NCBI GenBank assembly: GCA_045533955.1
Contig: JAZSIU010000011.1
Location: 20,555-84,554, forward strand
Length of the DNA: 64,000 nucleotides
Source of the DNA: Bacteroidaceae bacterium
GTDB lineage: Bacteria > Bacteroidota > Bacteroidia > Bacteroidales > Bacteroidaceae
Direction of reading: 5' to 3'
A model generated the notes under the pieces. That model made no database searches, had not been told where the DNA came from, and saw only the letters and a program-made list of their open reading frames with translations. Shown piece after piece: positions 1 through 64,000 of this stretch. The translations under genes and the position numbers were made by a program. Within the stretch, counting starts at the first letter, position 1. Each line of letters starts with the position of its first letter.

Positions 1-1
1 C

Positions 2-808
2 GACAAGGCGCAGCTCATCGAGGCTGTCGCCGACGCCGACGCAATTATCATCCGCAGCGATAAGATAGATAATGAGGTGCTCGAGGCCGCAAAGAGCCTG
101 AAATTGGTTGTCCGCGCCGGTGCCGGATACGACAATGTCGACCTTGCCGCCGCCACTGCGCACGGTGTGTGTGTGATGAACACTCCCGGACAGAATGCCA
201 ATGCCGTTGCCGAGCTTGCCTTTGGAATGATGGTTTATGCCTATCGTAATATGTATAATGGAATGTCGGGCCTTGAGCTCAAAGGTAAAAAACTCGGCAT
301 TCACGCCTACGGTAACGTAGGGCGCAACGTGGGCCGCATAGCCAAAGGATTCGGGATGGATATTTATATTTACGACTGCTACACTCCGCAGGAGATTGTC
401 GATGCCGACGGTGTTAAGCGCCTCGATACGGTAGAGGAACTTTACAGCACCTGCGACATTGTATCGGTGCACATTCCCGCAACGCCCGAGACGAAACAAT
501 CCATCGGAAAGGCACTCGTGGGCTCAATGCCCAAGCCTGCGTTGCTTGTAAACACCGCACGAAAAGAGGTCATCAACGAGCCCGAGCTTCTCGAGGTTCT
601 TGCCTCCCGAGGCGACCTGAAATATGTTACCGACGTCGCCCCCGATGCAATAGAGGCATTCGAGGCATTCGAGGGACGCTTCTTTGCAACGCCCAAAAAG
701 ATGGGTGCACAGACAGCCGAGGCTAATGTGAACGCAGGCATCGCTGCTGCCCGTCAGATTGTCGATTATTTCGAGAATGGTAACGAGAGATTCAGAGTGA
801 ATAAGTAA
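2..808 (+). CDS. serA: D-3-phosphoglycerate dehydrogenase-type D-2-hydroxyacid dehydrogenase; 5' end lies upstream of the window
   Basis: The frame is open from base 2, so the tracked start at 77 is an internal GTG. It has GAGYDNVD and the NAD loop YGNVGRNVG. It is followed by a DUF1015 gene, as in Bacteroidales serine-biosynthesis loci. Confidence 0.75.
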   Translation, partial: DKAQLIEAVADADAIIIRSDKIDNEVLEAAKSLKLVVRAGAGYDNVDLAAATAHGVCVMNTPGQNANAVAELAFGMMVYAYRNMYNGMSGLELKGKKLGIHAYGNVGRNVGRIAKGFGMDIYIYDCYTPQEIVDADGVKRLDTVEELYSTCDIVSVHIPATPETKQSIGKALVGSMPKPALLVNTARKEVINEPELLEVLASRGDLKYVTDVAPDAIEAFEAFEGRFFATPKKMGAQTAEANVNAGIAAARQIVDYFENGNERFRVNK

Positions 809-822
809 AAAAGCAAGATAGT

Positions 823-2070
823 ATGGCAATAATAAAACCTTTTCGCGGCGTACGTCCGCCGCAGAATCTTGTCGAGAAGGTGCAGAGCCGCCCTTACGAC
901 GTTCTAAACTCGGACGAAGCACGCGCCGAGGCCGAGGGAAATGAAATGTCGCTCTATCACATAATACGTCCCGAGATTGATTTTCCCGTTGGGACGGATG
1001 AGCACGCTCCCGAGGTATATGCCAAGGCTGCCGAGAATTTTGCAAAATTCCAACAGAATGGTTGGCTGGTTCAGGATGCAAAGGAGCAATATTACATATA
1101 TGCGCAGACAATGAACGGAAAGACGCAGTATGGTCTTGTGGTGTGCGCATACGTCGATGATTATATGAACGGCGTGATAAAGAAGCACGAACTTACCCGC
1201 AAGGATAAAGAGGAAGACCGTATGAAGCACGTGCGCGTGAACAACGCAAACATCGAGCCGGTATTTTTTGCCTTCCCCGATTGCAGCGAGCTCGACAATC
1301 TTGTGGCTCGTTACACGGCCGAGGCACCCGAGTACGACTTTACCGCACAGCTCGACGGTTTCCGCCATCAATTGTGGATTGTTGACAAGGACGAGGATAT
1401 TGCAACAATAACCAATGAATTTGCCAAAATGCCCGCACTTTATATTGCCGACGGACACCACCGCTCGGCAGCGGCAGCACTTGTGGGCAAGGAGAAGGCC
1501 GACAATAACCCCGCACATCGCGGAGACGAGGAGTACAACTATTTTATGGCAGTGTGCTTCCCCGCAAGTCTGCTTACAATCATCGACTATAATCGTGTGG
1601 TAAAAGACCTCAACGGCCTCTCACCCGAGGAGTTTTTAGCGGCACTAGAGGAGAATTTTACCGTTGAGTGTAAAGGCGGGGATATTTATAAGCCCGAGGC
1701 ACTACACAATTTCTCGCTTTATCTCGAGGGTAAATGGTACAGCCTCACCGCAAAGAGAGGCACATATGACGACAGCGACCCCATAGGAGTGCTCGACGTA
1801 ACAATCTCGTCGAACCTTATCCTTGATAATATTTTGGGAATAAAAGACCTGCGCACAAGCAAGCGCGTGGATTTTGTGGGTGGTATACGAGGCCTCGGCG
1901 AACTTAAACGTCGCGTCGATAGTGGCGAGATGAGGGCGGCTCTTGCGCTCTATCCCGTCTCAATGAAGCAACTTGTGGATATTGCCGACACGGGCAATAT
2001 TATGCCCCCAAAGACAACGTGGTTCGAGCCTAAACTGCGTTCGGGCCTTGTAATTCATAAATTAAGCTGA
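823..2070 (+). CDS. DUF1015 family protein
   Basis: 415-aa ORF placed 15 nt after serA. The ADGHHR motif and the length are typical of DUF1015. Confidence 0.8.
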   Translation: MAIIKPFRGVRPPQNLVEKVQSRPYDVLNSDEARAEAEGNEMSLYHIIRPEIDFPVGTDEHAPEVYAKAAENFAKFQQNGWLVQDAKEQYYIYAQTMNGKTQYGLVVCAYVDDYMNGVIKKHELTRKDKEEDRMKHVRVNNANIEPVFFAFPDCSELDNLVARYTAEAPEYDFTAQLDGFRHQLWIVDKDEDIATITNEFAKMPALYIADGHHRSAAAALVGKEKADNNPAHRGDEEYNYFMAVCFPASLLTIIDYNRVVKDLNGLSPEEFLAALEENFTVECKGGDIYKPEALHNFSLYLEGKWYSLTAKRGTYDDSDPIGVLDVTISSNLILDNILGIKDLRTSKRVDFVGGIRGLGELKRRVDSGEMRAALALYPVSMKQLVDIADTGNIMPPKTTWFEPKLRSGLVIHKLS

Positions 2071-2690
2071 TGCTCCCCGAGGACGTTTATAAGACAATAG
2101 ATACGGCAGGCGAGGGAATTTACACCGAGAAAAGGAGTAAATTCCTTGCCTTTGCTCTGCCCGTTACCACAATAGACGAGGTAAAAGCACAGGTCGAGGC
2201 CTATCAAAAGAGATACTACGACGCGCGCCACGTCTGTTACGCCTATCGTCTGGGCGAGCGTGGCGAGCAGGAGAGGGCCAACGACAATGGCGAGCCTTCG
2301 GGCACTGCCGGAAAGCCCATTTTAGGACAGATTCACAGCCGCGAGCTTACAAATGTGCTTGTAATTGTGGTGCGTTACTTTGGCGGAATAAAATTGGGCA
2401 CGAGCGGGTTGATTGTCGCCTATCGTCTGGCCGCAGCCGAAGCTCTGGACGCAACAGAGCACGTCGAAAAGACCATAAACGGCGAGATAACATTATCATT
2501 CTCGTACCCTCTGTTGAACGAGGTGCTGCGCATTGTAAAGGAAGAGGAGCCTAAAGTGGTGGAGCAGATTTTTGACAACGACTGCGTGGTGCGCCTCTCG
2601 ATGCGTCTTTCGCGTCTGCCGCGCCTTGTCGAGCGTTACGAAAAATTGGTGATAAGCAGTAAAGGCGACCTGAGAATTGAGAAAGACTGA
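2070..2690 (+). CDS. yigZ: YigZ / IMPACT family protein (UPF0029)
   Basis: The start overlaps the DUF1015 stop (TGATG). It has IMPACT-type N-terminal motifs (KRSKFLAF, GEPSGTAGKPIL). Confidence 0.8.
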   Translation: MLPEDVYKTIDTAGEGIYTEKRSKFLAFALPVTTIDEVKAQVEAYQKRYYDARHVCYAYRLGERGEQERANDNGEPSGTAGKPILGQIHSRELTNVLVIVVRYFGGIKLGTSGLIVAYRLAAAEALDATEHVEKTINGEITLSFSYPLLNEVLRIVKEEEPKVVEQIFDNDCVVRLSMRLSRLPRLVERYEKLVISSKGDLRIEKD

Positions 2691-2716
2691 ATCAAAAGAG
2701 ATTCAGTCTTTTTTTT
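2685..2716 (+). terminator. Rho-independent terminator after yigZ
   Basis: GACTGAATC/GATTCAGTC stem followed by T8. Confidence 0.7.
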
Positions 2717-2767
2717 GTCTGCACCGATGGTTCGCAAATAGAATCGGGTAGTGTGGGAATTTATTGC

Positions 2768-3283
2768 TCACTCTTTGTACCACGATGCGTACATTACATA
2801 GTCGTTTGCTATGCGCTCGACAATATCTTTTTGTTGCTCGGCGCTCACCTCTTTTATCTTTTTTGCAGGCACTCCGGCATATATGCAGCCACCCTCGACG
2901 CGCATCCCCGAGGTTACAAGGGCGTTGGCCGCGACAATTGCTCCGCTCTCGACCACGGCATTATCCAATATTGTAGCACCCATCCCAATGAGGCAATTAT
3001 CCTCTATTGTGGCTCCGTGAATTGTGGCGTTGTGCCCAATAGAGACGTTATTGCCAATCTTTGTAACCGAGCGTTTGTAGAGCGTGTGTATAACCGCCCC
3101 ATCCTGTATGTTCACCTTATTGCCGATGGTGATTGTGTTTACGTCGCCGCGCAGCACTGTACCGTACCATATTGAGCAGTCGTCGCCAATTGTTACGTCG
3201 CCTATTATCGCTGCCGTCTCGGCGGCGAAGCAATTTTTTCCTATACGAGGGGTGAATCCTCTTACGTTTTTTATTATAGCCAT
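2768..3283 (-). CDS. gamma-carbonic-anhydrase-like hexapeptide-repeat (left-handed beta-helix) protein
   Basis: 171 aa with hexapeptide repeats (IGDDCSIWYGTVLRGD, IGNNVSIGHNATIHG), as in the YrdA/PaaY family. Confidence 0.8.
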   Translation of the reverse strand: MAIIKNVRGFTPRIGKNCFAAETAAIIGDVTIGDDCSIWYGTVLRGDVNTITIGNKVNIQDGAVIHTLYKRSVTKIGNNVSIGHNATIHGATIEDNCLIGMGATILDNAVVESGAIVAANALVTSGMRVEGGCIYAGVPAKKIKEVSAEQQKDIVERIANDYVMYASWYKE

Positions 3284-3347
3284 AATTCGTCTTTTTTATT
3301 CCGTGGCTAAGGTAAGGATTTATTTTCTCTTGACCAAAAAAAGAGGC

Positions 3348-3599
3348 TCACGGCATAAATTCGCCCCCCACGCCATTGAGCGTCTGACGCAGAATCTGAT
3401 TCAGATTTTCGTCGTCGTGCTCTTTTTCCTTATTTAATTTTACAAGAAAATCGGCTGTCGTCTTTAGTGCCTGATTTATTGTGCCCGGGTCCTCGCAGTC
3501 GTGTGTCAGGCGCTCGAGCCGTTGAATGAGACGATGGAACAGGGCCAGCGTTTCGTTGTGTACGTCGTTGATGGTTACTTTACTGTTTTTCTTTGCCAT
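3348..3599 (-). CDS. hypothetical small protein
   Basis: 83-aa ATG ORF preceded by a TAnnTTTG box. No recognisable motif. Confidence 0.45.
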   Translation of the reverse strand: MAKKNSKVTINDVHNETLALFHRLIQRLERLTHDCEDPGTINQALKTTADFLVKLNKEKEHDDENLNQILRQTLNGVGGEFMP

Positions 3600-3622
3600 A
3601 GCGTGTGATGATTTTTAGGTTG

Positions 3623-3630
3623 CAAATATA
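3623..3630 (-). promoter_or_regulatory. Bacteroidetes -7 promoter box TATATTTG
   Basis: Matches the TAnnTTTG consensus on the minus strand, about 24 nt upstream of the ATG at 3599. Confidence 0.4.
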
Positions 3631-3759
3631 ATGCACTGTTTAAGAAATAGGTTGTGAAACTATTATAATCTTAATAGACAATAAATTAGTGATAATATCG
3701 CAACCGAATCGGACGCTTCTCGTATTTCTTTTGCACAAAACTTTTTAAATGTAAAAATT

Positions 3760-4290
3760 ATGGTAATACCGGGAATTATTAGCGGTGTAAGCGGTGCAAT
3801 GGGGCTTATATCGGGAGTGAAAGGAATTTTTGATGCGCGGTCGGCTGCTCGCAAGCAAAGAAAGTTGCTCAACGAGGGCAAGGCGTCGGAGGCTGCGTGG
3901 TACAAACGTAACTATTATGGCGACTATATGAATACCTCTATGGCGCGCGCGGCTCTTAAAAGAGTCGAGGATACGTTGCGCTCGCGCAGTAGGCAGAATA
4001 GGGGATATTCGGCGGTGAATGGGGCAACACCCGAGCTTGAGCTTGCCCGTAACCGTCAGAGTGCCGAGGTGCTCGAGAATGTGGCAACGGGGCTTGCACA
4101 GCAGGATAGTGCAACAAAAAGTCGAATCGACGCTATCCACCAGCAGAATTTGAATGCTTTGCGCAGTAGTCAGCTCAATGAGCTGAAAATGGACGAGCAG
4201 GCGGGGGCGCAGGCTGCTTCGCAGGGCTTTGGTCTATTGAACAATGCACTGATGGGGGTTAATTGGGGTAGCGAGAAAAAAACAATATAA
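3760..4290 (+). CDS. phage-like small protein with an N-terminal glycine-zipper hydrophobic segment
   Basis: 176 aa. N-terminus is MVIPGIISGVSGAMGLISGV and the rest is Ala/Gln/Arg-rich and helical. It is the first gene of a tightly packed four-gene operon that ends in a portal-like gene. Confidence 0.55.
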   Translation: MVIPGIISGVSGAMGLISGVKGIFDARSAARKQRKLLNEGKASEAAWYKRNYYGDYMNTSMARAALKRVEDTLRSRSRQNRGYSAVNGATPELELARNRQSAEVLENVATGLAQQDSATKSRIDAIHQQNLNALRSSQLNELKMDEQAGAQAASQGFGLLNNALMGVNWGSEKKTI

Positions 4291-4301
4291 TTTATTTACT
4301 T

Positions 4302-4715
4302 ATGGAAAAGAAAATTAAACAATTGGCCTCGGTTGTCGATAATGAAAATCAGAGGCTTAAGGAGGCTCGTTACCGGCACGCGGCGGCAATGGCTGCCGAT
4401 GCGGTAACTAATTTGGCCTCGATGTATGCACGTAGCCGAGGCGGTCGTTACGCGCTGGGAACAAATTTTGCTTCGCAGAGTGGCCGTGAACTATCGTCTG
4501 CGCGCGAGAATGTGTCGGCTGCCCGACGTAATTATAACGCACTTATGACAGAGCTTGCCTTTAGAGAACTTATCAACAAAAGGGGCTCGTCGGTGCCGCA
4601 AGCCTCGAGGCCGACATTGCAGGCGGGAGAAACTTTTGCACGAAAAGGAGCCGAGGGCATTCTCTCGGCCGAAAAAAATATGTCTCGTTGGGGTAAAATG
4701 TTGAAACGCAATTAA
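4302..4715 (+). CDS. phage-like small basic protein, unknown function
   Basis: 137 aa, Ala/Arg-rich. It lies 11 nt after the previous ORF and 25 nt before the giant ORF. Confidence 0.5.
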   Translation: MEKKIKQLASVVDNENQRLKEARYRHAAAMAADAVTNLASMYARSRGGRYALGTNFASQSGRELSSARENVSAARRNYNALMTELAFRELINKRGSSVPQASRPTLQAGETFARKGAEGILSAEKNMSRWGKMLKRN

Positions 4716-4740
4716 GAATTAACAATAAAAAACTATTACT

Positions 4741-7700
4741 ATGAACCTATTCAAAGAAAATGACGATTATCTGTTGAAAAAAGATGACCGACGCGGAAAA
4801 GATAATTCTTTTCGAGGCGATGGGGGTGCGGCTGTCAGTGCCGAGGATAAAGAGTATATGAACAGCCTTGCCGACGAGATGAAATTAGCAGGCGAGCAGA
4901 TGGAGCGCAGCCGCCAACGTCTCGAGGCTTGGGAGGCGAGAGATTGGGACAATTACTATAAGAGTAGTCAGAAGAATTTTCTTGTTCCAAAGGATAGCGA
5001 AGAGCGTCGTCGCCGACAGTTTGTAACCACTCCTAAAGTGGTCGATGAGGCTATCGAGGAGTATTACAACGATACTTTCCGCCCCAAAATGCAGGCCGAG
5101 CGTAAGGCGGCCGATGCAAAAGCATTTGAGGCCTATAAAAGCTATGCGACAGTCCCGGGCGCAAATGCTTCGCTTGCAATTGGTAATTTGTATAGTGAGA
5201 GCAACCCTCTGACCACGCTCGAAAAAGCAATGGCCGCACCCGACGATGGAGGGCTCGATGCAATTGCCAATCGCTATGCGCAGTATGCGGGGCTCGACCC
5301 CGACGAGTATCGTAAGCTGATACTCGAGCCGGCTCTCAGACAGAGGGCCGTAAAAGAGCTTGTCGATGAAAAAACGCCTAAAAGCACAGCTGAGTATATG
5401 TTGCGCGGTGTGCGTCGAAATTCGCTTATGGGCTCTATGGCCGACCTTGATTCCTATGGTTACAAGGGGGCCGGAGGGCATCGTTACATTGATGATATGG
5501 CAATGGAGAATTATAACCCCTCGCGCTTGGAGCGTTTCGTCTCAGGGGTGGGAGGACTTTTGCTCGATGGTGCTATGTTTGCGGGAATAGGCGCGGGTGC
5601 CTCATCGCTTGTGGGAAAAGCAACAAATACAATTGTTAATCGTGCCGCCTCGAAGATGATGCTCGAGGGTGCGACCAAAGGCCTCACACGCGAGGCGGCC
5701 GAGGCGGCTGCAAAAAAGGCTGTGCTCGGGAGCCTTAAGACGAAAATCGCGCAGAGTGCGGCGACGCAGGGACTTACTCTGGGTACCTACGATGCTGCGC
5801 ACAGCGTGGTCAGTGATATTCTGCACGGCGAGAATATTGATGCTACTGCGGCAGCATCGGCCTTTGGACGCGGAGCGGCGACGGGTGCTGCCGTGGGTGT
5901 TGTGGGCACGCCGCTGAGACACGTTTCGAGAGGATTGACAGGCGGACGCAGAGTGGCCGCATCGACGGGTATTCTGAGTGCCGAGTCGGCGGTGTTTACA
6001 GCCTCGGGCGAGCTTGGAAAAATGGCCGACGGGGTGCAGATTGAGCCCATCGACCTTGTTAACGATTTTGGCGAGAGTGCGGCTACGCTGCTTGCTATGA
6101 GGATGTTACATTGGCGCCCGTCGGGAGCCTCCGAGAAACTGAATACCGTAGGACGATTAAAGCCCGAACTGCGATTCTCGATGCCCGAGGCCGAAGAAAT
6201 TAAACGCGCGGGGGTTAATCCCGACCAATTTATCGCCAATCTCGAAAAGAGCCTTAACGTCTATTCGGCGGGTAGTGCAAAGGCTGCGCGCGATGTAAAA
6301 ATGGATTATCTGCGACTTATGTCCTTGCCCGATTTATCAATCTCGGCACGCTCGAAACTGCTTTACGTTGTCGAGAATAAACTCTCCTCGACACCGCCCG
6401 AGGCCGTCGATTATAAGGTGATTGATAAGGGCAACGGTAACTACGTCTTTTCGACCATTGATGCCGAGGGCCGTCTGCTCGAGAATATAAAGTGTCGTAG
6501 TCGCGAGGAGCTGAAGAGCCTCTACTTTACGCGTACGGGACAGATGCGTCGCAACAGAATTGCTATGCACGAGAGAATGTTGATGCAGAGTTACGACTCG
6601 CAGAATTTCTTTCGTCAGGCTGGTAAATATGCTCGTGAGACGGGCACCGACGTCAACCTAATCTCGGATATTATGTACCGCAAAGCGCGTCAAGAGGAGC
6701 TTGCGCCCAAGGAACAGGCTGTGCTCGACGATATTCTTGCACGCTCGAACTACTCGGATAGTGAGGTGGGGCAGATGCTCCACTCGCTCCGCCGCAGCCT
6801 CGAGCAAGAATACGGCCTTAACGACGGCAGCTTGCTTGGGGCAATAGACAAGAGTGCCTTCCACTGCTCAAAAGCCGAGAACGACGCACTTAACAGCTAC
6901 GAGAAAATTATGCGCAGCGAGGTTCTGAAACTATACGAAGGAGTGTCGAACAAGCGTGCCAATGAGCTCTCGTCCTACGATAATGACTATGCAGGTCTGG
7001 GAAACAGCGAGCTTAAAAAGCAGGAGCAACAAAATTTTACCACCCGTGCAATAATCACGGGCGAGGGGCTGAACGAAGGGGCGGTACCCACATTCACCGA
7101 GCAATATGGAATATTCGCAACCGACGTTCGTAAACCCAAAAATTGGGACGAGAGATATGTGTGGAACCCGCGACGCAACAAACACACGCGCGAGGATGTT
7201 GATAGAATGGCAAAGGAAGCTGTTGAATTAGGAAAGTCGCTCGGGGTTAAAATAAATGTCATTGTCGATGCGTCGCAAATTCCAATTACCGACCCCGAAT
7301 GGAATTTTAAGATGCGCTCATTTGGCTGGCTCAATGAAATGAATGGCGAGATAACAATAAATGTTCCAAACAACGAAGATATTGCCGCCGTGCGCCGAAC
7401 CGTAGTACACGAGGCTGTGGGGCACAGAGGCTTCGGACAACTTTTCGGCTACTACTATTTCGACTTTCTCGAGGAGGTCTATCAACGTTCCGACGCCGAC
7501 GTCCGCAAAAGCATCGACGAGATTGCCACTAATAATGCTTTTCATTTGCATAAAGCTGTTGACGAGTATATTGCGCGTCTTTCGGAGCGCACTATAACCA
7601 CTCCCGAGCAGCGTTCAATCTACCAGCGTTTCCGCGATTTTGTACGCGAGATGTTGCAGCGTCTGAATATTTTCCGTGAGCCCATTTCCGAGGACGAGCT

Positions 7701-9234
7701 TGTCGCGCTTATTCAACGCCATCATAGTGCAACGCTCCGACACAAAAAGTACAATTCGTACAGAAGCAGTGCCTTTCGCCCATTCGAGACAGCGGGACGC
7801 CGCGACGGCGGATACTACAATTACGACGTTGCAAAAGCACGTTACACAAGAGAAATGAACGAGAATCCTACGCTCAAGGGCTTACCAAAGGGCTTCCACA
7901 AAATACGCCGCGAACTATACGACGATGCTCCCGTAGAACCAACTTCGTATAGTTACAGAAACTATGGCGAGGAGGGTATCGGGCGATTGGACGAAATTCC
8001 CTATTTTCGGTTCAAAGACCTCGAAAAAATGAAAAGATTAAAGGACCTCGATAGATATTATAGCAAGCGCGGAATATACGAAGGCTGGCGCCAAACACCC
8101 GAAGGCGAGTGGTACGCGATAACAAGTAACACCCCCACAGAGGCAAAAGTATTCGATTATGTCTATCGTACACTGCGTGTCTATAATCCACGACAGGCGG
8201 AATACTATAAAGATATAATCTCGAAGCCCAAACACGAGCGTAGCGAAATAGAAAAAAACGCCCTCGAGACTATGCGTGGTGCAGCCGTACAGTTTGATGC
8301 CAGCGCACGTCTGAACGATATTTACTACGATTGGAAACTCTTTACTGCTTATCCTCAAATAGCCGAAATGCCTGTTATATTTGCACGCCTAAAGGATAGA
8401 AATGTGCTTTATGACGTCGAACACAAACGCTTCATTGTGGATAAGCGTGGGTTCGAGGACCCTAAATTCAGAAACGAGCTTTACTATACTATGCAGCACG
8501 TTATTGATGACATTGAAGGGTTGGGCAACAGACCTGTGCTACGCGATGATGTCGAGCGTAATACAATTATATCTTATAACGACGCCGAGCGCTATATTGA
8601 TTCAAGCAGGGGGCTCTCGGTGGTGAAGCGTGAGCCGCGTATCCGTGAGTTGTATAGGATGAGATTAGGTACAGACTTGGACAGATTAAAAGAAGAATAT
8701 CCCGATATAGATTCTTATCTTGATGATATTATAGATTTTAGGTGGCCCGATCGAAGAGGGCGGGCATTGAAGAGTTATTCTACCAATAACGACGAGTTGC
8801 GAGGCTTTCTGGGTGGCCCGATCGACCTTATTGAGAAGGTGCTCGAGAATACTTCGCGCGATAGCAAAGAAATGACATTGCGCGAGGCTGAAAATTTAAG
8901 AAGTTTCTCATTTGGTATTCCACAGTATAGTTTGCCTAAATATGTCCCGTTGCCGGTCTTGAAGAGGAAGCATTTTGAACCTGTAACTAAAGAAACTTAC
9001 GAACAGCAAGAGCCTAAAATACGTCCTATCGAGGATATATTACGTGAGTATGAATTTTTGTATGGCCCGGGCGAAAATTCCATAAAACCCAAATTTATTA
9101 AAATAAATACGACTAAAGGAAGGTATATACCACCCTTTAGACAGAATTACTTAGATGCAGATGGAAACACTCCTTACCGTCCGTTAGAGGAGATTCTTAA
9201 GGAATTTAACGAAAAGTATGGAAAGTCGTATTAA
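4741..9234 (+). CDS. giant phage-like protein (polyvalent / internal-virion-protein-like) with Gly/Ala-rich hydrophobic segments and an HEAVGH motif
   Basis: Uninterrupted 1497-aa ORF with an N-terminal coiled-coil-like region. Gly/Ala-rich hydrophobic runs at about aa 270-440 (GVGGLLLDGAMFAGIGAGASSLVG, GAATGAAVGVVG). HEAVGH at aa 890-895 (nt 7408-7425). Confidence 0.6.
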   Translation: MNLFKENDDYLLKKDDRRGKDNSFRGDGGAAVSAEDKEYMNSLADEMKLAGEQMERSRQRLEAWEARDWDNYYKSSQKNFLVPKDSEERRRRQFVTTPKVVDEAIEEYYNDTFRPKMQAERKAADAKAFEAYKSYATVPGANASLAIGNLYSESNPLTTLEKAMAAPDDGGLDAIANRYAQYAGLDPDEYRKLILEPALRQRAVKELVDEKTPKSTAEYMLRGVRRNSLMGSMADLDSYGYKGAGGHRYIDDMAMENYNPSRLERFVSGVGGLLLDGAMFAGIGAGASSLVGKATNTIVNRAASKMMLEGATKGLTREAAEAAAKKAVLGSLKTKIAQSAATQGLTLGTYDAAHSVVSDILHGENIDATAAASAFGRGAATGAAVGVVGTPLRHVSRGLTGGRRVAASTGILSAESAVFTASGELGKMADGVQIEPIDLVNDFGESAATLLAMRMLHWRPSGASEKLNTVGRLKPELRFSMPEAEEIKRAGVNPDQFIANLEKSLNVYSAGSAKAARDVKMDYLRLMSLPDLSISARSKLLYVVENKLSSTPPEAVDYKVIDKGNGNYVFSTIDAEGRLLENIKCRSREELKSLYFTRTGQMRRNRIAMHERMLMQSYDSQNFFRQAGKYARETGTDVNLISDIMYRKARQEELAPKEQAVLDDILARSNYSDSEVGQMLHSLRRSLEQEYGLNDGSLLGAIDKSAFHCSKAENDALNSYEKIMRSEVLKLYEGVSNKRANELSSYDNDYAGLGNSELKKQEQQNFTTRAIITGEGLNEGAVPTFTEQYGIFATDVRKPKNWDERYVWNPRRNKHTREDVDRMAKEAVELGKSLGVKINVIVDASQIPITDPEWNFKMRSFGWLNEMNGEITINVPNNEDIAAVRRTVVHEAVGHRGFGQLFGYYYFDFLEEVYQRSDADVRKSIDEIATNNAFHLHKAVDEYIARLSERTITTPEQRSIYQRFRDFVREMLQRLNIFREPISEDELVALIQRHHSATLRHKKYNSYRSSAFRPFETAGRRDGGYYNYDVAKARYTREMNENPTLKGLPKGFHKIRRELYDDAPVEPTSYSYRNYGEEGIGRLDEIPYFRFKDLEKMKRLKDLDRYYSKRGIYEGWRQTPEGEWYAITSNTPTEAKVFDYVYRTLRVYNPRQAEYYKDIISKPKHERSEIEKNALETMRGAAVQFDASARLNDIYYDWKLFTAYPQIAEMPVIFARLKDRNVLYDVEHKRFIVDKRGFEDPKFRNELYYTMQHVIDDIEGLGNRPVLRDDVERNTIISYNDAERYIDSSRGLSVVKREPRIRELYRMRLGTDLDRLKEEYPDIDSYLDDIIDFRWPDRRGRALKSYSTNNDELRGFLGGPIDLIEKVLENTSRDSKEMTLREAENLRSFSFGIPQYSLPKYVPLPVLKRKHFEPVTKETYEQQEPKIRPIEDILREYEFLYGPGENSIKPKFIKINTTKGRYIPPFRQNYLDADGNTPYRPLEEILKEFNEKYGKSY

Positions 9235-9269
9235 ATATTTGTAGGACGAATAATTTATTTAAAAAGACT

Positions 9270-11240
9270 ATGAATAAATTTCTTAACCGACGAGTGAAGG
9301 CCGCAGCAAGCTCGCCAAAGAAATCCGATGAGCAAAGCTCGGGAGCTGCTCTCGATTTTCTTGACGAGTGCGCAAACTGCTGGAACTCACTCGACGAGGC
9401 CCGCCGCAAATTGCGGCGGAGCCTTATGTACAGCTACGGCGACCAATGGGGCGATTATGTGCGCGACCCCGAGTCGTCGGGCTATATTACCGAGGGCGAG
9501 CTTATAAAGAGAAACGGAAAGGTTCCGCTGAAGAATAATATGATTGCACCCATACTGAGCAATATCGACGGTCAGCTGCGACAGAATCTGATGCGGCCCG
9601 TGTGTGTGGCACGCGACAATCGCGAGAGTACGCTGGGCGAAATGATGTCCATCGCAGTGGAGTATGTTCACGATATAAATGAGATGGAGGAACTCGACTC
9701 CGACGCTATGCGTATGCTTCTCAACGGCGGGATGATTGCGCAGCGCATCGAGTATGGATTGAACGTCTCGAAGGATAAGCGCGACGTATGGGTCTATGGC
9801 GTCAATCCTTCGCGTCTCTTCTTTAACACCAATCTCGAGGATGTACGTATGTGGGATATTACCTGTGTGGGCGAACTTTTTGATATGTCGCTCGATGATG
9901 TTCTTGCGCATTTTGGGCATACGCCCGAGGCTAAGCAACGTATTCTTGAAATTTATGGCGACGTCGGACGCAGCAGCCTCGACACGCGCGCAATGCAGGG
10001 CAACGAGACGCGTGAGCTTACCTTTTACACCCCTTCGCGCAGCGACCTGTGCCGTGTGATTTTAGGTTGGAAACTCGAGTCGCGCGACGCTTATCGTTGG
10101 AACGATACTCTGCACGGAACGTGGGGCTATCTGCCTTATAACGACGATAGTCGTCTGCTGCTCGATGAGGCTAACAGCCGCCGGCGCGAACTTGCGAAAG
10201 GAAAGGGTTCGGGCGATGAGGATTTTCTTGGCATCGAGTATGAGTTTGCCATCGAGCGCTATTGGTACTATCGCTATATGTCGCCACGGGGTGATATTTT
10301 GCAAGAGGGACGCAGCCCTTATTGGCACGGCGAGCATAATTATGTGCTGCATCTTTATCCTATGATGCAGGGGCGACTGGGTAATTTTGTCGAGCAGTTT
10401 ATCGACCAGCAGAGGGCTATTAACCGCACGGCGACGCTCATCGACTTTATACGCGGAACATCGTCGAAGGGTGTGCTTGTGGTTGATGATGAGGCCTTCG
10501 AGAGTATGTCGCGCGAGGAGGTTATCGACGAATATGTGCGCTACAATGGGGTGCTCTTTGTCAAACTGAAGCCCGGGCAGAGTATCGACGGGGTGGTGCG
10601 GCAATATAACAGTGGCGCTGCCGTTGCCGGCGATTTTGAGTTGCTCAATCTGCAACTGAGGCTGATAAATGAAATTTCGGGCGTCAACTCGGCTATGCAG
10701 GGACAGGCGCCAAAGGCAGGCACTCCGGCGAGCCTCTATGCACAACAGGTGCAGAATTCGTCGCTTAACCTTAAGGGGTTGTTCGATGGCTTCCGCTCGT
10801 TCCGCCGTCGGCGCGATACAAAATTGGTGAAGATGATTCAGCAGTATTATACCGATGAACGTTATCTTGACATTGCGGGCGGCGATTATGCCGAGGAGTC
10901 GCGCTGGTACTCGCCCGAGAAGGTGCGCAACAGTGAGTTTGACCTTACGCTCACCGAGGGTTATAACACGCCGGCCTATCAGATGCTGGCCAACGATTTT
11001 CTTATGCAACTGTTTCAGGCTAATGTGCTTGACGTTAAGACGATGCTCGAGAATAGCAGCTATCCTTTTGCCAAAAAGATTCTCGAGGCTATCAAGCGCA
11101 ACGAGGAGCAGGCTGCCGCCGGTGCTGCCACCGAAGGGGTGTCGCCCGAGTTGCTTGCTATTCTTGCCAATGCCTCGCAGCAGGATGCTGTCGAGGGTGT
11201 TAAGTCCCGGGAAAAAGAAAAATTGTCTTTACAACAATAA
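9270..11240 (+). CDS. phage portal-like protein
   Basis: 656 aa. The N-terminal segment (RRSLMYSYGDQWGDYV ... GKVPLKNNMIAPILSNIDGQL) resembles the Y-x-G-x-Q-W region recurrent in podovirus/Mu-type portal families. The size is typical of portals. Confidence 0.6.
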   Translation: MNKFLNRRVKAAASSPKKSDEQSSGAALDFLDECANCWNSLDEARRKLRRSLMYSYGDQWGDYVRDPESSGYITEGELIKRNGKVPLKNNMIAPILSNIDGQLRQNLMRPVCVARDNRESTLGEMMSIAVEYVHDINEMEELDSDAMRMLLNGGMIAQRIEYGLNVSKDKRDVWVYGVNPSRLFFNTNLEDVRMWDITCVGELFDMSLDDVLAHFGHTPEAKQRILEIYGDVGRSSLDTRAMQGNETRELTFYTPSRSDLCRVILGWKLESRDAYRWNDTLHGTWGYLPYNDDSRLLLDEANSRRRELAKGKGSGDEDFLGIEYEFAIERYWYYRYMSPRGDILQEGRSPYWHGEHNYVLHLYPMMQGRLGNFVEQFIDQQRAINRTATLIDFIRGTSSKGVLVVDDEAFESMSREEVIDEYVRYNGVLFVKLKPGQSIDGVVRQYNSGAAVAGDFELLNLQLRLINEISGVNSAMQGQAPKAGTPASLYAQQVQNSSLNLKGLFDGFRSFRRRRDTKLVKMIQQYYTDERYLDIAGGDYAEESRWYSPEKVRNSEFDLTLTEGYNTPAYQMLANDFLMQLFQANVLDVKTMLENSSYPFAKKILEAIKRNEEQAAAGAATEGVSPELLAILANASQQDAVEGVKSREKEKLSLQQ

Positions 11241-11333
11241 ATGGCGCACCGATTTTCGTTGTTTGTTTAAAATTTACTATCTTCGCAGTTGAAAATGCAT
11301 AAGTATAATTTATCTATAAAATTGAATATTGTT

Positions 11334-11756
11334 ATGAAAAGACTTTTTACTTTGTCGGTAGTGGCAATTATGATGCTCTCTGCAATGGTGATAACATCGT
11401 GCAGCACTGCAAAATCAGTTAACAGCAGCTTTGTGAAAAATGGTTACACAATGGAGGCTCTGACGGTGCAGCAGCAAGAGGCAACGGCTCCTGTTATGAA
11501 GGCTTTCCCCTCGTTCAACCAGACTGCATTGGGCTTTTTACAGACAGGCAATGCTACAACCTTTGTTTATCAGGTAGATGAGAGTATCTGGAACAGTTAT
11601 TGCGCTTCGCTCGAGGCTGCCGGTTTCTCTAATCTTGGTACGGGCTACGTTAAGGCCGACAAGAGCGTTGGTGTTACCTATAATATCTCGGGAAAGTTTA
11701 CAACTATCTATAAACAGACTTTCTTGCTGGTAACATATACGTGGAGTAATTTCTGA
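11334..11756 (+). CDS. lipoprotein, unknown function
   Basis: The internal ATG at 11334 gives MKRLFTLSVVAIMMLSAMVITSC, a signal peptide with a lipobox Cys. Confidence 0.6.
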   Translation: MKRLFTLSVVAIMMLSAMVITSCSTAKSVNSSFVKNGYTMEALTVQQQEATAPVMKAFPSFNQTALGFLQTGNATTFVYQVDESIWNSYCASLEAAGFSNLGTGYVKADKSVGVTYNISGKFTTIYKQTFLLVTYTWSNF

Positions 11757-11785
11757 TATTTGAGATAATTCCCGACTATTTTAGC

Positions 11786-11828
11786 GCTCGGCATAAAATA
11801 GCTTTATTTTATGCCGAGCCTTTTTTTG
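11786..11828 (+). terminator. Rho-independent terminator
   Basis: GCTCGGCATAAAATA/TATTTTATGCCGAGC stem followed by a T-run. Confidence 0.75.
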
Positions 11829-11951
11829 CTATCTTCGAGCAATGCTCGAGGATTTTTTGCTCTGGTTACAAAACAAATGCTCGCGTGTGATTATATTTTC
11901 GCAGCATTCGTTTCAAAAAATAAAAACAAGGGATTTATAATTTTAATAATT

Positions 11952-13190
11952 ATGGACAACACAATTAAAAACTCTGAGGAGAAAAAAGGTGCAACGGCCA
12001 CTCGCAAAAGCATAACACAAAACAAAAACTTCCCGAAAAATAAGATTGCTATTTGTATTATTATACTTCTACTGTGCTCTTTACCCTTATTATGGTCGTT
12101 TATGGGTAATAGTGATTCAATTGCGACAGCGCACGCCAAGCTACCACAAAAAAAGGCAAAATATCAAGAAGTTTATAGCTACAAAGAGGGACTGGCCCGT
12201 GTAAGTTTATGGAATAAAACAGGCTTCATAGACAAGAGCGGCAATGAGGTTATTCCGCCAAAGTATGATATAGTCGGGGATTTTGCAGAAGGAATGTGTA
12301 TTGCTATATTGGGTGGCAAAAAGTTTCTTGTCGACAAGAACGGTAGCGAAATAGCCTTAGAACAGAAATACAGTATTATTTGTAATTTCTCCGAAGGCCT
12401 TGCACGTGCAATAAAAGGAGGTATAATAAATGGAAAATATCTTTTTATTGACAAGAGCGGCAATGAGGTTATTCCGCCAATATACAGTATTGCTGAAGAT
12501 TTTTCCGAGGGCCTTGTAGCCGTTGCAATAAATCGTAAAAGAGGCTTTATTGACAAGAGCGGCAATGAGGTTATTCCACTAAAATACGATTATGTAAAAT
12601 CATTTTCCGAAGGCCTTGCAGCCGTTGAGATAAATGATAAATGGGGCTTTATTGACAAGGGCGACAATGTGGTTATATCGCCGGAATACGACTATGCCCA
12701 TAGTTTTTCCGAGGGATGTGCCGCGGTCGCGATAAACGATAAAGAGGGCTTTATTGACAAAAGCGGCAAAGTGGTTGTTCCACTAAAATACGATTATGTC
12801 CACAAATTTACCGAGGGCCTTGCGGTCGTTGGGATAGACCATCAGTGGGGCTTTGCCAATAAACAAGGCAAAGAGATAACCCCATTAAAATACGATTATG
12901 CCGGCGATTTTTCCGAAGGCCTTGCAGTAGTTGAGATGAATGGTAAAAGAGGATTTATTGACAAACAAGGCAAAGAGGTTATTCCACTAAAATACGACTA
13001 TGCCAACGACTTTTCCGAGGGCCTTGCAGCCGTTGATATAAATGGTAAAACGGGTTTTATTGATAAGAGCGGCAAAGTGGTTATAGAGCTAAAATATGAT
13101 GTGGCAGATAGTTTCTCCGAGGGTGCAGCCCGTGTGAGATTGGGTAAAGAAGAATTCCACATTGATAAGAAAGGAAACAGAATATGGTAA
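11952..13190 (+). CDS. membrane-anchored WG-repeat (KWG) protein
   Basis: ATG at 11952. One TM segment (IAICIIILLLCSLPLLW), then about 11 repeats of the form GFIDKSGNEVIPxKYDxxxxFSEGLA. Confidence 0.8.
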   Translation: MDNTIKNSEEKKGATATRKSITQNKNFPKNKIAICIIILLLCSLPLLWSFMGNSDSIATAHAKLPQKKAKYQEVYSYKEGLARVSLWNKTGFIDKSGNEVIPPKYDIVGDFAEGMCIAILGGKKFLVDKNGSEIALEQKYSIICNFSEGLARAIKGGIINGKYLFIDKSGNEVIPPIYSIAEDFSEGLVAVAINRKRGFIDKSGNEVIPLKYDYVKSFSEGLAAVEINDKWGFIDKGDNVVISPEYDYAHSFSEGCAAVAINDKEGFIDKSGKVVVPLKYDYVHKFTEGLAVVGIDHQWGFANKQGKEITPLKYDYAGDFSEGLAVVEMNGKRGFIDKQGKEVIPLKYDYANDFSEGLAAVDINGKTGFIDKSGKVVIELKYDVADSFSEGAARVRLGKEEFHIDKKGNRIW

Positions 13191-13267
13191 CTCAGGCAGG
13201 CTCTTTTATTATCTTGGAATAACACTATAACCATTCAAGAAGCATAAGATATAATCCATTGAAAAAA

Positions 13268-13304
13268 GCATCCGGACGCTTGTTCTAAAAGAGCGTTCGG
13301 ATGC
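13268..13304 (+). terminator. hairpin downstream of the WG-repeat gene
   Basis: GCATCCGGACGCT/AGCGTTCGGATGC stem. The T tail is weak. Confidence 0.4.
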
Positions 13305-13536
13305 ATTACTTTTGTTGCTTACTGTAAAAAGAAAAAATACTTATGTAATTATCTTATGCGTGCGTCGCTTTTGTGTTTTTTGCATACCGGCTTGCGCCTT
13401 TTTGAAATTCCTGCGCAGATGCTTCTTATTTTCGATTGAGAATTGAAAAAAGTATGCTAATTTACCTTTTATAATTTACCTCAATACCACTTTTTTTACA
13501 CAAGTTCTTTGTATCTTAGCGCTGTTTTACAGATAA

Positions 13537-15546
<2,010 letters not shown>

Positions 15547-15651
15547 CGACACATTTGCAGCGAGTTTAGTAAATATTCGCTAATTATAGCAAATATTATA
15601 AAAAAATAAAGAAAAATAGGCGAGAATTGCTGATGTTGGCAAAAAATGATG

Positions 15652-15659
15652 TAAATTTG
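15652..15659 (+). promoter_or_regulatory. -7 promoter box TAAATTTG upstream of dapA
   Basis: TAnnTTTG match 29 nt upstream of the ATG at 15688. Confidence 0.45.
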
Positions 15660-15687
15660 TCAGCAAAATAAAAACTGAATAGAATAT

Positions 15688-16590
15688 ATGACGCGAAAAA
15701 GATTAACCGGAATGGGAGTAGCGCTTGTTACTCCCTTTACAGAAGCGGGTGAGGTAGATTATGTAGCACTCGATAGATTAGTACAATCACAATTAGACGA
15801 AGGTACCGACTTTTTATGTGTCCTCGGAACAACAGCCGAGACACCCACACTTACAACCGAGGAGAAACGCAATGTACGAAAATGCGTCATAGATAAAGTG
15901 GCAGGGCGTTTACCTATCTTGTTGGGCGTTGGAGGCAATTGCACGCAGAGCCTTATAAACGAACTCCTGAGCGAGGATTTTACCGGGGTAGATGCAATTC
16001 TCTCGGTAACCCCCTTCTACAATAAACCCAGCCAAGAGGGGCTTTATCGCCATTATAGAGCGCTTGCCGCCGCCACTCAATTGCCCATATATATGTACAA
16101 CGTACCCGGACGCACAGGCGTAAACCTGCTGCCCGATACCGTGGTGCGTCTGGCAACGGAGTGCCCCAATATTGTGGGCGTGAAAGAGGCCTCGGGTAGC
16201 TTGGCGCAGATAAAGGAGATTATCGACCGCACACCCGAGGGTTTCGACGTTCTTTCGGGCGACGACGGTCTTGTCTTTGACATTATAAAATTGGGTGGTG
16301 TAGGCGCCGTAACAGTCTTTGGAAACGCTTATCCCGGCGCATTTGCGCAGATGACGCACCTTGCAATGGAGGGTAAGCTCGACGAGGCTGCACGCCTGAA
16401 CGAGGCATTCGGCAGGGTATGCTCGCTACTCTTTGCCGACGGTAACCCCACAGGTGTAAAGGTGCTTATGTCGCATCAGGGCAAGATGGGCAACAATCTG
16501 CGTCTGCCGCTTGCACCCGCGCGCAAAGATGTTGACGAGGCAATGCTCGAGGCAATGAAAGAGCTCGACGCCTTTTTGGCTGCAAAATAA
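15688..16590 (+). CDS. dapA: 4-hydroxy-tetrahydrodipicolinate synthase
   Basis: 300 aa with GMGVALVTPF, GTTAE and YNVPGRTG motifs and a catalytic Lys context (VGVKEASG). Confidence 0.9.
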   Translation: MTRKRLTGMGVALVTPFTEAGEVDYVALDRLVQSQLDEGTDFLCVLGTTAETPTLTTEEKRNVRKCVIDKVAGRLPILLGVGGNCTQSLINELLSEDFTGVDAILSVTPFYNKPSQEGLYRHYRALAAATQLPIYMYNVPGRTGVNLLPDTVVRLATECPNIVGVKEASGSLAQIKEIIDRTPEGFDVLSGDDGLVFDIIKLGGVGAVTVFGNAYPGAFAQMTHLAMEGKLDEAARLNEAFGRVCSLLFADGNPTGVKVLMSHQGKMGNNLRLPLAPARKDVDEAMLEAMKELDAFLAAK

Positions 16591-16620
16591 TCTGCCGCGC
16601 GCTTTTTAAACGGACAAAAA

Positions 16621-17586
16621 ATGAAGCCGAGAGTACTTATAACCTATAACATCTTCGGTGAGTTGTACCGCGAGATTCTTGCGAATTTCGAGGTAACAAT
16701 GCCCGCACACGGTGTCGAGAGTTTTACCTTCGACGAGGTGTTGTCGATGATAGGCGGGTACGACGCGCTTCTGTCAATGTGGAATTTTCCGGTCGATAAG
16801 CGCTTGCTCGACGCAGCAACGAGGCTTAAAATAGTAGCCAATTTTGCCGTCGGATTCGATAATATAGACGTTGCCGAGGCAACGGCGCACGGTATAACCG
16901 TCGCAAACACCCCCGACCCCGTTACGGCCCCCACGGCCGACATTGCAATGGGACTTATGATTGACGTAATGCGCCGTATATGCTCGTTCGACAAACTGCA
17001 GCGTCGGGGCGATTATAAGAAAGGGATAATGAAGAATCTGGGTACCTCGCTCGAAGGCAAACGATTGGGTATTGTTGGAATGGGGCGCATCGGCAAGGCG
17101 GTAGCCCGCAGGGCCGCCGCCTTCGGGATGGAGATTGTCTACAACAACCGCCGCCGGCTGCCCGTGGCCGAGGAACAACCATATTGTGCGCAGTATGTCG
17201 GCCTCGACGAACTTTTCAGCACCTCGGACGTTATCTCGCTGAATGCCCCTCTGACGGCCGATACCTATCATATTGTCGATGGTGCGCGTCTTGCGCAGAT
17301 GAAGCCATCGGCTTTTCTCATAAACACGGCACGCGGAGCGCTGGTCGATGAAAGGGCGCTTGTCGAGGCGCTGCGCAGCGGCAGCATCGCAGGTGCCGGC
17401 CTCGACGTTTACGAATTTGACGACACGGTGAGCCGCGAACTACTCGAACTTGACAACACAGTGCTGACACCGCACATTGGCACGCAAACAATGGAAGGCC
17501 GACGCGAAATGGCAAAATTTGCGGCCACGAACATTGCCAATTTCTTTTGTGGAGGACGGGTGGCACGTGTAAATAAAATTGACTGA
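16621..17586 (+). CDS. D-2-hydroxyacid dehydrogenase (glyoxylate/hydroxypyruvate reductase-like)
   Basis: 321 aa with the NAD loop GIVGMGRIGKAVA and a catalytic R/E/H context (NTARG...TPHIGT). Confidence 0.85.
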   Translation: MKPRVLITYNIFGELYREILANFEVTMPAHGVESFTFDEVLSMIGGYDALLSMWNFPVDKRLLDAATRLKIVANFAVGFDNIDVAEATAHGITVANTPDPVTAPTADIAMGLMIDVMRRICSFDKLQRRGDYKKGIMKNLGTSLEGKRLGIVGMGRIGKAVARRAAAFGMEIVYNNRRRLPVAEEQPYCAQYVGLDELFSTSDVISLNAPLTADTYHIVDGARLAQMKPSAFLINTARGALVDERALVEALRSGSIAGAGLDVYEFDDTVSRELLELDNTVLTPHIGTQTMEGRREMAKFAATNIANFFCGGRVARVNKID

Positions 17587-17600
17587 CAAAAATCTCACTT

Positions 17601-18362
17601 ATGGAGAGGCTCAAAAAACTACTCGACGAAAAAGCAGCCCGTTACAACTGCAAAGAATTTATAGCAGCCGACCCTATACAATTTCCACACGCATTCAGCG
17701 AGCGTCGCGACATTGAGATTGCGGCCCTCTTGGCCTCGGTTATTGCTTGGGGTAACCGCAGGATGATAATATCCTCGGGCAACAAAATGCTCTTTGGGAT
17801 AATGGGAGGCAGGCCCTACGATTATATTATGCGAGGCGAGTGGCAGAGGCTCGCCCCCGAGGCAAATATCCACCGCACATTCTTTGTGCGCGATTTTATC
17901 TATCTGTGCCGTGGCTTGCAGGATATTTACAACCGCCACAATTCAATGGAGGAACTTTTTATCGCCGAGGAGAGTGTGTGGGACGGCATTTATCATCTGC
18001 GAGCGGCTCTTGCAGGGGCCAACGACGGTGCATCGACGCGGCACATTTCTAACCCCGTGGCTGCGGCCGGAAAGCCCGCCTCGGCCTGCAAAAGGCTCAA
18101 TATGATGCTGCGCTGGCTCTGTCGCAACGACGGAATTGTAGATATAGGACTGTGGCAGCAGATAGCCCCCTCGCAGCTTATGATACCCCTCGACGTGCAC
18201 GTCTCGCGCATCGGACGCGCCCTCTCGCTGATAGAGCGCAAGAGTAACGACCGTCGCACCGTCGAGCAGCTCACAGCCCGCCTCAGGGAATTGTGCCCCG
18301 AGGACCCCGTGAAATACGATTTTGCCCTCTTTGGCATAGGCGTCGAGGGCGATACAATATAA
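17601..18362 (+). CDS. TIGR02757 (DUF2400) family protein
   Basis: 253 aa. The N-terminal FIAADPIQFPH and ASVIAWGNR motifs are typical of this family, as I recall it. Confidence 0.65.
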   Translation: MERLKKLLDEKAARYNCKEFIAADPIQFPHAFSERRDIEIAALLASVIAWGNRRMIISSGNKMLFGIMGGRPYDYIMRGEWQRLAPEANIHRTFFVRDFIYLCRGLQDIYNRHNSMEELFIAEESVWDGIYHLRAALAGANDGASTRHISNPVAAAGKPASACKRLNMMLRWLCRNDGIVDIGLWQQIAPSQLMIPLDVHVSRIGRALSLIERKSNDRRTVEQLTARLRELCPEDPVKYDFALFGIGVEGDTI

Positions 18363-18382
18363 GAACAGATAATTATAGGAAT

Positions 18383-20662
18383 ATGGCAAAGATAACAAAA
18401 GAAGATGCGCTTCGCTACCACGAGGGTAAGCGCCCGGGAAAAATAGAGGTAGTCCCCACAAAGCCTTACTTTACGCAGACCGACCTTTCGCTCGCTTACT
18501 CGCCGGGAGTAGCCGAGCCCTGTCTCGAGATTCAAAAGAACCCGCAAGATGCCTATCGTTACACCGACAAAGGCAATCTTGTGGCGGTAATATCGAACGG
18601 AACGGCAGTGCTTGGTCTGGGTAATATTGGCGCACTCAGCGGAAAGCCTGTGATGGAAGGTAAAGGCCTGCTCTTTAAAATATATGCAGGAATAGACGTT
18701 TTTGACATTGAGGTAGATGAGAGCGACACAGATAAATTCGTCGAGGCTGTAAAGGCCATCGCACCAACATTCGGAGGAATAAACCTCGAGGACATTAAGG
18801 CTCCCGAGTGCTTCGAGATTGAGCGCCGTCTGAAAGAGGAACTCGACATTCCCGTGATGCACGACGACCAACACGGTACTGCCATTATCTCGGCCGCAGG
18901 AATGCTGAACGCACTCGAGGTGAACGGAAAAGATATTTCCACCATAAAAGTAGTGGTTAACGGTGCAGGCGCAGCAGCAATCTCCTGCGCAAGGCTTTAT
19001 GTGGCATTGGGAGTAAAGAAAGAGAACATTGTGATGCTCGACAGTAAAGGCGTCATAAACACCAAGCGCGAGCGTCTGACACCCGAGAAGATAGAGTTTG
19101 CAACCACACGCGACGACGTTTACACACTTCAGGAGGCAATCGTCGGTGCCGACCTCTTCCTCGGGCTCTCCAAAGGAAACATTCTCACAAAAGAGATGGT
19201 GCGCTCAATGGCCGCCGACCCCATAGTATTTGCCCTTGCCAATCCGGTCCCCGAAATATCCTATGAGGATGCAATGGAGAGCCGCCCCGACGTGCTTATG
19301 AGCACCGGTCGCAGCGACTATCCCAATCAGATAAACAATGTAATAGGCTTCCCATATATATTTCGCGGAGCGCTCGACACAGCCGCAACAGCCATCAACG
19401 AAGAGATGAAATTAGCCGCCGTGCGCGCCATTGCCGACCTTGCCAAACAACCCGTCCCCGAGATTGTCAACGAGGTCTATCACGTGAGCAATCTTACATT
19501 CGGCCGTGAATATTTCATTCCAAAGCCCGTTGACCCCCGCCTGCTCACGGAGGTATCGGCAGCCGTGGCACGAGCAGCCATCGAGAGTGGGGTGGCGCGC
19601 AAGACCATCGACGATTGGGACAGATACAAAGAGCATCTGCGCGAGTTTATGGGACGCGAGTCGAAACTCACACAGCAGATACACGACACGGCACGCTCGC
19701 ACCCCAAACGCGTGGTATTTGCCGAGGGAGCGCACCCCTCAATGATGAAGGCCGCCGTACAGGCCAAGGAAGAGGGCATCTGCCACCCCATCCTTTTGGG
19801 CAACGACGAGCGTATCGTTAAGCTGGCCAAAGAACTCGACCTCAGCCTCGAGGGCATCGAGGTAGTCAACCTGCGCCACGACCGCGAGGCTTCGCGCCGC
19901 GAGCGTTACGCGCGCATCCTCAACGACAAGCGTCAGCGCGAGGGATATACTTTCGAAGAGGCCAATGACAAAATGTTCGAGCGCAACTACTTTGGAATGA
20001 TGATGGTCGAGACGGGCGACGCCGATGCTTTCATAACCGGCCTATATACAAAATACTCGAACACCATAAAAGTGGCCCGCGAGGTAATCGGCCTGCAAGA
20101 GGGATTCGACCATTTTGCCACGATGCACATTCTCAACTCAAAAAAAGGAACATATTTTGTGGCCGATACACTCATCAACCGCAGCCCCGACACAAAGACG
20201 CTTGTCGATATTGCACGATTGAGCGAAAAGGCACTCCACTTTTTCAATCACGAGCCTGTAATGGCAATGGTCTCTTACAGTAATTTTGGAAGCGACAAGG
20301 GCGGCAGCGCGGGCGACGTTCACGAGGCAATAGAGATTCTGCACCGCGAACATCCCAATTGGCTCATCGACGGCGAGATGCAGGTGAACGTGGCACTGAA
20401 CCGCGAACTTCGCGACAGCAAATATCCCTTCTCGCGTCTCTACGGCAAGGATGTAAACACGCTCATTTTCCCCTGTCTGAGTGCTGCCAACAGCTCGTAC
20501 AAGATGCTTCAGGCACTAAGCTCCGACACCGAGATTATCGGCCCCATTCAGATGGGACTGAACAAGCCCATTCACTTTATCGACTTTGAAAGTTCGGTGC
20601 AGGATATTCTGAACGTAACGGCAATTGCGGTTATTGATGCAATTACTAACGAGAAGAAATAA
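18383..20662 (+). CDS. maeB: NADP-dependent malic enzyme with a C-terminal phosphotransacetylase-like domain
   Basis: The internal ATG at 18383 gives [14 protein letters not shown]. It has a malic-enzyme NAD(P) domain ([12 protein letters not shown]) and a long PTA-like C-terminus. Confidence 0.9.
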
Positions 20663-20694
20663 ATAACGCTCGGCAACCTTTTAGCAGGCTCGCA

Positions 20695-20748
20695 AAAACA
20701 CTCCTCCCACCCGATTATTTTCACAATCGGGTGGGAGGAGTGTTTTCT
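20695..20748. terminator. bidirectional hairpin terminator between maeB and the convergent lipoprotein gene
   Basis: ACACTCCTCCCACCCGATT/AATCGGGTGGGAGGAGTGT stem. Confidence 0.75.
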
Positions 20749-20766
20749 CGTTATAAACTTTTTTAG

Positions 20767-21480
20767 TTACATTTTAGACAACTTCTGCATCATTCGAGCC
20801 TTCATTTTATTCATATACTCAATGTTGAATACGTCGCTTCTCGAGAATTGACTCTCAAGATAAAGCAACATTGCAATGCCGTTATCACAAGCTAATCCTA
20901 TCAAAGTTTTTGCATTATCGGCTCTTTCGGAATCAATATAAATCAAAATTCCTTCACTTTGAGTCATATATTTGTAGCGCTGATTAAGGTGCTTGGTAAT
21001 TTGGCTTTTATAGTTTGCATCACCCATCATCATACACTCGGTTAATCTATACTCCTCGAAAGTGTACATTTCCAATGGCAAAGCCTCGTTGTTAGTTACG
21101 TATCCAACCATTTCACCATCGGCTGCATCGGGCATTCCGCGTTTCTCTATCAAAGCATTTTTGCTTATTCCCCATTCAGTAACAGGCTCGTTATAGAGAG
21201 TGTAGTTGGGCTTTACTGTTACATCGCAGTGTAAATTGTGTTTGTTTAATAAAACTCTTGCTGTGCCCATACGTTGTGCTGTTATAATTCCCTCTTGGTC
21301 GATGGTGGCAACATAAGGGTTAGATGTCAACCACTCGCCTTTAAAACCAAGGTCGAATGTCTCGCCAACCTCAAGCTCACAGCTTGTTTGAACAGAAGGT
21401 ACCTCATCGTCATCCTTTGAGCAAGATGCGATACAAAAACTTAATGCGGTTAAAAGCATCAAGGAATAGAAATTTTTCAT
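20767..21480 (-). CDS. lipoprotein with a bacterial Ig-like (Big_2-type) domain
   Basis: The ATG at 21480 gives MKNFYSLMLLTALSFCIASC (lipobox). An Ig-like segment follows (VGETFDL...YVATIDQEGIITAQRMGTARV). It is more AT-rich than its neighbours. Confidence 0.65.
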   Translation of the reverse strand: MKNFYSLMLLTALSFCIASCSKDDDEVPSVQTSCELEVGETFDLGFKGEWLTSNPYVATIDQEGIITAQRMGTARVLLNKHNLHCDVTVKPNYTLYNEPVTEWGISKNALIEKRGMPDAADGEMVGYVTNNEALPLEMYTFEEYRLTECMMMGDANYKSQITKHLNQRYKYMTQSEGILIYIDSERADNAKTLIGLACDNGIAMLLYLESQFSRSDVFNIEYMNKMKARMMQKLSKM

Positions 21481-21740
21481 AATTTTAGATTTTATGTTTA
21501 TTGCAATATTGCAGTTTCTTATAGTCTGCATTAACTAAAATAAATAAAGCGCAGACTTTTGCCAACGCTCTCAGGCTCATCACAAGCCGAATATACAGTG
21601 GTTCAGTCTGCACCTATTATAATCCAATTGTATATTCTTTTGCTTTTTTTGTTTCGAGGAGGTTATTCAATAGCGATTGAGCAATTTTTTTTTTGGAAAA
21701 GTCTTACATTCGCTTCTCTCCCGACTGCCTTGCAAATATA

Positions 21741-21934
21741 GTGCAAGCGAATGAAATAATGCAAATTTATTTGCAATTATTTCGCAATGAGCGCCGCCTA
21801 TATTCAGCTTTTGCTAAATAAGTGCAAGCGAATGAAATAATGCAAATTTATTTGCAATTATTTCGCAATGAGCGCCGCCTATATTCAGCCTTTGCTAAAT
21901 AAGTGCAAACGAATGAAATAATGCAAATTTATTT
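21741..21934. repeat. 81-bp tandem repeat, about 2.4 copies, each with an internal imperfect palindrome
   Basis: Copies start at 21741, 21822 and 21903 and are near identical. Each carries GAAATAATGCAAATTTATTTGCAATTATTTC. Confidence 0.9.
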
Positions 21935-21993
21935 CTTAGAGATTATTTGCGTAGAAATAACACATAATATTTTGAGCTTCCAAAAAATACAAC

Positions 21994-22001
21994 TAAATTT
22001 G
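21994..22001 (+). promoter_or_regulatory. -7 promoter box TAAATTTG upstream of the NrtR-like gene
   Basis: TAnnTTTG match 23 nt upstream of the ATG at 22024. Confidence 0.45.
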
Positions 22002-22023
22002 CGTTAAATAAACGCAATAAAGA

Positions 22024-22716
22024 ATGGGCAAACAAAAATTCTGTTACAAATATCCGCATCCGTCGGTAGCAACCGATTGTGTAATTTTCGGCTTCGATGG
22101 GGCAGCCATCAAAATACTGCTTATCCAGCGAGGCGTTGAACCTTTTAAAGGAAAATGGGCATTCCCGGGTGGCTTTATGAGGATTGACGAGACGGCCCGC
22201 GAGTGTGCAAGGCGTGAATTAGAGGAAGAAACAGGGCTCAAAAATGCCACAGTCGAGCAGTTTTATACCTTCTCGGACGTGAATCGCGACCCACGCGAAC
22301 GGGTAATAACCATCGCTCACTATGCCCTTGTGCGCCTATCCGAAGTCAAGGGAGGCGACGATGCAGCCTCGGCCCGATGGTTCTCTATGAACGAGGTGCC
22401 GAGCCTTGCCTTCGACCACGAACGCATCCTGCGTATGGCCACGAGCCGCCTTAAAGAGCGCATCTGCTTCGAGCCCATCGGATTCGAGCTGCTGCCCGAG
22501 ATATTTACTATGACCGAGCTTCAAAATCTCTACGAAGCTATTCTTGAGATAAAGTTCGACCGTCGCAATTTCTATAATAAAATGCTCAAACTCGGTATCC
22601 TCGCCGAGGCCGAGCCCCGTCCCCTGAATGCATCGCGCCGCACACCGAGTAAGTATCGCTTCAATGCCGAAAAGTACGCCCGGCTGAAGCAAAAAGGATT
22701 CAGATTAGAGTTTTAA
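22024..22716 (+). CDS. NrtR-like regulator (Nudix hydrolase domain plus C-terminal winged-helix domain)
   Basis: 230 aa. The Nudix box is intact (GGFMRIDETARECARRELEEETGL fits G-x5-E-x7-REUxEExGU). An extra ~90-aa C-terminal domain matches the NrtR architecture. Confidence 0.7.
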   Translation: MGKQKFCYKYPHPSVATDCVIFGFDGAAIKILLIQRGVEPFKGKWAFPGGFMRIDETARECARRELEEETGLKNATVEQFYTFSDVNRDPRERVITIAHYALVRLSEVKGGDDAASARWFSMNEVPSLAFDHERILRMATSRLKERICFEPIGFELLPEIFTMTELQNLYEAILEIKFDRRNFYNKMLKLGILAEAEPRPLNASRRTPSKYRFNAEKYARLKQKGFRLEF

Positions 22717-23031
22717 AAGTTATAAATATTCAATATTAAGAGTGCCGGCCCTACCCGTGAAGCGCGACAATGACATTTTTAATGATGCGCGCCGAACCTT
22801 ATCCCACAGCACTTATCTTTAATGCAAAAGACGCGACATTTTTCTTCAAAAAAAGGTTGATTCCTGTAAATAATAATCCTTTTTGTACCGAGGAATATAG
22901 AAATCCCAACCCTCGGGGGAATATTTTGTTAGCTTATACTCTCTATACACAGAAGCAGTTAGCCATAAGTAAACGCTCGCACCGAGAGTATTATCCAATC
23001 TTTTTGTAAATATAAAATTAACATAGAGAAG

Positions 23032-23709
23032 ATGAGAATAAGATATGCAATTATAAGTAAAAAGGGTCCTCGTTCCAATAACGAGGACTATGTGAGGGTT
23101 GCAGATAAACCCGAGGAATCTCAGTGGCTCGGGGTGGTGTGCGACGGGATGGGCGGCCACGCAATGGGTGATGTAGCTGCCGAGACTGTTTGCAACGCCA
23201 TCTGCGAGTATTGCTTGTGCGCCGACGATGGGGATACTATTATAAAACTGAATAAAGCCTGCCGCTCGGCATCCGCAAAATTAGATAAACGCTCATCCGA
23301 GATGAACCATCTTAAAATGGGCACCACGCTTGCAATGGCAAGTATCGACAACAACGTAATAACCATTGCCCATTGCGGCGACAGCCGTTGTTACCTGATG
23401 CGTCGGGGTAATCTGCTTTACGAGACAAAAGACCACGCAGGCGACAGCTTCAATTGGAATGTTGTAACAAAATGCTTTTTCTCGTACGACCCCGAAGCAT
23501 CAGTTCCCGATATTGCACAATTCGAGATAAAGCCCGGCGACAGAGTTTTATTGTGCTCGGACGGCCTATATAAAAGTATGCCACCCGAAATTCTTAAAGC
23601 AAGAATGATGGACGACAAAACACCCGAAGAGATATTGGACGTTTACGATTTTTTGTGCGAAAAGAATGCCGACGACAACTATACCGCCATTCTGGCCATC
23701 GTAGAGTAG
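23032..23709 (+). CDS. PP2C-family Ser/Thr protein phosphatase
   Basis: 225 aa with NEDY, VCDGMGGHAMGDVAAE and CSDGL motifs. Confidence 0.8.
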   Translation: MRIRYAIISKKGPRSNNEDYVRVADKPEESQWLGVVCDGMGGHAMGDVAAETVCNAICEYCLCADDGDTIIKLNKACRSASAKLDKRSSEMNHLKMGTTLAMASIDNNVITIAHCGDSRCYLMRRGNLLYETKDHAGDSFNWNVVTKCFFSYDPEASVPDIAQFEIKPGDRVLLCSDGLYKSMPPEILKARMMDDKTPEEILDVYDFLCEKNADDNYTAILAIVE

Positions 23710-23927
23710 GGCGCAATGTTATTCTAGCCCTAAAAAGTTGCCAAGGCTGATAAAGTGCCTTTAACAATTTTTACAGGCAGCCACTATCGAGAGTTTAAAG
23801 CAAAAAAGGGTGGATATTTACCTATATTGAAGCTGTAATAAATGCGGCATCAGGCATTTTTTTTACTCCTGCGCCGAGCAATTCTGTCTAAAAATCGGAT
23901 GCTGGCCGACTTTTATAGTGCAGCTGT

Positions 23928-24295
23928 TTACTTTTTAAAAGCCCTCTTTAGCAGCAGGCGTGCGGCGCAGATGCGGTTCTTGATGGTTGCCCAGTGGCAG
24001 GCCGAGCGCGAGCGTAATCTCGCAATATTTGTAGCTCCGGGCATACATTATCAGTGGGGTGGAAAAATCGGGTGGGAGCTTTGCGATAATGCGAGAAACA
24101 TCGTGAAATTCCGGCAGTACGTCGGCTGCGTCATCTGTGCTGTAATAATTATAATTGGTATTTTCTATTCTTACTCTTCACTCCGCAAAGAGAGACGTTC
24201 GTTAAGAAAGATATTTCGCATAATCCGCCGGGCCCAATGGTCGAATCTCGTTCCGATAGTAAAATATTTTCGCTTGATATAGGCCTTTGTTAGCC
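23928..24295 (-). pseudogene. decayed, N-terminally truncated sigma-70/ECF-type sigma factor gene
   Basis: The minus strand reads region-2-like FDHWARRIMRNIFLNER, then in-frame TAA (24171-24173) and TAG (24165-24167). Region-4-like LPPDFSTPLIMYARSYKYCEITLALGLPLG follows in another frame. A further frameshift precedes TIKNRICAARLLLKRAFKK-stop at 23928. Similarity stops at the island edge, about 24295. Confidence 0.6.
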
Positions 24296-24334
24296 ATAAT
24301 GTTAAAAACCCCTCTAGAATGGTCGGGAGGGTGT
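24296..24334. repeat. partial third copy of the 83-bp arm repeat (contains hairpin T1)
   Basis: ATAATGTTAAAAACCCCTCTAGAATGGTCGGGAGGGTGT aligns with the right half of 29382-29464 and 34408-34490. Confidence 0.7.
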
Positions 24335-24389
24335 GAAAATAAAGCAACCGCCTCAACATAATGAAACGTCGGAGCGGTTGTAAGTTGTT

Positions 24390-24726
24390 GACTATTTTCT
24401 GTTTGCCCTGCGGGCAACTCCCATTGAGTCAATCACTGTCGCATCGCGACCGTATCCCACGCTTTGCGTGACTATTACTCAGTGATTGCCTCTATCATTT
24501 TGCAAGCAAAATAATTGACTCATCACAATGTTGCCTTTAACTTTGTTGAAACGCTGCTGCACTCGTTGTAAAAACTCAAACAAGTTTAGTTTTAACTTGT
24601 TGGCAGGTGTTTTGGGCAATCGCACGTCGCGTGGCACTAGAACTCTCCCTCTGTTTATAGAGGGAGTACCCGAAGGGGGAGGGAGTATTTGTGCTACACG
24701 CGACTAACTGCTCAAAAGGTTGCTCA
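24390..24726 (-). other. structured non-coding module, copy I
   Basis: Shares TCCCATTGA (24419-24427), CAATCGC and the bulged helix GCGTGGCAC (24629-24637)/GTGCTACACGC (24691-24701) with copies II and III. Minus-strand terminator hairpins lie at its low-coordinate end. Confidence 0.4.
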
Positions 24727-24759
24727 GTAGTCGTAAAAAACAGCGTTTTTTACGACTAC
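24727..24759. repeat. att-core-like sequence in perfect-hairpin form
   Basis: GTAGTCGTAAAAAAC-AGC-GTTTTTTACGACTAC. The same left arm and loop region occur at 29749-29775. Confidence 0.6.
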
Positions 24760-24872
24760 TCGACTAGAATAGTTAAATTGGGGTTAAATATTTTAACTTT
24801 ATTATCAATGCTTTAACACTGAATTTTACCTTTTGAAACGGCAACTGGTGTCAAGAACAGGTGTCGAAAAAT
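24760..24872. repeat. AT-rich arm repeat, copy 1, with paired GGTGTC motifs
   Basis: TCGACTAGAATAGTTAAAT...TTTTAACTTTATTATCAATGCTTTAA aligns with 27849-27945 and 29784-29890. GGTGTC at 24847 and 24860. Confidence 0.75.
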
Positions 24873-24873
24873 T

Positions 24874-25944
24874 TTATATTATTGGTTCTATAGTGTATCC
24901 TTGTTCTTCTCCAAATTTAATTATTTTCCCTATATTGCCACTGCCAATTTCTCTTGTAAAAGCAAAAGTAATCCCATCAGCACTTACCATTAAGTTCTCT
25001 TTTTCTTCACGCCAACGCTTGTCTTTGGATTTATCAGTAGTAGTTTCTTTCCACTTTTGTATTTCAGAATACTTTTCAATACCAAATGGAATAGCATTTA
25101 CAATTTCATAATAAGTAAGTTGAGGGTTATTCCTTACAAACAATTGTACTATAGCTAACGCTAAATGCCCTTTGCCATAGTTCCCATTTCCATTTAGTCT
25201 ATATTGTGTGTAGTCCTTTGGCTTATTGTTACTTATTACAGGGGTTTGGGCTGGAGTGTATGTTTCTATATGTATTATGTTTGTGCAATTTTTACGTTTA
25301 ATGTTTATTTCTATTTCATTTGTGATATTCTCAATATCTTCAGCACAGTATCCCTCGCTTGTCAATTTTTGATTTAATAACTCAATAAATAATTGCTTAC
25401 CTTTTTCTGTTGTAAGTTCGTTGATAAACTCGTTAATCTCTTTTTGTTTTTCTTGTTTTGCGATTTGTTCAATGCAAAAATTAGTAAGCTGTTCGGCGTT
25501 GAAATTTTCTTGTTTGAAAAGTTCAATAAAGTTTTTACCATTATTAGAGTTTTCTACGAAGTCAATTTTCAATATACTTATAGGTTCTTTTCCAAACTCA
25601 TAATAGAACAATTCTATATGTTCTCCCATATATATACCAAATTGCACTGGTAGTAATTTCATATATGAGAAAAGTTGTACTATTTCCTCTTTATTTTGAA
25701 TGTGGTTAGGTTTTTTCATCTCAATAACGAACAATGGAGTATCGTCCTTGAAAAATACAATATCTGGATATACATAGTTTACTGTACTGCCGACTCTTAA
25801 TTGATATTGATTTTCTACACGCTCGCAGTGCCAACCTAATAAATAACGAAAGTGTGTATAGACAAGTTTTTGATATTCCTTTTCGGTTGCTTGCTTTGTT
25901 TTCTTATCTAATATGTCTTTACATATTGTGTTCCAAATATTCAT
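24874..25944 (-). CDS. PD-(D/E)xK nuclease-like protein (type I restriction HsdR N-terminal-like domain) with an uncharacterised C-terminal domain
   Basis: 356 aa. YPDIVFFKDDTPLFVIEMKK fits the D...E-x-K nuclease core. It occupies the cargo slot of decayed unit 1. Confidence 0.55.
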   Translation of the reverse strand: MNIWNTICKDILDKKTKQATEKEYQKLVYTHFRYLLGWHCERVENQYQLRVGSTVNYVYPDIVFFKDDTPLFVIEMKKPNHIQNKEEIVQLFSYMKLLPVQFGIYMGEHIELFYYEFGKEPISILKIDFVENSNNGKNFIELFKQENFNAEQLTNFCIEQIAKQEKQKEINEFINELTTEKGKQLFIELLNQKLTSEGYCAEDIENITNEIEINIKRKNCTNIIHIETYTPAQTPVISNNKPKDYTQYRLNGNGNYGKGHLALAIVQLFVRNNPQLTYYEIVNAIPFGIEKYSEIQKWKETTTDKSKDKRWREEKENLMVSADGITFAFTREIGSGNIGKIIKFGEEQGYTIEPII

Positions 25945-26067
25945 TGTGCTATGTTTTAATGCACAAAGTTATTTATTTATTTATATTCATTTAATCAAGT
26001 GATATTCATAAATACAGTTATTGCTCCCGACTTCGCCGGGAGCAATAACTAATAAACAAAATTCAAA

Positions 26068-26172
26068 TTAAATACAGAACTCTCTCTTTACTCTCTGCAC
26101 TGTACTAACGCTAACATTGGATAATTTTGCTGTGTTTCGTACAGAGTAACCACGCTTGAGCAGTGAGATTAA
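26068..26172 (-). pseudogene. 3' stub of a serine recombinase gene
   Basis: Encodes LISLLKRGYSVRNTAKLSNVSVSTVQRVKREFCI-stop. This is near identical to the C-terminus of the intact gene at 30761-31414. No upstream catalytic domain is present. Confidence 0.8.
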
Positions 26173-26217
26173 TAGTAAAAATGTTTAATTAAGTATGTCA
26201 ACAAAAAGTTTTTTTGC

Positions 26218-26225
26218 TATATTTG
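26218..26225 (+). promoter_or_regulatory. -7 promoter box TATATTTG upstream of the HipA-like operon
   Basis: TAnnTTTG match about 120 nt upstream of the ATG at 26345. Confidence 0.4.
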
Positions 26226-26344
26226 CGGTAAAATTGGGAATATAGTTTGCACTTGCATTGAAAAAATATTGAATGTTTTTTGATATTTCTCAGTTGTTAG
26301 TGTTATATATATGCTTCAATTATTATAATTCTACGTGTCAAAAT

Positions 26345-27136
26345 ATGCTCGATAGTATCAAGGATATTCAAAAACAATATGAAACAGGAGAAAACCCTGT
26401 TCTTGTAATGTGTAACGATAAGAATGAGTATGTGTGTAAGTATATGCGTTCTTTAAATCCTGCGTATAAGCTTGTGTGTGAATTCATTGGCTCTCATCTT
26501 GTTGAAAAATGGAATATCCGTTCTCCGAAAATGAATCTAGTGAAAATCAAGGCTGAGCATTGGAGTAATTTTTTATCGACAAATTGTATCCGTACTGCAC
26601 CAGCGTTGGGGTATATGATGCTGAATAGTGTTGTTGATATTACACAGACAACGTATAGTCATATACAACTGTCAAAGAAAGTTCTTGTACAATTGCTAAA
26701 GATTGCTCTTTTTGACTTTTGGGTAGCAAATGAAGACCGTACATATAATAATGCAAATTTGCTGTACGATGTAAAATGCGATGAACTTGTTTCTATTGAT
26801 TATGGCGGAATATTCAATACCTCGACATTTGAATACCCAATGTGTCAGTTGACAATGACAGATACGATATTGTATGCAGAAATATTCAAACAATTTATAA
26901 ATAAATTTTCAAAGAATGAAATTAGGACTGTTGCTGTAGGGTTGGAAGATTATTATAGAAAGTCGGTCGATAAGTGTAGAGGTGTGCTTGAAAGTATGAT
27001 TTCGGGAATACCATTAGAATGGAAAGTTGATAATGATATTATACTTAATAAACTGATGCAATTGTTTGATGAGTCGTGGGTGGCTGAAGTGTGGACAAAT
27101 TTTGTTGAATGCTTAAATGATAATATAAATGAATAA
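26345..27136 (+). CDS. HipA-like (HipA C-terminal fold) protein kinase
   Basis: The ATG at 26345 gives MLDSIKDIQ. The catalytic-loop-like WVANEDRTYNNANLLYD and metal-binding-like VSIDYGG resemble the HipA kinase core. Confidence 0.6.
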   Translation: MLDSIKDIQKQYETGENPVLVMCNDKNEYVCKYMRSLNPAYKLVCEFIGSHLVEKWNIRSPKMNLVKIKAEHWSNFLSTNCIRTAPALGYMMLNSVVDITQTTYSHIQLSKKVLVQLLKIALFDFWVANEDRTYNNANLLYDVKCDELVSIDYGGIFNTSTFEYPMCQLTMTDTILYAEIFKQFINKFSKNEIRTVAVGLEDYYRKSVDKCRGVLESMISGIPLEWKVDNDIILNKLMQLFDESWVAEVWTNFVECLNDNINE

Positions 27137-27476
27137 GTTACAATATAGCATAATTTTTGGTGAGATTAGACCTGAGATTTCTGAACGTTTAAGTCTTGGC
27201 GTCATTGTAGTAGATGGTGAAAATATTTCTGTCAAATACTCAAACAAGAAATTGCAGGTGTTAAAAAGTCTGTACTCTCAAAAAGAATATGAGTTTGTAG
27301 GGAGAGTTGTCAGAGGGTTGTCAAGAAACAATAAGATTCCTTCAGAAGGCATAGTTAATTATTTGTCAAGATACTCAAATAATTTGCTCTCAATATCAAA
27401 ATTACAGGGGATAGATTTGGAAGCAAATGAAAAGAGTAAACAATGGTTGTATGATACATATGTAAAGGTGGGTTAA
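27129..27476 (+). CDS. DUF3037-like small protein, translationally coupled to the kinase
   Basis: 115 aa with an 8-nt overlap with the kinase stop. The N-terminus (YSIIFGEIRPEISERLSLGVIVVDG) resembles DUF3037 as I recall it. There is no HTH. Confidence 0.45.
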   Translation: MNKLQYSIIFGEIRPEISERLSLGVIVVDGENISVKYSNKKLQVLKSLYSQKEYEFVGRVVRGLSRNNKIPSEGIVNYLSRYSNNLLSISKLQGIDLEANEKSKQWLYDTYVKVG

Positions 27477-27494
27477 AAACAACCCTTTGGAAAT

Positions 27495-27531
27495 AAAACA
27501 ATAAAGAAGCCGTAGGCTTCTTTATTGTTTT
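27495..27531. terminator. bidirectional hairpin terminator
   Basis: AAAACAATAAAGAAGCC-GTA-GGCTTCTTTATTGTTTT. Confidence 0.75.
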
Positions 27532-27540
27532 ATAGTTATC

Positions 27541-27799
27541 ATACTTGCGGGGTAGCGGACTAAGGTAAATACCCGAAGGGGAGGTGGCTTTATGCTACGT
27601 GCGACTATTACTCATTGAAGCCCTTGGTGGAAGTAATAAACAACAAGAGCCGAAAGGCTCTTGTTGTAGAATATTGTCATTGTCCCCTTTGAGGCCATCC
27701 CATTGAGACCATTGTTTTTGTCTTTGACAATCGCCACCCACGCGGTGCCACCTTACGGCACTTCGCGTGACCTATGGCTCTGCGATTAGCTCGGAAGGA
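27541..27799 (-). other. structured non-coding module, copy III
   Basis: TCCCATTGA at 27698-27706. Hairpin TTGTC/GACAA at 27718-27730. Bulged helix CGCGGTGCC (27741-27749)/GGCACTTCGCG (27757-27767). Confidence 0.4.
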
Positions 27800-27829
27800 G
27801 TAATAAAAAAATGGAACCTTGTGGTTCCA

Positions 27830-27848
27830 TTTTTTATTACTCCCACTC
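27830..27848. repeat. degenerate att-core copy
   Basis: TTTTTTATTACTCCCACTC is preceded by its own hairpin (27800-27840) and followed by the AT-rich arm. Confidence 0.6.
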
Positions 27849-27945
27849 GACTAGATATATTAAATTTTGAATAAATCTTTTAACTTTATTATCAATACTT
27901 TAATATTGCCATTTGCTCTAAGATGAGTTAAATGGTGTCGAAAGA
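27849..27945. repeat. AT-rich arm repeat, copy 2
   Basis: GACTAGATATATTAAATTTTGAATAAATCTTTTAACTTTATTATCAATACTTTAA. A single GGTGTC at 27934. Confidence 0.75.
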
Positions 27946-29232
27946 TTATTCTTGCTTTTCTATCTCTATGTTTTTGAATTTACCAAAAACGGGGTGATGT
28001 CGGTATTCCCAACGTGTTCCAGATGGTACATACAGAGTACATTCTTCAAAATTAACACTTTCATCTTTACCTAAGGCATAATTATCAATTTGAATATTGC
28101 CTAATTGTGTCCAATGTAGATGTATGCTTTTCAGTGCCGAGCAACCCTGAAAAGCTCTGTATCCAATTGCTGTTACGCTATTTGGAATGTTAATGTTTTG
28201 TAATGATGAACACCACCAAAAAGCTGATTCTCCTATTGTTGTTACACTGTTCGGAATTTCAATGCTTTTCAGTGCCGAGCAGAACTTAAAAGCGGAATCT
28301 CCTATTGTTGTTACACTGTTTGGGATGTCAATGCTTTGCAGTGCTGAGCAATTATAAAACGCTTCACTTCCTATTGTTGTAACACTATTAGGAATATCAA
28401 TGCTTTGCAGTGCTTCACAACCGCCAAAAGCACTGTATCCTATTGTTATTACGCTATTAGGTATATCAATGCTTTGCAGTGCCATACACTCCCAAAAAGC
28501 ACTATTTCCTATTGTTGTTACACTGTTTGGAATGTTAATGCTTTGTAGTGATGAACAACCATAAAAAGCACTATCTTCTATTGTTGTTACGCTGTTTGGG
28601 ATGTCAATGCTTTGTAGTGATGAGCAACCATAAAAAGCGTGGTTTCCTATTGTTGTTACACTGTTTGGGATGTCGATGCTTTGTAGTGATGAGCAACCCC
28701 AAAAAGCACCATTTCCTATTGTTGTTACGCTATTTGGGATGTCAATGCTTTGCAGTGCTGAGCAACCACCAAAAGCACTATTTCCTATTGTTGTTACACT
28801 GTTTGGAATCTGAATACTTTGCAGTGCCGAGCAACCCCCAAAAGCGTATTCTCCAATTGTTGTTACGCTGTTTGGGATGTCAATGCTTTGCAGTGCCGAG
28901 CAACTCCAAAAAGCACTGTATCCTATTGTTGTTACGCTGTTTGGAATCTGAATACTTTGCAGTGCCGAGCAACTCCAAAAAGCACTGTATCCTATTGTTG
29001 TTACACTATTAGGAATCTCAATGCTTTGCAATTGCCAGCAACTATTAAAAGCATTTTTTCCTATTGTTGTTACGCTGTTAGGTATATCAATACTTTTCAA
29101 TTGCCAGCAACTATTAAAAGCATCGTGTCTAATAGTTGTTACCCCCTTAGGTATTGTAATATGAGTAATGGGTTGATTGTTAACGCTTATTACAGCTTTT
29201 TTGTCTTCACTTAATATAAGAATATTATCCAT
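27946..29232 (-). CDS. BspA-type leucine-rich-repeat protein without a signal peptide
   Basis: About 14 tandem 23-aa repeats ([24 protein letters not shown]). The ATG at 29232 lies 25 nt downstream of a -7 box. The N-terminus [12 protein letters not shown] is not a signal peptide. Confidence 0.8.
28146..29166. repeat. 69-bp periodic coding repeats inside the LRR gene
   Basis: Many units share long identical nucleotide runs (e.g. CCTATTGTTGTTACACTGTTTGG...AATGCTTTGCAGTGC). Confidence 0.85.
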
Positions 29233-29256
29233 TGCTATACTATAAATTGCTTTTTG

Positions 29257-29264
29257 CAAATATA
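29257..29264 (-). promoter_or_regulatory. -7 promoter box TATATTTG for the LRR gene
   Basis: TAnnTTTG on the minus strand, 25 nt upstream of the ATG at 29232. Confidence 0.45.
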
Positions 29265-29321
29265 GTTTTTTAATTTTAAGAATAGATTATAGTTGTAAAT
29301 AACATATATAAAAAATCTAAA

Positions 29322-29384
29322 TTAAATACAAAACTCTCTTTTCACTCTTTGAACTGTGCTAACGCTAACATTGGATAATTTTGC
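29322..29384 (-). pseudogene. second 3' stub of a serine recombinase gene
   Basis: Encodes AKLSNVSVSTVQRVKREFCI-stop and is fused directly to the 83-bp arm repeat. Confidence 0.75.
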
Positions 29385-29464
29385 TACTGGTGTCAAAAAG
29401 TGGTATAAATTCATATTCGTTAACTGTAATGTTAAAATACCCTCCAGAATGGTCTGGAGGGTGT
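29382..29464. repeat. 83-bp arm repeat, left copy (paired GGTGTC plus hairpin T1)
   Basis: Aligns with 34408-34490 with 5 mismatches. The last 38 bp are identical. Confidence 0.85.
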
Positions 29465-29519
29465 GAAAATAAAGCAACCGCCTCAACATAATGAAATGTT
29501 GAAGCGGTTGTAAGTTGTT

Positions 29520-29748
29520 TATTATTAGAGTTTTTTATTGACAAGGCTCGTTATTCGCAACCCGCACGGCGTGATTTATATCCACGCTTCGTGCGACCTT
29601 TTGCTACTCGCCTTGTCGATAATTTTTGCCTTTTTTGAGGCAAAAATTATTCCCATTGACCAACCTTTTGTTGCCTTTGGCAATCGCACCCCGCGTGGCA
29701 CTATCTTCGTCAGTGCTACACGCGACTAACTGCTCAAAAGGTTGCTCT
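29520..29748 (-). other. structured non-coding module, copy II
   Basis: Bulged helices GCACGGCGTG (29564-29573)/CACGCTTCGTGC (29583-29594) and GCGTGGCAC (29693-29701)/GTGCTACACGC (29713-29723). TCCCATTGA at 29651-29659. Hairpin TTGCC/GGCAA at 29671-29683. Confidence 0.4.
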
Positions 29749-29755
29749 GTAGTCG

Positions 29756-29783
29756 TAAAAAACGCTGTTTTTTACTCCCACTC
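29756..29783. repeat. att-type direct repeat, distal copy
   Basis: TAAAAAACGCTGTTTTTTACTCCCACTC, identical to 34544-34571. Confidence 0.85.
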
Positions 29784-29890
29784 GACTAGATATGTTAAAT
29801 TTTGATTGAATGTTTTAACTTTATTATCAATACTTTAACTTTTGTTTTTGCCTTTTGGAACTGCAACTGGTGTCAAAAACTGGTGTCGAA
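29784..29890. repeat. AT-rich arm repeat, copy 3, with paired GGTGTC motifs
   Basis: GACTAGATATGTTAAATTTTGATTGAATGTTTTAACTTTATTATCAATACTTTAA. GGTGTC at 29869 and 29882. Confidence 0.75.
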
Positions 29891-29904
29891 AGTCTTGTGA
29901 AAAA

Positions 29905-30654
29905 TTATGGTACTACGATAAAATTTAAAAGACTGTATTCAAGTGAAAGCATTGATGCAGATGTTGTTGAAATGATGTCGCCGTCTTGGAAACGCTTATT
30001 TACGTCTACACAAATAAATAAACCACCTTCTGGTAATTCAATAACGTCTAAAACTTTGCTTTTATGTATTATTGCTTGGTTTAAACTTTCTAAACTTTTA
30101 TCCTTAATCTCTATTTCTTTGATATTTTTAAAATCTATAATATCATTGAAATATATAGAGATTTCTTCTAAAAAGCGCTTTTGAATTTCTTTCGATTTAA
30201 AGTCAACAGCAGATGCAATAAATTCATCATAATCTGCGCCATAGTATATAGGACCTGTCATTAAAGCATTAATACTTTCTTCATTAATGCTTATTCTTGC
30301 CCAATCAGAATTATACTTGCGAGTTATATTATCAAGCTTTATTGCTTTTTCCAATATGTAATGTGTATCTTTGGCTAATGAAATGTTTTCAGGACATAAT
30401 TCTATAATAAGTTTCTCAAAACTTAATACTGTTTGTTCTTCTTTTTCATAGCGATATTTTAATGCCTTTGCTTTTGCTATTGCAGTTATTGTTTCTAGTC
30501 TTTCTTCAAATAAATAGTGATTAGGTCGAGAAGTGGCTCCCCATTGCGCTGTTATTTCACTGTTTACCTTAATTCCTGAATATTGAAAGATTGGATAATT
30601 TTTTCTAAGGTTCTTTAGCATTTCACTAAATAGTCTATTTGCATTAGTATCCAC
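29905..30654 (-). CDS. hypothetical protein in the cargo slot of the intact element
   Basis: 249-aa ORF with a GTG start at 30654; an ATG alternative gives MLKNLRK 11 codons in. No recognisable motif. Very AT-rich. Confidence 0.5.
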   Translation of the reverse strand: MDTNANRLFSEMLKNLRKNYPIFQYSGIKVNSEITAQWGATSRPNHYLFEERLETITAIAKAKALKYRYEKEEQTVLSFEKLIIELCPENISLAKDTHYILEKAIKLDNITRKYNSDWARISINEESINALMTGPIYYGADYDEFIASAVDFKSKEIQKRFLEEISIYFNDIIDFKNIKEIEIKDKSLESLNQAIIHKSKVLDVIELPEGGLFICVDVNKRFQDGDIISTTSASMLSLEYSLLNFIVVP

Positions 30655-30760
30655 CGAAATATATTGTATATAAATTATAAATTACAAATTTACTCTAATT
30701 TTAGGTTTTAAACAAGTGTTTTCAATGGAAATTGATAGAGGTTTATATATGAAATTCAAA

Positions 30761-31414
30761 TTACAAACAAAATTCTCTTTTCACTCTTTGAACAGTGCTA
30801 ACACTAACATTGGATAGTTTCGCTGTGTTTCGTACAGAGTAACCTCGTTTGAGCTGTGAAATAACCTCTTTGTATTCCTCTTTCTTGCGCTCTGTGGTCT
30901 TACAGGAACCTTTCTTGCGCCCTAACTTGCCACCATTGGCAATATAACTATTTCTGCCCGAATTGAGTCTGTAAACGATGTTAGAACGTTCGATATTCGC
31001 CATTTCGGCAAGAACTGTTACCATTATGCTGGCGATTGGGTTCGCCTCTCCTGTGGCGTTCAGGGTGTAAATGCCAAGGTTTTGGATATATACTGAAACA
31101 CCCGCCTCGTGCAACATTTCGAGCGATTTTAACACTTGCAAGGTGGAACGACCTAAACGACTCAACTCCGACAGTAGAATATAGTTGACCTTGTTTGCTA
31201 TACAGTAGTTAATGCACTCCATTAGAACTGTTCTGTTCTCGTTCTTGGTTGCTCCGCTTATGTGTTCTTCGTAAGTGCCAATGATATTAAAGTCGTTGCT
31301 GTTGGCAAAGCGTGTCAAGTCCTCAATCTGTCTTTGTGTATTCTGTCTGTCGTTAGTAGATGAAACTCTGGCGTAAATAACTGCTGTACTCATATTGCTA
31401 TCTCTTTGGTTCAC
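30761..31414 (-). CDS. serine recombinase (resolvase/invertase type)
   Basis: 217 aa. The catalytic-Ser motif is AVIYARVSS. It has a resolvase core and a C-terminal HTH (GYSVRNTAKLSNVSVSTVQRV). Confidence 0.9.
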   Translation of the reverse strand: MNQRDSNMSTAVIYARVSSTNDRQNTQRQIEDLTRFANSNDFNIIGTYEEHISGATKNENRTVLMECINYCIANKVNYILLSELSRLGRSTLQVLKSLEMLHEAGVSVYIQNLGIYTLNATGEANPIASIMVTVLAEMANIERSNIVYRLNSGRNSYIANGGKLGRKKGSCKTTERKKEEYKEVISQLKRGYSVRNTAKLSNVSVSTVQRVKREFCL

Positions 31415-31478
31415 TGGCTAAGGTACCAGGAAAGTCCTGCTCCTGCAAGCTCCAGAGTCAAAAATATCAAAGAATATT

Positions 31479-31548
31479 TTGAATATATAAAAACATGTTT
31501 TTTTTGATTGAATACAGATTTTTTTGAATACAATTAAATATTGAATAC
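31479..31548. repeat. iteron-like direct repeats TTGAATA(C/T) x4
   Basis: Copies at 31479, 31508, 31524 and 31541, in the spacer between the rep-like stop and the recombinase start. Confidence 0.6.
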
Positions 31549-31735
31549 GGTATAAAGAGGATATATATAAGATTGGATTTATTTTCAACTATTTACGAAA
31601 AATATGTTTTTTTCTTCATTACCACCCTTGTAAGAAAATGTAAGATTTTATATTACAATAAGCGGTTTTATTATCAATATGTTATGTCTATATATATGTA
31701 ATGGCAAGGTAGTTTACTAATACCTTGCCACGCAA

Positions 31736-32623
31736 TTACAACAGTTCTAAAATGCTGTAACTCTTTCTGCCGTTCTTGTCTTGGAAACGCAAAACTCTGT
31801 CGAGGAATGTTATAAAGAAAAACAAAAGAGAGTCCTTGTCTAAAAATATCTTTGGGCTGTATGTTATCTGCTCTCTTGTGAAAAAGTCTTTGAGAACATC
31901 GCTGTTTATTCGTACCTCTAACCTATAAAGTTTCTTGGGGTTGTCGTTGTTGTCGAGAATGTATTGTTTGTGGCTCTTGCTCTCAATTTCTCGTTTCTTG
32001 TTGTAAGCGTTGAGAGTGATGTTTTTGTTCTTCTGTGCCACTAATACGCTATACTCCTTAATTCTATAGAGGTTGCCAACTCCTATATAAAGAATGTCCT
32101 CAATCAGTTGTTTGCGGTCTGTGATTTTAGTGCCGTTCACTATTGGAGTGTACTCCTTGTTTCGTATCAGTTGGATAAGTTTCTTGGGATAATTGCAACT
32201 GCCGTCAATGGCGATGTCCCAATGAGTGAAATTGTTGAACACAAGTCCTAATGTATCTTCGATGTACTCAAGGTGCAACAATCTGCTATGTTGCCAATCG
32301 TGTTTTAGGTAGAATTGCTTGTTCTCTACTTGCAACCAAACAAACGACTGCATAGCCTCATCGGTGTCTGCTTTCAACCCCCATTGTAGCGTGCCGAAGA
32401 CTTGCTCTGTGAACTCTTGGAAAGTGTTGTCTTCGTAGTCAAGATAGACTATTTCATAAATGTAGTTATAGTGAGTGCCTTGCACTTGCCTTAATCTGTA
32501 CCCCCATTCGGGGTGTTCAAATTCTTCTGTTGGGTTATCTCTTAATGTGTTTAGATAACTGTTCTCTGCCAATGTGTAGCAGATTTTCAACTTGTCGATA
32601 GTTGGTGTAAATTCATTTTTCAT
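31736..32623 (-). CDS. Rep_trans-like rolling-circle replication initiator
   Basis: 295 aa. HWDIAIDG and LNAYNKKREIE...LYRLEVRIN resemble the conserved D-x-A-x-D and Y-x-K...R-x-E motifs of the Rep_trans (pT181 RepC / phage replication protein) family. Confidence 0.55.
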   Translation of the reverse strand: MKNEFTPTIDKLKICYTLAENSYLNTLRDNPTEEFEHPEWGYRLRQVQGTHYNYIYEIVYLDYEDNTFQEFTEQVFGTLQWGLKADTDEAMQSFVWLQVENKQFYLKHDWQHSRLLHLEYIEDTLGLVFNNFTHWDIAIDGSCNYPKKLIQLIRNKEYTPIVNGTKITDRKQLIEDILYIGVGNLYRIKEYSVLVAQKNKNITLNAYNKKREIESKSHKQYILDNNDNPKKLYRLEVRINSDVLKDFFTREQITYSPKIFLDKDSLLFFFITFLDRVLRFQDKNGRKSYSILELL

Positions 32624-32814
32624 TCCTTTTTTAAATTATTACTCTTATTAGTTCTCTCTTGCCATACAGTTCTCATCGCCTCTGCTATGGCTTGTTTGTG
32701 CTGTGGGGTTTTGCGATACCTTTTCATCGCTTGGCTAATTCTCTTGCGTGTAACAGCACTCTTTTTTCTTCCACGCAGTGTCAATGAAATTTTGTGTTTT
32801 GTCTGTTCATTCAT
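32620..32814 (-). CDS. small basic DNA-binding protein with NUMOD3-like motifs (candidate excisionase / recombination directionality factor)
   Basis: 64 aa. TKHKISLTLRGRKKS and TRKRISQAMKRY resemble NUMOD3 repeats. There is a 4-nt overlap with the rep-like start. Confidence 0.5.
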   Translation of the reverse strand: MNEQTKHKISLTLRGRKKSAVTRKRISQAMKRYRKTPQHKQAIAEAMRTVWQERTNKSNNLKKE

Positions 32815-32941
32815 AGTGCTATCCTTTTTACTATAAATAGTAAGTAGGTTGAAAAAATGTAGATTTTTTTCTGAAAAATTTTACAGACAGAACTGTTATA
32901 TAGTAGATAGGCTCTTATAACAGTTCCCTCAAAGGGGTTAC

Positions 32942-34270
32942 CTATCTTGCAAACGCTTGGGCTACTATCCTTGCGTGTTCCTCTTTGTTTACCTTGATAT
33001 ATTTGAGAAAATTATTCTCTGTGGTGTGTCCCGTGATTGCCATAATACTAATGCTTGGAACTCCTTTGAGATACATATTTGTGGCAAATGAGCGTCTTGC
33101 AGTATGGTTCATAACAAACTCAAACTTTGCTCCGTCCTTGATGATTGTGTTTCCACCTTTTACACGGGATAGGGTAGTCCTTTCGTTGATGTTGGCAAGT
33201 TTAGCACACAGACGGATATGTTTCAAGCAATGTGTCTTGTCCACGCTTTTGGGGAAACTCTCTCCGTATTTCGTGAATATCTCTTTAACCATTGGGTGCA
33301 TAGGAATAACAACAGTTGCGTTTGTCTTGTGAGTGTGAACAACCATAGTATCGTTGCTCCTTATCTCAACATTAGATAGGTCTTGCCAATCTCCAAAGCG
33401 TAGTCCAGTCCAACAAGCAACAATGAACAAGTCCCGTGTTTCTTCAATTCTTGCTTTATCGCCAACAACTGCTTTTACGGCCTCATCTTCAAAATTGATA
33501 GCATACAATCGTTTAATCTCTTCCTCTGTTAGATAGATGTTATCTACATCTTGGCACTTGGTAGTGTAAGAGTGATAGCATTTGTTTATCTCAATGCCGT
33601 TCAGTTCTGCCTCTTTCAACCATACTTTGATAATGCTGAATGTGCTTGCTATCGTGTTTGCAGCGTATTCTCGTTCTAATAACCAAGCAGTAAAACGTTC
33701 TTCAAGGCGATTGTCAAACAGTTGCCAAGTGAGTGCAAGGCGATTGTCGTTGCAGAACTCTTGTAAGCGTTTCAAGGCATTGTAATGGTTGTAGATTGTA
33801 CCGCTGACTATCTTGCGTTGTGTTGTTCTGTTTACCATTTGCTTTTTGCGCTCAATGTAGTCTTGTATGAATGTCAAAGGTTTCTTCTTGATGTCTGTGT
33901 CCTTGCCATTGATTTTGCATTTGAAGTAGTTTTCAAAGTTCTCTTTCGTGTGTTCAATCTCGCCCTCTGTAATTGCTTTTGCATAGTCGTTGCAGTAAGA
34001 TAGTATCTGTTTCAGTGCTTTGTTTACCTCTTTATTATAGCGTAACTGAACTGCTCCAATGGCAGGGTCTTCTGTTGCTCTTTCGCCAACTTGGGTTCTT
34101 GTGGTCTTTAACCAATACTGCGGTTCTATTGTCAGTTTGGTAAATACTCTTGCTCGTTCTTTGTTGATTGTTGTTGTCAACCAAATTTGAGATTTGTTGC
34201 CTACTGTTTTGAGATTGAAATTGACTCTCATAGTAAATTTGTGGTTTATATAAAATTCGTTTTCTACCAT
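32942..34270 (-). CDS. tyrosine site-specific integrase
   Basis: 442 aa (alternative ATG at 34231). Catalytic residue contexts are WTGLRFGD, HTARRSFAT and GHTTENNFLKY. The N-terminal arm-binding/SAM-like region is typical of Bacteroidetes integrases. Confidence 0.9.
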   Translation of the reverse strand: MVENEFYINHKFTMRVNFNLKTVGNKSQIWLTTTINKERARVFTKLTIEPQYWLKTTRTQVGERATEDPAIGAVQLRYNKEVNKALKQILSYCNDYAKAITEGEIEHTKENFENYFKCKINGKDTDIKKKPLTFIQDYIERKKQMVNRTTQRKIVSGTIYNHYNALKRLQEFCNDNRLALTWQLFDNRLEERFTAWLLEREYAANTIASTFSIIKVWLKEAELNGIEINKCYHSYTTKCQDVDNIYLTEEEIKRLYAINFEDEAVKAVVGDKARIEETRDLFIVACWTGLRFGDWQDLSNVEIRSNDTMVVHTHKTNATVVIPMHPMVKEIFTKYGESFPKSVDKTHCLKHIRLCAKLANINERTTLSRVKGGNTIIKDGAKFEFVMNHTARRSFATNMYLKGVPSISIMAITGHTTENNFLKYIKVNKEEHARIVAQAFAR

Positions 34271-34407
34271 ATTAAAAATACTTTTTTGACTTATTATTTT
34301 CTAAAGTATATGTTTGGTCTATAGAAAAGTCAAGGGGTAAAAGCATTTTTTTTCGATTTTTTTTTCAAAGGTACCAGGAAAATCTCATCTGCTCAAATGG
34401 TGGCAAC

Positions 34408-34490
34408 TGCTACTGGTGTCAAAAAGTGGTGTCAATTTACATTCGTTAACTATAATGTTAAAATACCCTCCAGAATGGTCTGGAGGGTGT
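34408..34490. repeat. 83-bp arm repeat, right copy (paired GGTGTC at 34415 and 34428 plus hairpin T1)
   Basis: Aligns with 29382-29464. Confidence 0.85.
34458..34487 (-). terminator. minus-strand hairpin terminator T1
   Basis: CCCTCCAGA/TCTGGAGGG stem, followed on the minus strand by TATTTT. Confidence 0.6.
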
Positions 34491-34494
34491 ATAT

Positions 34495-34533
34495 CAATAA
34501 AATAGCCTCAACTTTTTTGTTGTTGAGGCTATT
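34495..34533 (-). terminator. minus-strand hairpin terminator T2' downstream of the guaA-like gene
   Basis: AATAGCCTCAAC/GTTGAGGCTATT stem. Confidence 0.6.
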
Positions 34534-34543
34534 GAAATATGCT

Positions 34544-34571
34544 TAAAAAACGCTGTTTTTTACTCCCACTC
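34544..34571. repeat. att-type direct repeat overlapping the stop codon and last three codons of the guaA-like gene
   Basis: Identical to 29756-29783. TTACTCCCACTC is the reverse complement of GAG TGG GAG TAA. Confidence 0.85.
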
Positions 34572-35867
34572 AATTGTGGCGCTGGGCTTAGGCGACATAT
34601 CGTAGCAGACGCGGTTGACGGTCTTTACCTCGGCAAGGATGCGGTCGGTGATTTTCATAAGGATTGCCCAATCTATCTGCTCTATTGTGGCTGTCATTGC
34701 ATCTACCGTGTTGACGGCGCGGATAATTACGGGCCAGTCGTACGAGCGGGCATTGTCGCGCACGCCCACTGACTTAAAATCGGGAACTATGGTAAAGTAT
34801 TGCCATACTTTTTTGTCGAGGCCGGCTTTTGCAAACTCTTCGCGCAGGATGGCGTCCGACTCGCGCACTGCTTCTAAGCGGTCGCGGGTAATTGCGCCGA
34901 GGCAGCGTACGCCGAGGCCGGGGCCGGGGAAGGGCTGACGATAGACCATCTCGTAGGGGAGGCCAAGCTCGAGGCCGCAGGCGCGTACCTCGTCTTTAAA
35001 GAGCTGACGGATGGGCTCGACAAGTTCGAATTGCATATCTTCGGGCAGGCCGCCTACGTTGTGGTGCGATTTTACCATTTTGGCTGTCTTTGTACCGCTC
35101 TCGACAATGTCGGGGTAGATGGTGCCCTGACCGAGGAATTCTATTCCGTCGAGCTTGCGTGCCTCCTCTTCGAATACGCGGATAAACTCGCCACCGATTA
35201 TCTTGCGTTTCTGCTCGGGGTCAGCGACGCCCTCGAGCTTGCCGAGGAAGCGGTCGGTTGCATCGACATATACTAGGTTGGCGCACAGCTGGTTGCGGAA
35301 CACCTCGATAACGGCTTCCGACTCGCCCTTGCGCATCAGTCCGTGGTTCACGTGTACGCATACAAGGTTGTTGCCGATGGCCTTGAGCAGAAGGGCTGCA
35401 ACCACCGAGCTATCGACACCGCCCGAGAGTGCTAGAAGCACTTTGCGGTTGCCAACCTGACGACGGATGAGTTCTACCTGGTCGTTGACAAAGTTTGTCA
35501 TATTCCAATTGGCCTCGGCTCCGCAGGTGTCGAATACAAATGATTTTACGGCCTCTTTTATGGCCTCTTCGTCATTTGTAAACTGCGCGAGTTTGACGTC
35601 GCACAGTGCCTTGTCGTGGCCTGCTGCCATAATGGGCAGGCCGGCATCATAAATCTCGGGGTTTACGTCAATGGCAACGCCGTCAATTACGTTATTGGGG
35701 CCGCCGTTGATGATGATACCTTTTACTCCGGGAAGCGCTTTTAACTCCTGTGCTGTAATGTCGTGGGGGTAAATCTCGCTATATACTCCCAATGCACGAA
35801 TTGCGCGGGCAAGCACGGTGTTCTCGTGGCTGCCAAGGTCGAGGATGACAATCATATCCTGTTTCAT
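34560..35867 (-). CDS. guaA: GMP synthase-like protein (ATP pyrophosphatase and dimerisation domains intact; short, apparently degenerate N-terminal amidotransferase domain)
   Basis: 435 aa with the P-loop SGGVDSSV, KSHHNVGGLP, and the C-terminal ...IEWE typical of GuaA. The N-terminal ~115 aa lack the G-x-C-x-G nucleophile context (GLPIMAAGHD instead). Confidence 0.8.
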   Translation of the reverse strand: MKQDMIVILDLGSHENTVLARAIRALGVYSEIYPHDITAQELKALPGVKGIIINGGPNNVIDGVAIDVNPEIYDAGLPIMAAGHDKALCDVKLAQFTNDEEAIKEAVKSFVFDTCGAEANWNMTNFVNDQVELIRRQVGNRKVLLALSGGVDSSVVAALLLKAIGNNLVCVHVNHGLMRKGESEAVIEVFRNQLCANLVYVDATDRFLGKLEGVADPEQKRKIIGGEFIRVFEEEARKLDGIEFLGQGTIYPDIVESGTKTAKMVKSHHNVGGLPEDMQFELVEPIRQLFKDEVRACGLELGLPYEMVYRQPFPGPGLGVRCLGAITRDRLEAVRESDAILREEFAKAGLDKKVWQYFTIVPDFKSVGVRDNARSYDWPVIIRAVNTVDAMTATIEQIDWAILMKITDRILAEVKTVNRVCYDMSPKPSATIEWE

Positions 35868-35920
35868 AACTCTATTTGTTTAGTTGTATATTTCTGTTGT
35901 TGTTATAATAAAAATAAGAG

Positions 35921-35950
35921 CGAATGGGTTCACTCTTATTCTTAATGGGC
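35921..35950 (-). terminator. hairpin terminator after mscL
   Basis: ATAAGAG/CTCTTAT stem, followed on the minus strand by TTTTT. Confidence 0.5.
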
Positions 35951-35955
35951 GCGTG

Positions 35956-36408
35956 TTATTTTTTCTCTTTCAAGAGGTCGCGAATCTCGGTAAGAAGTTT
36001 CTCCTCGGCGCTGGGCTCGGGTACGGGTGCAGGAGCGGGTGCGGGAGCTGCCTCCTCTTTCTTTTTCTTCTCGGTGAGCCTTGCGATAAGTCTTATCATA
36101 ACAAATATCGAGAATGCGATGATAAGAAAATCGAATGTCTGCTGCAAGAAATTACCATAGTTTAGTGTTACGGCTGCAGTCTCAACGGTACCGTCGGCTG
36201 CCGTGGTGGCCTCTTTCATCACCCATTTAAGGTCTTTGAAATTCACGCCGCCAACCAAAAGGCCGATGGGGGGCATAATAATGTCGTTTACCACAGATGT
36301 AACAATCTTACCGAATGCACCACCGATGATAACACCGACTGCCATATCAACTACGTTGCCTTTCATAGCAAAGGCCTTAAAGTCCTGAAGAAATGTGCTT
36401 TTTGCCAT
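35956..36408 (-). CDS. mscL: large-conductance mechanosensitive channel
   Basis: 150 aa. [27 protein letters not shown] is the canonical MscL TM1 signature. Confidence 0.92.
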
Positions 36409-36761
36409 TTTTTATCTATTTTAAGTTTTATATACTATTTATTTTTATTGTGCGCAAAGATACTACAAAATGGGCGAAACACAAAAAGATTAAAGCAATT
36501 TTATTTAGTCGAGTTAACATTTTTCTTAGTGGCCGATTTTTTCTCTTTTTACAATCTATTTTCCTTAATATTGTGTTGCAATTGTAAAAAGAATGTTTTA
36601 AATTTGCCGAGTATTTTGGAAAGTAGAGTATGAGAATTCTAAAAATTGTAGTATTCGCAATACTTTCGGCAATGGTGATTGTGGCGTGTTCGAGTGCGCA
36701 TAATTGCAATTGCGGATAAATGAATAAGGAATATTTTATTAACCCTTTTTAAATTTAATAA

Positions 36762-37778
<1,017 letters not shown>

Positions 37779-37805
37779 TTCGTTAATTAGCTTGAGAAAC
37801 TTTAT

Positions 37806-37838
37806 GAGGATGCCTTTAGCGGGCATCCTCTTTTTTTT
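37806..37838 (+). terminator. Rho-independent terminator after gap
   Basis: GAGGATGCC/GGCATCCTC stem followed by T8. Confidence 0.8.
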
Positions 37839-38114
37839 GTGGCTCGATGCGCGAGGCTGTGCGGGCGGAAATTATTGGTGGGTGAGGGGACTTATATAAA
37901 TATATTGCCCGATTATCTACACAAAAGAGATTCTCTTTTGTGTAGATTTTATTGCAGTGTTCCATACAAAAAATGCGGTGTAAGGGGTTATGGATTTATT
38001 CTAAGAGCAATGCTCCGAAATAATATATATTGAATAACAAACAAATGTGGCGTATGAAAGTGTTACAATGTTCACTGCATACGCCATTTTGTATATTCTT
38101 CCCAATATGGGAAT

Positions 38115-39083
38115 TTATAGCGTCCAATTAAACAGATAGCCTGAAATAATAATCAACAATGTTACCACGCCGAAAAAGATTCCTATCAGTCGCCAAGTCA
38201 TCACCTTTTTAAGCATTGTAGCTTCGGGAACAGATAGCCCGATGATAGCCATCATAAAGGCAATAGCCGTTCCAAGCGGAATGCCCTTTGCTACAAATAC
38301 CTCGATGATGGGCACAATACCTGCTGCATTGGCATACATCGGCACTGCAAGCACCACAGCAAGTGGCACGCCCCACCAATTTTCCGCCGAGAGGTATTGC
38401 TCAAAGAAGCCTTCGGGCACATAGCCGTGCATCGCAGCACCAATGCCGATACCAATTAGAATATAGAGCAAAACGCCTCGCACAATGCCCCACGACTCAC
38501 GAGTGATAGTAGGCAGTCGCTTGATGAATGGTGTTTTCTCTGCCTCCCATCTTTGGCTCTGCGCCGAAGATTGTGCTTGTGCATCCTTTACCCAATCGCT
38601 TAAATAGGGTTCGAGGTGCATACGGCTCAAAATAAAGCCCGCAATCATCGACAGCAGCGTACCGCTCACTACATAAATCAGCGTTGCTTTCACTCCAAAC
38701 GAGCCGAGGAACATTGCCACAGCAACCTCGCTAACCAGAGGCGAGGCGATAAGGAATGTCAGCGTTACGCCCAACGGTATTCCACCCTTGACAAAGCCGA
38801 TAAAGAGTGGTACCGATGAGCAGGAGCAGAACGGAGTAATACCACCGAAGAGAGCCGCCAAGAAGTAGTCCAAGCCGTAGAGCTTATGCGTGGCGAGGTA
38901 TTGGCGTAGTCGCTCAATGGGGAAGTAGGCATTGATAATGCCCATCACAAAACTTATGCTGAAAAGCAGTATTATAATCTTGATGCTGTCGTAAAAGAAG
39001 AAATTGACAGCAGTACCCAATGGTGTGGCTGCATCTAACCCGAAGATGCCATAGACCAACCAATCTGCAAACCTCTGTATCAT
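38115..39083 (-). CDS. ArsP/DUF318-type permease
   Basis: 322 aa, polytopic. It has the FCSCSSVP motif typical of this permease family. Confidence 0.7.
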   Translation of the reverse strand: MIQRFADWLVYGIFGLDAATPLGTAVNFFFYDSIKIIILLFSISFVMGIINAYFPIERLRQYLATHKLYGLDYFLAALFGGITPFCSCSSVPLFIGFVKGGIPLGVTLTFLIASPLVSEVAVAMFLGSFGVKATLIYVVSGTLLSMIAGFILSRMHLEPYLSDWVKDAQAQSSAQSQRWEAEKTPFIKRLPTITRESWGIVRGVLLYILIGIGIGAAMHGYVPEGFFEQYLSAENWWGVPLAVVLAVPMYANAAGIVPIIEVFVAKGIPLGTAIAFMMAIIGLSVPEATMLKKVMTWRLIGIFFGVVTLLIIISGYLFNWTL

Positions 39084-39313
39084 ACGCCCAACAACTCTTT
39101 AATCTCCTGTTCAGTGGGCACATAGCCCTTGATTTTCACCTCGCCATCAACAACAACAGCGGGGGTTGCCAGGATGTTGTAATTCATGATTTCCATGATA
39201 TCCTCGACCTTGGTAATTGTCGCTGTGATGTTGTTCTCTTTGATGACTTTTTCAATAACCGCGTAGGTTGTCTTGCACTTGCCACAACCCGTTCCTAAAA
39301 TCTTGATTTCCAT
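39080..39313 (-). CDS. small thioredoxin-fold protein (redox-active disulfide protein 2 type)
   Basis: The ATG at 39313 gives MEIKILGTGCGKCKTTY with a CxxC motif. Confidence 0.75.
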   Translation of the reverse strand: MEIKILGTGCGKCKTTYAVIEKVIKENNITATITKVEDIMEIMNYNILATPAVVVDGEVKIKGYVPTEQEIKELLGV

Positions 39314-39318
39314 AATTC

Positions 39319-40026
39319 CTAAATGTAAATTGTTAAACAATAATAAATCCCGATTGAAATAAATAGTATGCCTACCACTATATTGAGCCACTTCTGAATG
39401 GTCTTCATCTTACCATATACCGCCCCAATCTGCCCTGCGCTGAATGCTAATATCCACGCTACAACAAGCACGGGCAAGGCTGTTGCAACAGCAAAAAGTG
39501 CTGGTAACAGATAGCCCATATTTGCGTTTGTCGACATCGGGATCAGCATACCAAAATAGAACACCCCGCTTGTAGGGCAGAATGCCAAGGCAAAGAGTAC
39601 ACCCAATATCAACGCACCGAATCCGCCTCGTCGAGCAAGTCCCTCGCCCTTACCTCCAAAGCCGAATGACGGCAGATTTAGTCGGTTGCCAAATATCATA
39701 AACAGACCGATAAGCAACAAGGCAGGGGGAAGAAGCATCTCGCCATAAGTGGCAATAAACTTTTGAATGCCGAATACGCTTGCACCGCTCCGTAAGACTG
39801 CAATCAACACCACACCAAGCAGTGTGTAGGCAATCGTGCGCCCCAAAGTATAGAGCAAGCCTTGCACAAACACTGCTTTTCGGCTTTCGATATGCTTGCC
39901 AATGTAGCCGATGGCAGCGATATTGGTCGCCAACGGGCAAGGCGAAAGTGCCGTGAGTAGTCCGAGCAGAAATGCTGTTACTGCGGGCGTTGAGGAACTA
40001 TCCAACAGTGATTGTAACCACTCCAT
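39319..40026 (-). CDS. CcdA/DsbD-type thiol-disulfide transmembrane electron transporter
   Basis: 235 aa, about 6 TM segments. Conserved Cys-Pro contexts (LSPCPLATN, AFCPTSG). Confidence 0.75.
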   Translation of the reverse strand: MEWLQSLLDSSSTPAVTAFLLGLLTALSPCPLATNIAAIGYIGKHIESRKAVFVQGLLYTLGRTIAYTLLGVVLIAVLRSGASVFGIQKFIATYGEMLLPPALLLIGLFMIFGNRLNLPSFGFGGKGEGLARRGGFGALILGVLFALAFCPTSGVFYFGMLIPMSTNANMGYLLPALFAVATALPVLVVAWILAFSAGQIGAVYGKMKTIQKWLNIVVGILFISIGIYYCLTIYI

Positions 40027-40030
40027 AGCG

Positions 40031-40462
40031 TTAGTTATTAAGCATTTCTGTTATTCTCTCAGACAAACCCTGCTTGAACTTATCGGGAGCGGTGCGGGCA
40101 TTGCCAAAGGCAAATTCCGTCAGGTTTGTTGCACTCTCCTCTCCGCTTGTGTCGTAATCAACGAGAATAAGCGATGACCAACTAACCTCGTATCGCCCGG
40201 CAAGAGCCTCCTCCTTGGTAATATCCACCGAGCGAAATACCAACTTGCCGCTTTTCAACGGCTCAGCATAAGCCGCCTCTAACAACTCCTTGGTGTTCTT
40301 CTCAATAGCCATACAAGTAGCACAACGTTGCGCTCCGTGGAAGTAAAGCACCTCAACAACATCTTTTTTTGTCTGCTGATTTTCAGTCGCACTCTTGGTC
40401 TTGCCTCCCGAGCAAGCCACCATACCCATACATAGGGTAAGAATCACTAATACTTTTCTCAT
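40031..40462 (-). CDS. thioredoxin-fold lipoprotein with a CxxC motif
   Basis: The ATG at 40462 gives MRKVLVILTLCMGMVACS (lipobox). It contains CATC. Confidence 0.6.
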   Translation of the reverse strand: MRKVLVILTLCMGMVACSGGKTKSATENQQTKKDVVEVLYFHGAQRCATCMAIEKNTKELLEAAYAEPLKSGKLVFRSVDITKEEALAGRYEVSWSSLILVDYDTSGEESATNLTEFAFGNARTAPDKFKQGLSERITEMLNN

Positions 40463-40528
40463 AGCTTTGAATTTTATATTATTTGTAGTTCGTAGAACAA
40501 CGAACATTGTTTCCCAAAAAAGAGGCTG

Positions 40529-40861
40529 TTATTTACAGCAACCCTCCTTTTTGCAGGCGCAGTCGTCGAAAAACTCAACGAACAAAGCCTTTGCAAGTCG
40601 CCAATTCTCTCGGTTGATACAATACTTAACCTTCGGTGTTTCGACCTCTCCCTGTATCAAGCCCGCCTCTTTTAACTCTTTGAGGTGCTGCGATACGGTA
40701 GCTTTGGCAATCGGCAACTCCTCGTGAATATCTCCGAAATAGCAGGTTGTCTGCCGAGCAAGAAAATTCATTATTGCAATACGAGCAGGGTGTCCCAACG
40801 CCTTTGCAAAGCGTGCAACTTGCTCTTGCTTAACGGTATAGTTCTTATTTGCCATTGTCAT
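40529..40861 (-). CDS. ArsR/SmtB family transcriptional regulator
   Basis: The HTH segment is [18 protein letters not shown]...[16 protein letters not shown]. It has a C-terminal Cys cluster (CACKKEGCC). The start is at 40861 or 40855. Confidence 0.85.
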
Positions 40862-41059
40862 TAGCCGTTTTGTTGTTCGCAAATATACGAACAATAGTTG
40901 AAATTCCAAATAAAATACACATTTTTTTTACATTAAACATAAAAAAGAATGCAACAAAAAGAAATATAAATGTTAGAAGGTGTGCCAAAATTCAAAAATT
41001 TGACACACCTCCCATTATTTGTATTAATACCTATCTTTACTCCATTAAAATGGGTTGAA

Positions 41060-43213
41060 TTATTGCTTTGTCAAGATTACCACTGCATTGCTATATGCAG
41101 CTGAGGCGTCAATCAATTCAAGGAACATAGGCCAACGATCAATCGGTTCGAAATATCTGATATAACGCTCTTGAACTCGAAGTGTCAATACATTATCAGC
41201 TACTTTTGCTTGTGAGACAAACATTCCGCAATCGTTTGATACTGACTTATTGAGTAATTGCATACTTTCTTCGGTCACAGTGTAGCCTTCGGGAATTGCG
41301 AATGTTATCGTGTGACGATATTGATTGGGCGATGAACGGAAAATATGCGATTGGCGATTACGTTCCTCTCCTTCCACCTTATACTGGTCTCCTATCAATC
41401 GTCCCAATGATATCACTATATCATCTCCTGCTCGTTTAACAAGCCCCTCAACCTCGCAAGTCATATTATAATCCACTGTAGGTTGGTCGGGCGTGCCTCC
41501 TATTGAAGTAATATTATAGCTATGAATTGTAGATGGTTTTACTCCTAAAATCACCTCAGCTTCTTGTTCAAACACTTCGTCGAGACGTTTTTTCACTTCT
41601 ACAGAGTCAACTTTTAATTTAGCTCGTTTCTTTTCAGGTATTTCAAGATAATTTTCAACAGCCCGCATCCATGCGTTATAATCCACCATGGCCGATACTA
41701 TTGTTTTCGTTGCTCCTTTCATTTTCATACTTCTCGATAAGTTGAGAATATTGTTATCATCTTCATTTAATGATACCTCAACCGTAGAAGTCACCGAATT
41801 GTCAGATGAACGAGTCGCCGGGATTGTAATCAACGTTGCTTGTTGTTTATTATAGTCTTCATCATTGCATTTAAAAATAGCCGCTTGCTCACCATTATAC
41901 ACACCCGGCAATTCCCCCGGCAACAATGTTAGATTTCCGGTAACGATATAGCATGTATCTCCTACCGCTCCAATGTAATCCGGTTCTTTCCAGCTAATAA
42001 TTGAGGTAACAGGCACATCATTTCGAGAATTTGTCACACCGATACCTACATTATCTTCTATTCCAATTTTTTTCAACACGTTGGCAAAATACATTGGGAT
42101 AGTCATTGATGAGTGGGATTTATCATCACGTAATCCCGAATATATAGTTGCCAACCATGAGGCATCAACCAATTGACTTCTTGTGGCCTCGGGGTGCAAT
42201 TTCATATAATCTTTCATTATCCTTGTTGCATCGCTCACAATATCTTTAGTGAGAGTAGGTGTCACATCGGTCAACACATTTGAGATATCAGTAAAATATG
42301 TATCGGCAGGCAATCCGCAATACACACCAATACGCGCGCTTTTGGGCTTATATGCCAATGAACCTCGCTGATTATTCATTACATACATTTTTATAAATGG
42401 GAATTGGCGTTTGGGAGCCATCCAATTACCCGGCTCACGCTTGGGGACATTTATCGTCTCAACTCCAAGCACTCGCGTTTGATCTTTTGTTATAAAACCG
42501 GTCAACAATGGCGCACCATTATAATTACGATATTCAACCGTTAGCTCAGGATCGATGCTACAATGTATTCTATAATACATCATTGGATATTTACGAGAAA
42601 AAGAAAACACAAATGGGTCTAAGTCAAATTCATCGAGCCACACCTCATCATAATAGAAATATTCAAGCACATCACCGGGTTCCAATCCGGGTATCGCCAC
42701 GATTCGTTCTACTGTTTTTTCTTTCTTACCCTCTTTCACATCAAAAGCCTTGCTACAATCCACATCTATAATTGTGCCATCGGGTTTTATCACTCTTGCG
42801 CCAAAGGCCGATGAGGTATATTGATATGAATACCCGGCAAAACCTTCCTCGCCTTTTGTATCCAAGTCAAACTCGGAATAATCTTCAACCGCTTTTTTAT
42901 CATTGAGTTTTATCATTATCCGTGAAAATGATTTCATATCAATGGCATTGGTAAAAGCCTTGCCATAGTGCGAATATTTATTGGCATTTAACTGCTCAAC
43001 ACGCTTCACTTCCACATTACTATATGCTGCAATTATCACAGCCGACTCATCTTTATATAAACTATCCGGGATTTCTTTTTTAGCATCAAAATCCGACAAA
43101 TTCATTCCCCATACTTTTTCAGCCGCCTTTTTAAAAAACTTAGCATCATACTTTGCCCACATTGGCATTATTGCAACAAATACTACGGCTAATGTTGTTA
43201 ATAATCGTCTCAT
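41060..43213 (-). CDS. secreted DUF3857/DUF3858-type protein
   Basis: 717 aa with a signal peptide (MRRLLTTLAVVFVAIMPMWA). It is paired with a transglutaminase-like paralogue, as is common in Bacteroides. The family call is from memory. Confidence 0.5.
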   Translation of the reverse strand: MRRLLTTLAVVFVAIMPMWAKYDAKFFKKAAEKVWGMNLSDFDAKKEIPDSLYKDESAVIIAAYSNVEVKRVEQLNANKYSHYGKAFTNAIDMKSFSRIMIKLNDKKAVEDYSEFDLDTKGEEGFAGYSYQYTSSAFGARVIKPDGTIIDVDCSKAFDVKEGKKEKTVERIVAIPGLEPGDVLEYFYYDEVWLDEFDLDPFVFSFSRKYPMMYYRIHCSIDPELTVEYRNYNGAPLLTGFITKDQTRVLGVETINVPKREPGNWMAPKRQFPFIKMYVMNNQRGSLAYKPKSARIGVYCGLPADTYFTDISNVLTDVTPTLTKDIVSDATRIMKDYMKLHPEATRSQLVDASWLATIYSGLRDDKSHSSMTIPMYFANVLKKIGIEDNVGIGVTNSRNDVPVTSIISWKEPDYIGAVGDTCYIVTGNLTLLPGELPGVYNGEQAAIFKCNDEDYNKQQATLITIPATRSSDNSVTSTVEVSLNEDDNNILNLSRSMKMKGATKTIVSAMVDYNAWMRAVENYLEIPEKKRAKLKVDSVEVKKRLDEVFEQEAEVILGVKPSTIHSYNITSIGGTPDQPTVDYNMTCEVEGLVKRAGDDIVISLGRLIGDQYKVEGEERNRQSHIFRSSPNQYRHTITFAIPEGYTVTEESMQLLNKSVSNDCGMFVSQAKVADNVLTLRVQERYIRYFEPIDRWPMFLELIDASAAYSNAVVILTKQ

Positions 43214-43221
43214 GGCTCTAA

Positions 43222-45033
43222 TTATTTATGAATTAATACAATCTGTTCGCTATTCGCTTGCTTAAGTTCTCGCGCTAATTTATTCCACAGTTTAGCGTCG
43301 TCCAATTCAATCAAGCGTTCTTTTGTCACCACATGTGATTTACATTTAATCTCATCTCCGATTACCTCATAAGCAATTGACGCACTAAACCACTTATTTT
43401 CGACATCATACGTTGCAGGCAACGAACCTACTTGATAATCTGATGGAATTTTGATACTTATTTCACTAATCACGCTATTACAATATGACAACAATATATC
43501 GTTTTTACGCTTCTTAATATCATAAGTTGCTATATCAATTTGTCGCAAAGGCTGTATATCGATATACAACTTACCCGACAACGACTGACAAGCATCATTT
43601 TCCATCACTTTTGCGGTCAAAATCGTTTTGTAGGCCTGCGCCTCATCTCCCGATATTTTCACATCGTCAACTACAACATTCTTTTTGGGGTAACAAATAT
43701 ATTTCGACAATAAATCAATTTTGTTTGTCGCATTAACCGAATAATATGCACCACACAACATCATTTTATCAACCCCTTCAAGTTCACGTTTCACTACTCC
43801 TATAAGGGCATTTTTCTCAATCTCGTATGTCGCAGTCAATTTATCCTTATTAACTTCAGGAGGCATAATAGGCACATTTTTCAACATATAATTTTCGCCA
43901 TCTTCTATAAGTGCTTCGCGTCCTTGAATACTCGGCGAATAAACTCCCACCGGCAAATATGTTGAGGTTCCATCGATATAGAGTATAGAATCGCCCTCTA
44001 CCACTGCACATATCATATGGTTTCCCGAAGATAATGATGGCACCTCACTCCATATTGACCCAACATCGTCAGTGCCTATCCACACTAATCGAGCATCAAA
44101 TCCCACTGCAATCAACATTGATTTAAGCAATGCCGACATTCCTTTGCAGTCACCATAACGTTTACGCAACACCTCGCTTGCCAAGTCGGGACGAGTGCCA
44201 TATTCTCCATGCTCCACAGCGATATAACGTATGCGATTTTGCACCCATTCCACTAATTTATTTATTTTTTCTTTATCATCAGTGCAACCGTCCACTATCT
44301 CCATCGCCTGCGCTTTTACCGTTTCTAATGCCGGATCGGGGTCGAGGGTTAATCCATGAAGATATTTATACAAATCGCCTACGGTCTGGTATTGACCTAT
44401 TATATAAATACGTGGCATTGTGACCGACGCATCGGGCGAATCTTCCTCATTTTCAGGAGCAGGCATATCGGTTATTTCATACACATAAATTCGTTCACCT
44501 TTCTTTCCCTCCTCCACTTTTTTCACGATATTAGGCGTAAAAGATTTTTCCACAATCCTCACTCTATTTATAAGAGGCAGAGGGACCTCTATTCTCACCA
44601 CCTTTGATTTCATATCATAAATCTCAGGGAATAGCACTTCGGTAAAATGATCGGCTCGGATATAAGTTTTATCAAATACCGCCTTGACCGTCTTACCTTT
44701 CTCTTTAAGTGGGATATCGAGATAACACACTTTTGAATCGGTATAAAAAATATCTTCGGGAATCCAATGTCGATACTGCGCCTTCGCACCCGACGCCGAA
44801 GCCTTGTCGATTTTTACATAGTCGTCATAAAATTCAAGTGCCAATGCATTGCCGGCCGTACGAGTGGCTTCATATACAATTTCTTTGTGTGCTTTTACCT
44901 TTGATAATGAGGCACCATCTTTTGAAGCCTCAATTTTATATGTTTCATTGCTCGATGCAATAACTATATTATCATTCGACGCAAGCACCACTTGCGCAAT
45001 TAATATCAATAATGGTATCAGATAATATCTCAT
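43222..45033 (-). CDS. secreted transglutaminase-like (papain-fold Cys) protein with a DUF3857-like N-terminal region
   Basis: The ATG at 45033 gives a signal peptide. The transglutaminase-core context is YGDCKGMSALLKSMLIAVGFDARLVW. Confidence 0.65.
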   Translation of the reverse strand: MRYYLIPLLILIAQVVLASNDNIVIASSNETYKIEASKDGASLSKVKAHKEIVYEATRTAGNALALEFYDDYVKIDKASASGAKAQYRHWIPEDIFYTDSKVCYLDIPLKEKGKTVKAVFDKTYIRADHFTEVLFPEIYDMKSKVVRIEVPLPLINRVRIVEKSFTPNIVKKVEEGKKGERIYVYEITDMPAPENEEDSPDASVTMPRIYIIGQYQTVGDLYKYLHGLTLDPDPALETVKAQAMEIVDGCTDDKEKINKLVEWVQNRIRYIAVEHGEYGTRPDLASEVLRKRYGDCKGMSALLKSMLIAVGFDARLVWIGTDDVGSIWSEVPSLSSGNHMICAVVEGDSILYIDGTSTYLPVGVYSPSIQGREALIEDGENYMLKNVPIMPPEVNKDKLTATYEIEKNALIGVVKRELEGVDKMMLCGAYYSVNATNKIDLLSKYICYPKKNVVVDDVKISGDEAQAYKTILTAKVMENDACQSLSGKLYIDIQPLRQIDIATYDIKKRKNDILLSYCNSVISEISIKIPSDYQVGSLPATYDVENKWFSASIAYEVIGDEIKCKSHVVTKERLIELDDAKLWNKLARELKQANSEQIVLIHK

Positions 45034-45231
45034 AATCAGCTTTTGTGTAATGTACATTTATTGGTCTAATTGACCACAAACCTACAAAAAATAAGGCAAA
45101 AATCAAAAGAAATGTCCTATATTATCTACATTTCATCTATTAAATTTCTCATTTAAAGACTATTTCTTTCAATTTTTATCAATCATTATATGACAAAATG
45201 CTCGATTTCATACTCTAATCAAGCATTTTTG

Positions 45232-45239
45232 CAAATATA
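45232..45239 (-). promoter_or_regulatory. -7 promoter-like box TATATTTG, with a G9 tract 11 nt upstream on the minus strand
   Basis: TAnnTTTG match on the minus strand. It is about 200 nt upstream of the ATG at 45033, so the assignment is uncertain. Confidence 0.3.
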
Positions 45240-45250
45240 GATAATATTTA

Positions 45251-45259
45251 CCCCCCCCC
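45251..45259. repeat. C9 (G9 on the minus strand) homopolymer
   Basis: Nine consecutive C in an otherwise AT-rich divergent intergenic region. Confidence 0.9.
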
Positions 45260-45440
45260 AGTTAAAATATCTTAAATCAACTTTTAACAAGGAATTCCTC
45301 TCATTCTTAATTTTATGCAATTCTAAAGTCAGATTTTAGAATTAAATAGATTTTCATAAAGTTTATATCATATTCTTCATATATACCCAAAGAGAGAGAT
45401 TTTAGAGGCAATGAGATGCCGCAATTAGTAATATTTTCCT

Positions 45441-45448
45441 TATCTTTG
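45441..45448 (+). promoter_or_regulatory. -7 promoter box TATCTTTG
   Basis: TAnnTTTG match 63 nt upstream of the ATG at 45511. Its context AATATTTTCCTTATCTTTG is nearly the same as at 46057. Confidence 0.4.
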
Positions 45449-45510
45449 TATCTAGATATTAGTTATTCAAGGCTAATGAAATTTATATCTCCTTTTTCAA
45501 CGAAATAATT

Positions 45511-45945
45511 ATGAAAAGATTTTCTATTTTAAGCATCGTTATTTATGTAGCGTTATTTTTCACATATAGTTGTAAATGTGCCCAAAACACCAATTATATA
45601 GAAAAGGAAGAACAAACCATTGCGAAAAAACAAGCGATTATATTAGATGATGTAACCGATGAATATAGCGCGACTCTCAACGATGAGCTATACTATACTC
45701 ACGAAGTTCATGCATCGGTAGGTAGCTCGTATTATGCCGAGTTTGACTCTTCGGCATTTTTGATGCGTAGTGCTATGAAATTCAACAATCCCGCATCAGA
45801 AAGAGCCATCACATGTGGAGGAGATAGAGGTAAAAAAACATCTATATTTATTCCTCAAAAAGCCGGTAACTATGAAATTAAAATATACCACAATTTCCGT
45901 GGCGAAATAACCGATTCTTTAACTTTTAAAGTCAACGTTAAATAA
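45511..45945 (+). CDS. small secreted protein, possibly a chagasin/I42-like peptidase inhibitor
   Basis: 144 aa with a signal peptide. It is beta-rich, and the CGGDRGKKTSIFIPQKAGNYEIKIYHNFRGE segment vaguely resembles the I42 G-x-G-G...R-P-x-E region. This is weak. Confidence 0.3.
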   Translation: MKRFSILSIVIYVALFFTYSCKCAQNTNYIEKEEQTIAKKQAIILDDVTDEYSATLNDELYYTHEVHASVGSSYYAEFDSSAFLMRSAMKFNNPASERAITCGGDRGKKTSIFIPQKAGNYEIKIYHNFRGEITDSLTFKVNVK

Positions 45946-46037
45946 ATACATTGTAGTTATTCTACAATTTAACCAAAAAGAAATTTACTGTTTGCAATAA
46001 TTGCAATTTTTGAAAAATTGAAATGAATGAGGGATAG

Positions 46038-48287
<2,250 letters not shown>

Positions 48288-48312
48288 AAACTTCATTAAA
48301 TCTTAAAAAGCA

Positions 48313-48354
48313 AAAGCGATGTTTCAAAAAGTTGACACATCGCTTTGTTTTTTT
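48313..48354 (+). terminator. Rho-independent terminator after GH97
   Basis: AAAGCGATGT/ACATCGCTTT stem followed by a T-run. Confidence 0.75.
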
Positions 48355-48376
48355 GGGAGTATGACATCACTCAATT

Positions 48377-48871
48377 TTAGATTGCTGTGTGTGCAACTAA
48401 ATACCATTTGCCCTCAATTCGCTTAAATATATACAAAACACCCATTGTAATTTGACCGTCTTCGAACAATTCACCATAAACATAACACACTCTGTCGGCC
48501 GATACATCAAACCATGACGACGCCATTTCTTGCCAAAATGGTTCTTCTTCAGTAAAAAACAAGACTTTTTCACTTTTTACAATAGTTAGACCTAGTGGTA
48601 AATAAGGTTCTAAATAAGGTTCGGGAGGATTGTTTCCTCCATAAAACGCCTTATCAAGTTTGAAGCGCTCTTTGATAAAGGCCGAATCTCTGTCATATGT
48701 TTTAAACAAGAATTCACAAAATGGCTCCTCTCCTTGATTACATGGAGCATTTCTATCTAATATCATCGCATTAGATTTCTCATCAAAACGAGGATTTAGA
48801 TTGCTATATTCATTGGCAAGTGTCGAAACTCCAATCATCATCACAATCAAAATCAATAATAACTTTTTCAT
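48377..48871 (-). CDS. hypothetical secreted protein
   Basis: The ATG at 48871 gives MKKLLLILIVMMIGVSTLA, a signal peptide. Confidence 0.5.
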   Translation of the reverse strand: MKKLLLILIVMMIGVSTLANEYSNLNPRFDEKSNAMILDRNAPCNQGEEPFCEFLFKTYDRDSAFIKERFKLDKAFYGGNNPPEPYLEPYLPLGLTIVKSEKVLFFTEEEPFWQEMASSWFDVSADRVCYVYGELFEDGQITMGVLYIFKRIEGKWYLVAHTAI

Positions 48872-48917
48872 ATCTACTTTCTTCAAACAAATCATTTTTT
48901 TATCATAAACAATTCTC

Positions 48918-49862
48918 TTATTTCAAACCTCTAAGAAAATCAGCCGTAGGCATACGTTTTTTGCCTGCTGCTTGGAGCGATAGGATCTCTATACGCTTAT
49001 CGACACAATCGACATATAGATGACTCGATTCAATGGTAAATCGACCAGGTGTGAGCGTTCCACTCCACTCTACAACTGCAGTTTCAAATACTTTCATTGT
49101 AATTGGGTCGCGTCCTTCTTGCTCAAATGTGGTCCACGCAGCAGGATATGGCGAAAGACCACGCACAAGGTTATGAACCTCAACTGCCGATTTATTCCAA
49201 TCTATCAAACATGTATCTTTGAAGATTTTTGGCGCCGGAGTGGGCTCTGCTCCTTGCAAAATCTCATCTTGAGGGATAGGTTTAAGATCACCGGCTATAA
49301 TATGGTCGATTGTATCAATTGTGAGGTCGGCTCCAAGCATCATAAGTCGGTCGTGCACATCTCCAACGTTGTCGGTAGGAGCTATTTCAATGCGTTCTTG
49401 ACGAATGATGTCGCCGGTATCTATTTCATGTTTGAGGAAGAACGTAGTAACCCCTGTTTCGGTATCGCCATTGATTACCGCCCAGTTAATAGGAGCTGCG
49501 CCACGATATTTAGGCAACAATGAGGCATGAAGATTAAACGTTCCAAGTTCGGGCATCGACCACACTACCTCGGGGAGCATACGGAAAGCTATCACCACAA
49601 AAAGATTTGCTCCAAGTGAGCGCAATTCCTCAACAAATTGAGGGTCCTTGAGATTGACCGGTTGGAGTAATGGCAAATTATTTGCCACGGCATATTGTTT
49701 TACCGGAGAATGGAGCAATTTGTGCCCACGACCTGCGGGCTTGTCAGGCATTGTTATCACTCCTACTATATTATAGCCACCTTCATGAATGCGACGGAGG
49801 CTTTCAACTGCAAAATCGGGAGTTCCGAGAAATACTATTTTTAGATCTTCTTTTTTCATCAT
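48918..49862 (-). CDS. fmt: methionyl-tRNA formyltransferase
   Basis: 314 aa with IVFLGTPDFAV, NLHASLLPKYRGAAPINW and a C-terminal Fmt domain. Confidence 0.92.
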   Translation of the reverse strand: MMKKEDLKIVFLGTPDFAVESLRRIHEGGYNIVGVITMPDKPAGRGHKLLHSPVKQYAVANNLPLLQPVNLKDPQFVEELRSLGANLFVVIAFRMLPEVVWSMPELGTFNLHASLLPKYRGAAPINWAVINGDTETGVTTFFLKHEIDTGDIIRQERIEIAPTDNVGDVHDRLMMLGADLTIDTIDHIIAGDLKPIPQDEILQGAEPTPAPKIFKDTCLIDWNKSAVEVHNLVRGLSPYPAAWTTFEQEGRDPITMKVFETAVVEWSGTLTPGRFTIESSHLYVDCVDKRIEILSLQAAGKKRMPTADFLRGLK

Positions 49863-49923
49863 TTATTTTTTTAATTCATAATGCATAATTCTTAATTCAT
49901 AATTTCGCTCTCCTCATTATATT

Positions 49924-50598
49924 TTATGCATTGTTGGCAAGTGCTTGCCAAAGGGTGTCATCGGGCACCGGCGCTGTCACTGAAATGAGTTGATGCGACA
50001 CCGGGTGTTCAAACTCTATATGTCGAGCCATTAGCGAAATACTCCCATCGGGGTTACTTCGTTTGTCACCATATTTCAAATCGCCTTTTATGGGGCAACC
50101 TATTGACGATAGTTGCACACGTATTTGATGTTTGCGACCGGTCATTAGGTTCACTTCAAGCAGATGATAACGTTCGCTCGATGCAATATGACTATAGCTC
50201 AACCGAGCCTCTTTTGCTCCCGATTTAGGAGTGAGCGAAGCATATGACTTATTATTGCGTTCTACAGTTGTAATATAATGAGTGAGTATGTCTTCACTCT
50301 TCGGGGGGCGGTTGCGAGATATTGCCCAATAGGTTTTGTGTACCTGTCCGTTGCGAAACATATCGTTTAAGCGGCTCAATGCTTTAGATGTTTTAGCAAA
50401 CACCACTACCCCACCCACCGGACGGTCGAGGCGATGCACTACCCCACAAAACACATTTCCCGGCTTATTATATTTCTCTTTAATCCACGTTTTAAGCGTT
50501 TCGACCAATGGTTCATCACCGGTTTTATCTCCTTGCACAATCTCCCCGGGAGCTTTGTTGACTATTATAATATGATTATCTTCGTACAGTATCTGCAT
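49924..50598 (-). CDS. RluA-family pseudouridine synthase (no S4 domain)
   Basis: 224 aa with the catalytic HRLDRPVGGVVVFAKT and KTYWAI motifs. Confidence 0.85.
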   Translation of the reverse strand: MQILYEDNHIIIVNKAPGEIVQGDKTGDEPLVETLKTWIKEKYNKPGNVFCGVVHRLDRPVGGVVVFAKTSKALSRLNDMFRNGQVHKTYWAISRNRPPKSEDILTHYITTVERNNKSYASLTPKSGAKEARLSYSHIASSERYHLLEVNLMTGRKHQIRVQLSSIGCPIKGDLKYGDKRSNPDGSISLMARHIEFEHPVSHQLISVTAPVPDDTLWQALANNA

Positions 50599-50606
50599 AT
50601 ATTACA

Positions 50607-52277
50607 TTATTTAGAACATTCAGGTTTTATATCAACTACACTTCTCATTGGAGTTATTCTTATCGCTAAAAATCTACGTGAATTATAAATTACTTCATTG
50701 ATTTCAGTCACAGACTCGTTTAACGAATATGACTCCGGTATCAACCATCGCTTAAATTTCACATGAAGGGGCGCTTCATCCGAAAAACTAACCGGATTAT
50801 AACAATACTGAAATATATCATTATCATCAACTGAGTCAGCATATGCCCATGCATAATTACATCCATCAATTGAATAAAATGGTCCTGAAAATTTGGTTTT
50901 ATTATCTTTTATATACTCACTAAAATTAGATATTAATTCATAATCTACTGAAGTAATTGGCACTAATCGTTTTTTTCTATGAGAATAATACAATTCCAAT
51001 GTCTCCTTATGAAATTTAAAACCTGGATTATCTCCAATTTCAAGTTCAAAATGCCTTATATAGGGATTAATAAATGCCCCATAGTCCTTATAATCATATA
51101 TCGCAATGCCATCTTCCGACTCTACATATTGAGTTATGAATTTATCTTGATACCCATTTTCTTCAATAGTCGCATAACAAATAGCACTTTGATGCACAAC
51201 AAACACTAATGTTAAGGCTACACAAATCGGTTTTATGAATTTTATGAACTTCGTATAATTAACATTCGCTGTTTTAATCAAGTTAATTATAAGAATAAGA
51301 GAATATAATTCTACTGCAACATATGACCGATTTGGAACAGTTCCTAATCCCAATACAAACAACAATGATACAACAAAAAGACCAATTAATATACTATTAT
51401 TGCTAACAAATTGCTTTAAATTTATAAGATGCTTCTTACTCATATATATTATTAATCCAACCATTATGGGCAACATTTTAATTGCAAGTGGATTACGTTT
51501 TAAATATGCCCAAAATTCGCTATCTAATGTTCCATTCTGTATTCTTAGAAAATTACCGGGAGCAAAAACTAAAAACGCAGACCCAATCCACAATGGAATA
51601 AAGATCGATGCTACTTTATATGAAAATTTCTTATAGTTATAACAATAGTAAATAAATGACACGGCTGACAATGATACTGAAAAAATTTCGTGCGACCAAC
51701 CTGCAACTAGCCCAACTATTGGCATCAATATTAATAAGACCTTTGAATTTATAGTGTCATTTATTATTTTATTCCAAAAATATAGTACACTTAATGTAAA
51801 ACATATTGGCCATAAATAATTTAATGAATAATTAATTGATGTCCATAAATTCGTAGGTTCCGGAAAAAAACACAAAAAAACGACTATTGTAAATATCCAA
51901 TAAATATACCTATCTAACCGCTTAAATGTTATTTTCACAAATAAAAATACCGTAAAAATAAATACTAACGTATTAAAAAAATAAAATATCTCAACACTAG
52001 CAATTCCCGAAAAGAAATGCTCAATTGCATGAACAATTGATCTTCCATTAACTCTATTATAATGATTGATTTGGGATTCTAATATATCTGAAAATGTTTT
52101 TATTTCTCTAATTTCATAGTTTGTATTGAAATCTTCTTCACAAACATAAAAATACATTATCTCATCACCTATTAAATTTCTATTTATAGAACGTAAATAG
52201 AAAAAAATGCTGGTGAGAATTAGCAATAAAACAATATATGCTTTTGGATTCTTAAATATATCTTTCAATTGTTTCAT
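50607..52277 (-). CDS. polytopic membrane protein, candidate GT-C/GtrC-like glycosyltransferase
   Basis: 556 aa with about 11 predicted TM segments, then a soluble C-terminal domain. It lies directly downstream of a GtrB/ArnC-like GT2 and is extremely AT-rich. Confidence 0.5.
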   Translation of the reverse strand: MKQLKDIFKNPKAYIVLLLILTSIFFYLRSINRNLIGDEIMYFYVCEEDFNTNYEIREIKTFSDILESQINHYNRVNGRSIVHAIEHFFSGIASVEIFYFFNTLVFIFTVFLFVKITFKRLDRYIYWIFTIVVFLCFFPEPTNLWTSINYSLNYLWPICFTLSVLYFWNKIINDTINSKVLLILMPIVGLVAGWSHEIFSVSLSAVSFIYYCYNYKKFSYKVASIFIPLWIGSAFLVFAPGNFLRIQNGTLDSEFWAYLKRNPLAIKMLPIMVGLIIYMSKKHLINLKQFVSNNSILIGLFVVSLLFVLGLGTVPNRSYVAVELYSLILIINLIKTANVNYTKFIKFIKPICVALTLVFVVHQSAICYATIEENGYQDKFITQYVESEDGIAIYDYKDYGAFINPYIRHFELEIGDNPGFKFHKETLELYYSHRKKRLVPITSVDYELISNFSEYIKDNKTKFSGPFYSIDGCNYAWAYADSVDDNDIFQYCYNPVSFSDEAPLHVKFKRWLIPESYSLNESVTEINEVIYNSRRFLAIRITPMRSVVDIKPECSK

Positions 52278-52297
52278 TACATATTATTACAATTGTT

Positions 52298-53236
52298 TTA
52301 CTTTTTACTTTCCCCGTCAATTTCTCGAATAAAATACGCCGGGCGATTTTTCGTTTCATTGAATATACGGCCTATGTATTCACCTATTATACCTAATGAA
52401 AGAAGTTGCACTCCTCCAAGGAATAGCATTACTACCATAATTGTGGGATATCCCGCTACAGGGTCACCAACCGCAATGGCCTTTATCAAAACAAATAACA
52501 TATATATAAAAGCACATAATGATACTACTAAACCCATTACTGTAGCAATTTTAAGCGGAGAAGTAGTGTGAGATGTGAGACCTTCAATAGCCAGATTAAA
52601 CAACTTAAAATAACTCCACTTTGTGTCTCCCGCAACTCTGTCATCTTGTTCAAATGTAAATTCTTTCTTCTTGAATCCTATCCATTGAAACATACCCTTG
52701 GTATAGCGTTGCGACTCACGCATTGAACATAATGCGTCAATACATATGCGATCTAAAAGGCGGAAATCACCTACGTTTTGAAGTATTGACACATTTGTAG
52801 TTCTTTGCAATAGTTTATAGTATAATAATGACAACTTACGTCGCAACCACGGTTCGTTTCCACGATCGTTTCTTTTGCCATATATATCGTCGTAACCATC
52901 TTCCCATAATTTTAGCATTTGCGGGATAACCTCAGGTGGGTGTTGAAGGTCGGCATCCATTATCACCATGCAATCACCTGTAACATTGTCGAAGCCGGCA
53001 AGCATAGCTGTTTCTTTACCAAAATTACGCGAAAGGTCTATATAACGAAAACGCTTGTCGCGAAGTCGCATTTGCTTTACCAAGCATAGACTATTGTCGG
53101 TACTCCCATCGTTTATCAACATCACTTCCCATTGATAATTATCGTTACTGTCAATCAGCAATTGCAAGCGCTCGAAAAGCGAGGGCAACACATCTTGCTC
53201 GTTGTAAAAAGGAATTAATATTGATACTTTTTTCAT
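52298..53236 (-). CDS. family 2 glycosyltransferase, polyprenyl-phosphate sugar transferase type (GtrB/ArnC/DPM1-like)
   Basis: 312 aa with ILIPFYNE and VIMDADLQHPP motifs and two C-terminal TM helices. Confidence 0.8.
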   Translation of the reverse strand: MKKVSILIPFYNEQDVLPSLFERLQLLIDSNDNYQWEVMLINDGSTDNSLCLVKQMRLRDKRFRYIDLSRNFGKETAMLAGFDNVTGDCMVIMDADLQHPPEVIPQMLKLWEDGYDDIYGKRNDRGNEPWLRRKLSLLYYKLLQRTTNVSILQNVGDFRLLDRICIDALCSMRESQRYTKGMFQWIGFKKKEFTFEQDDRVAGDTKWSYFKLFNLAIEGLTSHTTSPLKIATVMGLVVSLCAFIYMLFVLIKAIAVGDPVAGYPTIMVVMLFLGGVQLLSLGIIGEYIGRIFNETKNRPAYFIREIDGESKK

Positions 53237-53296
53237 TGCAATCTACAATAGTGATTAGTAAAAGAGTTTAAGCTACAAAGTTAATTAAATTTATAT

Positions 53297-53334
53297 ACAA
53301 AAAAAAGTGCCCCAATTTAAATTGAGGCACTTTT
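53297..53334 (-). terminator. minus-strand terminator after the DUF3332 gene
   Basis: AAAAGTGCC/GGCACTTTT stem with a T-run on the minus strand. Confidence 0.65.
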
Positions 53335-53359
53335 ATCACTTGTTCAATTTATTGTAATC

Positions 53360-53905
53360 TTATTTGAGTGCAAATTGTGAAGATGTAACTTTACCTTGAT
53401 AAGCCCACACTCCTTCTTGAGTTAGTTCAACCACTTCATATCCACCATTTACTGAAGGAACTTTTACGTGAGTATCATCGATAAACGTCATAATTTTGTA
53501 AGTTTCACCATTAGCTGTAACGCTCCAAGTTTGTTCTTCTTGGTCGAAATCAAGACGTACTACACTTCCGTCATTTTCACTTGTGATAGTGTAACCCTTT
53601 CCGTCACATTCCACAATGTAACGTCCATCTTGTCCTTCTATAACCTTCTTACCTTGTGCCAACGCATTGTTTCCGCTCCAGAATTCAATTGAGTTGAGCA
53701 CTAAAATATCAGCGAGAGCAGCAACTTCGTATACAGGCACTACCCAAAATGCGAAGAACACTACTTCATTAACAAATTTATTTCCAATTGACTTATTCCA
53801 ATCAAGCAACTTGTTAGTCAAAGAGAAGCTTCCAATACATGATGTGGTCAATAACGAACCTGCTAAAGCCACAACTAAAGCTACACTTAAATATTTCTTC
53901 TTCAT
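53360..53905 (-). CDS. DUF3332 family lipoprotein
   Basis: The ATG at 53905 gives MKKKYLSVALVVALAGSLLTTSC. PVYEVAALADILVLNSIEFW is typical of DUF3332. Confidence 0.7.
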   Translation of the reverse strand: MKKKYLSVALVVALAGSLLTTSCIGSFSLTNKLLDWNKSIGNKFVNEVVFFAFWVVPVYEVAALADILVLNSIEFWSGNNALAQGKKVIEGQDGRYIVECDGKGYTITSENDGSVVRLDFDQEEQTWSVTANGETYKIMTFIDDTHVKVPSVNGGYEVVELTQEGVWAYQGKVTSSQFALK

Positions 53906-54038
53906 AATCAAAAACATTAAAAGGTTAGTAATTTCTTTATTCCACCACAAATATAATACATTTATATAACATTACAAAAGAACTTTTAGTTTACATTTTA
54001 TATAAAAAACATAACTATGTTAAGATACATAATACATA

Positions 54039-55205
54039 TCAATATTCAAAAGTCCCTTTTTCAGAAATTATTGTAAGATGATTTTTTTCTGCATCTTCAA
54101 CCCTACCAATGATACGGGCAGGAATTCCCCATGATTCAGAAATTTCGATTACTCGTTGAGCATCTTCGGGTGCGAGATATATTTCCATGCGGTGCCCCAT
54201 ATTAAACACTTTATACATCTCAGCCCAATCTGTGCCCGACTCACGGCTTATCAAATCGAATAATGGAGGAATTGGGAATAAATTATCTTTGATTACATGT
54301 TTATTTTCAACAAAGTGCATCACTTTTGTTTGAGCGCCACCTGAGCAGTGAACCATTCCGTGAACTTTATTGCGCATTTCATCGAGCAACGCTTTAATAA
54401 CCGGAGCATAAGTGCGTGTAGGAGAGAGAACGAGCTTTCCGGCATTTATAGGAGCGCCCTCAACCTCATCGGTCAACCCTACCGAGCCTGAATATACTAA
54501 TTCTTGAGGCACAGCAGCGTCATATGTTTCGGGATATTTTTCAGCAACAGATTTATTAAACACATCATGACGAGCCGATGTCAAACCATTGCTACCCATA
54601 CCTCCGTTATATTCTTTTTCATATGTTGCTTGTCCATAAGAAGCAAGGCCTACAATCACATCACCACCTTTGATATTAGCATTATTGATTACATCACTAC
54701 GTTTCATGCGACAAGTAACAGTGCTATCAACGATGATAGTGCGCACGAGGTCGCCCACATCGGCTGTTTCGCCTCCGGTTGAATAAACACTCACTCCCAT
54801 TTCGCGCAATTCGGCAAGCAATTCTTCGGTACCATTGATAATTGCAGCTATAACCTCTCCGGGAATAAGGTGCTTGTTACGACCAATGGTTGATGACACA
54901 AGAATATTATCTGTAGCACCTACACATAGCAAATCGTCGATATTCATAATCAAAGCGTCTTGCGCAATGCCTTTCCACACACTCAAATCGCCTGTTTCTT
55001 TCCAATAGGCATAGGCCAATGATGATTTTGTACCTGCTCCATCGGCGTGCATTATATTACAATATTCTTCGTCTCCTCCCAATATATCAGGGATGATTTT
55101 ACAAAATGCTTTAGGATATAACCCTTTGTCCACGTTCTTTATCGCGTTGTGGACATCTTCTTTTGAGGCCGATACGCCTCGCATATTATAACGTTGATCA
55201 CTCAT
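54039..55205 (-). CDS. purM: AIR synthase-related protein (phosphoribosylformylglycinamidine cyclo-ligase, Bacteroidetes long form)
   Basis: 388 aa with PurM N/C-domain motifs (DGAGTKS, DDLLCVGA, GGETA). Confidence 0.75.
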   Translation of the reverse strand: MSDQRYNMRGVSASKEDVHNAIKNVDKGLYPKAFCKIIPDILGGDEEYCNIMHADGAGTKSSLAYAYWKETGDLSVWKGIAQDALIMNIDDLLCVGATDNILVSSTIGRNKHLIPGEVIAAIINGTEELLAELREMGVSVYSTGGETADVGDLVRTIIVDSTVTCRMKRSDVINNANIKGGDVIVGLASYGQATYEKEYNGGMGSNGLTSARHDVFNKSVAEKYPETYDAAVPQELVYSGSVGLTDEVEGAPINAGKLVLSPTRTYAPVIKALLDEMRNKVHGMVHCSGGAQTKVMHFVENKHVIKDNLFPIPPLFDLISRESGTDWAEMYKVFNMGHRMEIYLAPEDAQRVIEISESWGIPARIIGRVEDAEKNHLTIISEKGTFEY

Positions 55206-55226
55206 ATATATTTAGTTTTACTATTT

Positions 55227-56063
55227 TCAAAAAATAACAGATAATAGAAATATTAAAACAACTGATGCCGGAAGAACAAATAACAATGAATCTATGCGAT
55301 CGAGAATTCCACCATGACCCGGGATTAGATTTCCCGAATCTTTAACACCTAAACTACGTTTAAACATCGATTCCACTAAGTCGCCAAATGTAGCGAATAT
55401 CGACACTACAATTCCCAACAATGCACATGCATATGCACTATCTAACTCATTTTGTGTCTCAAATCCCAAGCTATAATATACGACACCGGCGATAGCTGAG
55501 AAAAGCATTCCTCCCCAAAATCCTTCCCACGATTTTTTAGGCGAAATGCGCTCAAACAACCGATGTTTGCCCATTGTACACCCAACAAGATATGCTCCTG
55601 TATCGTTAAGCCAAATCATTATAAATAATAATAACAACAACTGTTGAGAATATTCATATATAACAATCATAGCAAACATTGGCAACACAATATATACTAA
55701 TGCCATAAGCGAATAGGCTATACTTTTTATTGGATTCTCTTTGCTATTATATAACTGAATAATAGGTCGTGATAGCAAATAAATACATGACAACCCTATT
55801 AATACCATTCCACAAATATCGACGCCACACACCATGCACATGGCAATAAGAGTAATCGCAAGGGTCAACACAATCACATCTAGCCACAATACAAACTTCG
55901 AGCCTTCAGGCTTAGTCATCACAAGAAATTCTCGTGTAGCCAAGAATGTCAATAAGGCACATAACCCCACAAAGGCATATTTAGAAGTCATTATACCTAA
56001 AACGATTATCAATACATATACAAAACCTGACAAGGCTCGAGTTATAAAATTTTTTATATCCAT
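55227..56063 (-). CDS. cdsA: phosphatidate cytidylyltransferase
   Basis: 278 aa, polytopic. The C-terminal signature is SMFKRSLGVKDSGNLIPGHGGILDRIDS. Confidence 0.9.
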   Translation of the reverse strand: MDIKNFITRALSGFVYVLIIVLGIMTSKYAFVGLCALLTFLATREFLVMTKPEGSKFVLWLDVIVLTLAITLIAMCMVCGVDICGMVLIGLSCIYLLSRPIIQLYNSKENPIKSIAYSLMALVYIVLPMFAMIVIYEYSQQLLLLLFIMIWLNDTGAYLVGCTMGKHRLFERISPKKSWEGFWGGMLFSAIAGVVYYSLGFETQNELDSAYACALLGIVVSIFATFGDLVESMFKRSLGVKDSGNLIPGHGGILDRIDSLLFVLPASVVLIFLLSVIF

Positions 56064-56315
56064 TTCTTCGTATAGGGAATTTATACAAATTCCACAAATT
56101 AATTAAACTTTAGTTAATGGGAAACATTCTTTTAATTTCCACACAAATACTTCGTTTTATTGTGTGATTTGCTTAAGTGAAACAGCATTTCCATATTTGA
56201 ATAATCGGCTCAAATAAACTTCACAAATATTCACCAAGTAACTTATCGAAGTTCCCTTTATTTATTCAACAAACAAAAATAACACATTTTTTTTACATAT
56301 AGGCAGTATTATCGT

Positions 56316-58505
56316 TTATTTTATCAAAATACGCTCCAACGAAGTCCCTTTCGAGTGTTTTACCTTAATGATATACACCCCTGGGGCCGATACGCTCATA
56401 TCAACATATGATGTAGACGATAAAAGCACTTTCTTACCATCGGTTGAATACACTTCAACACTCTCAATCTCACATTGTGGCACTTCAACAACAAATTGAC
56501 GCTCACCAATATATGTAAAAATGGGGTTAATCTCAGCATCAACCAACACATCTCCCACTCCTCCGCGTTTCAACACCTCTTTTAGTCCGGCATATGCTTC
56601 AATATTTCCTGCGCCCCATTGCGAATTGGGAAAATCAGGATAATCGGTACTAGCTGTTGACTGCGCTATCTCAATCACATCTTGAACCGTTAGAGAAGAA
56701 TCGGCTTCAAGCCAACACGCTACCACTCCGGCAACATGGGGCGACGACATCGACGTCCCGCACTCCGAAATCCAATAATATCCCTTTCCATCAACCATTG
56801 TTTTTGCTGCCAACGAGCCTAATGTCGACACACTTAATCTACTCACAAAATGCGAATTTATCGACGATACAATCATATTACCGGGAGCACAAATATGAGG
56901 CAATTGTCGGCCATCATCAAGGGTTCCATAACTAGAAAAATCAGCCACTGTGCCTACATTAAAACCATATTTAGACACACTTCCGTCAACCTGTGGCGCA
57001 GTGTTTCGAGAATTACTTGCTCCCACCACAAAAACATTTTCTCCACATGCCAAGTCTGAGATAGAACGTTGCGATGTGCCCATCGTAAATCCTTCGACGC
57101 CTAGCGAATTAAAAATCAACCTAGTGCCATCGGCATAAGCGTCAATATGCATGCCGGCTTGTGCCCGAGTAATAAACCCTATACAATATCTCCCAAGACG
57201 CCCCGACGTGTCAAGTTGATTATTTTTTACATCAACCGTTGCATAAACATTATATCTATTATTTTCAAGATTAAGTGATGAATATATCCTAACTGAGCCT
57301 GTCAAGCCACTTTCAAACAACGGAATGGAAACATCATTATCAGTTGCTAATGCCGACGAAGAAATACCCCACGATGATGCGCCTCCCGACATGGAGCCTA
57401 TAAAGGGAGAGGTATAAACAAACTCTTTGGTTTCCCTATCATATATTGTGAGAGCCACCATAAACTCACGACTGTCGCTGCTCCACAAATCTATAGCCCC
57501 GCGCAATTCAATGCCACACACCTTAGGATTATCATATACAAACGTTTTCATCTCATCTCCGTCATTAACGGCGTCAAAAGGAATATACACCTGTTTATTA
57601 CCCTCATTGCCGGCCGATAGGCAAACAATAGCCTCTTTGCCCAACAATCCAAGATATTGATTAAACAACGAAGTGCCATCATGTGGACCAAGATAATAAC
57701 CTAACGACATATTTATCACTGCAGGCACACCTTTACTTTTTGCATATTTTACAACATCTTCTGCCCCGGCAAGTATCGACATGTCATATAGCGAGCTAGT
57801 TGTTGCTACAATATCAGCTCCCGGAGCAACTCCCCAATATGGCATCTCCCTATAACCGCCTGCCAATATCCCTGCAACATGAGTCGCGTGCCACTCAGTG
57901 GTATCGGCAAATTGTAACATTTCTTGAGGCGTGGTCATGTCATACTTTAACGCATGCAACTCATCGTAATGAACAAATCTCATCAATCGTCCATCCCTAA
58001 AATTGGGATGAGACGGGTCAAATCCGGTATCGGAAAATCCCACAACAACACCATTCCCGTCATATGATTGTGGCAAGTCAACTCCTTGCTGAGTCAAATT
58101 CACATTTGTCATTTTTCGTGCCTCATCAAGAGTTAACGACATTGGCGCAGATAAGCTCATCCTGTTAACCAATGGCAACCGCGACACCGCATCAAGCTGA
58201 CTATAAGGAATACATGCCAACAAAAAATTCTCACGCCGATGCATTATTACCGTGCCCAATGCTTCCAATTCATCTATCACCGTATCATTTGACAATTTAA
58301 TTATAACCGGGTAATATATTTCATCATTTTCCGTCACTTGCGATTTTAGTCCTTTGTTGTCGTCCAAATTAACAACAATAGGCATCCCTCCTCCCTTTAT
58401 CGACTCCATTATGGCACGGCTACGATTGTCGAGTGGCGTAGAGGGCTTAGCTACAAACGCAATAAGCACAAATAACGACAGTAATATCTTTCTCATTTTT
58501 GTCAA
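56316..58505 (-). CDS. S8 (subtilisin-like) serine peptidase with a T9SS C-terminal sorting domain
   Basis: Catalytic D/H/S contexts are GFSDTGFDPSHPNF, HATHVAGILAGG and GTSMSSPHVAGVVA. A signal peptide is present. The C-terminal ~80 aa beta domain ends VYIIKVKHSKGTSLERILIK. Confidence 0.85.
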   Translation of the reverse strand: MTKMRKILLSLFVLIAFVAKPSTPLDNRSRAIMESIKGGGMPIVVNLDDNKGLKSQVTENDEIYYPVIIKLSNDTVIDELEALGTVIMHRRENFLLACIPYSQLDAVSRLPLVNRMSLSAPMSLTLDEARKMTNVNLTQQGVDLPQSYDGNGVVVGFSDTGFDPSHPNFRDGRLMRFVHYDELHALKYDMTTPQEMLQFADTTEWHATHVAGILAGGYREMPYWGVAPGADIVATTSSLYDMSILAGAEDVVKYAKSKGVPAVINMSLGYYLGPHDGTSLFNQYLGLLGKEAIVCLSAGNEGNKQVYIPFDAVNDGDEMKTFVYDNPKVCGIELRGAIDLWSSDSREFMVALTIYDRETKEFVYTSPFIGSMSGGASSWGISSSALATDNDVSIPLFESGLTGSVRIYSSLNLENNRYNVYATVDVKNNQLDTSGRLGRYCIGFITRAQAGMHIDAYADGTRLIFNSLGVEGFTMGTSQRSISDLACGENVFVVGASNSRNTAPQVDGSVSKYGFNVGTVADFSSYGTLDDGRQLPHICAPGNMIVSSINSHFVSRLSVSTLGSLAAKTMVDGKGYYWISECGTSMSSPHVAGVVACWLEADSSLTVQDVIEIAQSTASTDYPDFPNSQWGAGNIEAYAGLKEVLKRGGVGDVLVDAEINPIFTYIGERQFVVEVPQCEIESVEVYSTDGKKVLLSSTSYVDMSVSAPGVYIIKVKHSKGTSLERILIK

Positions 58506-58585
58506 TTCAATTTTTTACAAAAATAAGAAAAAAGCCATTATCAGGCAACCCGATAATGGCTTTTATTCTTTATGAAATGTGAAGA

Positions 58586-60841
58586 TTACTTCACAACCAC
58601 TTTTGTAGTATATTTAGCGCCATTAGCTTCCACTGCAAGGATATACACACCACTTGCCACCGATGAAGCATCAACAACCACATTGTCAGCTTGAGCCGAA
58701 GCATTAACTACTGCTTGACCTGCAACATTGTAAAGTGTTGCATCAACCGCTGTTGCACCCACATATGTAACTTCATATTGATTTTGTGCTACAGGTGTTA
58801 CCAATACATTTTGAGCCACATCGGCCTTAACTCCCTCTACTCCATCATAAGCAATTGCAGTTTTTACTGCATTAAGCACATTTATTTTACCGGCACCCCA
58901 TTGAACAGGATTTGATGAGTTTTCAACAAATGCATCTTGGGTTGCTGTGTTAATTAAGATTGAGCGCACTTCTGCACTTGTCAAATTAGGATTAGCTTGC
59001 AACATTAGAGCGACAGCACCCGAAGCAAATGGAGCCGCCATTGATGTTCCCATCATATAATCATAATAGTATGGGCTATTGTTATAGGTAGTTTTACCAA
59101 CCAACATAAACTCATTATCATAAACGCCTTGTTGAAGAGCCAATGTCATGTAATATGGGCTCATTGAAGAAACTATCATTGCACCTGGAGCTGTCAAGTG
59201 AGGCAATTTACGGCCATCAACGAGTGTTCCGTAGCTTGAGAATGCAGCAATATCATCAAGATCAACATATGAAGAGAAATTATATGCATAACCTTTTACT
59301 CTCACGGGAACTTTATCACGGCTTGTAAATGCGCCAACTGAAATAACATTTTTGGCACAAGATGCATCAGTGATTGATCCATCTCCGCCACCATTCATCC
59401 AACCAGAGATGTCGTTTGAGGCCAATGTGCTATAACCTGTTGGAGCATATACGTCAATACGTTGACCGGCATTTCCTTCAATCATAACACCAAACGCAAC
59501 ATTTCCTGTTGGGTTATTTGCTGAATTTACTAGATAATATGAGATTTGTGCAGTGTAACGATTGTTATATTCATCTACTTTTGAACCAACACCAATATAA
59601 CCGGTATAAGCATTCTCAAACACAGCTGAAGAAATGTCGCCTGGGCTACTATAATCCTTTGTACTAACAAATTTAAACTCGCCATTAGTGCTTGCGGTAA
59701 CTGCAGGCATTGCATAAACGATTGTTTTTTGTGTCAAGTCATAAAGTACCGGAGTAACTTTAAATGCTTGATTGGTATTGCTCCAAATTTCGATATTACC
59801 TAATTGACCATTCTTATAAGCGGTAGGCATCACAAATGAGTTGATAGTCTTATCACTTGCAGTCATTGTTTTTGTAATAGCATACCCCATATCGGCTTCA
59901 TTACCTGCGGCCACACAAATCACTGCTCGCTCAGCCAATTTATCGATATATTGGCTAAACAATTCTGTACCATCGTGAGGACCATAACCGCTACCCATTG
60001 AAAGGTTTACAACACATGGTTGGTTATTCGCTTCAGCATACTCGATGATATTTTCAATACCCATAAGAATATTATTATCATATGCATCATTACCCAATCC
60101 TACCATCAAAATATCCGACTCACTTGCAACACCATAGTAGTTGATTGTGTCGGCCAAATTTTTATAGCCACCTGCCATAATACCGGCTACGTGTGTACCA
60201 TGCGACATTGTTGAAAGGTCGGTTGTGAACTGACTGAGTTTATACTCACTGTCATAAGCAGTTTCAATACCATCTTTACCGGTAATAGTCCATGCGGCTT
60301 TCACACGCGATGAACCATCTGCATTCTTAAAGTTGGGGTGATTAGCTGTAACTCCTGCATCAACAAGACCGGTTACCACACCTGCCCCTTTATATGCTTG
60401 AGGTAATTGTCCCAATGGACGATGAACTGTATTTACTCCTGTCTTTGTACGAGCTTGGTCCATAAGAGGCTTAGCCATTTTAGGCATTGACAATGATTTT
60501 ACCGATTTCAAATTTGAAACAGCTACTACTTTAGCCACATCAACTTCTACAAGAGCAAGGTTGTCGATTTGTGAACGAATAACTGCACCTTCAGCCTCCA
60601 ACTCGGCAAGATTAGCATCTTTATTCAAGTCAATAAGAACCACCACTCGTTCTGGCATATCGCCAAATGGTTTAATCGTGTTTAAATCCTCCTTATCTGT
60701 TTTAAAAGGATTTTCACTTCCAAGTTTTTCCATCAATTGGTATTGGTGAAGCATTGCTTGACCATTAAGGTCAATTTTGCTTTGTGCAAATGAGAAGAGT
60801 GTTGCACCTGCCAATAAAACACTTAAGTAAATTTTTTTCAT
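58586..60841 (-). CDS. S8 (subtilisin-like) serine peptidase with a T9SS C-terminal sorting domain, paralogue of the preceding gene
   Basis: Catalytic contexts are GLVDAGVTANHPNF, HGTHVAGIMAGG and GTSMAAPFASGAVA. The C-terminus is GVYILAVEANGAKYTTKVVVK. Confidence 0.85.
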   Translation of the reverse strand: MKKIYLSVLLAGATLFSFAQSKIDLNGQAMLHQYQLMEKLGSENPFKTDKEDLNTIKPFGDMPERVVVLIDLNKDANLAELEAEGAVIRSQIDNLALVEVDVAKVVAVSNLKSVKSLSMPKMAKPLMDQARTKTGVNTVHRPLGQLPQAYKGAGVVTGLVDAGVTANHPNFKNADGSSRVKAAWTITGKDGIETAYDSEYKLSQFTTDLSTMSHGTHVAGIMAGGYKNLADTINYYGVASESDILMVGLGNDAYDNNILMGIENIIEYAEANNQPCVVNLSMGSGYGPHDGTELFSQYIDKLAERAVICVAAGNEADMGYAITKTMTASDKTINSFVMPTAYKNGQLGNIEIWSNTNQAFKVTPVLYDLTQKTIVYAMPAVTASTNGEFKFVSTKDYSSPGDISSAVFENAYTGYIGVGSKVDEYNNRYTAQISYYLVNSANNPTGNVAFGVMIEGNAGQRIDVYAPTGYSTLASNDISGWMNGGGDGSITDASCAKNVISVGAFTSRDKVPVRVKGYAYNFSSYVDLDDIAAFSSYGTLVDGRKLPHLTAPGAMIVSSMSPYYMTLALQQGVYDNEFMLVGKTTYNNSPYYYDYMMGTSMAAPFASGAVALMLQANPNLTSAEVRSILINTATQDAFVENSSNPVQWGAGKINVLNAVKTAIAYDGVEGVKADVAQNVLVTPVAQNQYEVTYVGATAVDATLYNVAGQAVVNASAQADNVVVDASSVASGVYILAVEANGAKYTTKVVVK

Positions 60842-61332
60842 ATAAAAAAGCGGTTAAATTATTTTCCAATAATAAACCGCAAATTTAATTATTTTTTTTG
60901 ATATGATCACACTATTACATTGTAAATTTATTCTAAAACAATTTATTGCAGTAATACATTGATATAGTGCGATGCACATCCTGCTGCATTTTTCGGCATT
61001 TGCATCGCATAATAAATAATTCCCTTTATTTCGGGTGGCTCCGCACACCCCATTTAGGGAATTATTATTTATGCCCTGAATGTTTTTAGCTTAGAAATAG
61101 AGCGGATAATGCATAATTATTTTGCTTTTTAATTCTTGTATTGCCGAGATACAGCCTTTTTATGGCGAATTAAAAAGGGAATATTCTATATGCTCAGTGG
61201 TTAAAAAACATGGCCCCAACCGCATAAAATCAGCGATTGAGACCTTATTTTATTTCCGTTCCTATTTTTTTATCGGATGCCGATATGAAAATTAATCATG
61301 TTTACTTTTGGCTATTGTTATCCAAACCATCA

Positions 61333-61707
61333 TTAAAACATGTCGCCATCTACAATATCAACGTCATCAATTCCTAATTCTTGTTCTAGATATAAGTCAT
61401 CTAAATCAGATTGATATAGTTCACCCTCTTCGATAAGGAATTCTTCACCTTGCTCCAATTCTCCGTCGTGGTTCACATCATAAGCCACATAGTCAATCAC
61501 ACCATCACTATCCTCATCGACAAAAATCGCTTCGGTATAATCAATTTCTGCATCGGTATATGTCGACACTTTTCCACCCTCTTCAACGATGTAAGTTTCC
61601 GATACCTCAATGTGAGTACCATCCAATCTCAACGTTTCGGTACGATAAGACATTCCCGTATCCTCTTCCATTTCACTACTTTCCAAATAATCCTTTTCGT
61701 TATCCAT
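61333..61707 (-). CDS. highly acidic small protein with a DxDxDG-like calcium-binding motif
   Basis: 124 aa. Very rich in D/E. It has no signal peptide and contains DEDSDGVIDY and DVNHDGELE. Confidence 0.5.
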   Translation of the reverse strand: MDNEKDYLESSEMEEDTGMSYRTETLRLDGTHIEVSETYIVEEGGKVSTYTDAEIDYTEAIFVDEDSDGVIDYVAYDVNHDGELEQGEEFLIEEGELYQSDLDDLYLEQELGIDDVDIVDGDMF

Positions 61708-61961
61708 AATATCTATTTTTATTATTTTTTCATTTATTTGCTACAAAGTTATAATAGTTTCGCTCAATTAAAAAGCCTCATCTTACTTTTTTTTCAAATC
61801 TCACCGTTTTCATTGTAAATCACATCGTTTTTCTGACGAATTTTCTCTATTTGAGAAAAATGAACTTTTTTTATAGAAAAACTCACCTATAAAATTTGAT
61901 ATTATTTGAAAATATCACGAAATTTGCATCTTGAATACACATCTATCACAATAGATTAATA

Positions 61962-62300
61962 ATGAATAACGATTTAAACAAAAAATACTATAAAATTCGC
62001 GAAGTTGCTGAAATTCTAAACATTCCGGCTTCGACGCTTCGTTTTTGGGAAGGTCAATTCACCATCATTAAACCCAAAAGAAATGAACACGGCACACGCT
62101 TCTACACTCCGTCCGACATTGAGACCATAAGAATGGTTCATTATCTGGTTAAAGAGAAAGGGCTAAAACTCGATGCCGCCCAAGAACAAATTAGGCACAA
62201 TCACTCAAACGTATCTCAACGACACAAAACAATCCAACGTCTAAAAGAAATAAGAACTGAGTTAAAAGCTATGCTCGACGCTCTTCATTCTCTGCGATAA
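61962..62300 (+). CDS. MerR family transcriptional regulator
   Basis: 112 aa with the HTH YKIREVAEILNIPASTLRFWE. Confidence 0.85.
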   Translation: MNNDLNKKYYKIREVAEILNIPASTLRFWEGQFTIIKPKRNEHGTRFYTPSDIETIRMVHYLVKEKGLKLDAAQEQIRHNHSNVSQRHKTIQRLKEIRTELKAMLDALHSLR

Positions 62301-62316
62301 GATTTTTCACTTAACT

Positions 62317-63816
62317 ATGTTACGCAACATATTAACTATATTCACTATTGCGACTTGCTTATTTGCGACCAAGGCGCAAATAAACGTTGACTCATTATAT
62401 AATAAAGGCAAGTCTTCTTTTGAAGCCGGCGAATATGCTTTAGCCTACGATTACTTCTCTCAAGCAGCCGATTCGGGCTGCATTGAGGCTCAATGCTTCC
62501 TTGGCATATGCTATGATAATGGTTTGGGCACCAAGCCCGATAAAATCAAAGCTGTTGAATGGTATTCCAAAGCTGCACAAAGGGGAGATGCTGATGCTCA
62601 ATATAATCTTGGCATATGTAATTATAGAGGACAAGGCACAAAACAAGATTTAGATTCAGCGTTATTTTGGATAAAAAAAGCCGATGAACAAGGACATTTT
62701 GCTGCACAATTATTTATTGCCGGCGTAACCGACAACTCGGCTGTCTCATACGACCCCCAACCGTCGGCCGTTTATTGGTGCTCTAAAGTTGCTCAAACCG
62801 GAGATGCTGAGGCACAATACCATTTCGGCTTGTATCTTTTATCGGGAATTGGCATAGAACAAAACATGAAATCAGCTGCTGAATGGTTTTTAAAAGCAGC
62901 CGAACAAGGAATGGCAAAAGCTCAATTTGAATATGCAAAATGTCTCATCAACGGACATGGAGTGAAACAAGACTTCCCGAAGGCCGTATATTGGCTACGC
63001 AAATCGGCCGACAACAATTACGACAAAGCCCAACTATGCCTGGCCGAATGCTATGCAAACGGACAAGGCACTCTTCAAAATTACAAACAAGCCTTTAAGT
63101 GGTATAACAAAGCCGCGCAACAAGACTATCCCTTAGCTCAATTCAGCTTAGGGCTATGCTATCACTATGGATTGGGCGTAGATAGAGACTTTGAAACCGG
63201 CACTAAATGGATTTTAAAAGCCGCCGAAAATGGATATGTCAAAGCTCAATATGCTGCAGCAATTTGCAACATTGAGGGCATAGGAATAACTTGCAACCAC
63301 TCTAATGCTGTAAAATGGAGCAAAAAAGCGGCTCAGCAAGGTTATGCTCCCGCTCAATACCTTTTTGCCTCTCAATTAAGCATTAATTCTCTATCACCCC
63401 CCGACTACACCATCATAAATGAATGGCTCAACAAAGCGGCTCAACAAGAATATACCCCGGCAATATACCTCTTGGCTTGCAACATCTATAGCGGACTGGG
63501 AACAGAACAAGACTTCAAAAAAGCATATGAGCTATACTCCAAAGCTGCAAATCAAGGACACATTCCATCGCTTCACAATCTCGGAATTTGCTATGAATTA
63601 GGGCATGGTGTGGAGAAAGAGCCTATTAAAGCGTGTGAATTATATTTAAAAGCGGCCGAAAAAGGTTATGCTCCCGCTCAATACAACCTGGGCGTTTGCT
63701 ACTACAACGGCATCGGCACCGATAAAGACATTACTACCGCGGCAAAATGGTTTGAATTGGCAGCCTCTCAAGGTCATCAAAAAGCGATTGATGCATTAGA
63801 GATTATTAATCGATAA
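62317..63816 (+). CDS. secreted Sel1-repeat (TPR-like) protein
   Basis: 499 aa with a signal peptide and about 12 Sel1 repeats (GxGxxQDxxKAxxWYxKAAxQG). Confidence 0.85.
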   Translation: MLRNILTIFTIATCLFATKAQINVDSLYNKGKSSFEAGEYALAYDYFSQAADSGCIEAQCFLGICYDNGLGTKPDKIKAVEWYSKAAQRGDADAQYNLGICNYRGQGTKQDLDSALFWIKKADEQGHFAAQLFIAGVTDNSAVSYDPQPSAVYWCSKVAQTGDAEAQYHFGLYLLSGIGIEQNMKSAAEWFLKAAEQGMAKAQFEYAKCLINGHGVKQDFPKAVYWLRKSADNNYDKAQLCLAECYANGQGTLQNYKQAFKWYNKAAQQDYPLAQFSLGLCYHYGLGVDRDFETGTKWILKAAENGYVKAQYAAAICNIEGIGITCNHSNAVKWSKKAAQQGYAPAQYLFASQLSINSLSPPDYTIINEWLNKAAQQEYTPAIYLLACNIYSGLGTEQDFKKAYELYSKAANQGHIPSLHNLGICYELGHGVEKEPIKACELYLKAAEKGYAPAQYNLGVCYYNGIGTDKDITTAAKWFELAASQGHQKAIDALEIINR

Positions 63817-63830
63817 ATTACTTCATCAAT

Positions 63831-63872
63831 AAAACAACAATGGCAGCCATAATCGGTTGCCATTGTTGTTTT
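63831..63872. terminator. bidirectional hairpin terminator
   Basis: AAAACAACAATGGCA/TGCCATTGTTGTTTT stem between convergent genes. Confidence 0.7.
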
Positions 63873-63888
63873 ATATGTTTTACAAATT

Positions 63889-64000
63889 TTATTCTTTTAT
63901 ATTTGGTAGCTCCAAACCTAATCCTTTTGATTTGTCAACACGCTTAAGAATTAATCCTATTATCAACGCCGCCACCCCTAAAGATGCAAGCATAATGAGC
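63889..64000 (-). CDS. 3' end of a membrane protein gene that starts beyond the window
   Basis: The minus-strand frame is open to the window edge and reads ...LIMLASLGVAALIIGLILKRVDKSKGLGLELPNIKE-stop. It is not in the ORF track because no start lies inside the window. Confidence 0.4.
   Translation of the reverse strand, partial: LIMLASLGVAALIIGLILKRVDKSKGLGLELPNIKE

Follow-up and report, generated by a model that had tools for sequence, protein, structure and literature searches.

A phage-derived portal operon among core genes of gut Bacteroidaceae, probably one half of a domesticated, vertically inherited, GTA-like particle system

The window, i.e., the whole stretch of 64,000 nt that was analysed, carries four intact ORFs on the forward strand, all with ATG starts and separated by spacers of 11, 25, and 35 nt. 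Together with their neighbors, they are arranged as follows:

2768-3283, reverse strand: hexapeptide-repeat gene, upstream of the module
3348-3599, reverse strand: u80, 83 aa, divergent from p176, fifth conserved gene of the module
3760-4290, forward strand: p176, 176 aa
4302-4715, forward strand: p137, 137 aa
4741-9234, forward strand: gene of a giant polyvalent-type protein, 1497 aa
9270-11240, forward strand: P22-type portal gene, 656 aa
11289/11334-11756, forward strand: lipoprotein gene, 140-155 aa (a TTG opens the ORF at 11289, an internal ATG at 11334 yields 140 aa)
11786-11819, forward strand: intrinsic-terminator-like hairpin with a T run behind its 15-bp stem
11811-13190: WG-repeat gene of low GC, between the lipoprotein gene and ligA
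13537-15546: ligA, downstream core gene

The coordinates, strand, and spacing of the four ORFs are exactly as given in a preliminary description of this DNA, which had presented them as a four-gene unit between the hexapeptide-repeat gene and ligA. The four genes and the upstream neighbor stand, but the conserved unit contains u80 as a fifth gene, and ligA is not the immediate neighbor since the lipoprotein and WG-repeat genes intervene. The hairpin at 11786-11819 likely marks the end of the transcription unit of the operon. No terminator-like site was found between the portal gene and the lipoprotein gene, and the latter is possibly co-transcribed. It encodes a signal peptide with a lipobox-like ...ITSC, follows the portal gene in 34 loci (36-93% identity), and gave no phage homologue; its membership of the module is uncertain.

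With a GC content of 0.48-0.53 and a GC3 of 0.49-0.61, the module equals the core genes and, in line with the host-like composition noted at the outset, differs from the genes of an AT-rich island in the same window (GC 0.37-0.40, GC3 0.27-0.42). This unrelated island, 21 kb off, includes the sole integrase gene of the window (32942-34270). Neither att-like direct repeats flanking the module nor tRNA genes were found. Across the 64 kb, tblastn with the terminase, capsid, and partner genes of the family gave no match, and Pfam searches of the larger ORFs showed none of these genes either. The initial statement that terminase, capsid, and integrase genes as well as att-like repeats are missing nearby is thus upheld.

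Judged by its profile matches, the 656-aa protein, described at first as portal-like, is a P22-type portal. Residues 35-619 align to positions 5-564 of 594 of Pfam PF16510 (P22_portal) with an E-value of 3.1e-39 and 135.4 bits (cut-off 26.1). PHROG 156 (“portal protein”) is matched with an E-value of 8e-60, and a 15-sequence portal profile matched the PDB entries 8jov (“Portal protein”, E 5.4e-13) and 9vyf (E 1.2e-4).

The giant protein ends 35 nt upstream of the portal gene, and its position is shared by phages related to BS-TP4. The following regions were delimited in it:

aa 265-292 (nt 5533-5616): hydrophobic segment
aa 330-470 (nt 5728-6150): Gly/Ala-rich region, the most conserved of the protein according to the conservation profile
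aa ~811-975 (nt 7171-7665): predicted zincin (MPTase-like) domain
aa 890-895 (nt 7408-7425): HEAVGH within the zincin domain
aa ~1100-1145 (nt ~8038-8175): LPD23-equivalent region
aa ~1140-1260: second confidently predicted alpha/beta domain

Many of the 155 homologues found for the giant carry LPD23 (PF18838) according to precomputed annotation. This domain scores above threshold in the homologue of L033 (43.5 bits) and just below it in that of L003 (25 bits); Pfam did not report it for the window giant itself, although the respective region aligns with LPD23 homologues. Residues H890, E891, and H895 of the HExxH motif are invariant in 36 giant homologues, PHROG 14770 aligns to aa 811-1032 (E 5.6e-19), and the AF2 model of aa 800-1375 displays a helix, three strands, and the HExxH helix. 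Compared to the PDB by Foldseek, this model gave weak matches (best E 0.18) with anthrax lethal factor, selecase, and IrrE on top; compared to BFVD, it gave 10 matches at E <= 1e-3, mostly LPD-annotated phage polyvalent proteins. A PDB sequence search with the giant profile returned nothing meaningful, and Pfam reported sub-threshold noise for the window giant, p176, and p137, with no peptidase family for the giant. Transglycosylase, methylase, helicase, and RNA polymerase domains were not found. By tblastn, the giant matches the giants adjoining the portal in the phages BS-TP4, BKO1-TP3, and BF1-TP2 (PQ571277, PQ571269, PQ571263; PMC12694917). In sequence and predicted fold, the protein is a member of the phage polyvalent or virion-internal class, as had been proposed at the outset.

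For p176, the glycine-zipper N-terminus noted earlier corresponds to a glycine-rich hydrophobic segment of aa 1-24. An HMM built from 74 homologues matches a Mediterranea prophage protein (E 2.5e-37) as well as BS-TP4 gp1, from a phage of Bacteroides (E 1e-9 to 8e-11). The protein is presumed to be an internal or ejection protein. The same role is presumed for p137, a small, basic protein without Pfam or PHROG family; its position is occupied by a small, poorly conserved ORF in nearly all loci, 57 of which fall into one sequence cluster. Directly upstream of the p176 homologue, u80 occurs in approximately 60 of 77 species loci (61-90% identity). Neither a phage homologue by HMM nor a Pfam family was found for it, and its single-sequence AF2 model consists of three helices (pLDDT 65). 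It is a predicted helical protein and a candidate regulator. A by-eye assignment to the ribbon-helix-helix proteins was dropped, as this model neither backs nor excludes it.

The module, with u80 facing away from p176, p137, giant, and portal, was found in 77 GTDB species representatives of uncultured gut Bacteroidaceae, all organisms compared being uncultured MAGs. Its boundaries are the same across the 77 species, and in most of them it is situated near ligA. It is flanked by core genes: either the hexapeptide gene or the F-ATPase operon precedes it, and ligA-dapA-DUF2400-malic enzyme follow downstream. Giant and portal are both intact in 67 of the 77 species, the remainder being explained by contig ends or by a sub-lineage with giants of approximately 1100 aa. 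Portal identity among the modules amounts to 71-94%. Between the window and L070, dS is 0.43 for the portal gene, 0.40 for ligA, and 0.42 for the malic enzyme gene. Over 820 species pairs, portal identity correlates with ligA identity (r = 0.80) as well as malic enzyme identity does (0.81). The dN/dS ratio of the portal gene (0.02-0.08) resembles that of ligA (0.03-0.07); values are 0-0.08 for u80, 0.04-0.15 for p176, 0.07-0.17 for the giant, which diverges 3.25 times faster than ligA, and 0.10-0.29 for p137, the fastest-evolving member. The module is inherited vertically like a housekeeping gene and is under purifying selection. Synteny and dN/dS in relatives thereby confirm the argument of the preliminary description that the intact ORFs reflect purifying selection rather than a decaying remnant.

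The operon is unmistakably phage-derived. Its order is that of gp1-gp2-giant-portal in BS-TP4, one of the 65-kb temperate phages of Bacteroides with which it is collinear over gp1-gp4, and gp3 of this phage has the same zincin region as the giant. In BS-TP4, the integrase gene is followed by gp62 and then gp1-gp4, which places the operon near the integrase end; an ordinary prophage, either a recent decaying remnant or the cut end of a complete inducible element, might be considered for this reason. Apart from the dS of the module, which equals that of the flanking core genes (dN/dS 0.02-0.17), and the identical boundaries in 77 species, this is opposed by the host-like composition, the housekeeping genes on both sides on the same contigs, and the lack of att repeats and of an adjoining integrase. 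Furthermore, identity between module portals is 71% or higher, whereas no phage portal in IMG/VR exceeds 62% identity to them. An ordinary prophage is already contradicted by these observations and is therefore highly improbable.

Between u80 and p176, a promoter-proximal motif of approximately 20 nt with the consensus TTGTCATTnCAGCAACCTTG was detected, for which the window type carries the variant TGATAATATCGCAACC:

3622-3629, reverse strand: TAnnTTTG-like box, approximately 20 nt downstream of the u80-facing motif copy
3644-3668, reverse strand: motif copy facing u80, PWM 20.5 bits
3687-3711, forward strand: motif copy facing the p176 operon, PWM 21.4 bits
~3728-3731, forward strand: conserved TTTG box between the p176-facing motif and the p176 start at 3760

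Together, both copies form a 17-bp inverted repeat, which occurs in 33 of 49 loci compared to 0.2 expected in shuffles; paired cells make up 90%, and covariation affects 9 of 17 pairs. Initially, the repeat was taken for an RNA or DNA hairpin on the grounds of this covariation, an RNA fold z-score of -2.7, and the predominance of G-T over A-C pairs (51 vs 7); Rfam gave no match. We abandoned the hairpin as the principal explanation, since the partner operons described below have this arm upstream in single copies. The repeat is, on this distribution, a pair of divergent copies of a promoter-associated motif. This reading does not account for the strand asymmetry of the repeat.

Relatives of the window genome carry a partner cluster of approximately ten genes, including those of a large terminase (TerL; PHROG 2, E 2.7e-20), a scaffold-like protein, and an SU10-type capsid protein, the latter linked to SU10_MCP through gp11 of BS-TP4 (E 1.5e-29) and 88-91% identical across more than 120 clusters. 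All partner genes have a dN/dS of 0.02-0.27. The distance to the module varies: both are contiguous in L003, merely the hexapeptide gene separates them in L090, the whole ATP synthase operon lies between them on one contig in L089 plus L024 and in L177, and approximately 21 genes do so in L086 and L175, where the partner cluster is flanked by relA and guaA-gap. Terminase, portal, and capsid genes thus occur on single contigs, and TerL, which adjoins the portal in related phages, is syntenic in the relatives. Integrase or replication genes were found in or beside neither cluster in any arrangement seen. In the set of approximately 19 genes, no tail-fibre, receptor-binding, or endolysin gene was recognised. 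In addition, relatives carry an HTH-S24 (LexA/CI-like) repressor gene with two small genes.

With 21-32 bits, the motif recurs upstream of the scaffold-capsid operon in L086 and L089 as well as in 15 of the 16 domesticated loci that were scanned in metagenomes, whereas the copy in L204 is degenerate. Terminase-side operons are preceded by copies in most domesticated loci scanned as well, and the phage-like locus L212 lacks the motif. With one motif on all operons, these would therefore be switched together. Two readings had been put forward at the beginning, a domesticated phage module, such as a portal-plus-cargo assembly used by the host, and a component of a phage-like particle system whose genes are split or dispersed. 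Comparison favors the latter, since the terminase-capsid cluster of relatives has this promoter motif and lies at varying distances from the module.

In the window itself, tblastn detected no partner cluster, nor does the close relative L172 have one in the 9 kb preceding its module. The sites that hold the partner cluster in relatives, beside guaA (L086) or gap (L182), hold other genes in the window, one of them the integrase-bearing AT-rich island, and the window genome may therefore have lost the cluster. Searches via the upstream flank of a relative, by a scan of metagenomes starting from the closest capsid fragment available, and by the motif variant revealed no partner cluster assignable to the sub-lineage of the window. 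We nevertheless presume that it is present elsewhere in this genome.

The absence of a partner cluster from the window and from the neighborhood in L172 would suit a co-opted module that, in this sub-lineage, works without capsid of its own, its proteins acting as decoys that co-assemble with and poison infecting phages of the family or being supplied to the capsid of a helper phage. Selection is not relaxed (portal dN/dS 0.04-0.07 in comparisons of the window, L070, and L005 and of L006, L007, L008, and L001), related true phages and prophages occur in Bacteroidales, with portals of the infecting family being 55-62% identical, and the divergence of the giant is as expected of a protein in conflict. 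However, every relative with more readable sequence has a co-regulated terminase-capsid cluster under strong purifying selection, the window retains both copies of the shared motif, and we know of no defence system that has a portal and three companion proteins. A stand-alone function is thus considered unlikely.

Considering all evidence, we interpret the operon as one half, encoding the portal and the internal proteins, of a GTA-like particle system that is domesticated, distributed over several loci, and vertically inherited, and assign this reading, which is drawn from sequence comparisons, a probability of roughly two in three. It is tempting to go further and speculate on a GTA-like viriform of Bacteroidota, of P22-portal/SU10-capsid type, fixed in a clade of herbivore-gut Bacteroidaceae, scattered among housekeeping operons, governed by one private motif, and injecting a fast-evolving polyvalent metalloprotease protein with the DNA; this more specific proposal is tentative and falls somewhat short of even odds.

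As to its origin, an ancestor would have acquired a prophage of a BS-TP4-like lineage of Bacteroidales temperate phages with the order gp1, gp2, giant, portal, terminase on the opposite strand, and then scaffold and capsid. IMG/VR phages show this arrangement, with giant and portal on one strand, TerL and t135 on the other, and scaffold and MCP on the first again. The prophage would then have been opened between portal and terminase and have lost replication, integration, and most accessory genes. Host rearrangements would later have distributed the approximately 19 genes left over two or three loci: (a) the set in the window with u80, p176, p137, giant, and portal; (b) the large terminase with three small genes, together with the scaffold-like protein, the SU10-type capsid protein, a structural protein of approximately 930-960 aa, and four small proteins; (c) the HTH-S24 (LexA/CI-like) repressor with two small genes.

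Upon induction, a portal dodecamer would nucleate the procapsid, and p176, p137, and the giant would be loaded inside the capsid on the portal. Internal proteins are likewise loaded on the portal in case of T7 gp14-16, the P22 ejection proteins, and the P1 Dar proteins. The terminase would pack the head with DNA. At a recipient cell, the internal proteins would exit via the portal, their glycine-rich hydrophobic segments entering the envelope, and the zincin domain of the giant might process the protein itself or recipient proteins during DNA entry. Packaging of the three proteins, induction, and DNA cargo are presumed here, and GTA-like transfer of host DNA appears as the most likely pay-off. 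The capsid descends from phages of 45-65 kb; where contiguous, the whole gene set of approximately 20 kb could fit into the head, unlike in classical GTAs.

The same particles might serve another purpose, i.e., PBSX- or tailocin-like killing or, mainly, delivery of the fast-evolving polyvalent protein to neighboring cells, with the DNA being incidental. The zincin domain is of the kind present in injected effectors (PMC5512222), the giant is among the fastest-diverging large components, along with the ~930-aa structural protein and h211, and the HTH-S24 repressor suggests a stress-induced, lytic release. A full packaging motor (TerL and portal), needless for pure protein delivery or killing, is nonetheless kept at housekeeping rates, and we consider such a purpose improbable, slightly more so than a stand-alone module.

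If the GTA-like interpretation is correct, a host-controlled packaging and delivery particle fixed in approximately 77 species would represent a new candidate route for gene exchange in the Bacteroidales, which show some of the highest horizontal transfer rates in gut communities. It would likewise be an example from nature of a host that has kept a polyvalent protein of phage origin. The compact regulon of one motif and four or five promoters could serve as a model for how a host takes over phage genes. Metagenomes, metatranscriptomes, and viromes that already exist for ruminants would allow a direct test of the claim. Very few lineages, most of them Alphaproteobacteria, are known to have GTAs, and no report of a GTA in Bacteroidota was found in the literature searched.

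Multi-locus genomes have been described for the GTAs RcGTA and VSH-1 (PMC5026251) and for FpGTA of Faecalibacterium, which is podovirus-like and encoded in two operons (PMC12946183, including a list of known GTAs). Similar to RcGTA, terminase, portal, and capsid genes are inherited vertically under purifying selection (PMC5026251), integration and replication genes are missing, several chromosomal loci appear co-regulated, and the conservation of the head genes contrasts with the fast evolution of the parts presumed to contact the host. In contrast to RcGTA, an HK97-like siphovirus derivative, the system described here would have originated independently from a lineage with P22-type portal and SU10-type capsid, belongs to a different host phylum, and contains a polyvalent protein of 1100-1900 aa. 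RcGTA uses CtrA/GafA, whereas regulation here appears to depend on a dedicated motif, joined in relatives by an S24 repressor. With FpGTA it shares the gut commensal host, structural genes of short-tailed-phage type, and the arrangement in two operons; FpGTA belongs to the Firmicutes, has no detected sequence relationship, and is documented by particle proteomics and packaged-DNA reads.

Small and very large proteins encoded next to the portal are also found as T7 gp14/15/16, P22 gp7/20/16, P1 DarB, and those of N4 vRNAP type, and hydrophobic or glycine-rich segments as well as a zincin (MPTase) domain and, judging from homologues of the giant, an LPD domain are further shared with ejection and polyvalent proteins (PMC5512222). 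The likeness to the T7 and P22 internal proteins is one of position and domain type, from which packaging and ejection are presumed, as sequence homology is not detectable. Homologous and collinear counterparts are given by BS-TP4, BKO1-TP3, BF1-TP2, and related IMG/VR proviruses, in which p176 has its equivalent in gp1, a P22-type portal is directly preceded by a giant that shares the zincin region, and the portal gene is followed by the terminase and SU10-type capsid genes. The portal of the window is 36% identical to those of the three phages and up to 62% identical to IMG/VR relatives. Unlike the element of the window, with its giant of 1497 aa, these phages are complete, comprise 45-68 kb with integrase, replication, lysis, and DGR modules, and encode giants of 3000-5400 aa, whereas the window element evolves with its host.

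The four same-strand ORFs of the preliminary description are present at precisely the coordinates assigned to them and are separated by spacers of 11, 25, and 35 nt, but the unit, then counted as four genes, has a fifth conserved member, the divergent gene u80, and all five are here referred to as the module:

3348-3599, minus strand, u80, 83 aa, divergent
3760-4290, plus strand, p176, 176 aa, ATG start
4302-4715, plus strand, p137, 137 aa, ATG start
4741-9234, plus strand, giant protein gene, 1497 aa, ATG start
9270-11240, plus strand, portal gene, 656 aa, ATG start

The operon is surrounded by housekeeping genes. On the left, a serA-like dehydrogenase gene, DUF1015, a YigZ-like gene, and a hexapeptide-repeat gene were observed, and on the right a lipoprotein gene, a WG-repeat gene, ligA, dapA, and the 2-hydroxyacid dehydrogenase, DUF2400, and malic enzyme genes. 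The operon is indeed flanked by the hexapeptide-repeat gene and ligA, but the latter is not the immediate neighbor of the portal gene. As described before, its composition is host-like, with GC and GC3 the same as in the core neighbors and unlike those of the AT-rich island of the window. Neither flanking direct repeats, in agreement with the reported lack of att-like repeats, nor tRNA genes were found around the operon. Terminase and capsid relatives of this family, said to be missing nearby, were detected neither in the whole 64 kb nor by a Pfam survey of the larger ORFs. The presumed lack of an integrase holds for the vicinity of the operon, but an integrase gene, the sole one in the window (32942-34270), is located 21 kb away in the island.

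Between the module and ligA, the WG-repeat gene (11811-13190; GC 0.40; eight WG-containing beta repeats, 102-nt tandem units) looks like a recent acquisition; most relatives lack it, and a short reversed fragment occurs in L172 and L005. In 34 species, a lipoprotein gene (11289-11756 in the window) comes next to the portal gene on its 3' side. No terminator-like site separates the two, a strong hairpin of this type (11786-11819) occurring only after the lipoprotein gene, which the operon may have gained from the host. In the relatives L016, L017, L038, and L058, an island led by a tyrosine integrase separates the portal gene from the genes that normally follow it (in L017, ligA resumes ~10 kb further on). 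From these four species, insertions seem to be favored in the portal-ligA gap.

The suspected portal identity of the 656-aa protein was borne out by matches to Pfam P22_portal over nearly the whole model (E = 3.1e-39), to PHROG 156 (8e-60), and, for its profile, to the solved portal 8jov (5e-13). The giant protein, suggested to be of the virion-internal or polyvalent kind, is a member of the phage 'polyvalent protein' class (PMC5512222). LPD23 is present in many homologues, an HExxH motif is invariant in the alignment, a zincin core is visible in the predicted model of aa 800-1375, and a BFVD search with the model gave ten significant matches, mostly LPD-annotated phage giants. Fold matches in the PDB were weak, the leading ones being zincins. 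Conservation is highest in a hydrophobic region rich in Gly and Ala (aa 265-470). Giants are only ~1100 aa long in L025, L030, L035, and L079 of one sub-lineage, up to 1887 aa in other species, and 3200-5400 aa in phage relatives; this cargo protein has been trimmed repeatedly.

The cultured temperate Bacteroides phages BS-TP4, BKO1-TP3, and BF1-TP2 (~65 kb) encode relatives of the portal (36% identity) and of the zincin part of the giant (~32%). In BS-TP4, gp1 (79 aa), gp2, gp3 (5391 aa), and the portal gene gp4 are followed by a terminase gene on the opposite strand, a scaffold-like gene, and an SU10-type capsid gene, and the integrase gene is located just ahead of gp1, across the record ends. 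An HMM built from p176 homologues recognises gp1, and many 30-65-kb relatives in IMG/VR (portals 41-62% identical) have the gene order of BS-TP4. Due to the matches of portal, giant, and gp1 and the common gene order, the window operon is the gp1-gp4 block of a BS-TP4-like phage lineage.

A distribution scan with one genome per GTDB species returned 80 loci, three of which are true prophages (Paludibacteraceae, Alistipes, and Mediterranea; 55-59% identity). All remaining 77 loci, with portals 71-94% identical, come from uncultured Bacteroidaceae/Bacteroidales living in the guts of ruminants and other animals. The order divergent u80, p176, small ORF, giant, portal is constant throughout, and 67 of these loci have giant and portal ORFs both intact, the rest being contig ends or the sub-lineage with ~1100-aa giants. 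The left flank is formed by the hexapeptide gene or an F-type ATP synthase operon, the right flank usually by ligA-dapA-DUF2400-malic enzyme. Between the window and L070, dS is 0.43 for the portal gene, 0.40 for ligA, and 0.42 for the malic enzyme gene, and module dS is the same as that of the neighbors. Values of dN/dS are 0.02-0.08 for the portal, 0-0.08 for u80, 0.04-0.15 for p176, 0.07-0.17 for the giant, and 0.10-0.29 for p137, next to 0.03-0.07 for ligA. Over 41 species, pairwise identity correlates with that of ligA for the portal (r = 0.80) as for the malic enzyme (r = 0.81), and divergence relative to ligA is 1.15x for the portal and 3.25x for the giant; ligA proteins of the clade differ by up to 30%. 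The comparison of synteny and dN/dS in relatives, proposed in the preliminary description, bears out its view that the intact ORFs (0.02-0.29, dS as in the flanks) reflect purifying selection and not a decaying remnant. By these data, the module has been inherited vertically under strong selection across the clade.

In some relatives, phage-like genes are located left of the module; following them outward led to a terminase-capsid gene cluster, the partner cluster:

minus strand, large terminase (PHROG 2, 2.7e-20) and three small genes
plus strand, first gene, scaffold-like protein
plus strand, 539-aa capsid protein, homologue of BS-TP4 gp11, which matches SU10_MCP at 1.5e-29
plus strand, after the capsid gene, two small proteins
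plus strand, multi-pass membrane protein
plus strand, lipoprotein with C-terminal hydrophobic segment
plus strand, 926-960-aa structural protein
usually after the structural gene, two small minus-strand genes and an HTH-S24 (LexA/CI-like) repressor gene

The capsid protein is 88-91% identical over more than 120 sequence clusters, dN/dS of all partner genes is 0.02-0.27, and ~35 distinct versions with the same order occur in a single metagenome. The 155-aa membrane protein and the ~130-146-aa lipoprotein of the capsid operon (L089 9521-10400; L086 12791-13613) look holin-like and spanin-like. Compared to the phage, the chromosomal order is a circular permutation opened between portal and terminase, and replication, integration, DGR, and most lysis genes are absent; neither a receptor-binding protein nor an endolysin was recognised in the combined gene set. 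Nothing lies between the two clusters in L003, only the hexapeptide gene in L090 (portal 81% identical to that of the window), and the entire ATP synthase operon in L089/L024 and L177. In one MAG (L086), ~21 genes separate them and the capsid cluster sits between relA and guaA-gap, while in L182 it adjoins gap. A further stage of fragmentation is given by L204, with the capsid operon apart even from the terminase operon. On this metagenome contig (1-8000), the scaffold-capsid operon has a degenerate motif copy (see below) and lacks the ~930-aa gene downstream.

The gap between u80 and p176 contains a 17-bp inverted repeat with a 21-22-nt spacer, found in 33 of 49 alignable loci (0.2 expected); in its alignment, pairing holds for 90% of the cells and the two arms co-vary at 9 of 17 positions. 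The arm consensus is TTGTCATTnCAGCAACCTTG. The scaffold-capsid operon is preceded by a single arm copy, with a TTTG box ~20-25 nt further on, and the terminase-side operons by another on the other strand. Due to these single arms, the inverted repeat is read as a divergent pair of copies of one promoter-associated motif that is specific to this system. Both species with sequence for the two clusters have the motif, and so do 15 of the 16 domesticated metagenome loci that were scanned (21-32 bits), the sixteenth being L204 with its degenerate copy. The motif was not found in a true phage relative. Strong scores (at least 20 bits) in 10-24-kb loci occur only at promoter-proximal positions. Module and partner cluster would thus form one regulon, with u80, which has no phage homologue, or the S24 repressor as candidate readers. 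The window contains two copies of a lineage-specific variant and no further strong ones:

3644-3668, minus strand, motif copy
3687-3711, plus strand, motif copy

In the alignment of this pair (3650-3666 and 3689-3705), arm mismatches are strand-asymmetric, with 51 G-T cells versus 7 A-C cells. This excess would fit pairing in plus-strand RNA or ssDNA; the arms lie upstream of both putative promoters, and the promoter-motif reading does not account for it.

The partner cluster is absent from the 64-kb window, and it is not present in the 9 kb upstream of the module in the close relative L172, which contain grpE, sulfatase, DEAD helicase, serC, serA, DUF1015, and yigZ genes. The positions it takes in relatives on either side of guaA-gap are occupied in the window, by the integrase-bearing AT-rich island on one side and a permease gene on the other. 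This island (~24000-34300) encodes an HSDR_N protein, a HipA-like kinase, a BspA-type LRR protein, a resolvase (30761-31414), and a tyrosine integrase (32942-34270), and adjoins guaA (34560-35867). On this side of guaA, L086 has its terminase-capsid cluster, and the partner cluster may have been lost or displaced at the place where the island now lies. Since module selection is not relaxed in this sub-lineage, either the cluster is encoded at another place in the genome or the module functions independently of it.

Given where they are encoded and which domains they have, p176, p137, and the giant protein would be virion-internal or ejection proteins loaded on the portal, which would nucleate a head to be filled by the partner-cluster terminase. 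At a recipient, the internal proteins would exit through the portal and insert via their glycine-rich hydrophobic segments, and the zincin domain might act on the giant itself or on recipient proteins. We infer packaging of the three proteins as well as induction, a DNA cargo, and transfer. Several properties point to a GTA-like domesticated particle. The genes lack the means for replication or excision and lie dispersed among essential genes, they are still conserved at housekeeping rates, and a slow-evolving head and motor are combined with fast-evolving parts presumed to serve as contact and cargo.

In the literature searched, neither this element nor any GTA-like element of Bacteroidota was found described, and a 2026 survey of known GTA lineages lists none in this phylum (PMC12946183). 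Multi-locus GTA genomes are known from RcGTA and VSH-1 (PMC5026251) and from FpGTA (PMC12946183). Compared to these, we rate the element as a putative domestication that took place independently, in a phylum new to such elements and from another phage lineage, and that is distinguished by its polyvalent cargo protein and a promoter motif of its own.

Follow-up and report, generated by a model that had tools for sequence, protein, structure and literature searches.

Within the 64-kb window, by which we mean the whole stretch of DNA analysed, roughly positions 24286-34559 form an island of ~10.3 kb. It was probably built up as members of one Bacteroidales element family integrated repeatedly and site-specifically at the terminal codons of a gene paralogous to GMP synthase. 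The island consists of one intact element of 4.8 kb (29784-34559) and at least three remnants, all of which lack integrase and Rep. These older copies have neither the integrase gene (int) nor the small gene nor rep, and of the resolvase gene (res) only a 3' stub survives, alongside a cargo gene, the P' arm and some of the P arm. The AT-richness reported in the first-pass annotation is borne out, with a G+C of 0.27-0.42 inside the island versus 0.44-0.56 in the flanks.

Attachment sites and the target gene

The target and the two ends of the intact element are as follows.

34560..35867, minus strand: guaA', a 435-aa GMP-synthase paralog (NCBIfam GMP synthase, 547 bits; Pfam GMP_synt_C)
34544..34571: attR, right copy of an exact 28-bp repeat, with the family core at 34560-34571
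29756..29783: attL of the intact element, left copy of the repeat, with the core at 29772-29783

The GATase domain of guaA' is partly missing: of the 188 positions in the N-terminal model, only 1-75 are matched. The att core consists of the gene's last codons and stop, and at attR it reads GAGTGGGAGTAA on the minus strand; the E-W-E codons and stop previously assigned to the right repeat copy are present, at the end of this minus-strand ORF. The 28-mer TAAAAAACGCTGTTTTTTACTCCCACTC was correctly described as a perfect direct repeat: it occurs exactly twice in the window, at 29756-29783 and 34544-34571, 0 copies are expected from 100 shuffles, and no extra copy with up to 3 mismatches was found in the whole 64 kb. 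Core motifs were likewise absent from the window outside the island. The 83-bp repeat also lies where it had been placed, with copies at 29382-29464 and 34408-34490 (94% identity) and a partial third copy ending at about 24286-24334.

Across the whole family the common core is restricted to the last codons and stop, TCGA(A/G)TGGGA(A/G)TAA. In three related loci (L004, L019 and L026) attR and attL differ immediately on either side of TGGGAATAA, which narrows the probable exchange region to TGGGARTAA, the last two codons plus stop. The proposal that integration restores the reading frame gains support from 25 related loci in several Bacteroidales families, in which the same int, small gene, rep, res and cargo module follows the stop of guaA or of the 435-aa paralog; wherever both ends fall on fetched DNA, the module is bounded by 15-16-bp direct repeats of the terminal codons.

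The intact element and its Rep-like protein

All members of the gene set claimed for the 4.8-kb unit are present on the minus strand, in the order tyrosine integrase, small NUMOD3-like protein, 295-aa protein, small serine resolvase and one cargo gene.

34271..34559, minus strand: P arm, containing the 83-bp repeat copy 34408-34490, a terminator-like hairpin (34502-34532), a second hairpin (34465-34488) and an arm-type site (34412-34433, 2x GACACC)
32942..34270, minus strand: tyrosine integrase, 442 aa (Pfam Phage_integrase and Phage_int_SAM_5 above threshold)
32620..32814, minus strand: 64-aa basic protein with two to three NUMOD3-like repeats, overlapping the rep start by 4 nt
31736..32623, minus strand: 295-aa Rep_trans-fold protein, candidate rolling-circle initiator and/or relaxase (AlphaFold, Foldseek, motifs)
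31702..31730, minus strand: conserved hairpin 5 nt past the rep stop (stems 31721-31730 and 31702-31711)
31459..31548, minus strand: four (G/A)TATTCAA iterons and a TAnnTTTG box upstream of res, conserved across family members
30761..31414, minus strand: small serine recombinase of resolvase/invertase type, 217 aa (Pfam Resolvase, E 5e-30, and HTH_7)
29905..30654, minus strand: cargo ORF, 249 aa, with only 14 homologues
29784..29904, minus strand: P' arm, with an arm-type site (29866-29887) and a ATATTGATAATAAA-like box (29820-29837)

The integrase matches PHROG_1 integrase (E 2e-21) and, below threshold, Pfam Arm-DNA-bind_5; it carries the motifs GLRFGD (289), HTARR (389), GHTT (414) and LKYI (422), and arm-type sites (2x GACACCAGT) are found on both P and P' arms. 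No excisionase was identified in the element. The small gene precedes rep in every clade, and a PF07460 match in 8 of 10 homologues of its product (best E-value 1.4e-4) points weakly to the NUMOD3-like assignment made earlier. The serine recombinase has a YARVSS motif at residue 14, and the iteron-bearing stretch ahead of this gene may serve as a res site, or as an operator with promoter. The 249-aa cargo has no family match in Pfam, PHROG or NCBIfam, and its AlphaFold model is unreliable (pLDDT 54); the gene recurs at 99% identity in a related contig, L130, within a different unit.

The designation of the 295-aa protein as Rep_trans-like holds for fold and motif, but not at Pfam threshold: no Pfam, PHROG or NCBIfam model reached threshold, Pfam matches falling only below it. 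Its AlphaFold model (pLDDT 86.5) most closely resembles Rep_trans rolling-circle initiators, with 4CIJ, 4CWC and 4CWE as top Foldseek matches (E 5e-8 to 1e-5) and moderate TM-scores of 0.40-0.49, and distant relatives of the protein match Rep_trans at E 4e-6. A Y207-x-K209-x-x-E212 motif and the acidic residues D10, D140 and E236 are invariant in the family; Rep_trans/MobT proteins have been described as having a motif III and three cation-binding acidic residues (PMC6499999), to which Y207-x-K-x-x-E and the three acidic positions, respectively, conform. The hairpin that follows rep occurs in all clades with an invariant loop, TTAGTAAAC (31712-31720), and its stem has three covarying pairs, with 86.9% paired as compared with 25-48% for slid partners. 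Its predicted DNA fold is -9.8 kcal/mol (z = -4.2), and the hairpin 13-mer occurs once in the window. These features make it a candidate nick site, either a double-strand origin or an origin of transfer.

Remnant units and probable tandem accretion

From right to left, the remainder of the island comprises the following.

29382..29771, minus strand: remnant att region, with a ~110-bp segment, a degenerate core (TCAATGGGAATAA, 29647-29659) and a long-type P arm that ends in the 83-bp repeat and a partly mutated arm-type site
29322..29384, minus strand: resolvase 3' stub, last 20 codons, joined directly to the P arm
27946..29259, minus strand: BspA-type leucine-rich-repeat cargo of remnant unit 2 (Pfam LRR_5, E 1.6e-127), made of 14 x 69-bp repeats
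27837..27945, minus strand: unit 2 perfect core (27837-27848) and P' arm (27849-27945), arm-type site decayed
27534..27836, minus strand: unit 3 P-arm remnant, opening with a terminator-like hairpin (27813-27828)
26273..27533, plus strand: HipA block, on the opposite strand at the expected int-rep place, with a HipA_2-type kinase (26273-27136, plus strand; Pfam HipA_2, E 2e-20; PADLOC PDC-M66A, E 8e-10), its 115-aa partner ORF (27129-27476, plus strand) and a terminator hairpin (27493-27533)
26068..26172, minus strand: resolvase 3' stub of unit 3, last 34 codons
24874..25944, minus strand: unit 3 cargo, 356 aa, with an HSDR_N-like N-terminus and a PDC-S57-like C-terminus
24750..24873, minus strand: unit 3 mutated core (24750-24761, TTACGACTACTC) and P' arm, with an arm-type site (24844-24865)
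24286..24749, minus strand: outermost composite remnant at the left island edge, with P-arm fragments and a partial 83-bp repeat

Tandem accretion, as first suggested, is supported by this layout; the cores are in direct orientation, each lying between a P' arm and a P arm. The three AT-rich arms lie where they had been placed, after the cores (here 24746-24852, 27833-27939 and 29768-29874), and are 72-81% alike, and both resolvase stubs translate to ...AKLSNVSVSTVQRVKREFCI*, the C-terminus of the intact resolvase. Two details of the first-pass annotation require revision: a core does lie within 27830-27848, but it is perfect rather than degenerate, and the leftmost copy, placed at 24727-24759, lies at 24750-24761 with its core lost, inside a perfect palindrome (24726-24760).

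Comparison with related loci indicates that the remnants descend from intact relatives: 24758-26169 matches the intact L011 element over its res-3', cargo and P'-arm end at 89.6% identity, and in L011 a 90% identical homologue of the 356-aa cargo directly follows an intact res, while 29382-29657 in the remnant att region shares 84.6% identity with the P arm of the intact L010 element. The remnant att region is also 85.5% identical to a remnant in L014, the outermost remnant is 89% identical to L011 4497-4732, and the unit 3 P-arm remnant has partial matches to distal array ends in L010, L011, L014 and L015. The HipA block recurs at 97.8% identity in L130, adjoining a different cargo there; on this 98% identical contig the junction between the HipA unit and the c249 cargo falls inside the res 3' segment.

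Such reshuffling by homologous recombination lends something to the alternative that, with no serial independent integrations, unequal homologous recombination duplicated segments of one ancestral insertion, which then diverged to give the array, as does a composite block (P' arm, core, ~100 bp, P-arm fragment) present twice, at 24286-24870 and 29416-29891, with 85-88% identity. We nevertheless consider this unlikely: the cargo genes of the units are unrelated, the P arms in the window are of two different types, the units best match different foreign intact elements (the 356-aa-cargo unit L011, the long P arm L010), and arrays differ among relatives. A reading of the repeats as generic intergenic sequence, and of the gene cluster as a chromosomal fixture that does not move, has a negligible probability; nothing was found in its favour, and it was rejected. 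Within the window the repeats are confined to the island, and the comparison with related loci that had been proposed as a check revealed that element-free sites are common, 52 of 54 assessable guaA' loci on metagenome contigs having no integrase or Rep; near-identical (99%) elements occur in diverged hosts, and arrays vary between close relatives. No genome of the same species as the window was found, so for this particular host the unoccupied site is deduced from those of other species.

Transfer route and proposed life cycle

The earlier comparison with pSAM2 survives as a functional analogy only, since the Bacteroidales element has no FtsK-like Tra gene, belongs to another host phylum and has a Rep apparently of another family. 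Integrative mobilisable elements (IMEs) of Firmicutes that encode Rep_trans proteins are a closer precedent (PMC5704250, PMC7563843). Because Rep_trans proteins serve as relaxases in such elements, the claim that no relaxase gene is present needs qualifying; the Rep-like protein is itself a candidate, and by analogy may double as a relaxase. A stronger version, in which the 295-aa protein is mainly a MobT-like relaxase that nicks the hairpin as an origin of transfer and is exported through a mating pore that a Bacteroidales conjugative transposon in the same cell provides, with replication secondary, differs from our preferred explanation only in the main role of this protein; we hold it to be a serious possibility, somewhat short of an even chance. 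Rep_trans relaxases of Firmicutes IMEs have been shown experimentally, some of them without a helix-turn-helix (HTH) domain (PMC7563843, PMC5704250), near-identical copies across species whose guaA genes are 78-84% identical require an efficient between-species route, and no relatives were found on plasmids or phages. However, MobT relaxases have so far been reported from Firmicutes elements only (PMC7563843), the 295-aa protein lacks the N-terminal HTH of integrative conjugative element relaxases, Pfam and PHROG searches found no coupling protein or accessory transfer gene in the element, and no helper was identified in this analysis. Packaging into virions or vesicles without conjugation, as a phage satellite or other hitch-hiker, would suit the small size (4.5-5 kb across the family), the lack of the element's own transfer genes and the defence-gene-like cargo (PDC-S57-like, HipA_2/PDC-M66A-like, and Mrr_cat in L028), but is very improbable given that no relatives occur among 2.9 million IMG/VR viral contigs and 50,697 phage records, and that the element has no capsid, terminase, primase or packaging-related match in Pfam or PHROG.

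Under our preferred reading, the tyrosine integrase would bind the arm-type sites on both arms and exchange strands within TGGGARTAA, so that integration would rebuild the gene's end, with a terminator supplied by the P arm; the attP junction expected in the circle is P' arm, TCGAGTGGGAGTAA, P arm. After excision, we infer, the Rep_trans-fold protein would nick the hairpin beside its own gene, assisted by the translationally coupled NUMOD3-like protein, thereby starting rolling-circle replication of the circle and perhaps also conjugative transfer through a helper's mating pore, and the small serine recombinase would act at the iterons ahead of its own gene to resolve multimers. Neither a circular form nor an excision junction nor any excess in copy number was observed, and the short element-bearing contigs checked were broken integrated copies. 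Each newcomer would integrate at the gene-proximal att site and push older copies outward, where they would decay through internal deletion while cargo is reshuffled by recombination in the conserved res 3' segment.

One element variant has a backbone 99.2-99.9% identical between hosts with unrelated flanks and with guaA genes of only 78-84% identity. The window element and L014 share 99.3% identity in the P arm and 95.3% in int, as against 84.8%, 78.2% and 88.7% for the host genes guaA', mscL and gap. These comparisons indicate recent movement between species. The family is widespread in gut Bacteroidales and undescribed in the literature searched; its members are site-specific integrative, and probably mobilisable, elements whose arrays form via tandem accretion.

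The attachment site and its target gene

The island of integrative elements (about 24286-34559) adjoins guaA', a gene for a GMP-synthase paralog, and its principal features are listed here.

34560..35867, minus strand: guaA', encoding 435 aa
29784-34559, minus strand: intact element
34544-34571 and 29756-29783: exact 28-mer, at the gene end (attR) and at the far end (attL)
34412-34433, 29866-29887 and 24844-24865: arm-type sites, found nowhere else in the window
29322-29384 and 26068-26172: 3' stubs of res, the small serine recombinase gene

The first-pass annotation had read this layout as the footprint of site-specific integration, and the repeats on which it relied were borne out: the 28-mer has no other window copy at three or fewer mismatches, where chance would predict none, its right copy holds the E-W-E codons and stop of guaA', the 83-bp repeat lies where it had been placed with copies 94% identical (a partial third copy likewise), and the three AT-rich arms and two res stubs (translation ...AKLSNVSVSTVQRVKREFCI*) were recovered. 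G+C was 0.27-0.42 inside the island and 0.44-0.56 outside, in agreement with the AT-rich composition that had been described. The alternative that these are generic repeats, found all over the genome, fails, as within the window they are confined to the island. Neither tRNA genes nor Rfam matches were present in the window.

The sole sequence common to all family members at the att site is TCGA(A/G)TGGGA(A/G)TAA, which comprises the terminal codons and stop; in related loci one copy marks the gene end and a second lies 4.5-7.9 kb downstream. Because the family shares these terminal codons only, long att queries (a palindromic 17-mer or a 35-nt sequence) mostly missed related loci, and the short core pattern succeeded. 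In three related loci (L004, L019 and L026), the pair of cores shows differences upstream, at GA(A/G), and immediately beyond TAA, and strand exchange is therefore confined to TGGGARTAA; the crossover, which had been judged impossible to fix from one sequence, is now narrowed by comparison to this stretch, not to one point. Excision is predicted to yield the attP junction ...CTAGTCGAGTGGGAGTAAAAAACAGCGTTTTTTAAGCAT... and the healed site ...ATTGAGTGGGAGTAAAAAACAGCGTTTTTTACGACTAC.... An excised form of the family was not seen in the two short contigs checked as possible circular forms, and both were rejected as broken integrated copies. Every member with a tyrosine integrase carries the arm-type sequence, 2x GACACCAGT, in each of its arms, at a distance from the core of about 140 bp in the P arm (integrase side) and about 100 bp in the P' arm (cargo side), and each P arm starts with a terminator-like hairpin.

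The guaA' product scores 547 bits as a GMP-synthase relative (NCBIfam) and is missing about 100 GATase residues. The protein is about 90% identical across Bacteroidales families, and its gene lies beside guaA in two related loci (L019 and L020); many human-gut contigs have it immediately behind a full-length guaA, and in the window mscL is directly followed by guaA', with no full guaA. The possibility that guaA' is itself mobile was rejected: among 80 metagenome contigs carrying guaA', 52 of the 54 assessable loci had neither integrase nor Rep downstream, many of them with a full-length guaA-like gene directly upstream (mscL-guaA-guaA') and the rest with none detected. guaA' is therefore a host gene, and element-free sites are the norm in those species. 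At five loci lacking integrase and Rep (L082, L090, L111, L124 and L129), a P-arm-like hairpin, ...ATAGCCTCAAT...ATTGAGGCTAT, follows the TAG stop of guaA'; it may be an element remnant retained as the gene's terminator.

Gene content and the Rep_trans-fold protein

The genes of the intact element are ordered int, small NUMOD3-like gene, rep, res and cargo. The integrase, whose gene is the only one of its kind in the window, exceeded the Pfam cut-offs for PF00589 (38.7 bits against 27.1) and SAM_5 (38.8 against 22.3), a putative arm-binding domain fell under that for Arm-DNA-bind_5 (16.9 against 22.6), and inspection suggested catalytic-type motifs at GLRFGD 289, HTARR 389, GHTT 414 and LKYI 422. 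The 64-aa basic protein, whose gene overlaps the next by 4 nt, has NUMOD3-like repeats; it scored E 0.13 against NUMOD3 (PF07460) and E 4e-4 against PHROG_314, and eight of ten homologues matched NUMOD3, the best at E 1.4e-4. The small serine recombinase carries Resolvase (104.9 bits) and C-terminal HTH_7 (26.4 bits) domains, each above its Pfam cut-off. No function was assigned to the 249-aa cargo protein c249, whose AlphaFold model was too poor for structure search, and domain scans found no FtsK/SpoIIIE-like Tra domain in any ORF of the intact element. Judged by its sequence, the intact element is a candidate IME, with its own integration/excision module, att repeats as its bounds and no mating-pore genes.

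The 295-aa product of rep had been called a Rep_trans-like initiator. Scans of Pfam, PHROGs, NCBIfam and PADLOC gave no match to it, PDB sequences searched with a profile gave none either, and no relatives were found among INPHARED phages, IMG/VR or the 72,556 plasmid records of PLSDB. A first search gave 180 homologues, none of them named and none with a Pfam domain, in Bacteroides, Phocaeicola, Alistipes and other Bacteroidales; 431 related clusters at 50% identity emerged when 1.8 billion representatives were searched with a profile. The Phage_CRI and Rep_trans models reached E ~0.04, below threshold, this being the score of Rep_trans (PF02486) in 2 of 34 members. Two of ten distant members scanned reached Rep_trans (E 4e-6 and 3e-4), the better with 27.0 bits against a cut-off of 29.6; by gathering score the 295-aa protein falls outside PF02486.

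An AlphaFold model built on an alignment of 34 homologues (pLDDT 86.5) was then compared with known structures. The top six PDB matches in Foldseek were to RepSTK1 (4CIJ) and RepDE (4CWC and 4CWE), with E values of 5e-8 to 1e-5 and TM-scores of 0.40-0.49; TBP folds ranked next after these Rep_trans initiators, as expected for this fold class. As modelled, the protein adopts the crescent, TBP-like two-lobed fold of RepSTK1 and RepDE. The active site of Rep_trans/MobT proteins consists of a catalytic tyrosine in motif III (Y-x-K-x-x-E) and three distant cation-binding acidic residues in motifs N', I and IV (PMC6499999). Y207-N-K209-K-R-E212 is invariant in the 34 sequences, with Y207 at the end of strand 202-208 in the model, and the equally invariant D10, D140 and E236 appear to be spaced like D72, D177 and E280 of RelSt3 (PMC6499999); these six residues, Y207, K209, E212, D10, D140 and E236, would fit the published active site. 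A MobT-type N-terminal HTH is absent, the model beginning with strand 8-18 and no extra N-terminal domain; Rep_trans proteins of Firmicutes IMEs have been identified as relaxases by experiment, and some of these lack the HTH (PMC7563843). The most fitting place for the 295-aa protein is on a divergent branch of the Rep_trans superfamily, probably Rep_trans-like in its working: the original label is supported by fold and motif III, not at the Pfam threshold.

The non-coding sequence next to rep was similarly structured. Five nucleotides past the stop lies a hairpin with a 10-bp stem and a loop, TTAGTAAAC, that is invariant in both clades of the family (the second, which has no tyrosine integrase, is described below). 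The stem contains three covarying pairs, 86.9% of cells being paired against 25-48% with slid partners, and its DNA fold has an energy of -9.8 kcal/mol (z = -4.2); the hairpin is the obvious candidate for a nick site. A ATATTGATAATAAA-like box occurs just past this hairpin (31666-31680) and in every P' arm (24798-24815, 27885-27902 and 29820-29837), and is conserved in relatives. Upstream of res lie four GTATTCAA iterons and a TAnnTTTG box. The leaders of int (~34375-34390) and res (~31425-31438) have the motif TTTCCTGGTACCTT in common, and in relatives both leaders show a paired CCAGT...CCAGT pattern; the shared motif may be a common operator.

The protein resembles RepD/RepC (pT181 family) and RepSTK1 in fold, in Y-x-K-x-x-E, in its three acidic residues, in a length of about 270-300 aa without extra domains, and in a conserved-loop hairpin by the gene; it differs from them in having only 10-16% sequence identity and no plasmid relative, in scoring below the Pfam threshold, and in being encoded by an integrated element. 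In the mechanism that we propose, the integrase and arm-type sites would excise and integrate the element at TGGGARTAA; the Rep_trans-fold protein would nick the hairpin for replication of the circle and perhaps also to start conjugative transfer; the small NUMOD3-like protein would serve as a DNA-binding accessory, and the small serine resolvase would resolve multimers. Newcomers would integrate at the gene-proximal att site. We tentatively suggest, as a possibility that we would rate somewhat short of even, that this is a minimal 4.5-kb integrative replicon in which one nickase is both replicase and relaxase, the first Rep_trans/MobT-type family in Bacteroidota, spreading from one gut Bacteroidales species to another via their conjugative transposons and having a single swappable cargo slot, often defence-like, that is exchanged through the res 3' segment and P' arm.

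The tandem array and its remnants

Downstream of the intact element, older units lacking int and rep follow one another.

Order of features in the array, reading away from guaA'
1. Intact element
2. Core, 29772-29783
3. Remnant (about 110 bp) followed by a degenerate core, 29647-29659
4. Long-type P arm, 84.6% identical to the intact-element P arm in the related locus L010, fused to the last 20 res codons
5. BspA-type LRR gene and its P' arm
6. Perfect core, 27837-27848
7. P-arm fragment
8. HipA_2 kinase pair on the opposite strand
9. Last 34 res codons
10. Gene for a 356-aa cargo, and P' arm; with the preceding res stub, 89.6% identical over 1.4 kb to the intact-element end in the related locus L011
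11. Mutated core, 24750-24761, inside a perfect palindrome
12. P-arm fragments ending near 24286

The layout has the marks of tandem accretion, with direct cores at 34560, 29772 and 27837, a mutated one at 24750, and recombination genes apparently in the intact unit only; the remnant units evidently derive from intact relatives. Different but comparable arrays with res stubs were found in four related loci (L010, L014, L015 and L016). A 3.9-kb contig from another sample, L130, matches two stretches of the window at 98% identity but joins them differently: c249, the cargo of the window's intact element, there comes after the HipA unit with its res stub, and the changeover falls within the res 3' segment. 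It follows that the array is not fixed and that recombination in the conserved flanks shifts cargo from one unit to another. Had all related strains carried one fixed arrangement, the accretion reading would have been undermined; the L130 rearrangement and the common unoccupied sites in other species speak against such fixity. No exact-protein matches were found for guaA', Rep, mscL, PP2C, gap or P0272, so that the comparison rests on other species.

Several further features of the array were observed. The outermost core reads TTACGACTACTC, not TTACTCCCACTC, and its site (24726-24761) forms a perfect 16+3+16 palindrome whose centre is inverted (AGC versus GCT); it looks as though the att core was lost through snap-back or template-switch repair. 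In several remnants, the deletion of int to rep starts 3-6 nt past the arm-type GACACCAGT (window 29382-29390, L010 ~6225, L014 ~13178, L016 ~12955) and ends at varying points of res, around codon 136 or 196. Enzyme-catalysed deletion was considered as the cause of the shared endpoint and dropped, since this endpoint is common to no more than two independent events and another is found in a third. An insert of 70-85 bp, ...GCTCGGCAAAGCAAGTAAACTT..TTTGC..CTCGCTTAATCG..., occupies one and the same position in a pair of res stubs and in a long P arm (L130 2170-2240 and 3760-3830; L016 14640-14720), and may be a small MITE-like repeat. The BspA-type LRR gene (27946-29259) consists of 14 tandem 69-bp units, 60-79% identical to the reference copy. 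Defence- or toxin-like genes are frequent in the cargo slot (window 24874-25944 and 26273-27476; L028 11790-13571; L004 11887-12489), the types listed being a PDC-S57-like/HSDR_N protein, a HipA_2 kinase (PDC-M66A-like) with a 115-aa partner, an Mrr_cat nuclease and a GNAT acetyltransferase.

The family and its known relatives

The order guaA or guaA', int, small gene, rep, res and cargo recurs in contigs encoding close and distant homologues, and in 17 of 40 loci from species-representative genomes, among them Bacteroidaceae, Rikenellaceae/Alistipes and Parabacteroides; gut metagenomes of humans and ruminants contain the Rep-like family. In one variant, at least four host contexts share the same Rep protein (P0021). 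The backbone of this variant is 99.2-99.9% identical among three host species and one copy in a fourth (L005), and a second copy in the fourth host (L006) is 96-97% identical to all others, L005 included; the adjacent guaA genes of these hosts are 78-84% identical and the upstream flanks unrelated. Likewise, the window element matches L014 at 99.3% in the P arm and 95.3% in int, against 84.8% for guaA' and 78.2% for mscL in the hosts; it is a mosaic, its rep-res spacer being closest to L010 (97.8%). Sequence comparison documents recent transfer between species and a specificity for the end of guaA or guaA'; for mobilisation by a helper's conjugation machinery, the 99.2-99.9% identical copies in different species are indirect evidence. 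A second clade (L027-L049, e.g. L028 9811-16694) keeps the small protein, a Rep of about 50% identity, the resolvase and the hairpin; a large serine recombinase beside the small resolvase replaces the tyrosine integrase, and the element is not at guaA. A more divergent, 315-aa Rep with the motif YDKYKE occurs in L067. From the second clade and the L067 variant, it follows that replication and integration modules are exchangeable.

pSAM2-type elements, with which the first-pass annotation had compared the island, combine an integrase and a rolling-circle-type initiator in an integrative element and replicate after excision; the pSAM2 Rep appears to belong to another family than Rep_trans. The comparison holds as a functional analogy and goes no further: the element here has no FtsK-like Tra, targets a protein gene and not a tRNA gene, encodes a Rep_trans fold and belongs to another phylum.

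The guaA 3' end was reportedly surveyed as an integration hotspot by Song et al. in 2012. Islands at this site in other phyla, namely GIsul2, ATE-1 and the Brucella IncP island, use tyrosine integrases (PMC5704250); their gene content is unrelated, and here a truncated guaA paralog is used besides guaA. Tandem accretion is described for ICESt1/ICESt3 and cis-mobilisable elements at the fda 3' end of Streptococcus thermophilus (Pavlovic 2004 and Bellanger 2011, as cited in PMC5704250), where, as here, an intact element stands with att-flanked, cargo-keeping remnants without recombination genes, through integration beside a resident. ICESt1/ICESt3 are large and conjugative, whereas the present elements are 4.5-5 kb and non-conjugative.

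The closest counterparts are IMEs of Firmicutes, known in streptococci, that combine a tyrosine integrase with a Rep_trans protein and sit in housekeeping-gene 3' ends (IME_Sga2069_rpmE, IMESag-rpsI and IME_oriT); they have in common with the present elements small size, a 3'-end tyrosine integrase, a Rep_trans-type protein as sole replication or transfer candidate, no mating-pore genes, and cargo or toxin-antitoxin genes (PMC5704250, PMC7563843). They differ in phylum; here the Rep-like protein is too divergent for PF02486, mobilisation is a candidate function, and the NUMOD3-like protein and small resolvase are partner genes unreported for those IMEs. MobT relaxases have been reported only from Firmicutes (PMC7563843), and known Bacteroidetes IMEs have MobP-type relaxases (PMC5704250). 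The Bacteroidales elements NBU1, NBU2, Tn4555, Tn4399 and Tn5520 have tyrosine integrases and depend on conjugative transposons for transfer (PMC5704250), but carry MobP-type relaxases, use tRNA genes or loosely defined sites, are mostly 5-12 kb, and are not reported to sit at guaA or to encode a Rep_trans-like protein. The literature searched, with incomplete coverage, contained no description of such a family in Bacteroidales. It is a well-delimited new family of a known kind: guaA-end integration, tandem accretion and Rep_trans IMEs are each precedented.

Horizontal gene transfer has one of its main settings in gut Bacteroidales, whose known mobilisable elements all use canonical relaxases. 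The present family is common and moved between species very recently, and current annotation does not see it, since the key protein carries the label 'hypothetical' and lacks any Pfam domain; recognising the family would sharpen the detection of mobile elements in gut genomes. Its presence identifies guaA and guaA' as a hotspot where cargo varies and is in part defence-like, and from it Bacteroides genetics could draw a compact integrase/att system and perhaps a replicon.

Follow-up and report, generated by a model that had tools for sequence, protein, structure and literature searches.

Stacked structured non-coding cassettes behind guaA in a Bacteroidaceae integration island

The 3′ end of guaA is a recurrent target of integrating elements, including ATE-1, GIsul2, and a Brucella IncP island (PMC5704250). 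The island analyzed here uses this site and also resembles tandem accretion with CIMEs, in that an intact element stands in tandem with several others that have att flanks but no integrase; it lies in 64,000 nt of DNA from a Bacteroidaceae bacterium (GCA_045533955.1 JAZSIU010000011.1:20555-84554), hereafter the window. Stacked, small, structured, gene-less junction cassettes are unreported in those systems, however, and both the phylum and the integrase family differ.

Comparable features occur in several other systems. Integron attC sites also combine conserved structure with variable sequence, place a core and inverse core at the base of the fold, and keep bulged bases, and their cassettes are likewise small, stacked by a tyrosine-recombinase site, and gained or lost at a core. 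In contrast, the units described here lack the RYYYAAC/GTTRRRY core (in a search for the R″/R′ boxes RYYYAAC ... GTTRRRY, GTTRRRY occurred in 0 of 15 seed units), have no IntI-type integrase, form gene-less cassettes with a three-way junction, and stand in arrays behind guaA rather than by attI and an integrase promoter, with single-strand recombination only putative and hinted at indirectly by the pairing of core and inverted core. The CTX-phage attP(+) site (IMEX) resembles the present locus in its two inverted copies of the chromosomal target, some tens of bases apart, through which a single strand would mimic the target duplex, and the element here encodes a Phage_CRI/Rep_trans-like protein, by a weak match. 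However, the recombinase at the present locus is encoded by the element and has arm-type sites, rather than being the host XerCD; the palindromes double as fully functional-looking terminators, and phage genes are absent.

Single-strand origins (ssoA/U/T/W; sso1 of ICEBs1) are similarly strand-specific, folded, and non-coding over ~100-200 nt, are helpful but dispensable, and may number more than one per replicon. The ssoA origin carries the recombination site RSB (PMC5703833), and ICEBs1 uses sso1 and a redundant region (PMC4595007). The units differ in having no sequence similarity to these origins, in being absent from most intact elements, and in persisting as arrays outside elements. REP/BIME and MITE repeats share mixed palindromic units, set linkers, arrays just 3′ of stop codons, and a few dispersed copies, but the present unit is a 95-nt three-way junction versus a 20-40-nt hairpin, has no GTAG/CGTC tag or linked RAYT gene, and is overwhelmingly clustered at one locus. 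The tagged 20-40-nt hairpin in high dispersed copy number that characterizes REP/BIME was not found, with 2 of 60 units clearly isolated from guaA-type arrays.

A first-pass annotation of the region had proposed searches for known families, and no Rfam or repeat family was matched. Rfam 15 gave 0 matches at the gathering threshold over the whole window and, at E <= 10 over positions 24000-30000, only chance-level matches, none covering a unit. An ARAGORN search of the window for tRNA and tmRNA returned 0 genes.

A three-way-junction unit in three arrays

The same annotation described three one-to-one paralogous modules of 230-340 nt. These are instead stacks of a smaller, undescribed non-coding unit of ~75-100 nt with a three-way-junction fold, in differing types and states of decay. 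The modules comprise IIb and IIa, IIIb and the 5′ half IIIa, and Ia and the wreck Ib, giving four full units and two wrecks in the window (Table 1).

Units read along the minus strand of the window, which is the guaA sense, in the order closing helix P1, 4-bp helix P1a, bulged rod P2, short hairpin P3, and a tail, (C/G)TCAATGGGA, that is core-like, (C/G)TC-AATGGGA. At its base the fold reads GAG...CTC and then AATGGGA, and a short RGTC tag lies 5′ of the main hairpin. The conserved blocks reported earlier are real but form parts of this smaller unit on the opposite strand: TCCCATTGA, present at 24419, 27698, and 29651, corresponds to the 3′ tail, CAATCGC covers the end of P1a and the start of P3, and GAC-Y-W-W-N3-CTC covers the start of P1a/the internal loop and the end of P1. 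The bulged helices, the TTGCC/GGCAA versus TTGTC/GACAA hairpin, and the loop insertion of copy I (24640-24686) were all recovered.

Unit IIb comprises P1 CAACCTTTTG/CAAAAGGTTG, P1a, a bulged P2, P3 TTGCC/GGCAA, and the tail TCAATGGGA. Unit IIa, with P1 GACAAGGC/GCCTTGTC and the tail GTCAATAAAAAA, shares 94-95% identity with copies in L001, L006, L019, and L010. The P1 of unit Ia is CAATCACTG/CAGTGATTG. Unit Ib is identical to IIb in its 5′ half, carries a nested insert of 47 nt (24640-24686) in the apical loop of P2, and has diverged in its 3′ part; unit IIIa is a 5′ half only, with the P1 5′ arm, AGTAATAGTC, and the P2 5′ strand at 27592-27622, and retains a piece of the loop insert. Chimeras that combine two unit types occur, and unit types are shared between different arrays.

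Ahead of array II, the segment 29748..29783 consists of the core, an A/T hairpin GTAAAAAAC-AGC-GTTTTTTAC, and the linker GACTACA, with a 28-nt identity to 34544-34571. Ahead of array III, the palindrome pairs GGAGTAAT... with ...ATTACTCC, and the linker TTCC is next. The P4 hairpin also follows many units at other loci, and the short spacer hairpin of array I recurs in L005, L019, and L088. The minus-strand terminators of the first-pass annotation were found at 29510-29475, 27667-27640, and 24368-24349, but the T2/T1 pair follows only copies I and II. The distal arrays III and I of the window appear to be decaying leftovers.

Table 1. Positions in the window of the three arrays and of the intact element E1
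Feature	Position	Strand	Score or remark
Array II			
Att core copy GAGTGGGAGTAA, the E1 right-end core	29772-29783	-	within 29748..29783
Unit IIb, complete three-way junction	29651..29747	-	cmsearch 100.5 bits, E 2.9e-25
Spacer hairpin AATAATTTTTGCC...GGCAAAAATTAT	29619..29651	-	same hairpin 3′ of the real guaA stop in L006
Unit IIa, variant without P3	29533..29617	-	cmsearch 49.1 bits
Terminators T2 (29476-29509) and T1 (29440-29461)	29440..29509	-	close array II
Array III			
Att core copy (27837-27848) in long palindrome	27793..27848	-	fold -32.5 kcal/mol
Unit IIIb, with P1 decayed by mismatches but P2, P1a, and P3 intact	27698..27792	-	cmsearch 70.8 bits
Rest of module III	27541..27697	-	P4 hairpin 27680-27697, intrinsic terminator 27640-27667, unit IIIa
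Array I			
Degenerate core GAGTAGTCGTAA (24750-24761) in palindrome GTAGTCGTAAAAAA...TTTTTTACGACTAC	24727..24761	-	
Unit Ib, wreck	24606..24726	-	weak partial cmsearch match, 13.4 bits
Short hairpin CAATTATTTTGC-TT-GCAAAATGATAG in the Ib-Ia spacer	24492..24517	-	
Unit Ia, complete; P2 shortened to CGC-AAA-GCG	24419..24492	-	cmsearch 63 bits
P4 hairpin GTTGCCC-GCAG-GGCAAAC, after unit Ia tail	24401..24418	-	
Terminators T2 (24346-24379) and T1 (24310-24331)	24310..24379	-	close array I
Intact element E1	29768..34571	-	no unit; covariance model run unfiltered
E1 attL core	34560-34571		
E1 arm-type repeats	34414-34435		
E1 int	32942-34270		
E1 64-aa ORF	32620-32814		
E1 295-aa Rep-like ORF	31736-32623		
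E1 candidate origin hairpin	31702-31730		conserved, directly after the 295-aa gene
E1 serine recombinase	30761-31414		
E1 249-aa cargo ORF	29905-30654		

Covariation and selection on the fold

An alignment that was not fitted to the structure has 95.7-96.5% of its cells paired, versus 32-44% when the 3′ partners are slid. Both sides change at 23 of 29 and 25 of 33 pairs, the observed score was reached by 0 of 500 shuffles, and RNAalifold independently gives the same fold, with 34 pairs, 26 of them compensatory. P2 is paired at 99-100%, with both-sided changes at 8 of its 11 pairs, P1 helices of 13 bp are kept across unit types in wholly different sequences, and the junction residues are invariant between types. 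The three-way-junction fold is under selection. The sequence varies but the structure persists, so the element works as a folded nucleic acid, and this part of the first-pass annotation held strongly by paired cells, double changes, and RNAalifold alike.

These results bear directly on the view that the units are scars with no function, piled-up remnants of guaA 3′-end and terminator copies from serial integrations, with covariation arising by ancestry or chance. Distal units are indeed decaying (P1 of IIIb is broken, IIIa and Ib are truncated), some are chimeric, and all arrays lie where old attachment junctions would accumulate. Such a history is nevertheless disfavored already and very improbable, given the 13-bp P1 helices of unrelated sequence, the doubly changed P2 pairs for which slid and shuffled controls fail, and the invariant junction residues.

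Copy II folds much more stably than its shuffles on the plus strand (z = -7.5) and on the minus strand (z = -7.25). In the guaA sense, the wobble U23.G58 is conserved in 15 of 15 units and G37.U45 in 13 of 15; the bias of wobbles versus A.C (40 versus 14) is gone among the best-scoring units. Triloops make up 58 of 96 hairpin loops, chiefly C(AAA)G, C(GAA)G, and C(GNA)G; purine triloops with a C-G closing pair dominate, and nested inserts are seen in P2 loops.

Distribution and exchange of cassettes

A covariance model of the unit gave 60 matches (58 distinct, 26 sources), which do not represent independent events because 17 of the 20 unit-bearing metagenome loci come from one assembly. The model gave 0 matches in 44 control loci totaling 700 kb and found no unit in the window outside the island. 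At least 35 of the 60 units belong to arrays that start 36-75 nt past an exact GA(G/A)TGGGA(G/A)T(A/G)A core, and contig ends cut 10 further units. Units consistently have the sense orientation relative to a guaA-type stop ahead of them; two isolated copies are without a guaA core.

The window differs from L001, L019, and L006 by a precise 125-nt indel with edges TGGGAGTAA and TGGGAATAA, within which unit IIb lies. Its boundaries are TGGGA(G/A)TAA, which shows that cassettes are gained or lost at core copies. Each module is an array of non-coding cassettes that belong to a new, structure-constrained family. Linkers before units measure 2-7 nt, and no promoter is evident in them. In 13 of 19 folded core-to-first-unit intervals, a canonical intrinsic terminator forms the first hairpin; it is also a 20-28-bp perfect palindrome in which the core is paired with an inverted copy, and a TAA-to-TGA stop change in the core is matched by TTA-to-TCA on the other arm. 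About 40% of units have an inverted core just upstream that is able to pair with the tail.

The two isolated units occupy unrelated intergenic regions, both within a ~165-bp element with ends TGTCAT...ATGACA, and their P2 stems differ by compensatory changes. No target-site duplication is visible beside the 6-bp TGTCAT/ATGACA repeats. Both copies are co-directional with flanking genes, one inside an ilvB-ilvN-like operon. Among array units P1 varies, and it is therefore not a fixed terminal repeat.

Such dispersed copies would be expected if the units were selfish palindromic repeats of the REP/BIME or MITE kind, moved by an unlinked single-strand transposase and simply collecting in permissive sequence behind guaA, with the fold kept because the transposase needs it or through template-switch repair in quasi-palindromes. 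The mixed unit types and set linkers of the arrays are BIME-like, the nested P2 inserts fit, and the RGTC tag loosely resembles the GTAG/CGTC tags of REPs (PMC3733652). This origin is nonetheless unlikely: isolated units are few and the rest of the window has none, the unit has the size and missing tag noted above, the indel edges are att-core repeats, the isolated copies lack target-site duplications, and no candidate transposase was identified in the part of the window screened.

The resident element and the role of the fold

The island has att cores at 34560, 29772, and 27837 and a degenerate core at 24750, and int is confined to the first segment, so att-flanked, integrase-less segments stand in tandem with an intact element, a CIME-like arrangement. 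The guaA-targeting element family encodes a tyrosine integrase, a Rep_trans-like ORF, a serine recombinase, and cargo. The integrase has Phage_integrase and Phage_int_SAM_5 domains, with Arm-DNA-bind_5 below threshold (16.9 bits versus a cut-off of 22.6), and scores 44.5 bits against the NCBIfam integron/XerA model, below its cut-off of 220. The 295-aa ORF, labeled a rolling-circle Rep in the first-pass annotation, may or may not be one, as its matches are sub-threshold: the best Pfam match is Phage_CRI at 14.1 bits (E 0.038; gathering cut-off 21.7), and Rep_trans appears at E = 0.047 in 2 of 25 homologues. Its profile matched no PDB sequence, and Foldseek returned only a weak TBP-like fold (TM 0.27-0.43). 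The unit was rejected as a double-strand origin for this protein, the conserved hairpin right after the 295-aa gene being the better candidate.

As first annotated, E1 contains no such structure, even with the model run without filters. Among roughly 30 intact elements fetched, one (L006) carries a unit between the core and int, so the module is dispensable for integration and any role in the element life cycle is dispensable too. Arrays survive without a nearby element, lying directly behind the real guaA in L085, L103, and L106, and the two isolated units are unlinked to guaA, observations that count against a DNA or element role.

The explanation preferred here, tentatively and with somewhat less than an even chance of being right in full, joins the cassette family to a fold that acts as guaA-sense single-stranded DNA, not as a transcript. 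Each cassette comprises, in order, a guaA stop/att core, a 2-7-nt linker, a three-way-junction unit, and a core-like tail, the core usually pairing with its inverted copy across a hairpin. Recombination between core copies adds and removes cassettes, which thereby accumulate at the att site of guaA-targeting Bacteroidales elements. The fold would serve in cis as an accessory to the recombination or replication of integrase- and Rep-bearing elements, by a logic that would resemble integron attC, the attP hairpin of CTX phage, or a single-strand origin. The lean toward DNA derives from units placed behind canonical terminators without a promoter, core-inverted-core palindromes, C-G-closed purine triloops, and an element protein weakly similar to rolling-circle initiators alongside a separate candidate nick hairpin.

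More specifically, the cassettes could be single-strand recombination substrates, inserted and excised by a CTnDOT/NBU-type tyrosine integrase. In a folded guaA-sense strand, the core and its inverted copy would mimic the guaA duplex target, with the three-way junction as an accessory. This is unlikely but, if true, would represent integron- or CTX-like folded-DNA recombination in Bacteroidales, outside the IntI and XerCD families. Weighing against a single-stranded DNA role in general, the integrase family has arm-type sites, and its known relatives act on duplex DNA.

The first-pass annotation had offered a transcript or a single-strand DNA structure as candidates. Its discrete 230-340-nt minus-strand ncRNA does not survive as a unit, and the RNA reading becomes one of structured RNA on the minus strand, either within a guaA 3′ UTR produced by read-through or in the form of small RNAs that terminate at T2/T1 or at cassette terminators. 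Such RNA might stabilize or process the guaA message after 3′-end replacement, or control the neighboring element. RNA motifs typically combine covariation with conserved junction residues, as these units do, and the co-directional isolated copies, one in an operon, suit a transcript. This reading is rather unlikely, because most cassettes have a strong canonical terminator that includes a U tract (-32 to -40 kcal/mol) directly ahead of the unit, terminators separate successive units, linkers are too short for a promoter, triloops outnumber tetraloops, Rfam gives no match, and the att-core mimicry by the tail and upstream flank is left unexplained. The L006/window-II type is arranged differently, with only A/T-rich hairpins between the stop and the units and T2, after the units, as the first canonical terminator; its A/T-only hairpin is probably leaky. 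The conserved G.U pairs, the constant guaA-sense orientation behind the stop, and the canonical T2/T1 after arrays I and II of the window fit RNA equally well.

A covarying three-way-junction unit

The non-coding stretches behind guaA hold copies of a new motif, a three-way-junction unit of ∼75-100 nt with strong covariation. The first-pass annotation had described three of these stretches (modules I-III) as paralogous structured modules next to att cores; the motifs and helices it listed are all present at the positions it gave, copy II has folding z scores of -7.5 (plus strand) and -7.25 (minus strand), and the minus-strand terminators are in place. Something real had been seen in the modules, but their boundaries were wrongly drawn and the true unit is smaller. 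Direct paralogy of the three did not hold up: identity in a three-way alignment of whole modules is only patchy, and blastn against 79 loci fetched with the integrase alignment found module pieces recurring separately and in other orders, which led to the search for a smaller unit. The blocks listed as conserved are reverse complements of unit parts.

The unit is read on the minus strand of the window, equivalent to the plus strand of the fetched comparison loci (L numbers). From 5′ to 3′, it comprises the 5′ arm of helix P1, starting GAG; a residue A; the four nucleotides of P1a (GCAA, GCCA, or GTAA); an internal loop T-W-R-G-T-C; a lower P2 of 5 bp; a bulge of 2 nt that includes an invariant A; an upper P2 of 5-7 bp capped with a triloop; GGG; the pairing partner of P1a (TTGC, TGGC, or TTAC); 2 nt; P3, of 4-5 bp and likewise capped with a triloop; the 3′ arm of P1, which ends in CTC or GTC; and the tail AATGGGA. 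Pairing of the AGCCAT segment with the CAATGG tail as a pseudoknot was rejected because, in alignments read by eye, the two are complementary in some unit types only; the partner of the AGCCAT segment is GGGTKGCG, giving P1a. Several units carry a nested, hairpin-rich insert of 47-70 nt in the P2 apical loop, of the type CTCCCTCCCC...CCCGAAGGGG, interpreted as an expansion segment or, alternatively, as a second insertion element of very small size.

Searches with nhmmer and seven seed units gave ∼22 units in the window and loci L001, L005, L006, L010, L019, and L029. An IUPAC pattern that left P1, P1a, upper P2, and P3 free but fixed the tail and, in lower P2, the order of purines and pyrimidines matched 30 stretches of metagenome contigs; two unit patterns tried on viral contigs gave no matches. 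Real units are present in 20 of the 30 stretches (17 from the single assembly JAEIGA01, two from ERZ808030, and one from RHMF01), and the other 10 (L080-L082, L087, L089, L092, L094, L100, L102, and L107) were discarded as chance matches lacking a model match. Covariance model R1, which offers a handle for finding further copies, finds 60 units, 58 of them distinct, in 26 sources, with one metagenome supplying many of the sequences. With filters off, R1 finds exactly four full units in the window, all on the minus strand, and a weak partial match; it has no matches in 44 loci with distant integrases (700 kb total).

Covariation was measured in 15 clean units aligned with MAFFT, without fitting the alignment to a structure. 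Standard pairs occupy 95.7-96.5% of the alignment cells, which are not independent events, versus 32-44% after the 3′ partners are shifted 1-3 columns. Changes on both sides are found in 23 of 29 pairs (25 of 33 with P1a added), and none of 500 shuffles reached the observed covariation score. The same fold was given independently by RNAalifold, with 34 pairs, P1a included, and 26 of them compensatory. P1 covaries most clearly (GAGGACTTCAATG/CATTGAAGTCCTC, GAGATTCCCTATG/CATAGGGAATCTC, GAAAACATCCATA/TATGGATGTTTTC, and GGGTTAATTGCAG/CTGCAATTAAGCC), and P2 is 99.3% paired in the R1 alignment of collected units. The first-pass annotation was correct in inferring selection on structure, and it is very improbable that the units are functionless scars.

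Rfam, at gathering thresholds and at E <= 10, and ARAGORN (for tRNA) returned nothing relevant, module II had no blastn match among plasmids or phages, and the literature search turned up no account of an element of this type at the guaA gene of Bacteroides. The family matches nothing catalogued and is placed among structured non-coding elements associated with sites of recombination. It represents a well-supported new structured nucleic-acid motif of gut Bacteroidales, with 25-26 pairs that covary and nothing matching in Rfam.

Coordinates of units, arrays, and island features (window positions unless a locus is named)
Feature	Location	Strand	Remark
Modules I; II; III	24390-24726; 29520-29748; 27541-27799		First-pass stretches
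Unit IIb	29651-29747	minus	R1 100.5 bits
Unit IIIb	27698-27792	minus	R1 70.8 bits
Unit Ia	24419-24492	minus	R1 63 bits
Unit IIa	29533-29617	minus	R1 49.1 bits
Partial match (Ib)	24606-24713		R1 13.4 bits
Terminators	29510-29475; 27667-27640; 24368-24349	minus	
P2-loop inserts	24640-24686; L084 1792-1933; L096 854-991; L108 1154-1297; L104 225-360; L088 381-524		
Arrays directly behind genuine guaA	L085 350-626; L103 46-208; L106 2741-2998		No integrase element
Isolated units	L029 ∼7445-7625; L088 ∼3365-3545		Unrelated intergenic regions
guaA	34560-35867	minus	
Island	24286-34571		One intact element (E1), three integrase-less segments
E1 tyrosine integrase	32942-34270		
E1 64-aa ORF			
E1 295-aa ORF	31736-32623		
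E1 serine recombinase	30761-31414		
E1 249-aa ORF			Cargo
Hairpin after 295-aa gene	31702-31730	minus	Candidate nick site
Direct repeats	31508-31548		Follow the hairpin
Deletion-junction sites	29382-29394; L001 ∼14790; L010 ∼14600; L019 ∼4760		Integrase-less segments

Cassettes bounded by att-core copies

Units are arranged in cassettes bounded by copies of the att core, the sequence spanning the guaA stop codon. Arrays whose first unit lies 36-75 nt past an exact core account for 35 of the 60 units; 10 more are cut by contig ends, and several of the remainder follow degenerate cores. The stretch from core to unit is a hairpin, in most cassettes a perfect palindrome of 20-28 bp (-32 to -40 kcal/mol) formed by TGGGA(G/A)TAA with its inverted copy. 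This palindrome is also shaped as a canonical intrinsic terminator, and a TGA stop codon in the core is matched by TCA on its other arm. The unit tail, (C/G)TC-AATGGGA(G), is similar to the sequence at which an element end meets the core, GTC-GA(G/A)TGGGAG, and in ∼40% of units this tail could instead pair with an inverted core that lies immediately upstream of the unit.

A precise 125-nt indel separates the window from L001, L019, and L006, and contains a hairpin, a linker, and unit IIb. Because its bounds, TGGGAGTAA and TGGGAATAA, are core copies, cassettes are gained or lost at cores. Units persist behind guaA with or without an integrative element: some arrays directly follow genuine guaA genes. 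At the far island end, arrays abut chromosomal genes in L086, L099, L101, and L108. Of the intact elements, just the one in L006 carries a unit between core and int; ∼30 others, E1 included, have none. Different unit types occur within one array, the same types recur in other hosts at ∼94-95% identity, and some units are chimeric, joined in conserved segments. Units IIb and IIa, which bordered guaA until E1 came in, are intact. Of the distal units, which are older, Ia alone is intact, and IIIb, IIIa, and Ib show decay. Such stacking of small, gene-less cassettes behind an essential gene is unusual behavior.

Two units have no guaA core nearby, one upstream of mscL (L029) and one between ilvB- and ilvN-like ORFs (L088), so the family can spread beyond guaA. 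Both lie inside a common ∼165-bp element with bounds TGTCAT...ATGACA, their P2 stems differ by compensatory changes, and no target-site duplication is visible at either element. These isolated copies keep alive a reading of the units as selfish, REP/MITE-like repeats, which is nonetheless unlikely; catalogued REPs are short hairpins tagged GTAG or CGTC (PMC3733652), a description that does not fit these units.

Folded DNA strand or RNA

Two wobble pairs are conserved on the guaA-sense strand, U23.G58 in 15 of 15 units and G37.U45 in 13 of 15, and would be A.C mismatches on the opposite strand; in spacer hairpins, T.G is kept at one position, as judged by eye. Wobbles outnumber A.C mismatches 40:14 overall, a count rejected as a decisive strand test since the bias stems mostly from low-scoring or chimeric model-aligned units and is absent among the best ones. 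The assignment to guaA sense is for this reason made with moderate confidence.

The fold may act as guaA-sense single-stranded DNA, in the manner of attC, CTX, or sso sites, a reading we put forward tentatively. In most cassettes, a strong terminator stands directly before the unit and between successive units, and the linker is too short for a promoter; both favor DNA over a structured RNA. Only a role as DNA makes sense of the palindromes of core and inverted core and of the tails that resemble the core. Triloops, chiefly C(AAA)G, C(GAA)G, and C(GNA)G, make up 58 of 96 predicted hairpin loops, which also favors DNA: C-GNA-G loops are classic stable DNA mini-hairpins, and the T-shaped terminal repeat of AAV has AAA and TTT triloops. 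A structured RNA, which we consider rather doubtful, would agree with the sense orientation of units behind guaA and with the arrangement of window array II and L006, where only A/T hairpins precede the units and the canonical terminator T2 follows them. If the single-stranded DNA reading is right, folded-strand recombination or priming would extend to a new integrase family and phylum; if the units are RNA, they would form a new motif class tied to the rebuilding of the target gene 3′ end by integrative elements.

The guaA island and its intact element

The window is chromosome of Bacteroidaceae type. The last guaA codons, GAG TGG GAG TAA, recur at 29772 and 27837, with a degenerate copy at 24750, and each module lies just past a core copy, on its downstream side in guaA sense. 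The 3′ end of guaA is a known target for integrative mobilizable elements of other phyla (PMC5704250). Cargo of the integrase-less segments includes BspA-LRR, HipA-like, and HSDR_N proteins. The segments in the window, L001, L010, and L019 are products of independent deletions. All of these segments have the same left end, immediately past the arm-type site GACACCAGTAGCA, and their right ends fall at different points of the serine-recombinase gene; this pattern suggests a site-specific break just past GACACCAGTAGCA. A HipA-like kinase gene and a 115-aa ORF (26273-27476) lie between two decayed segments and on the plus strand, the opposite strand to the remainder of the island, and the BspA-type leucine-rich-repeat cargo gene (27946-29259) consists of 14 copies of a 69-nt repeat.

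The 295-aa protein of E1 has no family match at threshold, and its 25-sequence profile found nothing among PDB sequences. Its AlphaFold model (pLDDT 84) gave only weak TBP-like fold matches in Foldseek, and Phage_CRI and Rep_trans appear below threshold in Pfam over the segment containing YNKKRE and RLEVR. Directly after the stop codon of its gene is a hairpin, TGGCAAGGTATTAGTAAACTACCTTGCCA, whose loop, TATTAGTAAA, is kept while the stem covaries among elements with proteins only 51-61% identical; direct repeats GTATTCAA follow. As a candidate nick site or double-strand origin, this hairpin is preferable to the unit. The unit was rejected as a double-strand origin for Rep because E1 lacks one even with R1 filters off and has the conserved hairpin instead.

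Outside the island, an 81-bp repeat in three tandem copies (88-94% identical) occupies the intergenic region at 21730-21934, upstream of a NUDIX/NrtR-like gene. Cumulative GC skew over window positions 1-64000 peaks near 38 kb, and long ORFs point to the right up to ∼20 kb and to the left from ∼38 kb on, which may place the island near a replication terminus.

Follow-up and report, generated by a model that had tools for sequence, protein, structure and literature searches.

The region at 24.3-34.6 kb of the window (the whole 64,000-nt stretch of Bacteroidaceae DNA analyzed here) is, in our assessment, very probably an array built up by accretion next to the 3' terminus of guaA, made up of one intact and further decayed elements, with a variable position for a single cargo gene. 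We interpret it as one integrative element, probably mobilizable, together with copies that have decayed. Mobilizable elements (IMEs) located at this gene end, as well as tandem accretion and decay to cis-mobilizable elements (CIMEs), have been described previously (PMC5704250), and GMP synthase genes have been cited as a hotspot of genomic-island integration.

In the proposed scenario, the tyrosine integrase of elements of about 4.8 kb would recombine a core matching the last guaA codons (TCGAGTGGGAGTAA), with paired GGTGTCRA arm-type repeats flanking both sides, and the guaA end and terminator would be swapped for the element's own. A new copy would enter at the guaA-proximal core and displace older copies outward, where deletion would strip them of the integrase and Rep as well as of most recombinase sequence, leaving CIME-like remnants with cores, arm sites and a passenger. 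Cargo 3 would belong to the intact element, unit A; the remnants would be unit B, with cargo 2, and unit C, with cargo 1 and a HipA-like pair, and beyond them unit D would be a lone arm.

Integration site and attachment cores

The integration target, the core and the arms are located as follows.
34560-35867, minus strand: guaA (GMP synthase), 435-aa ORF
34560-34573, minus strand: att core at the true guaA end, TTACTCCCACTCAA, coding for ...IEWE and the stop
34408-34490: unit A integrase-proximal arm, two GGTGTCAA repeats (34415-34422 and 34428-34435) plus a terminator-like hairpin
29772-29891: unit A distal arm, core 29772-29785, box TTTATTATCAATA 29820-29832, arm repeats 29869-29876 and 29882-29889
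27837-27943: unit B distal arm, perfect core 27837-27850, box 27885-27897, arm repeat 27934-27941
24750-24867: unit C distal arm, degenerate core 24750-24763, box 24798-24810, arm repeats 24847-24854 and 24860-24867

Homologues of this guaA, 88-92% identical and carrying GATase and GMP_synt_C domains (Pfam), adjoin the integrase in loci L001-L017. The guaA 3' end is copied at 14 of 14 positions in the distal cores of units A and B and at 11 of 14 in that of unit C, and a 28-nt block at 34544-34571 is 100% identical to 29756-29783 (repeat family D10). The unit A integrase-proximal arm is 94% identical to 29382-29464 (D6). A conserved arm lies downstream of every cargo (D4; 24746-24852, 27833-27939 and 29768-29874; 72-81% identity), and in it the box TTTATTATCAATA is kept about 45 nt from the core, even in divergent elements. 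As the first-pass annotation had noticed, a motif recurs a few nucleotides from the cargo ends: exact copies of GGTGTCGAAA at 24860, 27934 and 29882 stand 4, 2 and 13 nt from the cargo stop codons. With up to one mismatch, this motif has 12 matches in the window against 3.6 expected, a count reached in 0 of 100 shuffles. That annotation had spoken of three units without identifying them as tandem insertions into the end of guaA.

The same order of parts in all units would also follow from local segmental duplication of one element and subsequent gene replacement, with no independent integrations. We disfavor this explanation as highly improbable: the arms are merely 72-88% identical between units compared with 100% for the newest cores, the cargos are unrelated, and units like C and like A are found separately in other genomes. 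Moreover, a copy of the guaA end is present at every internal boundary, which is the outcome expected of successive site-specific insertions.

The intact element

Unit A, 4.8 kb long (about 29.79-34.56 kb), is intact and encodes a tyrosine integrase, a 64-aa protein, Rep, a small resolvase and cargo 3. Its backbone, all on the minus strand, comprises the following features.
32942-34270, minus strand: tyrosine integrase, 442 aa (Pfam Phage_integrase 1.1e-9, Phage_int_SAM_5 1.3e-9, weak Arm-DNA-bind_5; phrog_1 integrase in PHROGs, 2.4e-21)
32620-32814, minus strand: 64-aa ORF, overlapping the Rep start by 4 nt
31736-32623, minus strand: Rep, 295 aa, rolling-circle initiator or relaxase of the Rep_trans fold
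31703-31729, minus strand: hairpin directly 3' of the Rep stop, with the invariant loop GGTATTAGTAAA
31508-31548, minus strand: three GTATTCAA iterons 5' of the recombinase gene
30761-31414, minus strand: small serine recombinase of the resolvase/invertase type, 217 aa (Pfam Resolvase 5.1e-30 and HTH_7)

Pfam matches of Rep to Phage_CRI and Rep_trans are weak and sub-threshold (E 0.04). The AF2 model (pLDDT 85.5) has RepDE (4CWC/4CWE) and RepSTK1 (4CIJ) as top Foldseek matches, with E of about 1e-7 and a probability of 1.0, and it also matches Rep proteins of inoviruses (BFVD). Y179, Y207, K209 and E212 are invariant and G181 is nearly so, and the resulting pattern Y179..Y207-x-K-x-x-E212 agrees with the Rep_trans motif Y-x-G...Y-x-K-x-x-E (PMC4797284). 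Rep_trans proteins have already been described in IMEs (PMC5704250). The hairpin that follows the gene is kept across subgroups in which Rep identity is just 50%; it shows three covarying stem pairs, and 90% of cells are paired, compared with 27-47% when the structure is slid. We consider it a candidate nick site, that is, a double-strand origin or oriT. The Rep_trans-type protein and the hairpin could serve either rolling-circle replication of the excised circle or nicking for conjugative mobilization; no conjugative helper was identified.

In every subgroup, 2-4 copies of the GTATTCAA iterons lie no more than about 140 nt from the recombinase start; they are a candidate res site or operator. 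Judging from its family and from these iterons, the small serine recombinase may resolve multimers; its match to the Mpi family of NCBIfam falls under the model cutoff. The 64-aa ORF is present in 38 of 47 loci, and family searches with it gave no significant match; its position suggests a possible excision or regulatory factor.

Remnant units

Beyond the intact element, the backbone is missing from units B and C, which have kept the att cores, arm sites and cargo and in this resemble the CIMEs described for mobilizable elements. The following parts were recognized.
29306-29464: unit B junction, recombinase 3' stub (29306-29384) joined directly to the integrase-proximal arm (29382-29464)
26273-27476, plus strand: HipA_2-type kinase (287 aa) and overlapping 115-aa ORF, followed by a terminator hairpin at 27493-27533 (I8)
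26017-26190: unit C recombinase 3' stub, 26052 to about 26190, with a terminator hairpin at 26017-26049
24286-24733: unit D, lone integrase-proximal arm and spacer remnant, 88% identical to 29416-29526 (D7)

Upstream of every cargo, in gene orientation, there is the recombinase gene or a 3' fragment of it (D2; 26052-26169, 29306-29423 and 30745-30862; 69-83% identity). At the unit B junction, an AGCA tetranucleotide can be assigned to either parent sequence. In unit C, the place of the lost backbone is filled by the kinase (Pfam HipA_2 2.3e-20; PADLOC candidate PDC-M66A 7.8e-10) and the 115-aa ORF, a pair absent from all other loci compared. This pair is at odds with a rule of one slot per element. 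Unit D also lies distal to the single element of locus L002 (24286-24521 versus L002 4497-4732, 89% identity), and tandem remnants with recombinase stubs are also present in loci L001, L005, L007 and L144.

In those four loci and in L048, despite differing cargos, the right end of the deletion falls at about codon 146 of the recombinase gene (nt 432-436), a recurrence that random decay does not explain. The decayed units could be propagating non-autonomous mini-elements of 1.2-1.7 kb, each consisting of an arm, a recombinase HTH stub, a single cargo and a further arm with the core, for which full-length relatives would supply the integrase in trans, so that the array would mix an autonomous element with its parasites or partners. 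Such an origin fits the retention of cores and arm sites in units B and C, the left deletion end, which always directly follows an arm-type site, and the stub reading frame, which is open in four of the five loci; moreover, mobilization of CIMEs in cis has been documented for streptococci (PMC5704250). However, the deletion junctions of the window itself lie elsewhere, at recombinase nt 591 and 553, the filler sequence at the junction varies between loci, and the L005 stub derives from another recombinase subgroup. Considering further that no mini-element was found at two different genomic sites and that the unit C distal core is degenerate, we regard mini-elements as unlikely and favor decay of formerly complete copies.

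A variable passenger position

The order guaA-integrase-64-aa ORF-Rep-serine recombinase-cargo-arm-core is found in loci L001-L017 and L066-L072 from Bacteroidaceae, Alloprevotella, Parabacteroides and Rikenellaceae. The first-pass annotation had proposed a conserved backbone with one swappable slot and a catalogue of what occupies it in related elements, and the catalogue bears the proposal out: 26 protein families occur over 19 non-redundant slots, with one slot empty (L074), so that the passenger position is highly variable across the element family and does not always hold the same gene. The terminator hairpin of the recombinase is kept in front of differing cargos. The single accessory-gene position of the family would lie between this terminator and the distal arm sites, which would explain why three genes occupy one and the same position in the window. 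Since most family members lack these cargos, they are not maintenance functions of the element, an alternative that had been raised.

Slot contents elsewhere include two porin-like outer-membrane beta-barrels, GNAT, cupin, SHOCT and DUF2335 proteins, a giant surface protein of 1424 aa (BACON+LRR+peptidase M64), an HNH nuclease matching type IV restriction models, and many ORFans. A label such as 'mixed accessory genes' partly reflects ignorance, with most cargos having no recognizable function.

The three window cargos were likewise correctly described as unrelated minus-strand genes between the serine recombinase, or its stub, and the arm: the ORFs are real, each is flanked by repeats D2 and D4, and no BLASTP similarity is shared among them at E<1e-5.
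29905-30654, minus strand: cargo 3, 249-aa ORFan, promoter box TAAATTTG at 30685-30692
27946-29232, minus strand: cargo 2, 428-aa LRR_5 (BspA-type) protein of 23-aa repeats, box TATATTTG at 29257-29264
24874-25944, minus strand: cargo 1, 356 aa, PD-(D/E)xK nuclease (HSDR_N) with an uncharacterized C-terminal domain, box TAACTTTG at 25964-25971

In all three, a TAnnTTTG promoter box lies 27-38 nt upstream of the start. For cargo 2, the ATG at 29232 is the better start because the box overlaps the alternative TTG start (29259, 437 aa). The window cargos evolve under purifying selection (dN/dS 0.23, 0.39 and 0.22 for cargos 1, 2 and 3, that is, 0.22-0.39 compared with 0.06-0.08 for the serine recombinase and Rep).

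Co-oriented genes of low GC (30-39%) that follow a tyrosine recombinase and have repeated sequence between them superficially fit the criteria of rAID-1, and one could envisage an integron-like or rAID-like array in which single-gene cassettes are captured one by one by the integrase or serine recombinase, with the repeated flanks acting as their recombination sites. The boundaries of the variable segment are indeed sharp, and the codon-146 junction recurs in five other loci. Yet these flanks consist of guaA-end copies, integrase arm sites and recombinase gene fragments of unequal length (64-225 nt), cargo 1 resides inside a complete element in locus L002, and a comparison of 12 elements revealed no direct or inverted repeat that consistently connects the slot with the region upstream of the recombinase. 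No immunity-type domains were found among the cargos, and the rAID literature searched mentions neither guaA nor a serine recombinase. Cassette capture is therefore very improbable.

Cargo proteins and defense

The first-pass annotation had assigned an HsdR-N-like PD-(D/E)xK core to cargo 1, and the assignment holds: residues 33-108 match HSDR_N/HSDR_N_2 (Pfam), and D61, E75 and K77 of the PD...ExK core are invariant in the family. Residues 234-353 match the candidate family PDC-S57 (PADLOC, 1.3e-26), and the partners of this C-terminal domain elsewhere are mostly restriction-type nucleases (Mrr, GmrSD, NgoFVII, HEPN, PD-(D/E)xK and GIY-YIG-type domains). Its architecture makes a restriction-like nuclease the most likely identity of cargo 1, with the PD-(D/E)xK domain as effector and the C-terminal domain as sensor or DNA binder. 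A 90% identical homologue fills the slot of the intact L002 element, and cargo 1 stands alone beside guaA in loci L056, L059, L061 and L144. Cargo 2 is, as proposed, a BspA-type LRR protein (LRR_5, 1.6e-127) whose N-terminus, on inspection, has no signal-peptide-like hydrophobic stretch; its DNA contains 14 detected overlapping copies spaced 69 nt (D1), and a homologue is present in the equivalent remnant of locus L007 (56% identity by tblastn, 65% in the codon alignment). Cargo 3 was described as having no recognizable motif and has no match in Pfam, PHROG, NCBIfam or PDB; its relatives amount to only 14 clusters among 5.8 billion, and it occurs in the intact element of the window and in a remnant in loci L048-51. 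No tie to defense was found for cargo 2 or cargo 3.

These cargos had been proposed to mark a defense hotspot in a satellite-like element. The slot would then be dedicated to defense or counter-defense in a phage-satellite-like element, and the three cargos would be single-gene anti-phage or anti-MGE systems. The defense part is partly supported, by cargo 1, with its PDC-S57 match and nuclease-associated C-terminal domain, by the HipA_2 kinase (PDC-M66A) and by the HNH cargo; the remaining cargos are ORFans or plainly different proteins, several of them surface or membrane proteins or ordinary enzymes. PADLOC at E<1e-5 matched just 3 of the 25 cargo proteins scanned, and its PDC families are candidates. 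On the other hand, the slot is hypervariable and rich in ORFans, guaA islands also hold Fic and nucleotidyltransferase genes, and the cargos outlast backbone decay under purifying selection. As for a satellite, inovirus Rep proteins have the same fold as Rep, and satellites of filamentous phages with only replication and integration genes exist (RS1 of CTXphi). Nevertheless, PHROGs matches are limited to integrase and invertase, the element carries no genes of phage type other than the integrase, IMG/VR, phage records and plasmid records contain no relative of the Rep family, and nothing was found that links the element to a phage. Its size of 4.8 kb is also below that of described P4-like, PICI or PLE satellites. 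The satellite-like label is not supported, and a dedicated defense hotspot of this kind appears rather unlikely.

With respect to the accretion array that we favor, each slot would contain an independent module, equipped with a Bacteroidetes-type promoter box of its own and comparable to a phage moron, and the passengers may be accessory genes of mixed kinds, beneficial to the host or to the element.

A probable integrative element and its remnants at the guaA 3' end

The region at 24.3-34.6 kb of the window, adjoining guaA, has a GC content that drops to 30-40%, compared with 45-55% in the flanks. The following features were identified there:

34560-35867, minus strand: guaA
32942-34270: tyrosine integrase, next after guaA in the direction of guaA transcription
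32620-32814: 64-aa ORF, after the integrase
31736-32623: Rep, 295 aa, after the 64-aa ORF
30761-31414: serine recombinase, 217 aa, after Rep
29905-30654, minus strand: cargo 3, 249 aa, after the serine recombinase
27946-29232, minus strand: cargo 2, LRR_5 protein
26273-27476, plus strand: HipA_2 kinase (PADLOC PDC-M66A, 7.8e-10) and an overlapping 115-aa ORF
24874-25944, minus strand: cargo 1, HSDR_N nuclease protein

The last codons and the stop of guaA (TCGAGTGGGAGTAA in gene orientation), hereafter the core, recur without mismatch at 29772-29785 and 27837-27850, and with 3 mismatches (11 of 14 positions matching) at 24750-24763; the 28 nt surrounding the guaA-end core and the copy at 29772-29785 are identical. 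Inside both ends of unit A, the element that carries cargo 3, lie pairs of GGTGTCRA repeats spaced by 13 nt (29869/29882 and 34415/34428), putative integrase arm-type sites that are also present, singly or in pairs, at the ends of units B and C, the segments with cargo 2 and cargo 1, respectively. With a core at either end and these arm pairs, unit A spans core to core and is hence intact. As in IMEs, a recombinase of its own, with integrase domains, is flanked by att repeats; five ORFs in 4.8 kb leave no room for T4SS genes.

Unit B extends between two perfect cores (27837-27850 and 29772-29785), carries arm repeats at either side and contains neither the integrase nor Rep. [quoted passage not shown] Unit B is a deletion product that has lost most of the recombinase as well as the integrase, the 64-aa ORF and Rep; in unit C, bounded by 24750-24763 and 27837-27850, the HipA_2 pair, which is absent from every other retrieved locus, has taken the place of the same backbone. 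Both units retain attL and attR and have lost the integration and transfer genes, as do cis-mobilizable elements (CIMEs). A lone arm with its spacer (24286-24733) lies beyond unit C, and the same arm and spacer are found distal to the single element of L002, a locus retrieved from another genome. Origin of the units by local duplication is contradicted both by the divergence of the arms between units and by the presence of the internal guaA ends, and the locus is well explained as one intact integrative element accompanied by CIME-like remnants at the guaA end.

Three tandem 81-nt repeats (21730-21934) are located upstream of an ORF at 22024-22716, and the same repeats are present in L002 at 4786-4986. 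A search for structured RNA in the arms, using Rfam over 24-35 kb with E values up to 0.1, yielded no match. The 18-nt motif TTTATTATCAATACTTTA was considered as a second recombination site and rejected: a fourth copy is located at 31667, but the motif is confined to the closest subgroup.

Distribution of the element family

Homologues of Rep form more than 180 clusters, none of them named, from Bacteroides, Phocaeicola, Alistipes and their relatives. One genome per species was scanned, yielding 47 loci. The order guaA, integrase, small ORF, Rep, recombinase, variable segment, arm motif and core is constant in L001-L017 and L066-L072, and the guaA-end target is common to more than 20 loci; in four of the loci (L010, L014, L066 and L067), a guaA paralogue (47-50% identical) serves as the target, again at its 3' end; it is located upstream of the true guaA and has the same terminal codons. 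The guaA islands GIsul2, ATE-1 and the IncP island likewise combine a tyrosine integrase with insertion into the guaA 3' end. These islands are much larger (about 15 kb in the case of GIsul2) and carry resistance genes. In contrast to the family described here, they reside in Proteobacteria and Actinobacteria and encode other replication proteins (RepA/RepC in GIsul2, RepA in the IncP island); integration at the guaA end is listed for all three (PMC5704250), and GMP synthase genes are regarded as an island integration hotspot in a 2012 paper that PMC6764341 cites.

The cargos of the window recur in several contexts. Recombinase stubs followed by other genes are present in L001, L005 and L007. 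In L048-L051, cargo 3-like genes (79% identical) lie behind a stub directly after guaA and are followed by a Fic gene (9188-10234 in L048). Cargo 1-like genes (57-96% identical) directly follow guaA, free of any backbone, in L056, L059, L061 and L144, and are flanked by cores wherever cores remain recognisable, and a 90%-identical cargo 1 occupies the slot of an intact element in L002. Thus, the cargo types are found in intact as well as in decayed elements. A cycle of integration, accretion and decay would predict cargo types in both states, and this distribution matches the IME/CIME scheme reviewed in PMC5704250.

Some loci display further rearrangements. The remnant-only guaA island of L144 (7581-12077) contains a recombinase stub and a DUF4405 protein first, then 166-aa and 64-aa ORFs, cargo 1 (96% identical) and an NTP_transf_2 protein. 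In L006 (9820-10666), the recombinase terminator hairpin is followed by a second recombinase 3' end in inverted orientation, with the arm repeats on the opposite strand; it appears that an adjacent remnant was flipped about this palindromic hairpin. In five loci (L001 6233, L005 11178, L007 10970, L048 7683 and L144 7726), an arm-type site (...GACACCAGTAGCA) is joined to nt 432-436 of the recombinase (codon ~146, at the start of the HTH domain), with five different cargos behind this junction and varying filler nucleotides. Two recombinase subgroups are represented among the five stubs, four of which keep an open reading frame. Either a hot spot for deletions or a lineage of non-autonomous mini-elements that propagates could account for the junction.

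The recombinases of L076-L142 (~70% identical to that of the window), most of which belong to another backbone beside DUF3871, were left out of the slot census because the backbone differs. On these human-gut contigs (for example, L123 4692-8729), the recombinase adjoins a DUF3871 protein, without an integrase or Rep, and is followed by a gap of ~500 nt with 13-17-nt inverted repeats ~217 nt apart (for example, L088 6934-7183), which could be an invertible promoter. The downstream genes are variable and surface-protein-like (DUF4595, DUF4988, lipocalin-like, LRR_5).

Rep, the adjacent hairpin and the serine recombinase

The AlphaFold (AF2) model of Rep, built with a 22-sequence alignment, is confident (pLDDT 85.5, pTM 0.84). 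Its six best PDB matches are to RepDE and RepSTK1 (E ~1e-7, probability 1.0), followed by TATA-binding proteins, and the best named matches in BFVD are inovirus Rep proteins. Based on this model, Rep is predicted to adopt the Rep_trans fold. The family has an invariant Y179 (G181 is nearly so) and Y207-N-K209-K-R-E212, which, compared by eye, match the Y-x-G...Y-x-K-x-x-E part of the RepDE pattern (active-site residues in PMC4797284); of the full pattern, T-x-Y-x-G ... R-x-Y-x-K-x-x-E, the Rep family conserves neither the T nor the R.

The predicted fold, the Y-x-G...Y-x-K-x-x-E part of the motif (as judged by eye) and a hairpin with a conserved loop beside the gene are shared with the Rep_trans initiators and MOBT proteins (pT181 RepC/RepD and RepSTK1; RelSt3/NicK of the ICESt3, Tn916 and ICEBs1 group), which are able to serve both replication and conjugative nicking (PMC5704250). 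Unlike these proteins, Rep scores below the Pfam gathering threshold (best E values 0.038 for Phage_CRI, with hits in 3 of 22 members, and 0.047 for Rep_trans, in 1 of 22), carries N205 where an arginine would precede the catalytic tyrosine by two residues and has an insertion between the two halves of the motif. A PDB sequence search with the Rep profile gave nothing significant.

The hairpin directly 3' of the Rep stop codon (31703-31729) has a loop, GGTATTAGTAAA, that is invariant across subgroups in which Rep is only 50% identical. Three stem pairs vary on both sides, and 90% of the cells are paired, compared with 27-47% in slid controls. Given the invariant loop, this covariation and the parallel with pT181-type plasmids, in which the nick site lies in such a hairpin loop (PMC4797284), we propose 31703-31729 as a candidate origin or oriT. 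Together, Rep and the adjacent hairpin could constitute a MOBT-like relaxase with its site or a system for replication initiation only.

In all subgroups, two to four GTATTCAA iterons are found within 140 nt upstream of the start of the serine recombinase gene. The enzyme is probably a resolvase acting on a site beside its own gene, a role that the iterons fit. A role in moving or flipping the cargo was rejected, as no consistent direct or inverted repeat pair connects the region upstream of the recombinase with the slot in 12 elements. A 15-nt inverted repeat at 30115/31460 was judged to be due to chance because it has no counterpart elsewhere and one of its arms lies inside cargo 3.

A hypervariable slot for self-contained genes

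In the window, every cargo is preceded by the recombinase 3' end (part of a complete gene in unit A, but reduced to 79 nt in unit B and to ~139 nt in unit C) and followed, 2-13 nt from its stop codon, by the conserved arm ending in GGTGTCGAAA, as seen from the repeats and alignments, and the three cargos are mutually unrelated. Because the flanks repeat around each cargo and the proteins are unrelated, the first-pass annotation was correct in describing three unrelated genes in one repeated position. Its view of one conserved backbone with a single swappable slot is confirmed by the other genomes, where the slot is hypervariable, the ORFs from 19 non-redundant slots falling into 26 families. 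[quoted passage not shown] The recombinase terminator hairpin (GTTATTGCTCCCGG...CCGGGAGCAATAAC) is kept ahead of different cargos; homology stops directly after it and resumes at the arm repeats.

Each cargo of the window starts 27-38 nt downstream of a TAnnTTTG box, which we take to be the Bacteroidetes -7 promoter element. With promoter boxes of their own, the cargos behave like morons, the unrelated, self-promoted accessory genes of phages, that is, as self-contained transcription units. The dN/dS values of cargo 1 (0.23), cargo 3 (0.22) and cargo 2 (0.39), compared with 0.06-0.08 for the recombinase and Rep, show that the cargos evolve under purifying selection, even with one of the compared partners in a decayed unit. 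In addition, a conserved ~100-aa protein with a weak match to BT_3044-like_C is encoded by the second gene of two-gene cargos (L007 10412-10720 and 12173-12487; L009 10581-10883; L067 6907-7209). The first genes differ, with products of 160, 335 and 212 aa, and each pair may form a module.

Capture of single genes, in the manner of integrons or rAID arrays, would be another way to fill such a position. The rAID-1 arrays, which are common in Bacteroidales, resemble the window in having co-oriented low-GC accessory genes by a tyrosine recombinase and a repeated intergenic sequence. We consider capture unlikely: the flanks are att sites and gene fragments of unequal length, another genome has cargo 1 inside a whole element, and the recombinase and the slot are not connected by any repeat pair. 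The attC sites and promoterless cassettes of integrons were not found, each cargo having its promoter box and being flanked by cores, arms and gene fragments. The rAID-1 arrays are defined by an XerD-like recombinase more than 44% identical to BF9343_RS08045, and their genes encode immunity-type proteins (SUKH), whereas the repeats of the window family are att sites and gene fragments derived from whole-element insertions, and no immunity-type domain (SUKH, Imm or other) was detected in the Pfam-scanned cargos; hence, rAID-1 membership was not adopted. The rAID papers that we searched mention neither guaA nor a serine recombinase.

Proteins encoded by the cargos

Cargo 1 contains an N-terminal PD-(D/E)xK domain in which D61, E75, K77, Q90, S93 and Y94 are invariant. 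HsdR proteins combine such a nuclease with an SF2 helicase motor; in cargo 1, HSDR_N alone is present (residues 33-108). C-terminal residues 234-353 partially match PDC-S57 in PADLOC (positions 129-242 of 245, E 1.3e-26), one of 145 candidates detected inside loci for BREX, DISARM or type I RM. An exhaustive HMMER search recovered this C-terminal domain from just 192 representative proteins, nearly all of which carry it at the C-terminus. In 98 of these, the N-terminal partners include HSDR_N (18), NucS_C, PDDEXK_3/4/9, Mrr_cat and GmrSD_C, as well as the NgoFVII DNA-binding domain, HEPN_Swt1, AAA_5, GIY-YIG-type domains (T5orf172, MUG113) and a kinase. PDB sequence searches with cargo 1, cargo 3 and the profile of the cargo 1 C-terminal domain gave nothing significant. 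Cargo 1 is most economically read as a restriction-like enzyme in which the nuclease would be the effector and the C-terminal domain would act as a sensor or bind DNA.

Cargo 2, an LRR_5 protein, lacks a signal peptide; its homologues are present in an equivalent remnant in L007 and also near related recombinases. Cargo 3 has 14 homologue clusters among 5.8 billion, and its AF2 model is poor (pLDDT 56, 12 sequences). The C-terminal 80 residues give weak IF1/OB-like Foldseek matches (E 0.02-0.07), a lead rather than a result, and distant homologues adjoin a HigB/HTH pair. The cargos of other genomes include a 284-aa HNH protein that matches type IV restriction models, two outer-membrane beta-barrels, one GNAT, one cupin and one SHOCT protein, a DUF2335 membrane protein, a 1424-aa protein with BACON, LRR and peptidase M64 domains, and many ORFans.

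Across the sampled slots, 3 of 25 cargo proteins have PADLOC matches at E<1e-5. Because of this proportion and the mixed kinds of cargo, the slot is, as far as present annotation tells, a general accessory-gene position with a defence-like minority. Rousset and colleagues reportedly described, in 2022, hotspots of P4-like satellites and PICIs as a conserved backbone with one position of swapping accessory genes. The backbone and the single swap position are shared by the family described here, but its cargos are only partly defence-like; the defence role proposed in the first-pass annotation is plausible for cargo 1 alone. The accompanying description of the element as satellite-like is not borne out. 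PHROGs returned matches for the integrase and the invertase and for no other phage-type gene, so that satellite hallmarks past the integrase, such as a primase/helicase or helper-responsive regulators, are absent, and no relatives of the Rep family were found in IMG/VR, phage records or plasmid records. In contrast to P4-like, PICI, cfPICI and PLE satellites, the elements have no capsid-redirection, packaging or primase genes and no link to phages.

Relationship to other integrative elements and implications

The closest parallels to the arrangement are the streptococcal IME and CIME arrays (tRNA-Lys, rpsI and rpmE islands), with which it shares a tyrosine integrase that targets a housekeeping gene at its 3' end, att sites in direct repeat, accretion in tandem, older copies that keep att and lack integration and transfer genes, and a small cargo load (PMC5704250). 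It differs from them in the host phylum, Bacteroidota, and in that each remnant is predicted to keep one expressed passenger gene. NBU1, NBU2, Tn4555 and Tn4399, the four Bacteroidetes IMEs for which the same review (PMC5704250) covers mobilization, encode MobP relaxases, whereas the window family has the Rep_trans-fold protein in that place. The elements might spread by conjugative mobilization, as the Rep_trans-related MOBT relaxases allow, or by another route. In the literature that we searched, no Bacteroidales guaA-targeting family built around a Rep_trans-type protein is described. These may be the first Bacteroidota integrative elements of this kind, which bears on their mode of movement.

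A more ambitious reading, to which we assign a low probability as a whole, is that the slot serves Bacteroidales specifically for swapping conflict genes. Cargo 1 would then be a new single-chain restriction-like enzyme combining PD-(D/E)xK with an undescribed sensor domain, the cytoplasmic LRR protein (cargo 2) and cargo 3, an ORFan, would be new defence or anti-MGE factors, and the decayed units would be trans-mobilized non-autonomous mini-elements that deposit genes by guaA. If this improbable combination were true, accretion would be a way of building arrays of accessory genes akin to those of rAID.

The element family is of use mainly as an anchor for accessory-gene mining. In Bacteroidales this anchor is compact and easy to spot, with the guaA end followed by the integrase, Rep, the resolvase, a single slot, the arm and the core. 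The genes sampled by the slot are very diverse and mostly uncharacterised. A census of the slot would be an inexpensive source of candidate accessory and defence genes from gut Bacteroidales, including the C-terminal domain of cargo 1, the partners of which are mostly restriction-type nucleases. Furthermore, the arrays show stepwise how passenger genes persist after the elements that brought them are gone, ending up fixed beside a housekeeping gene.
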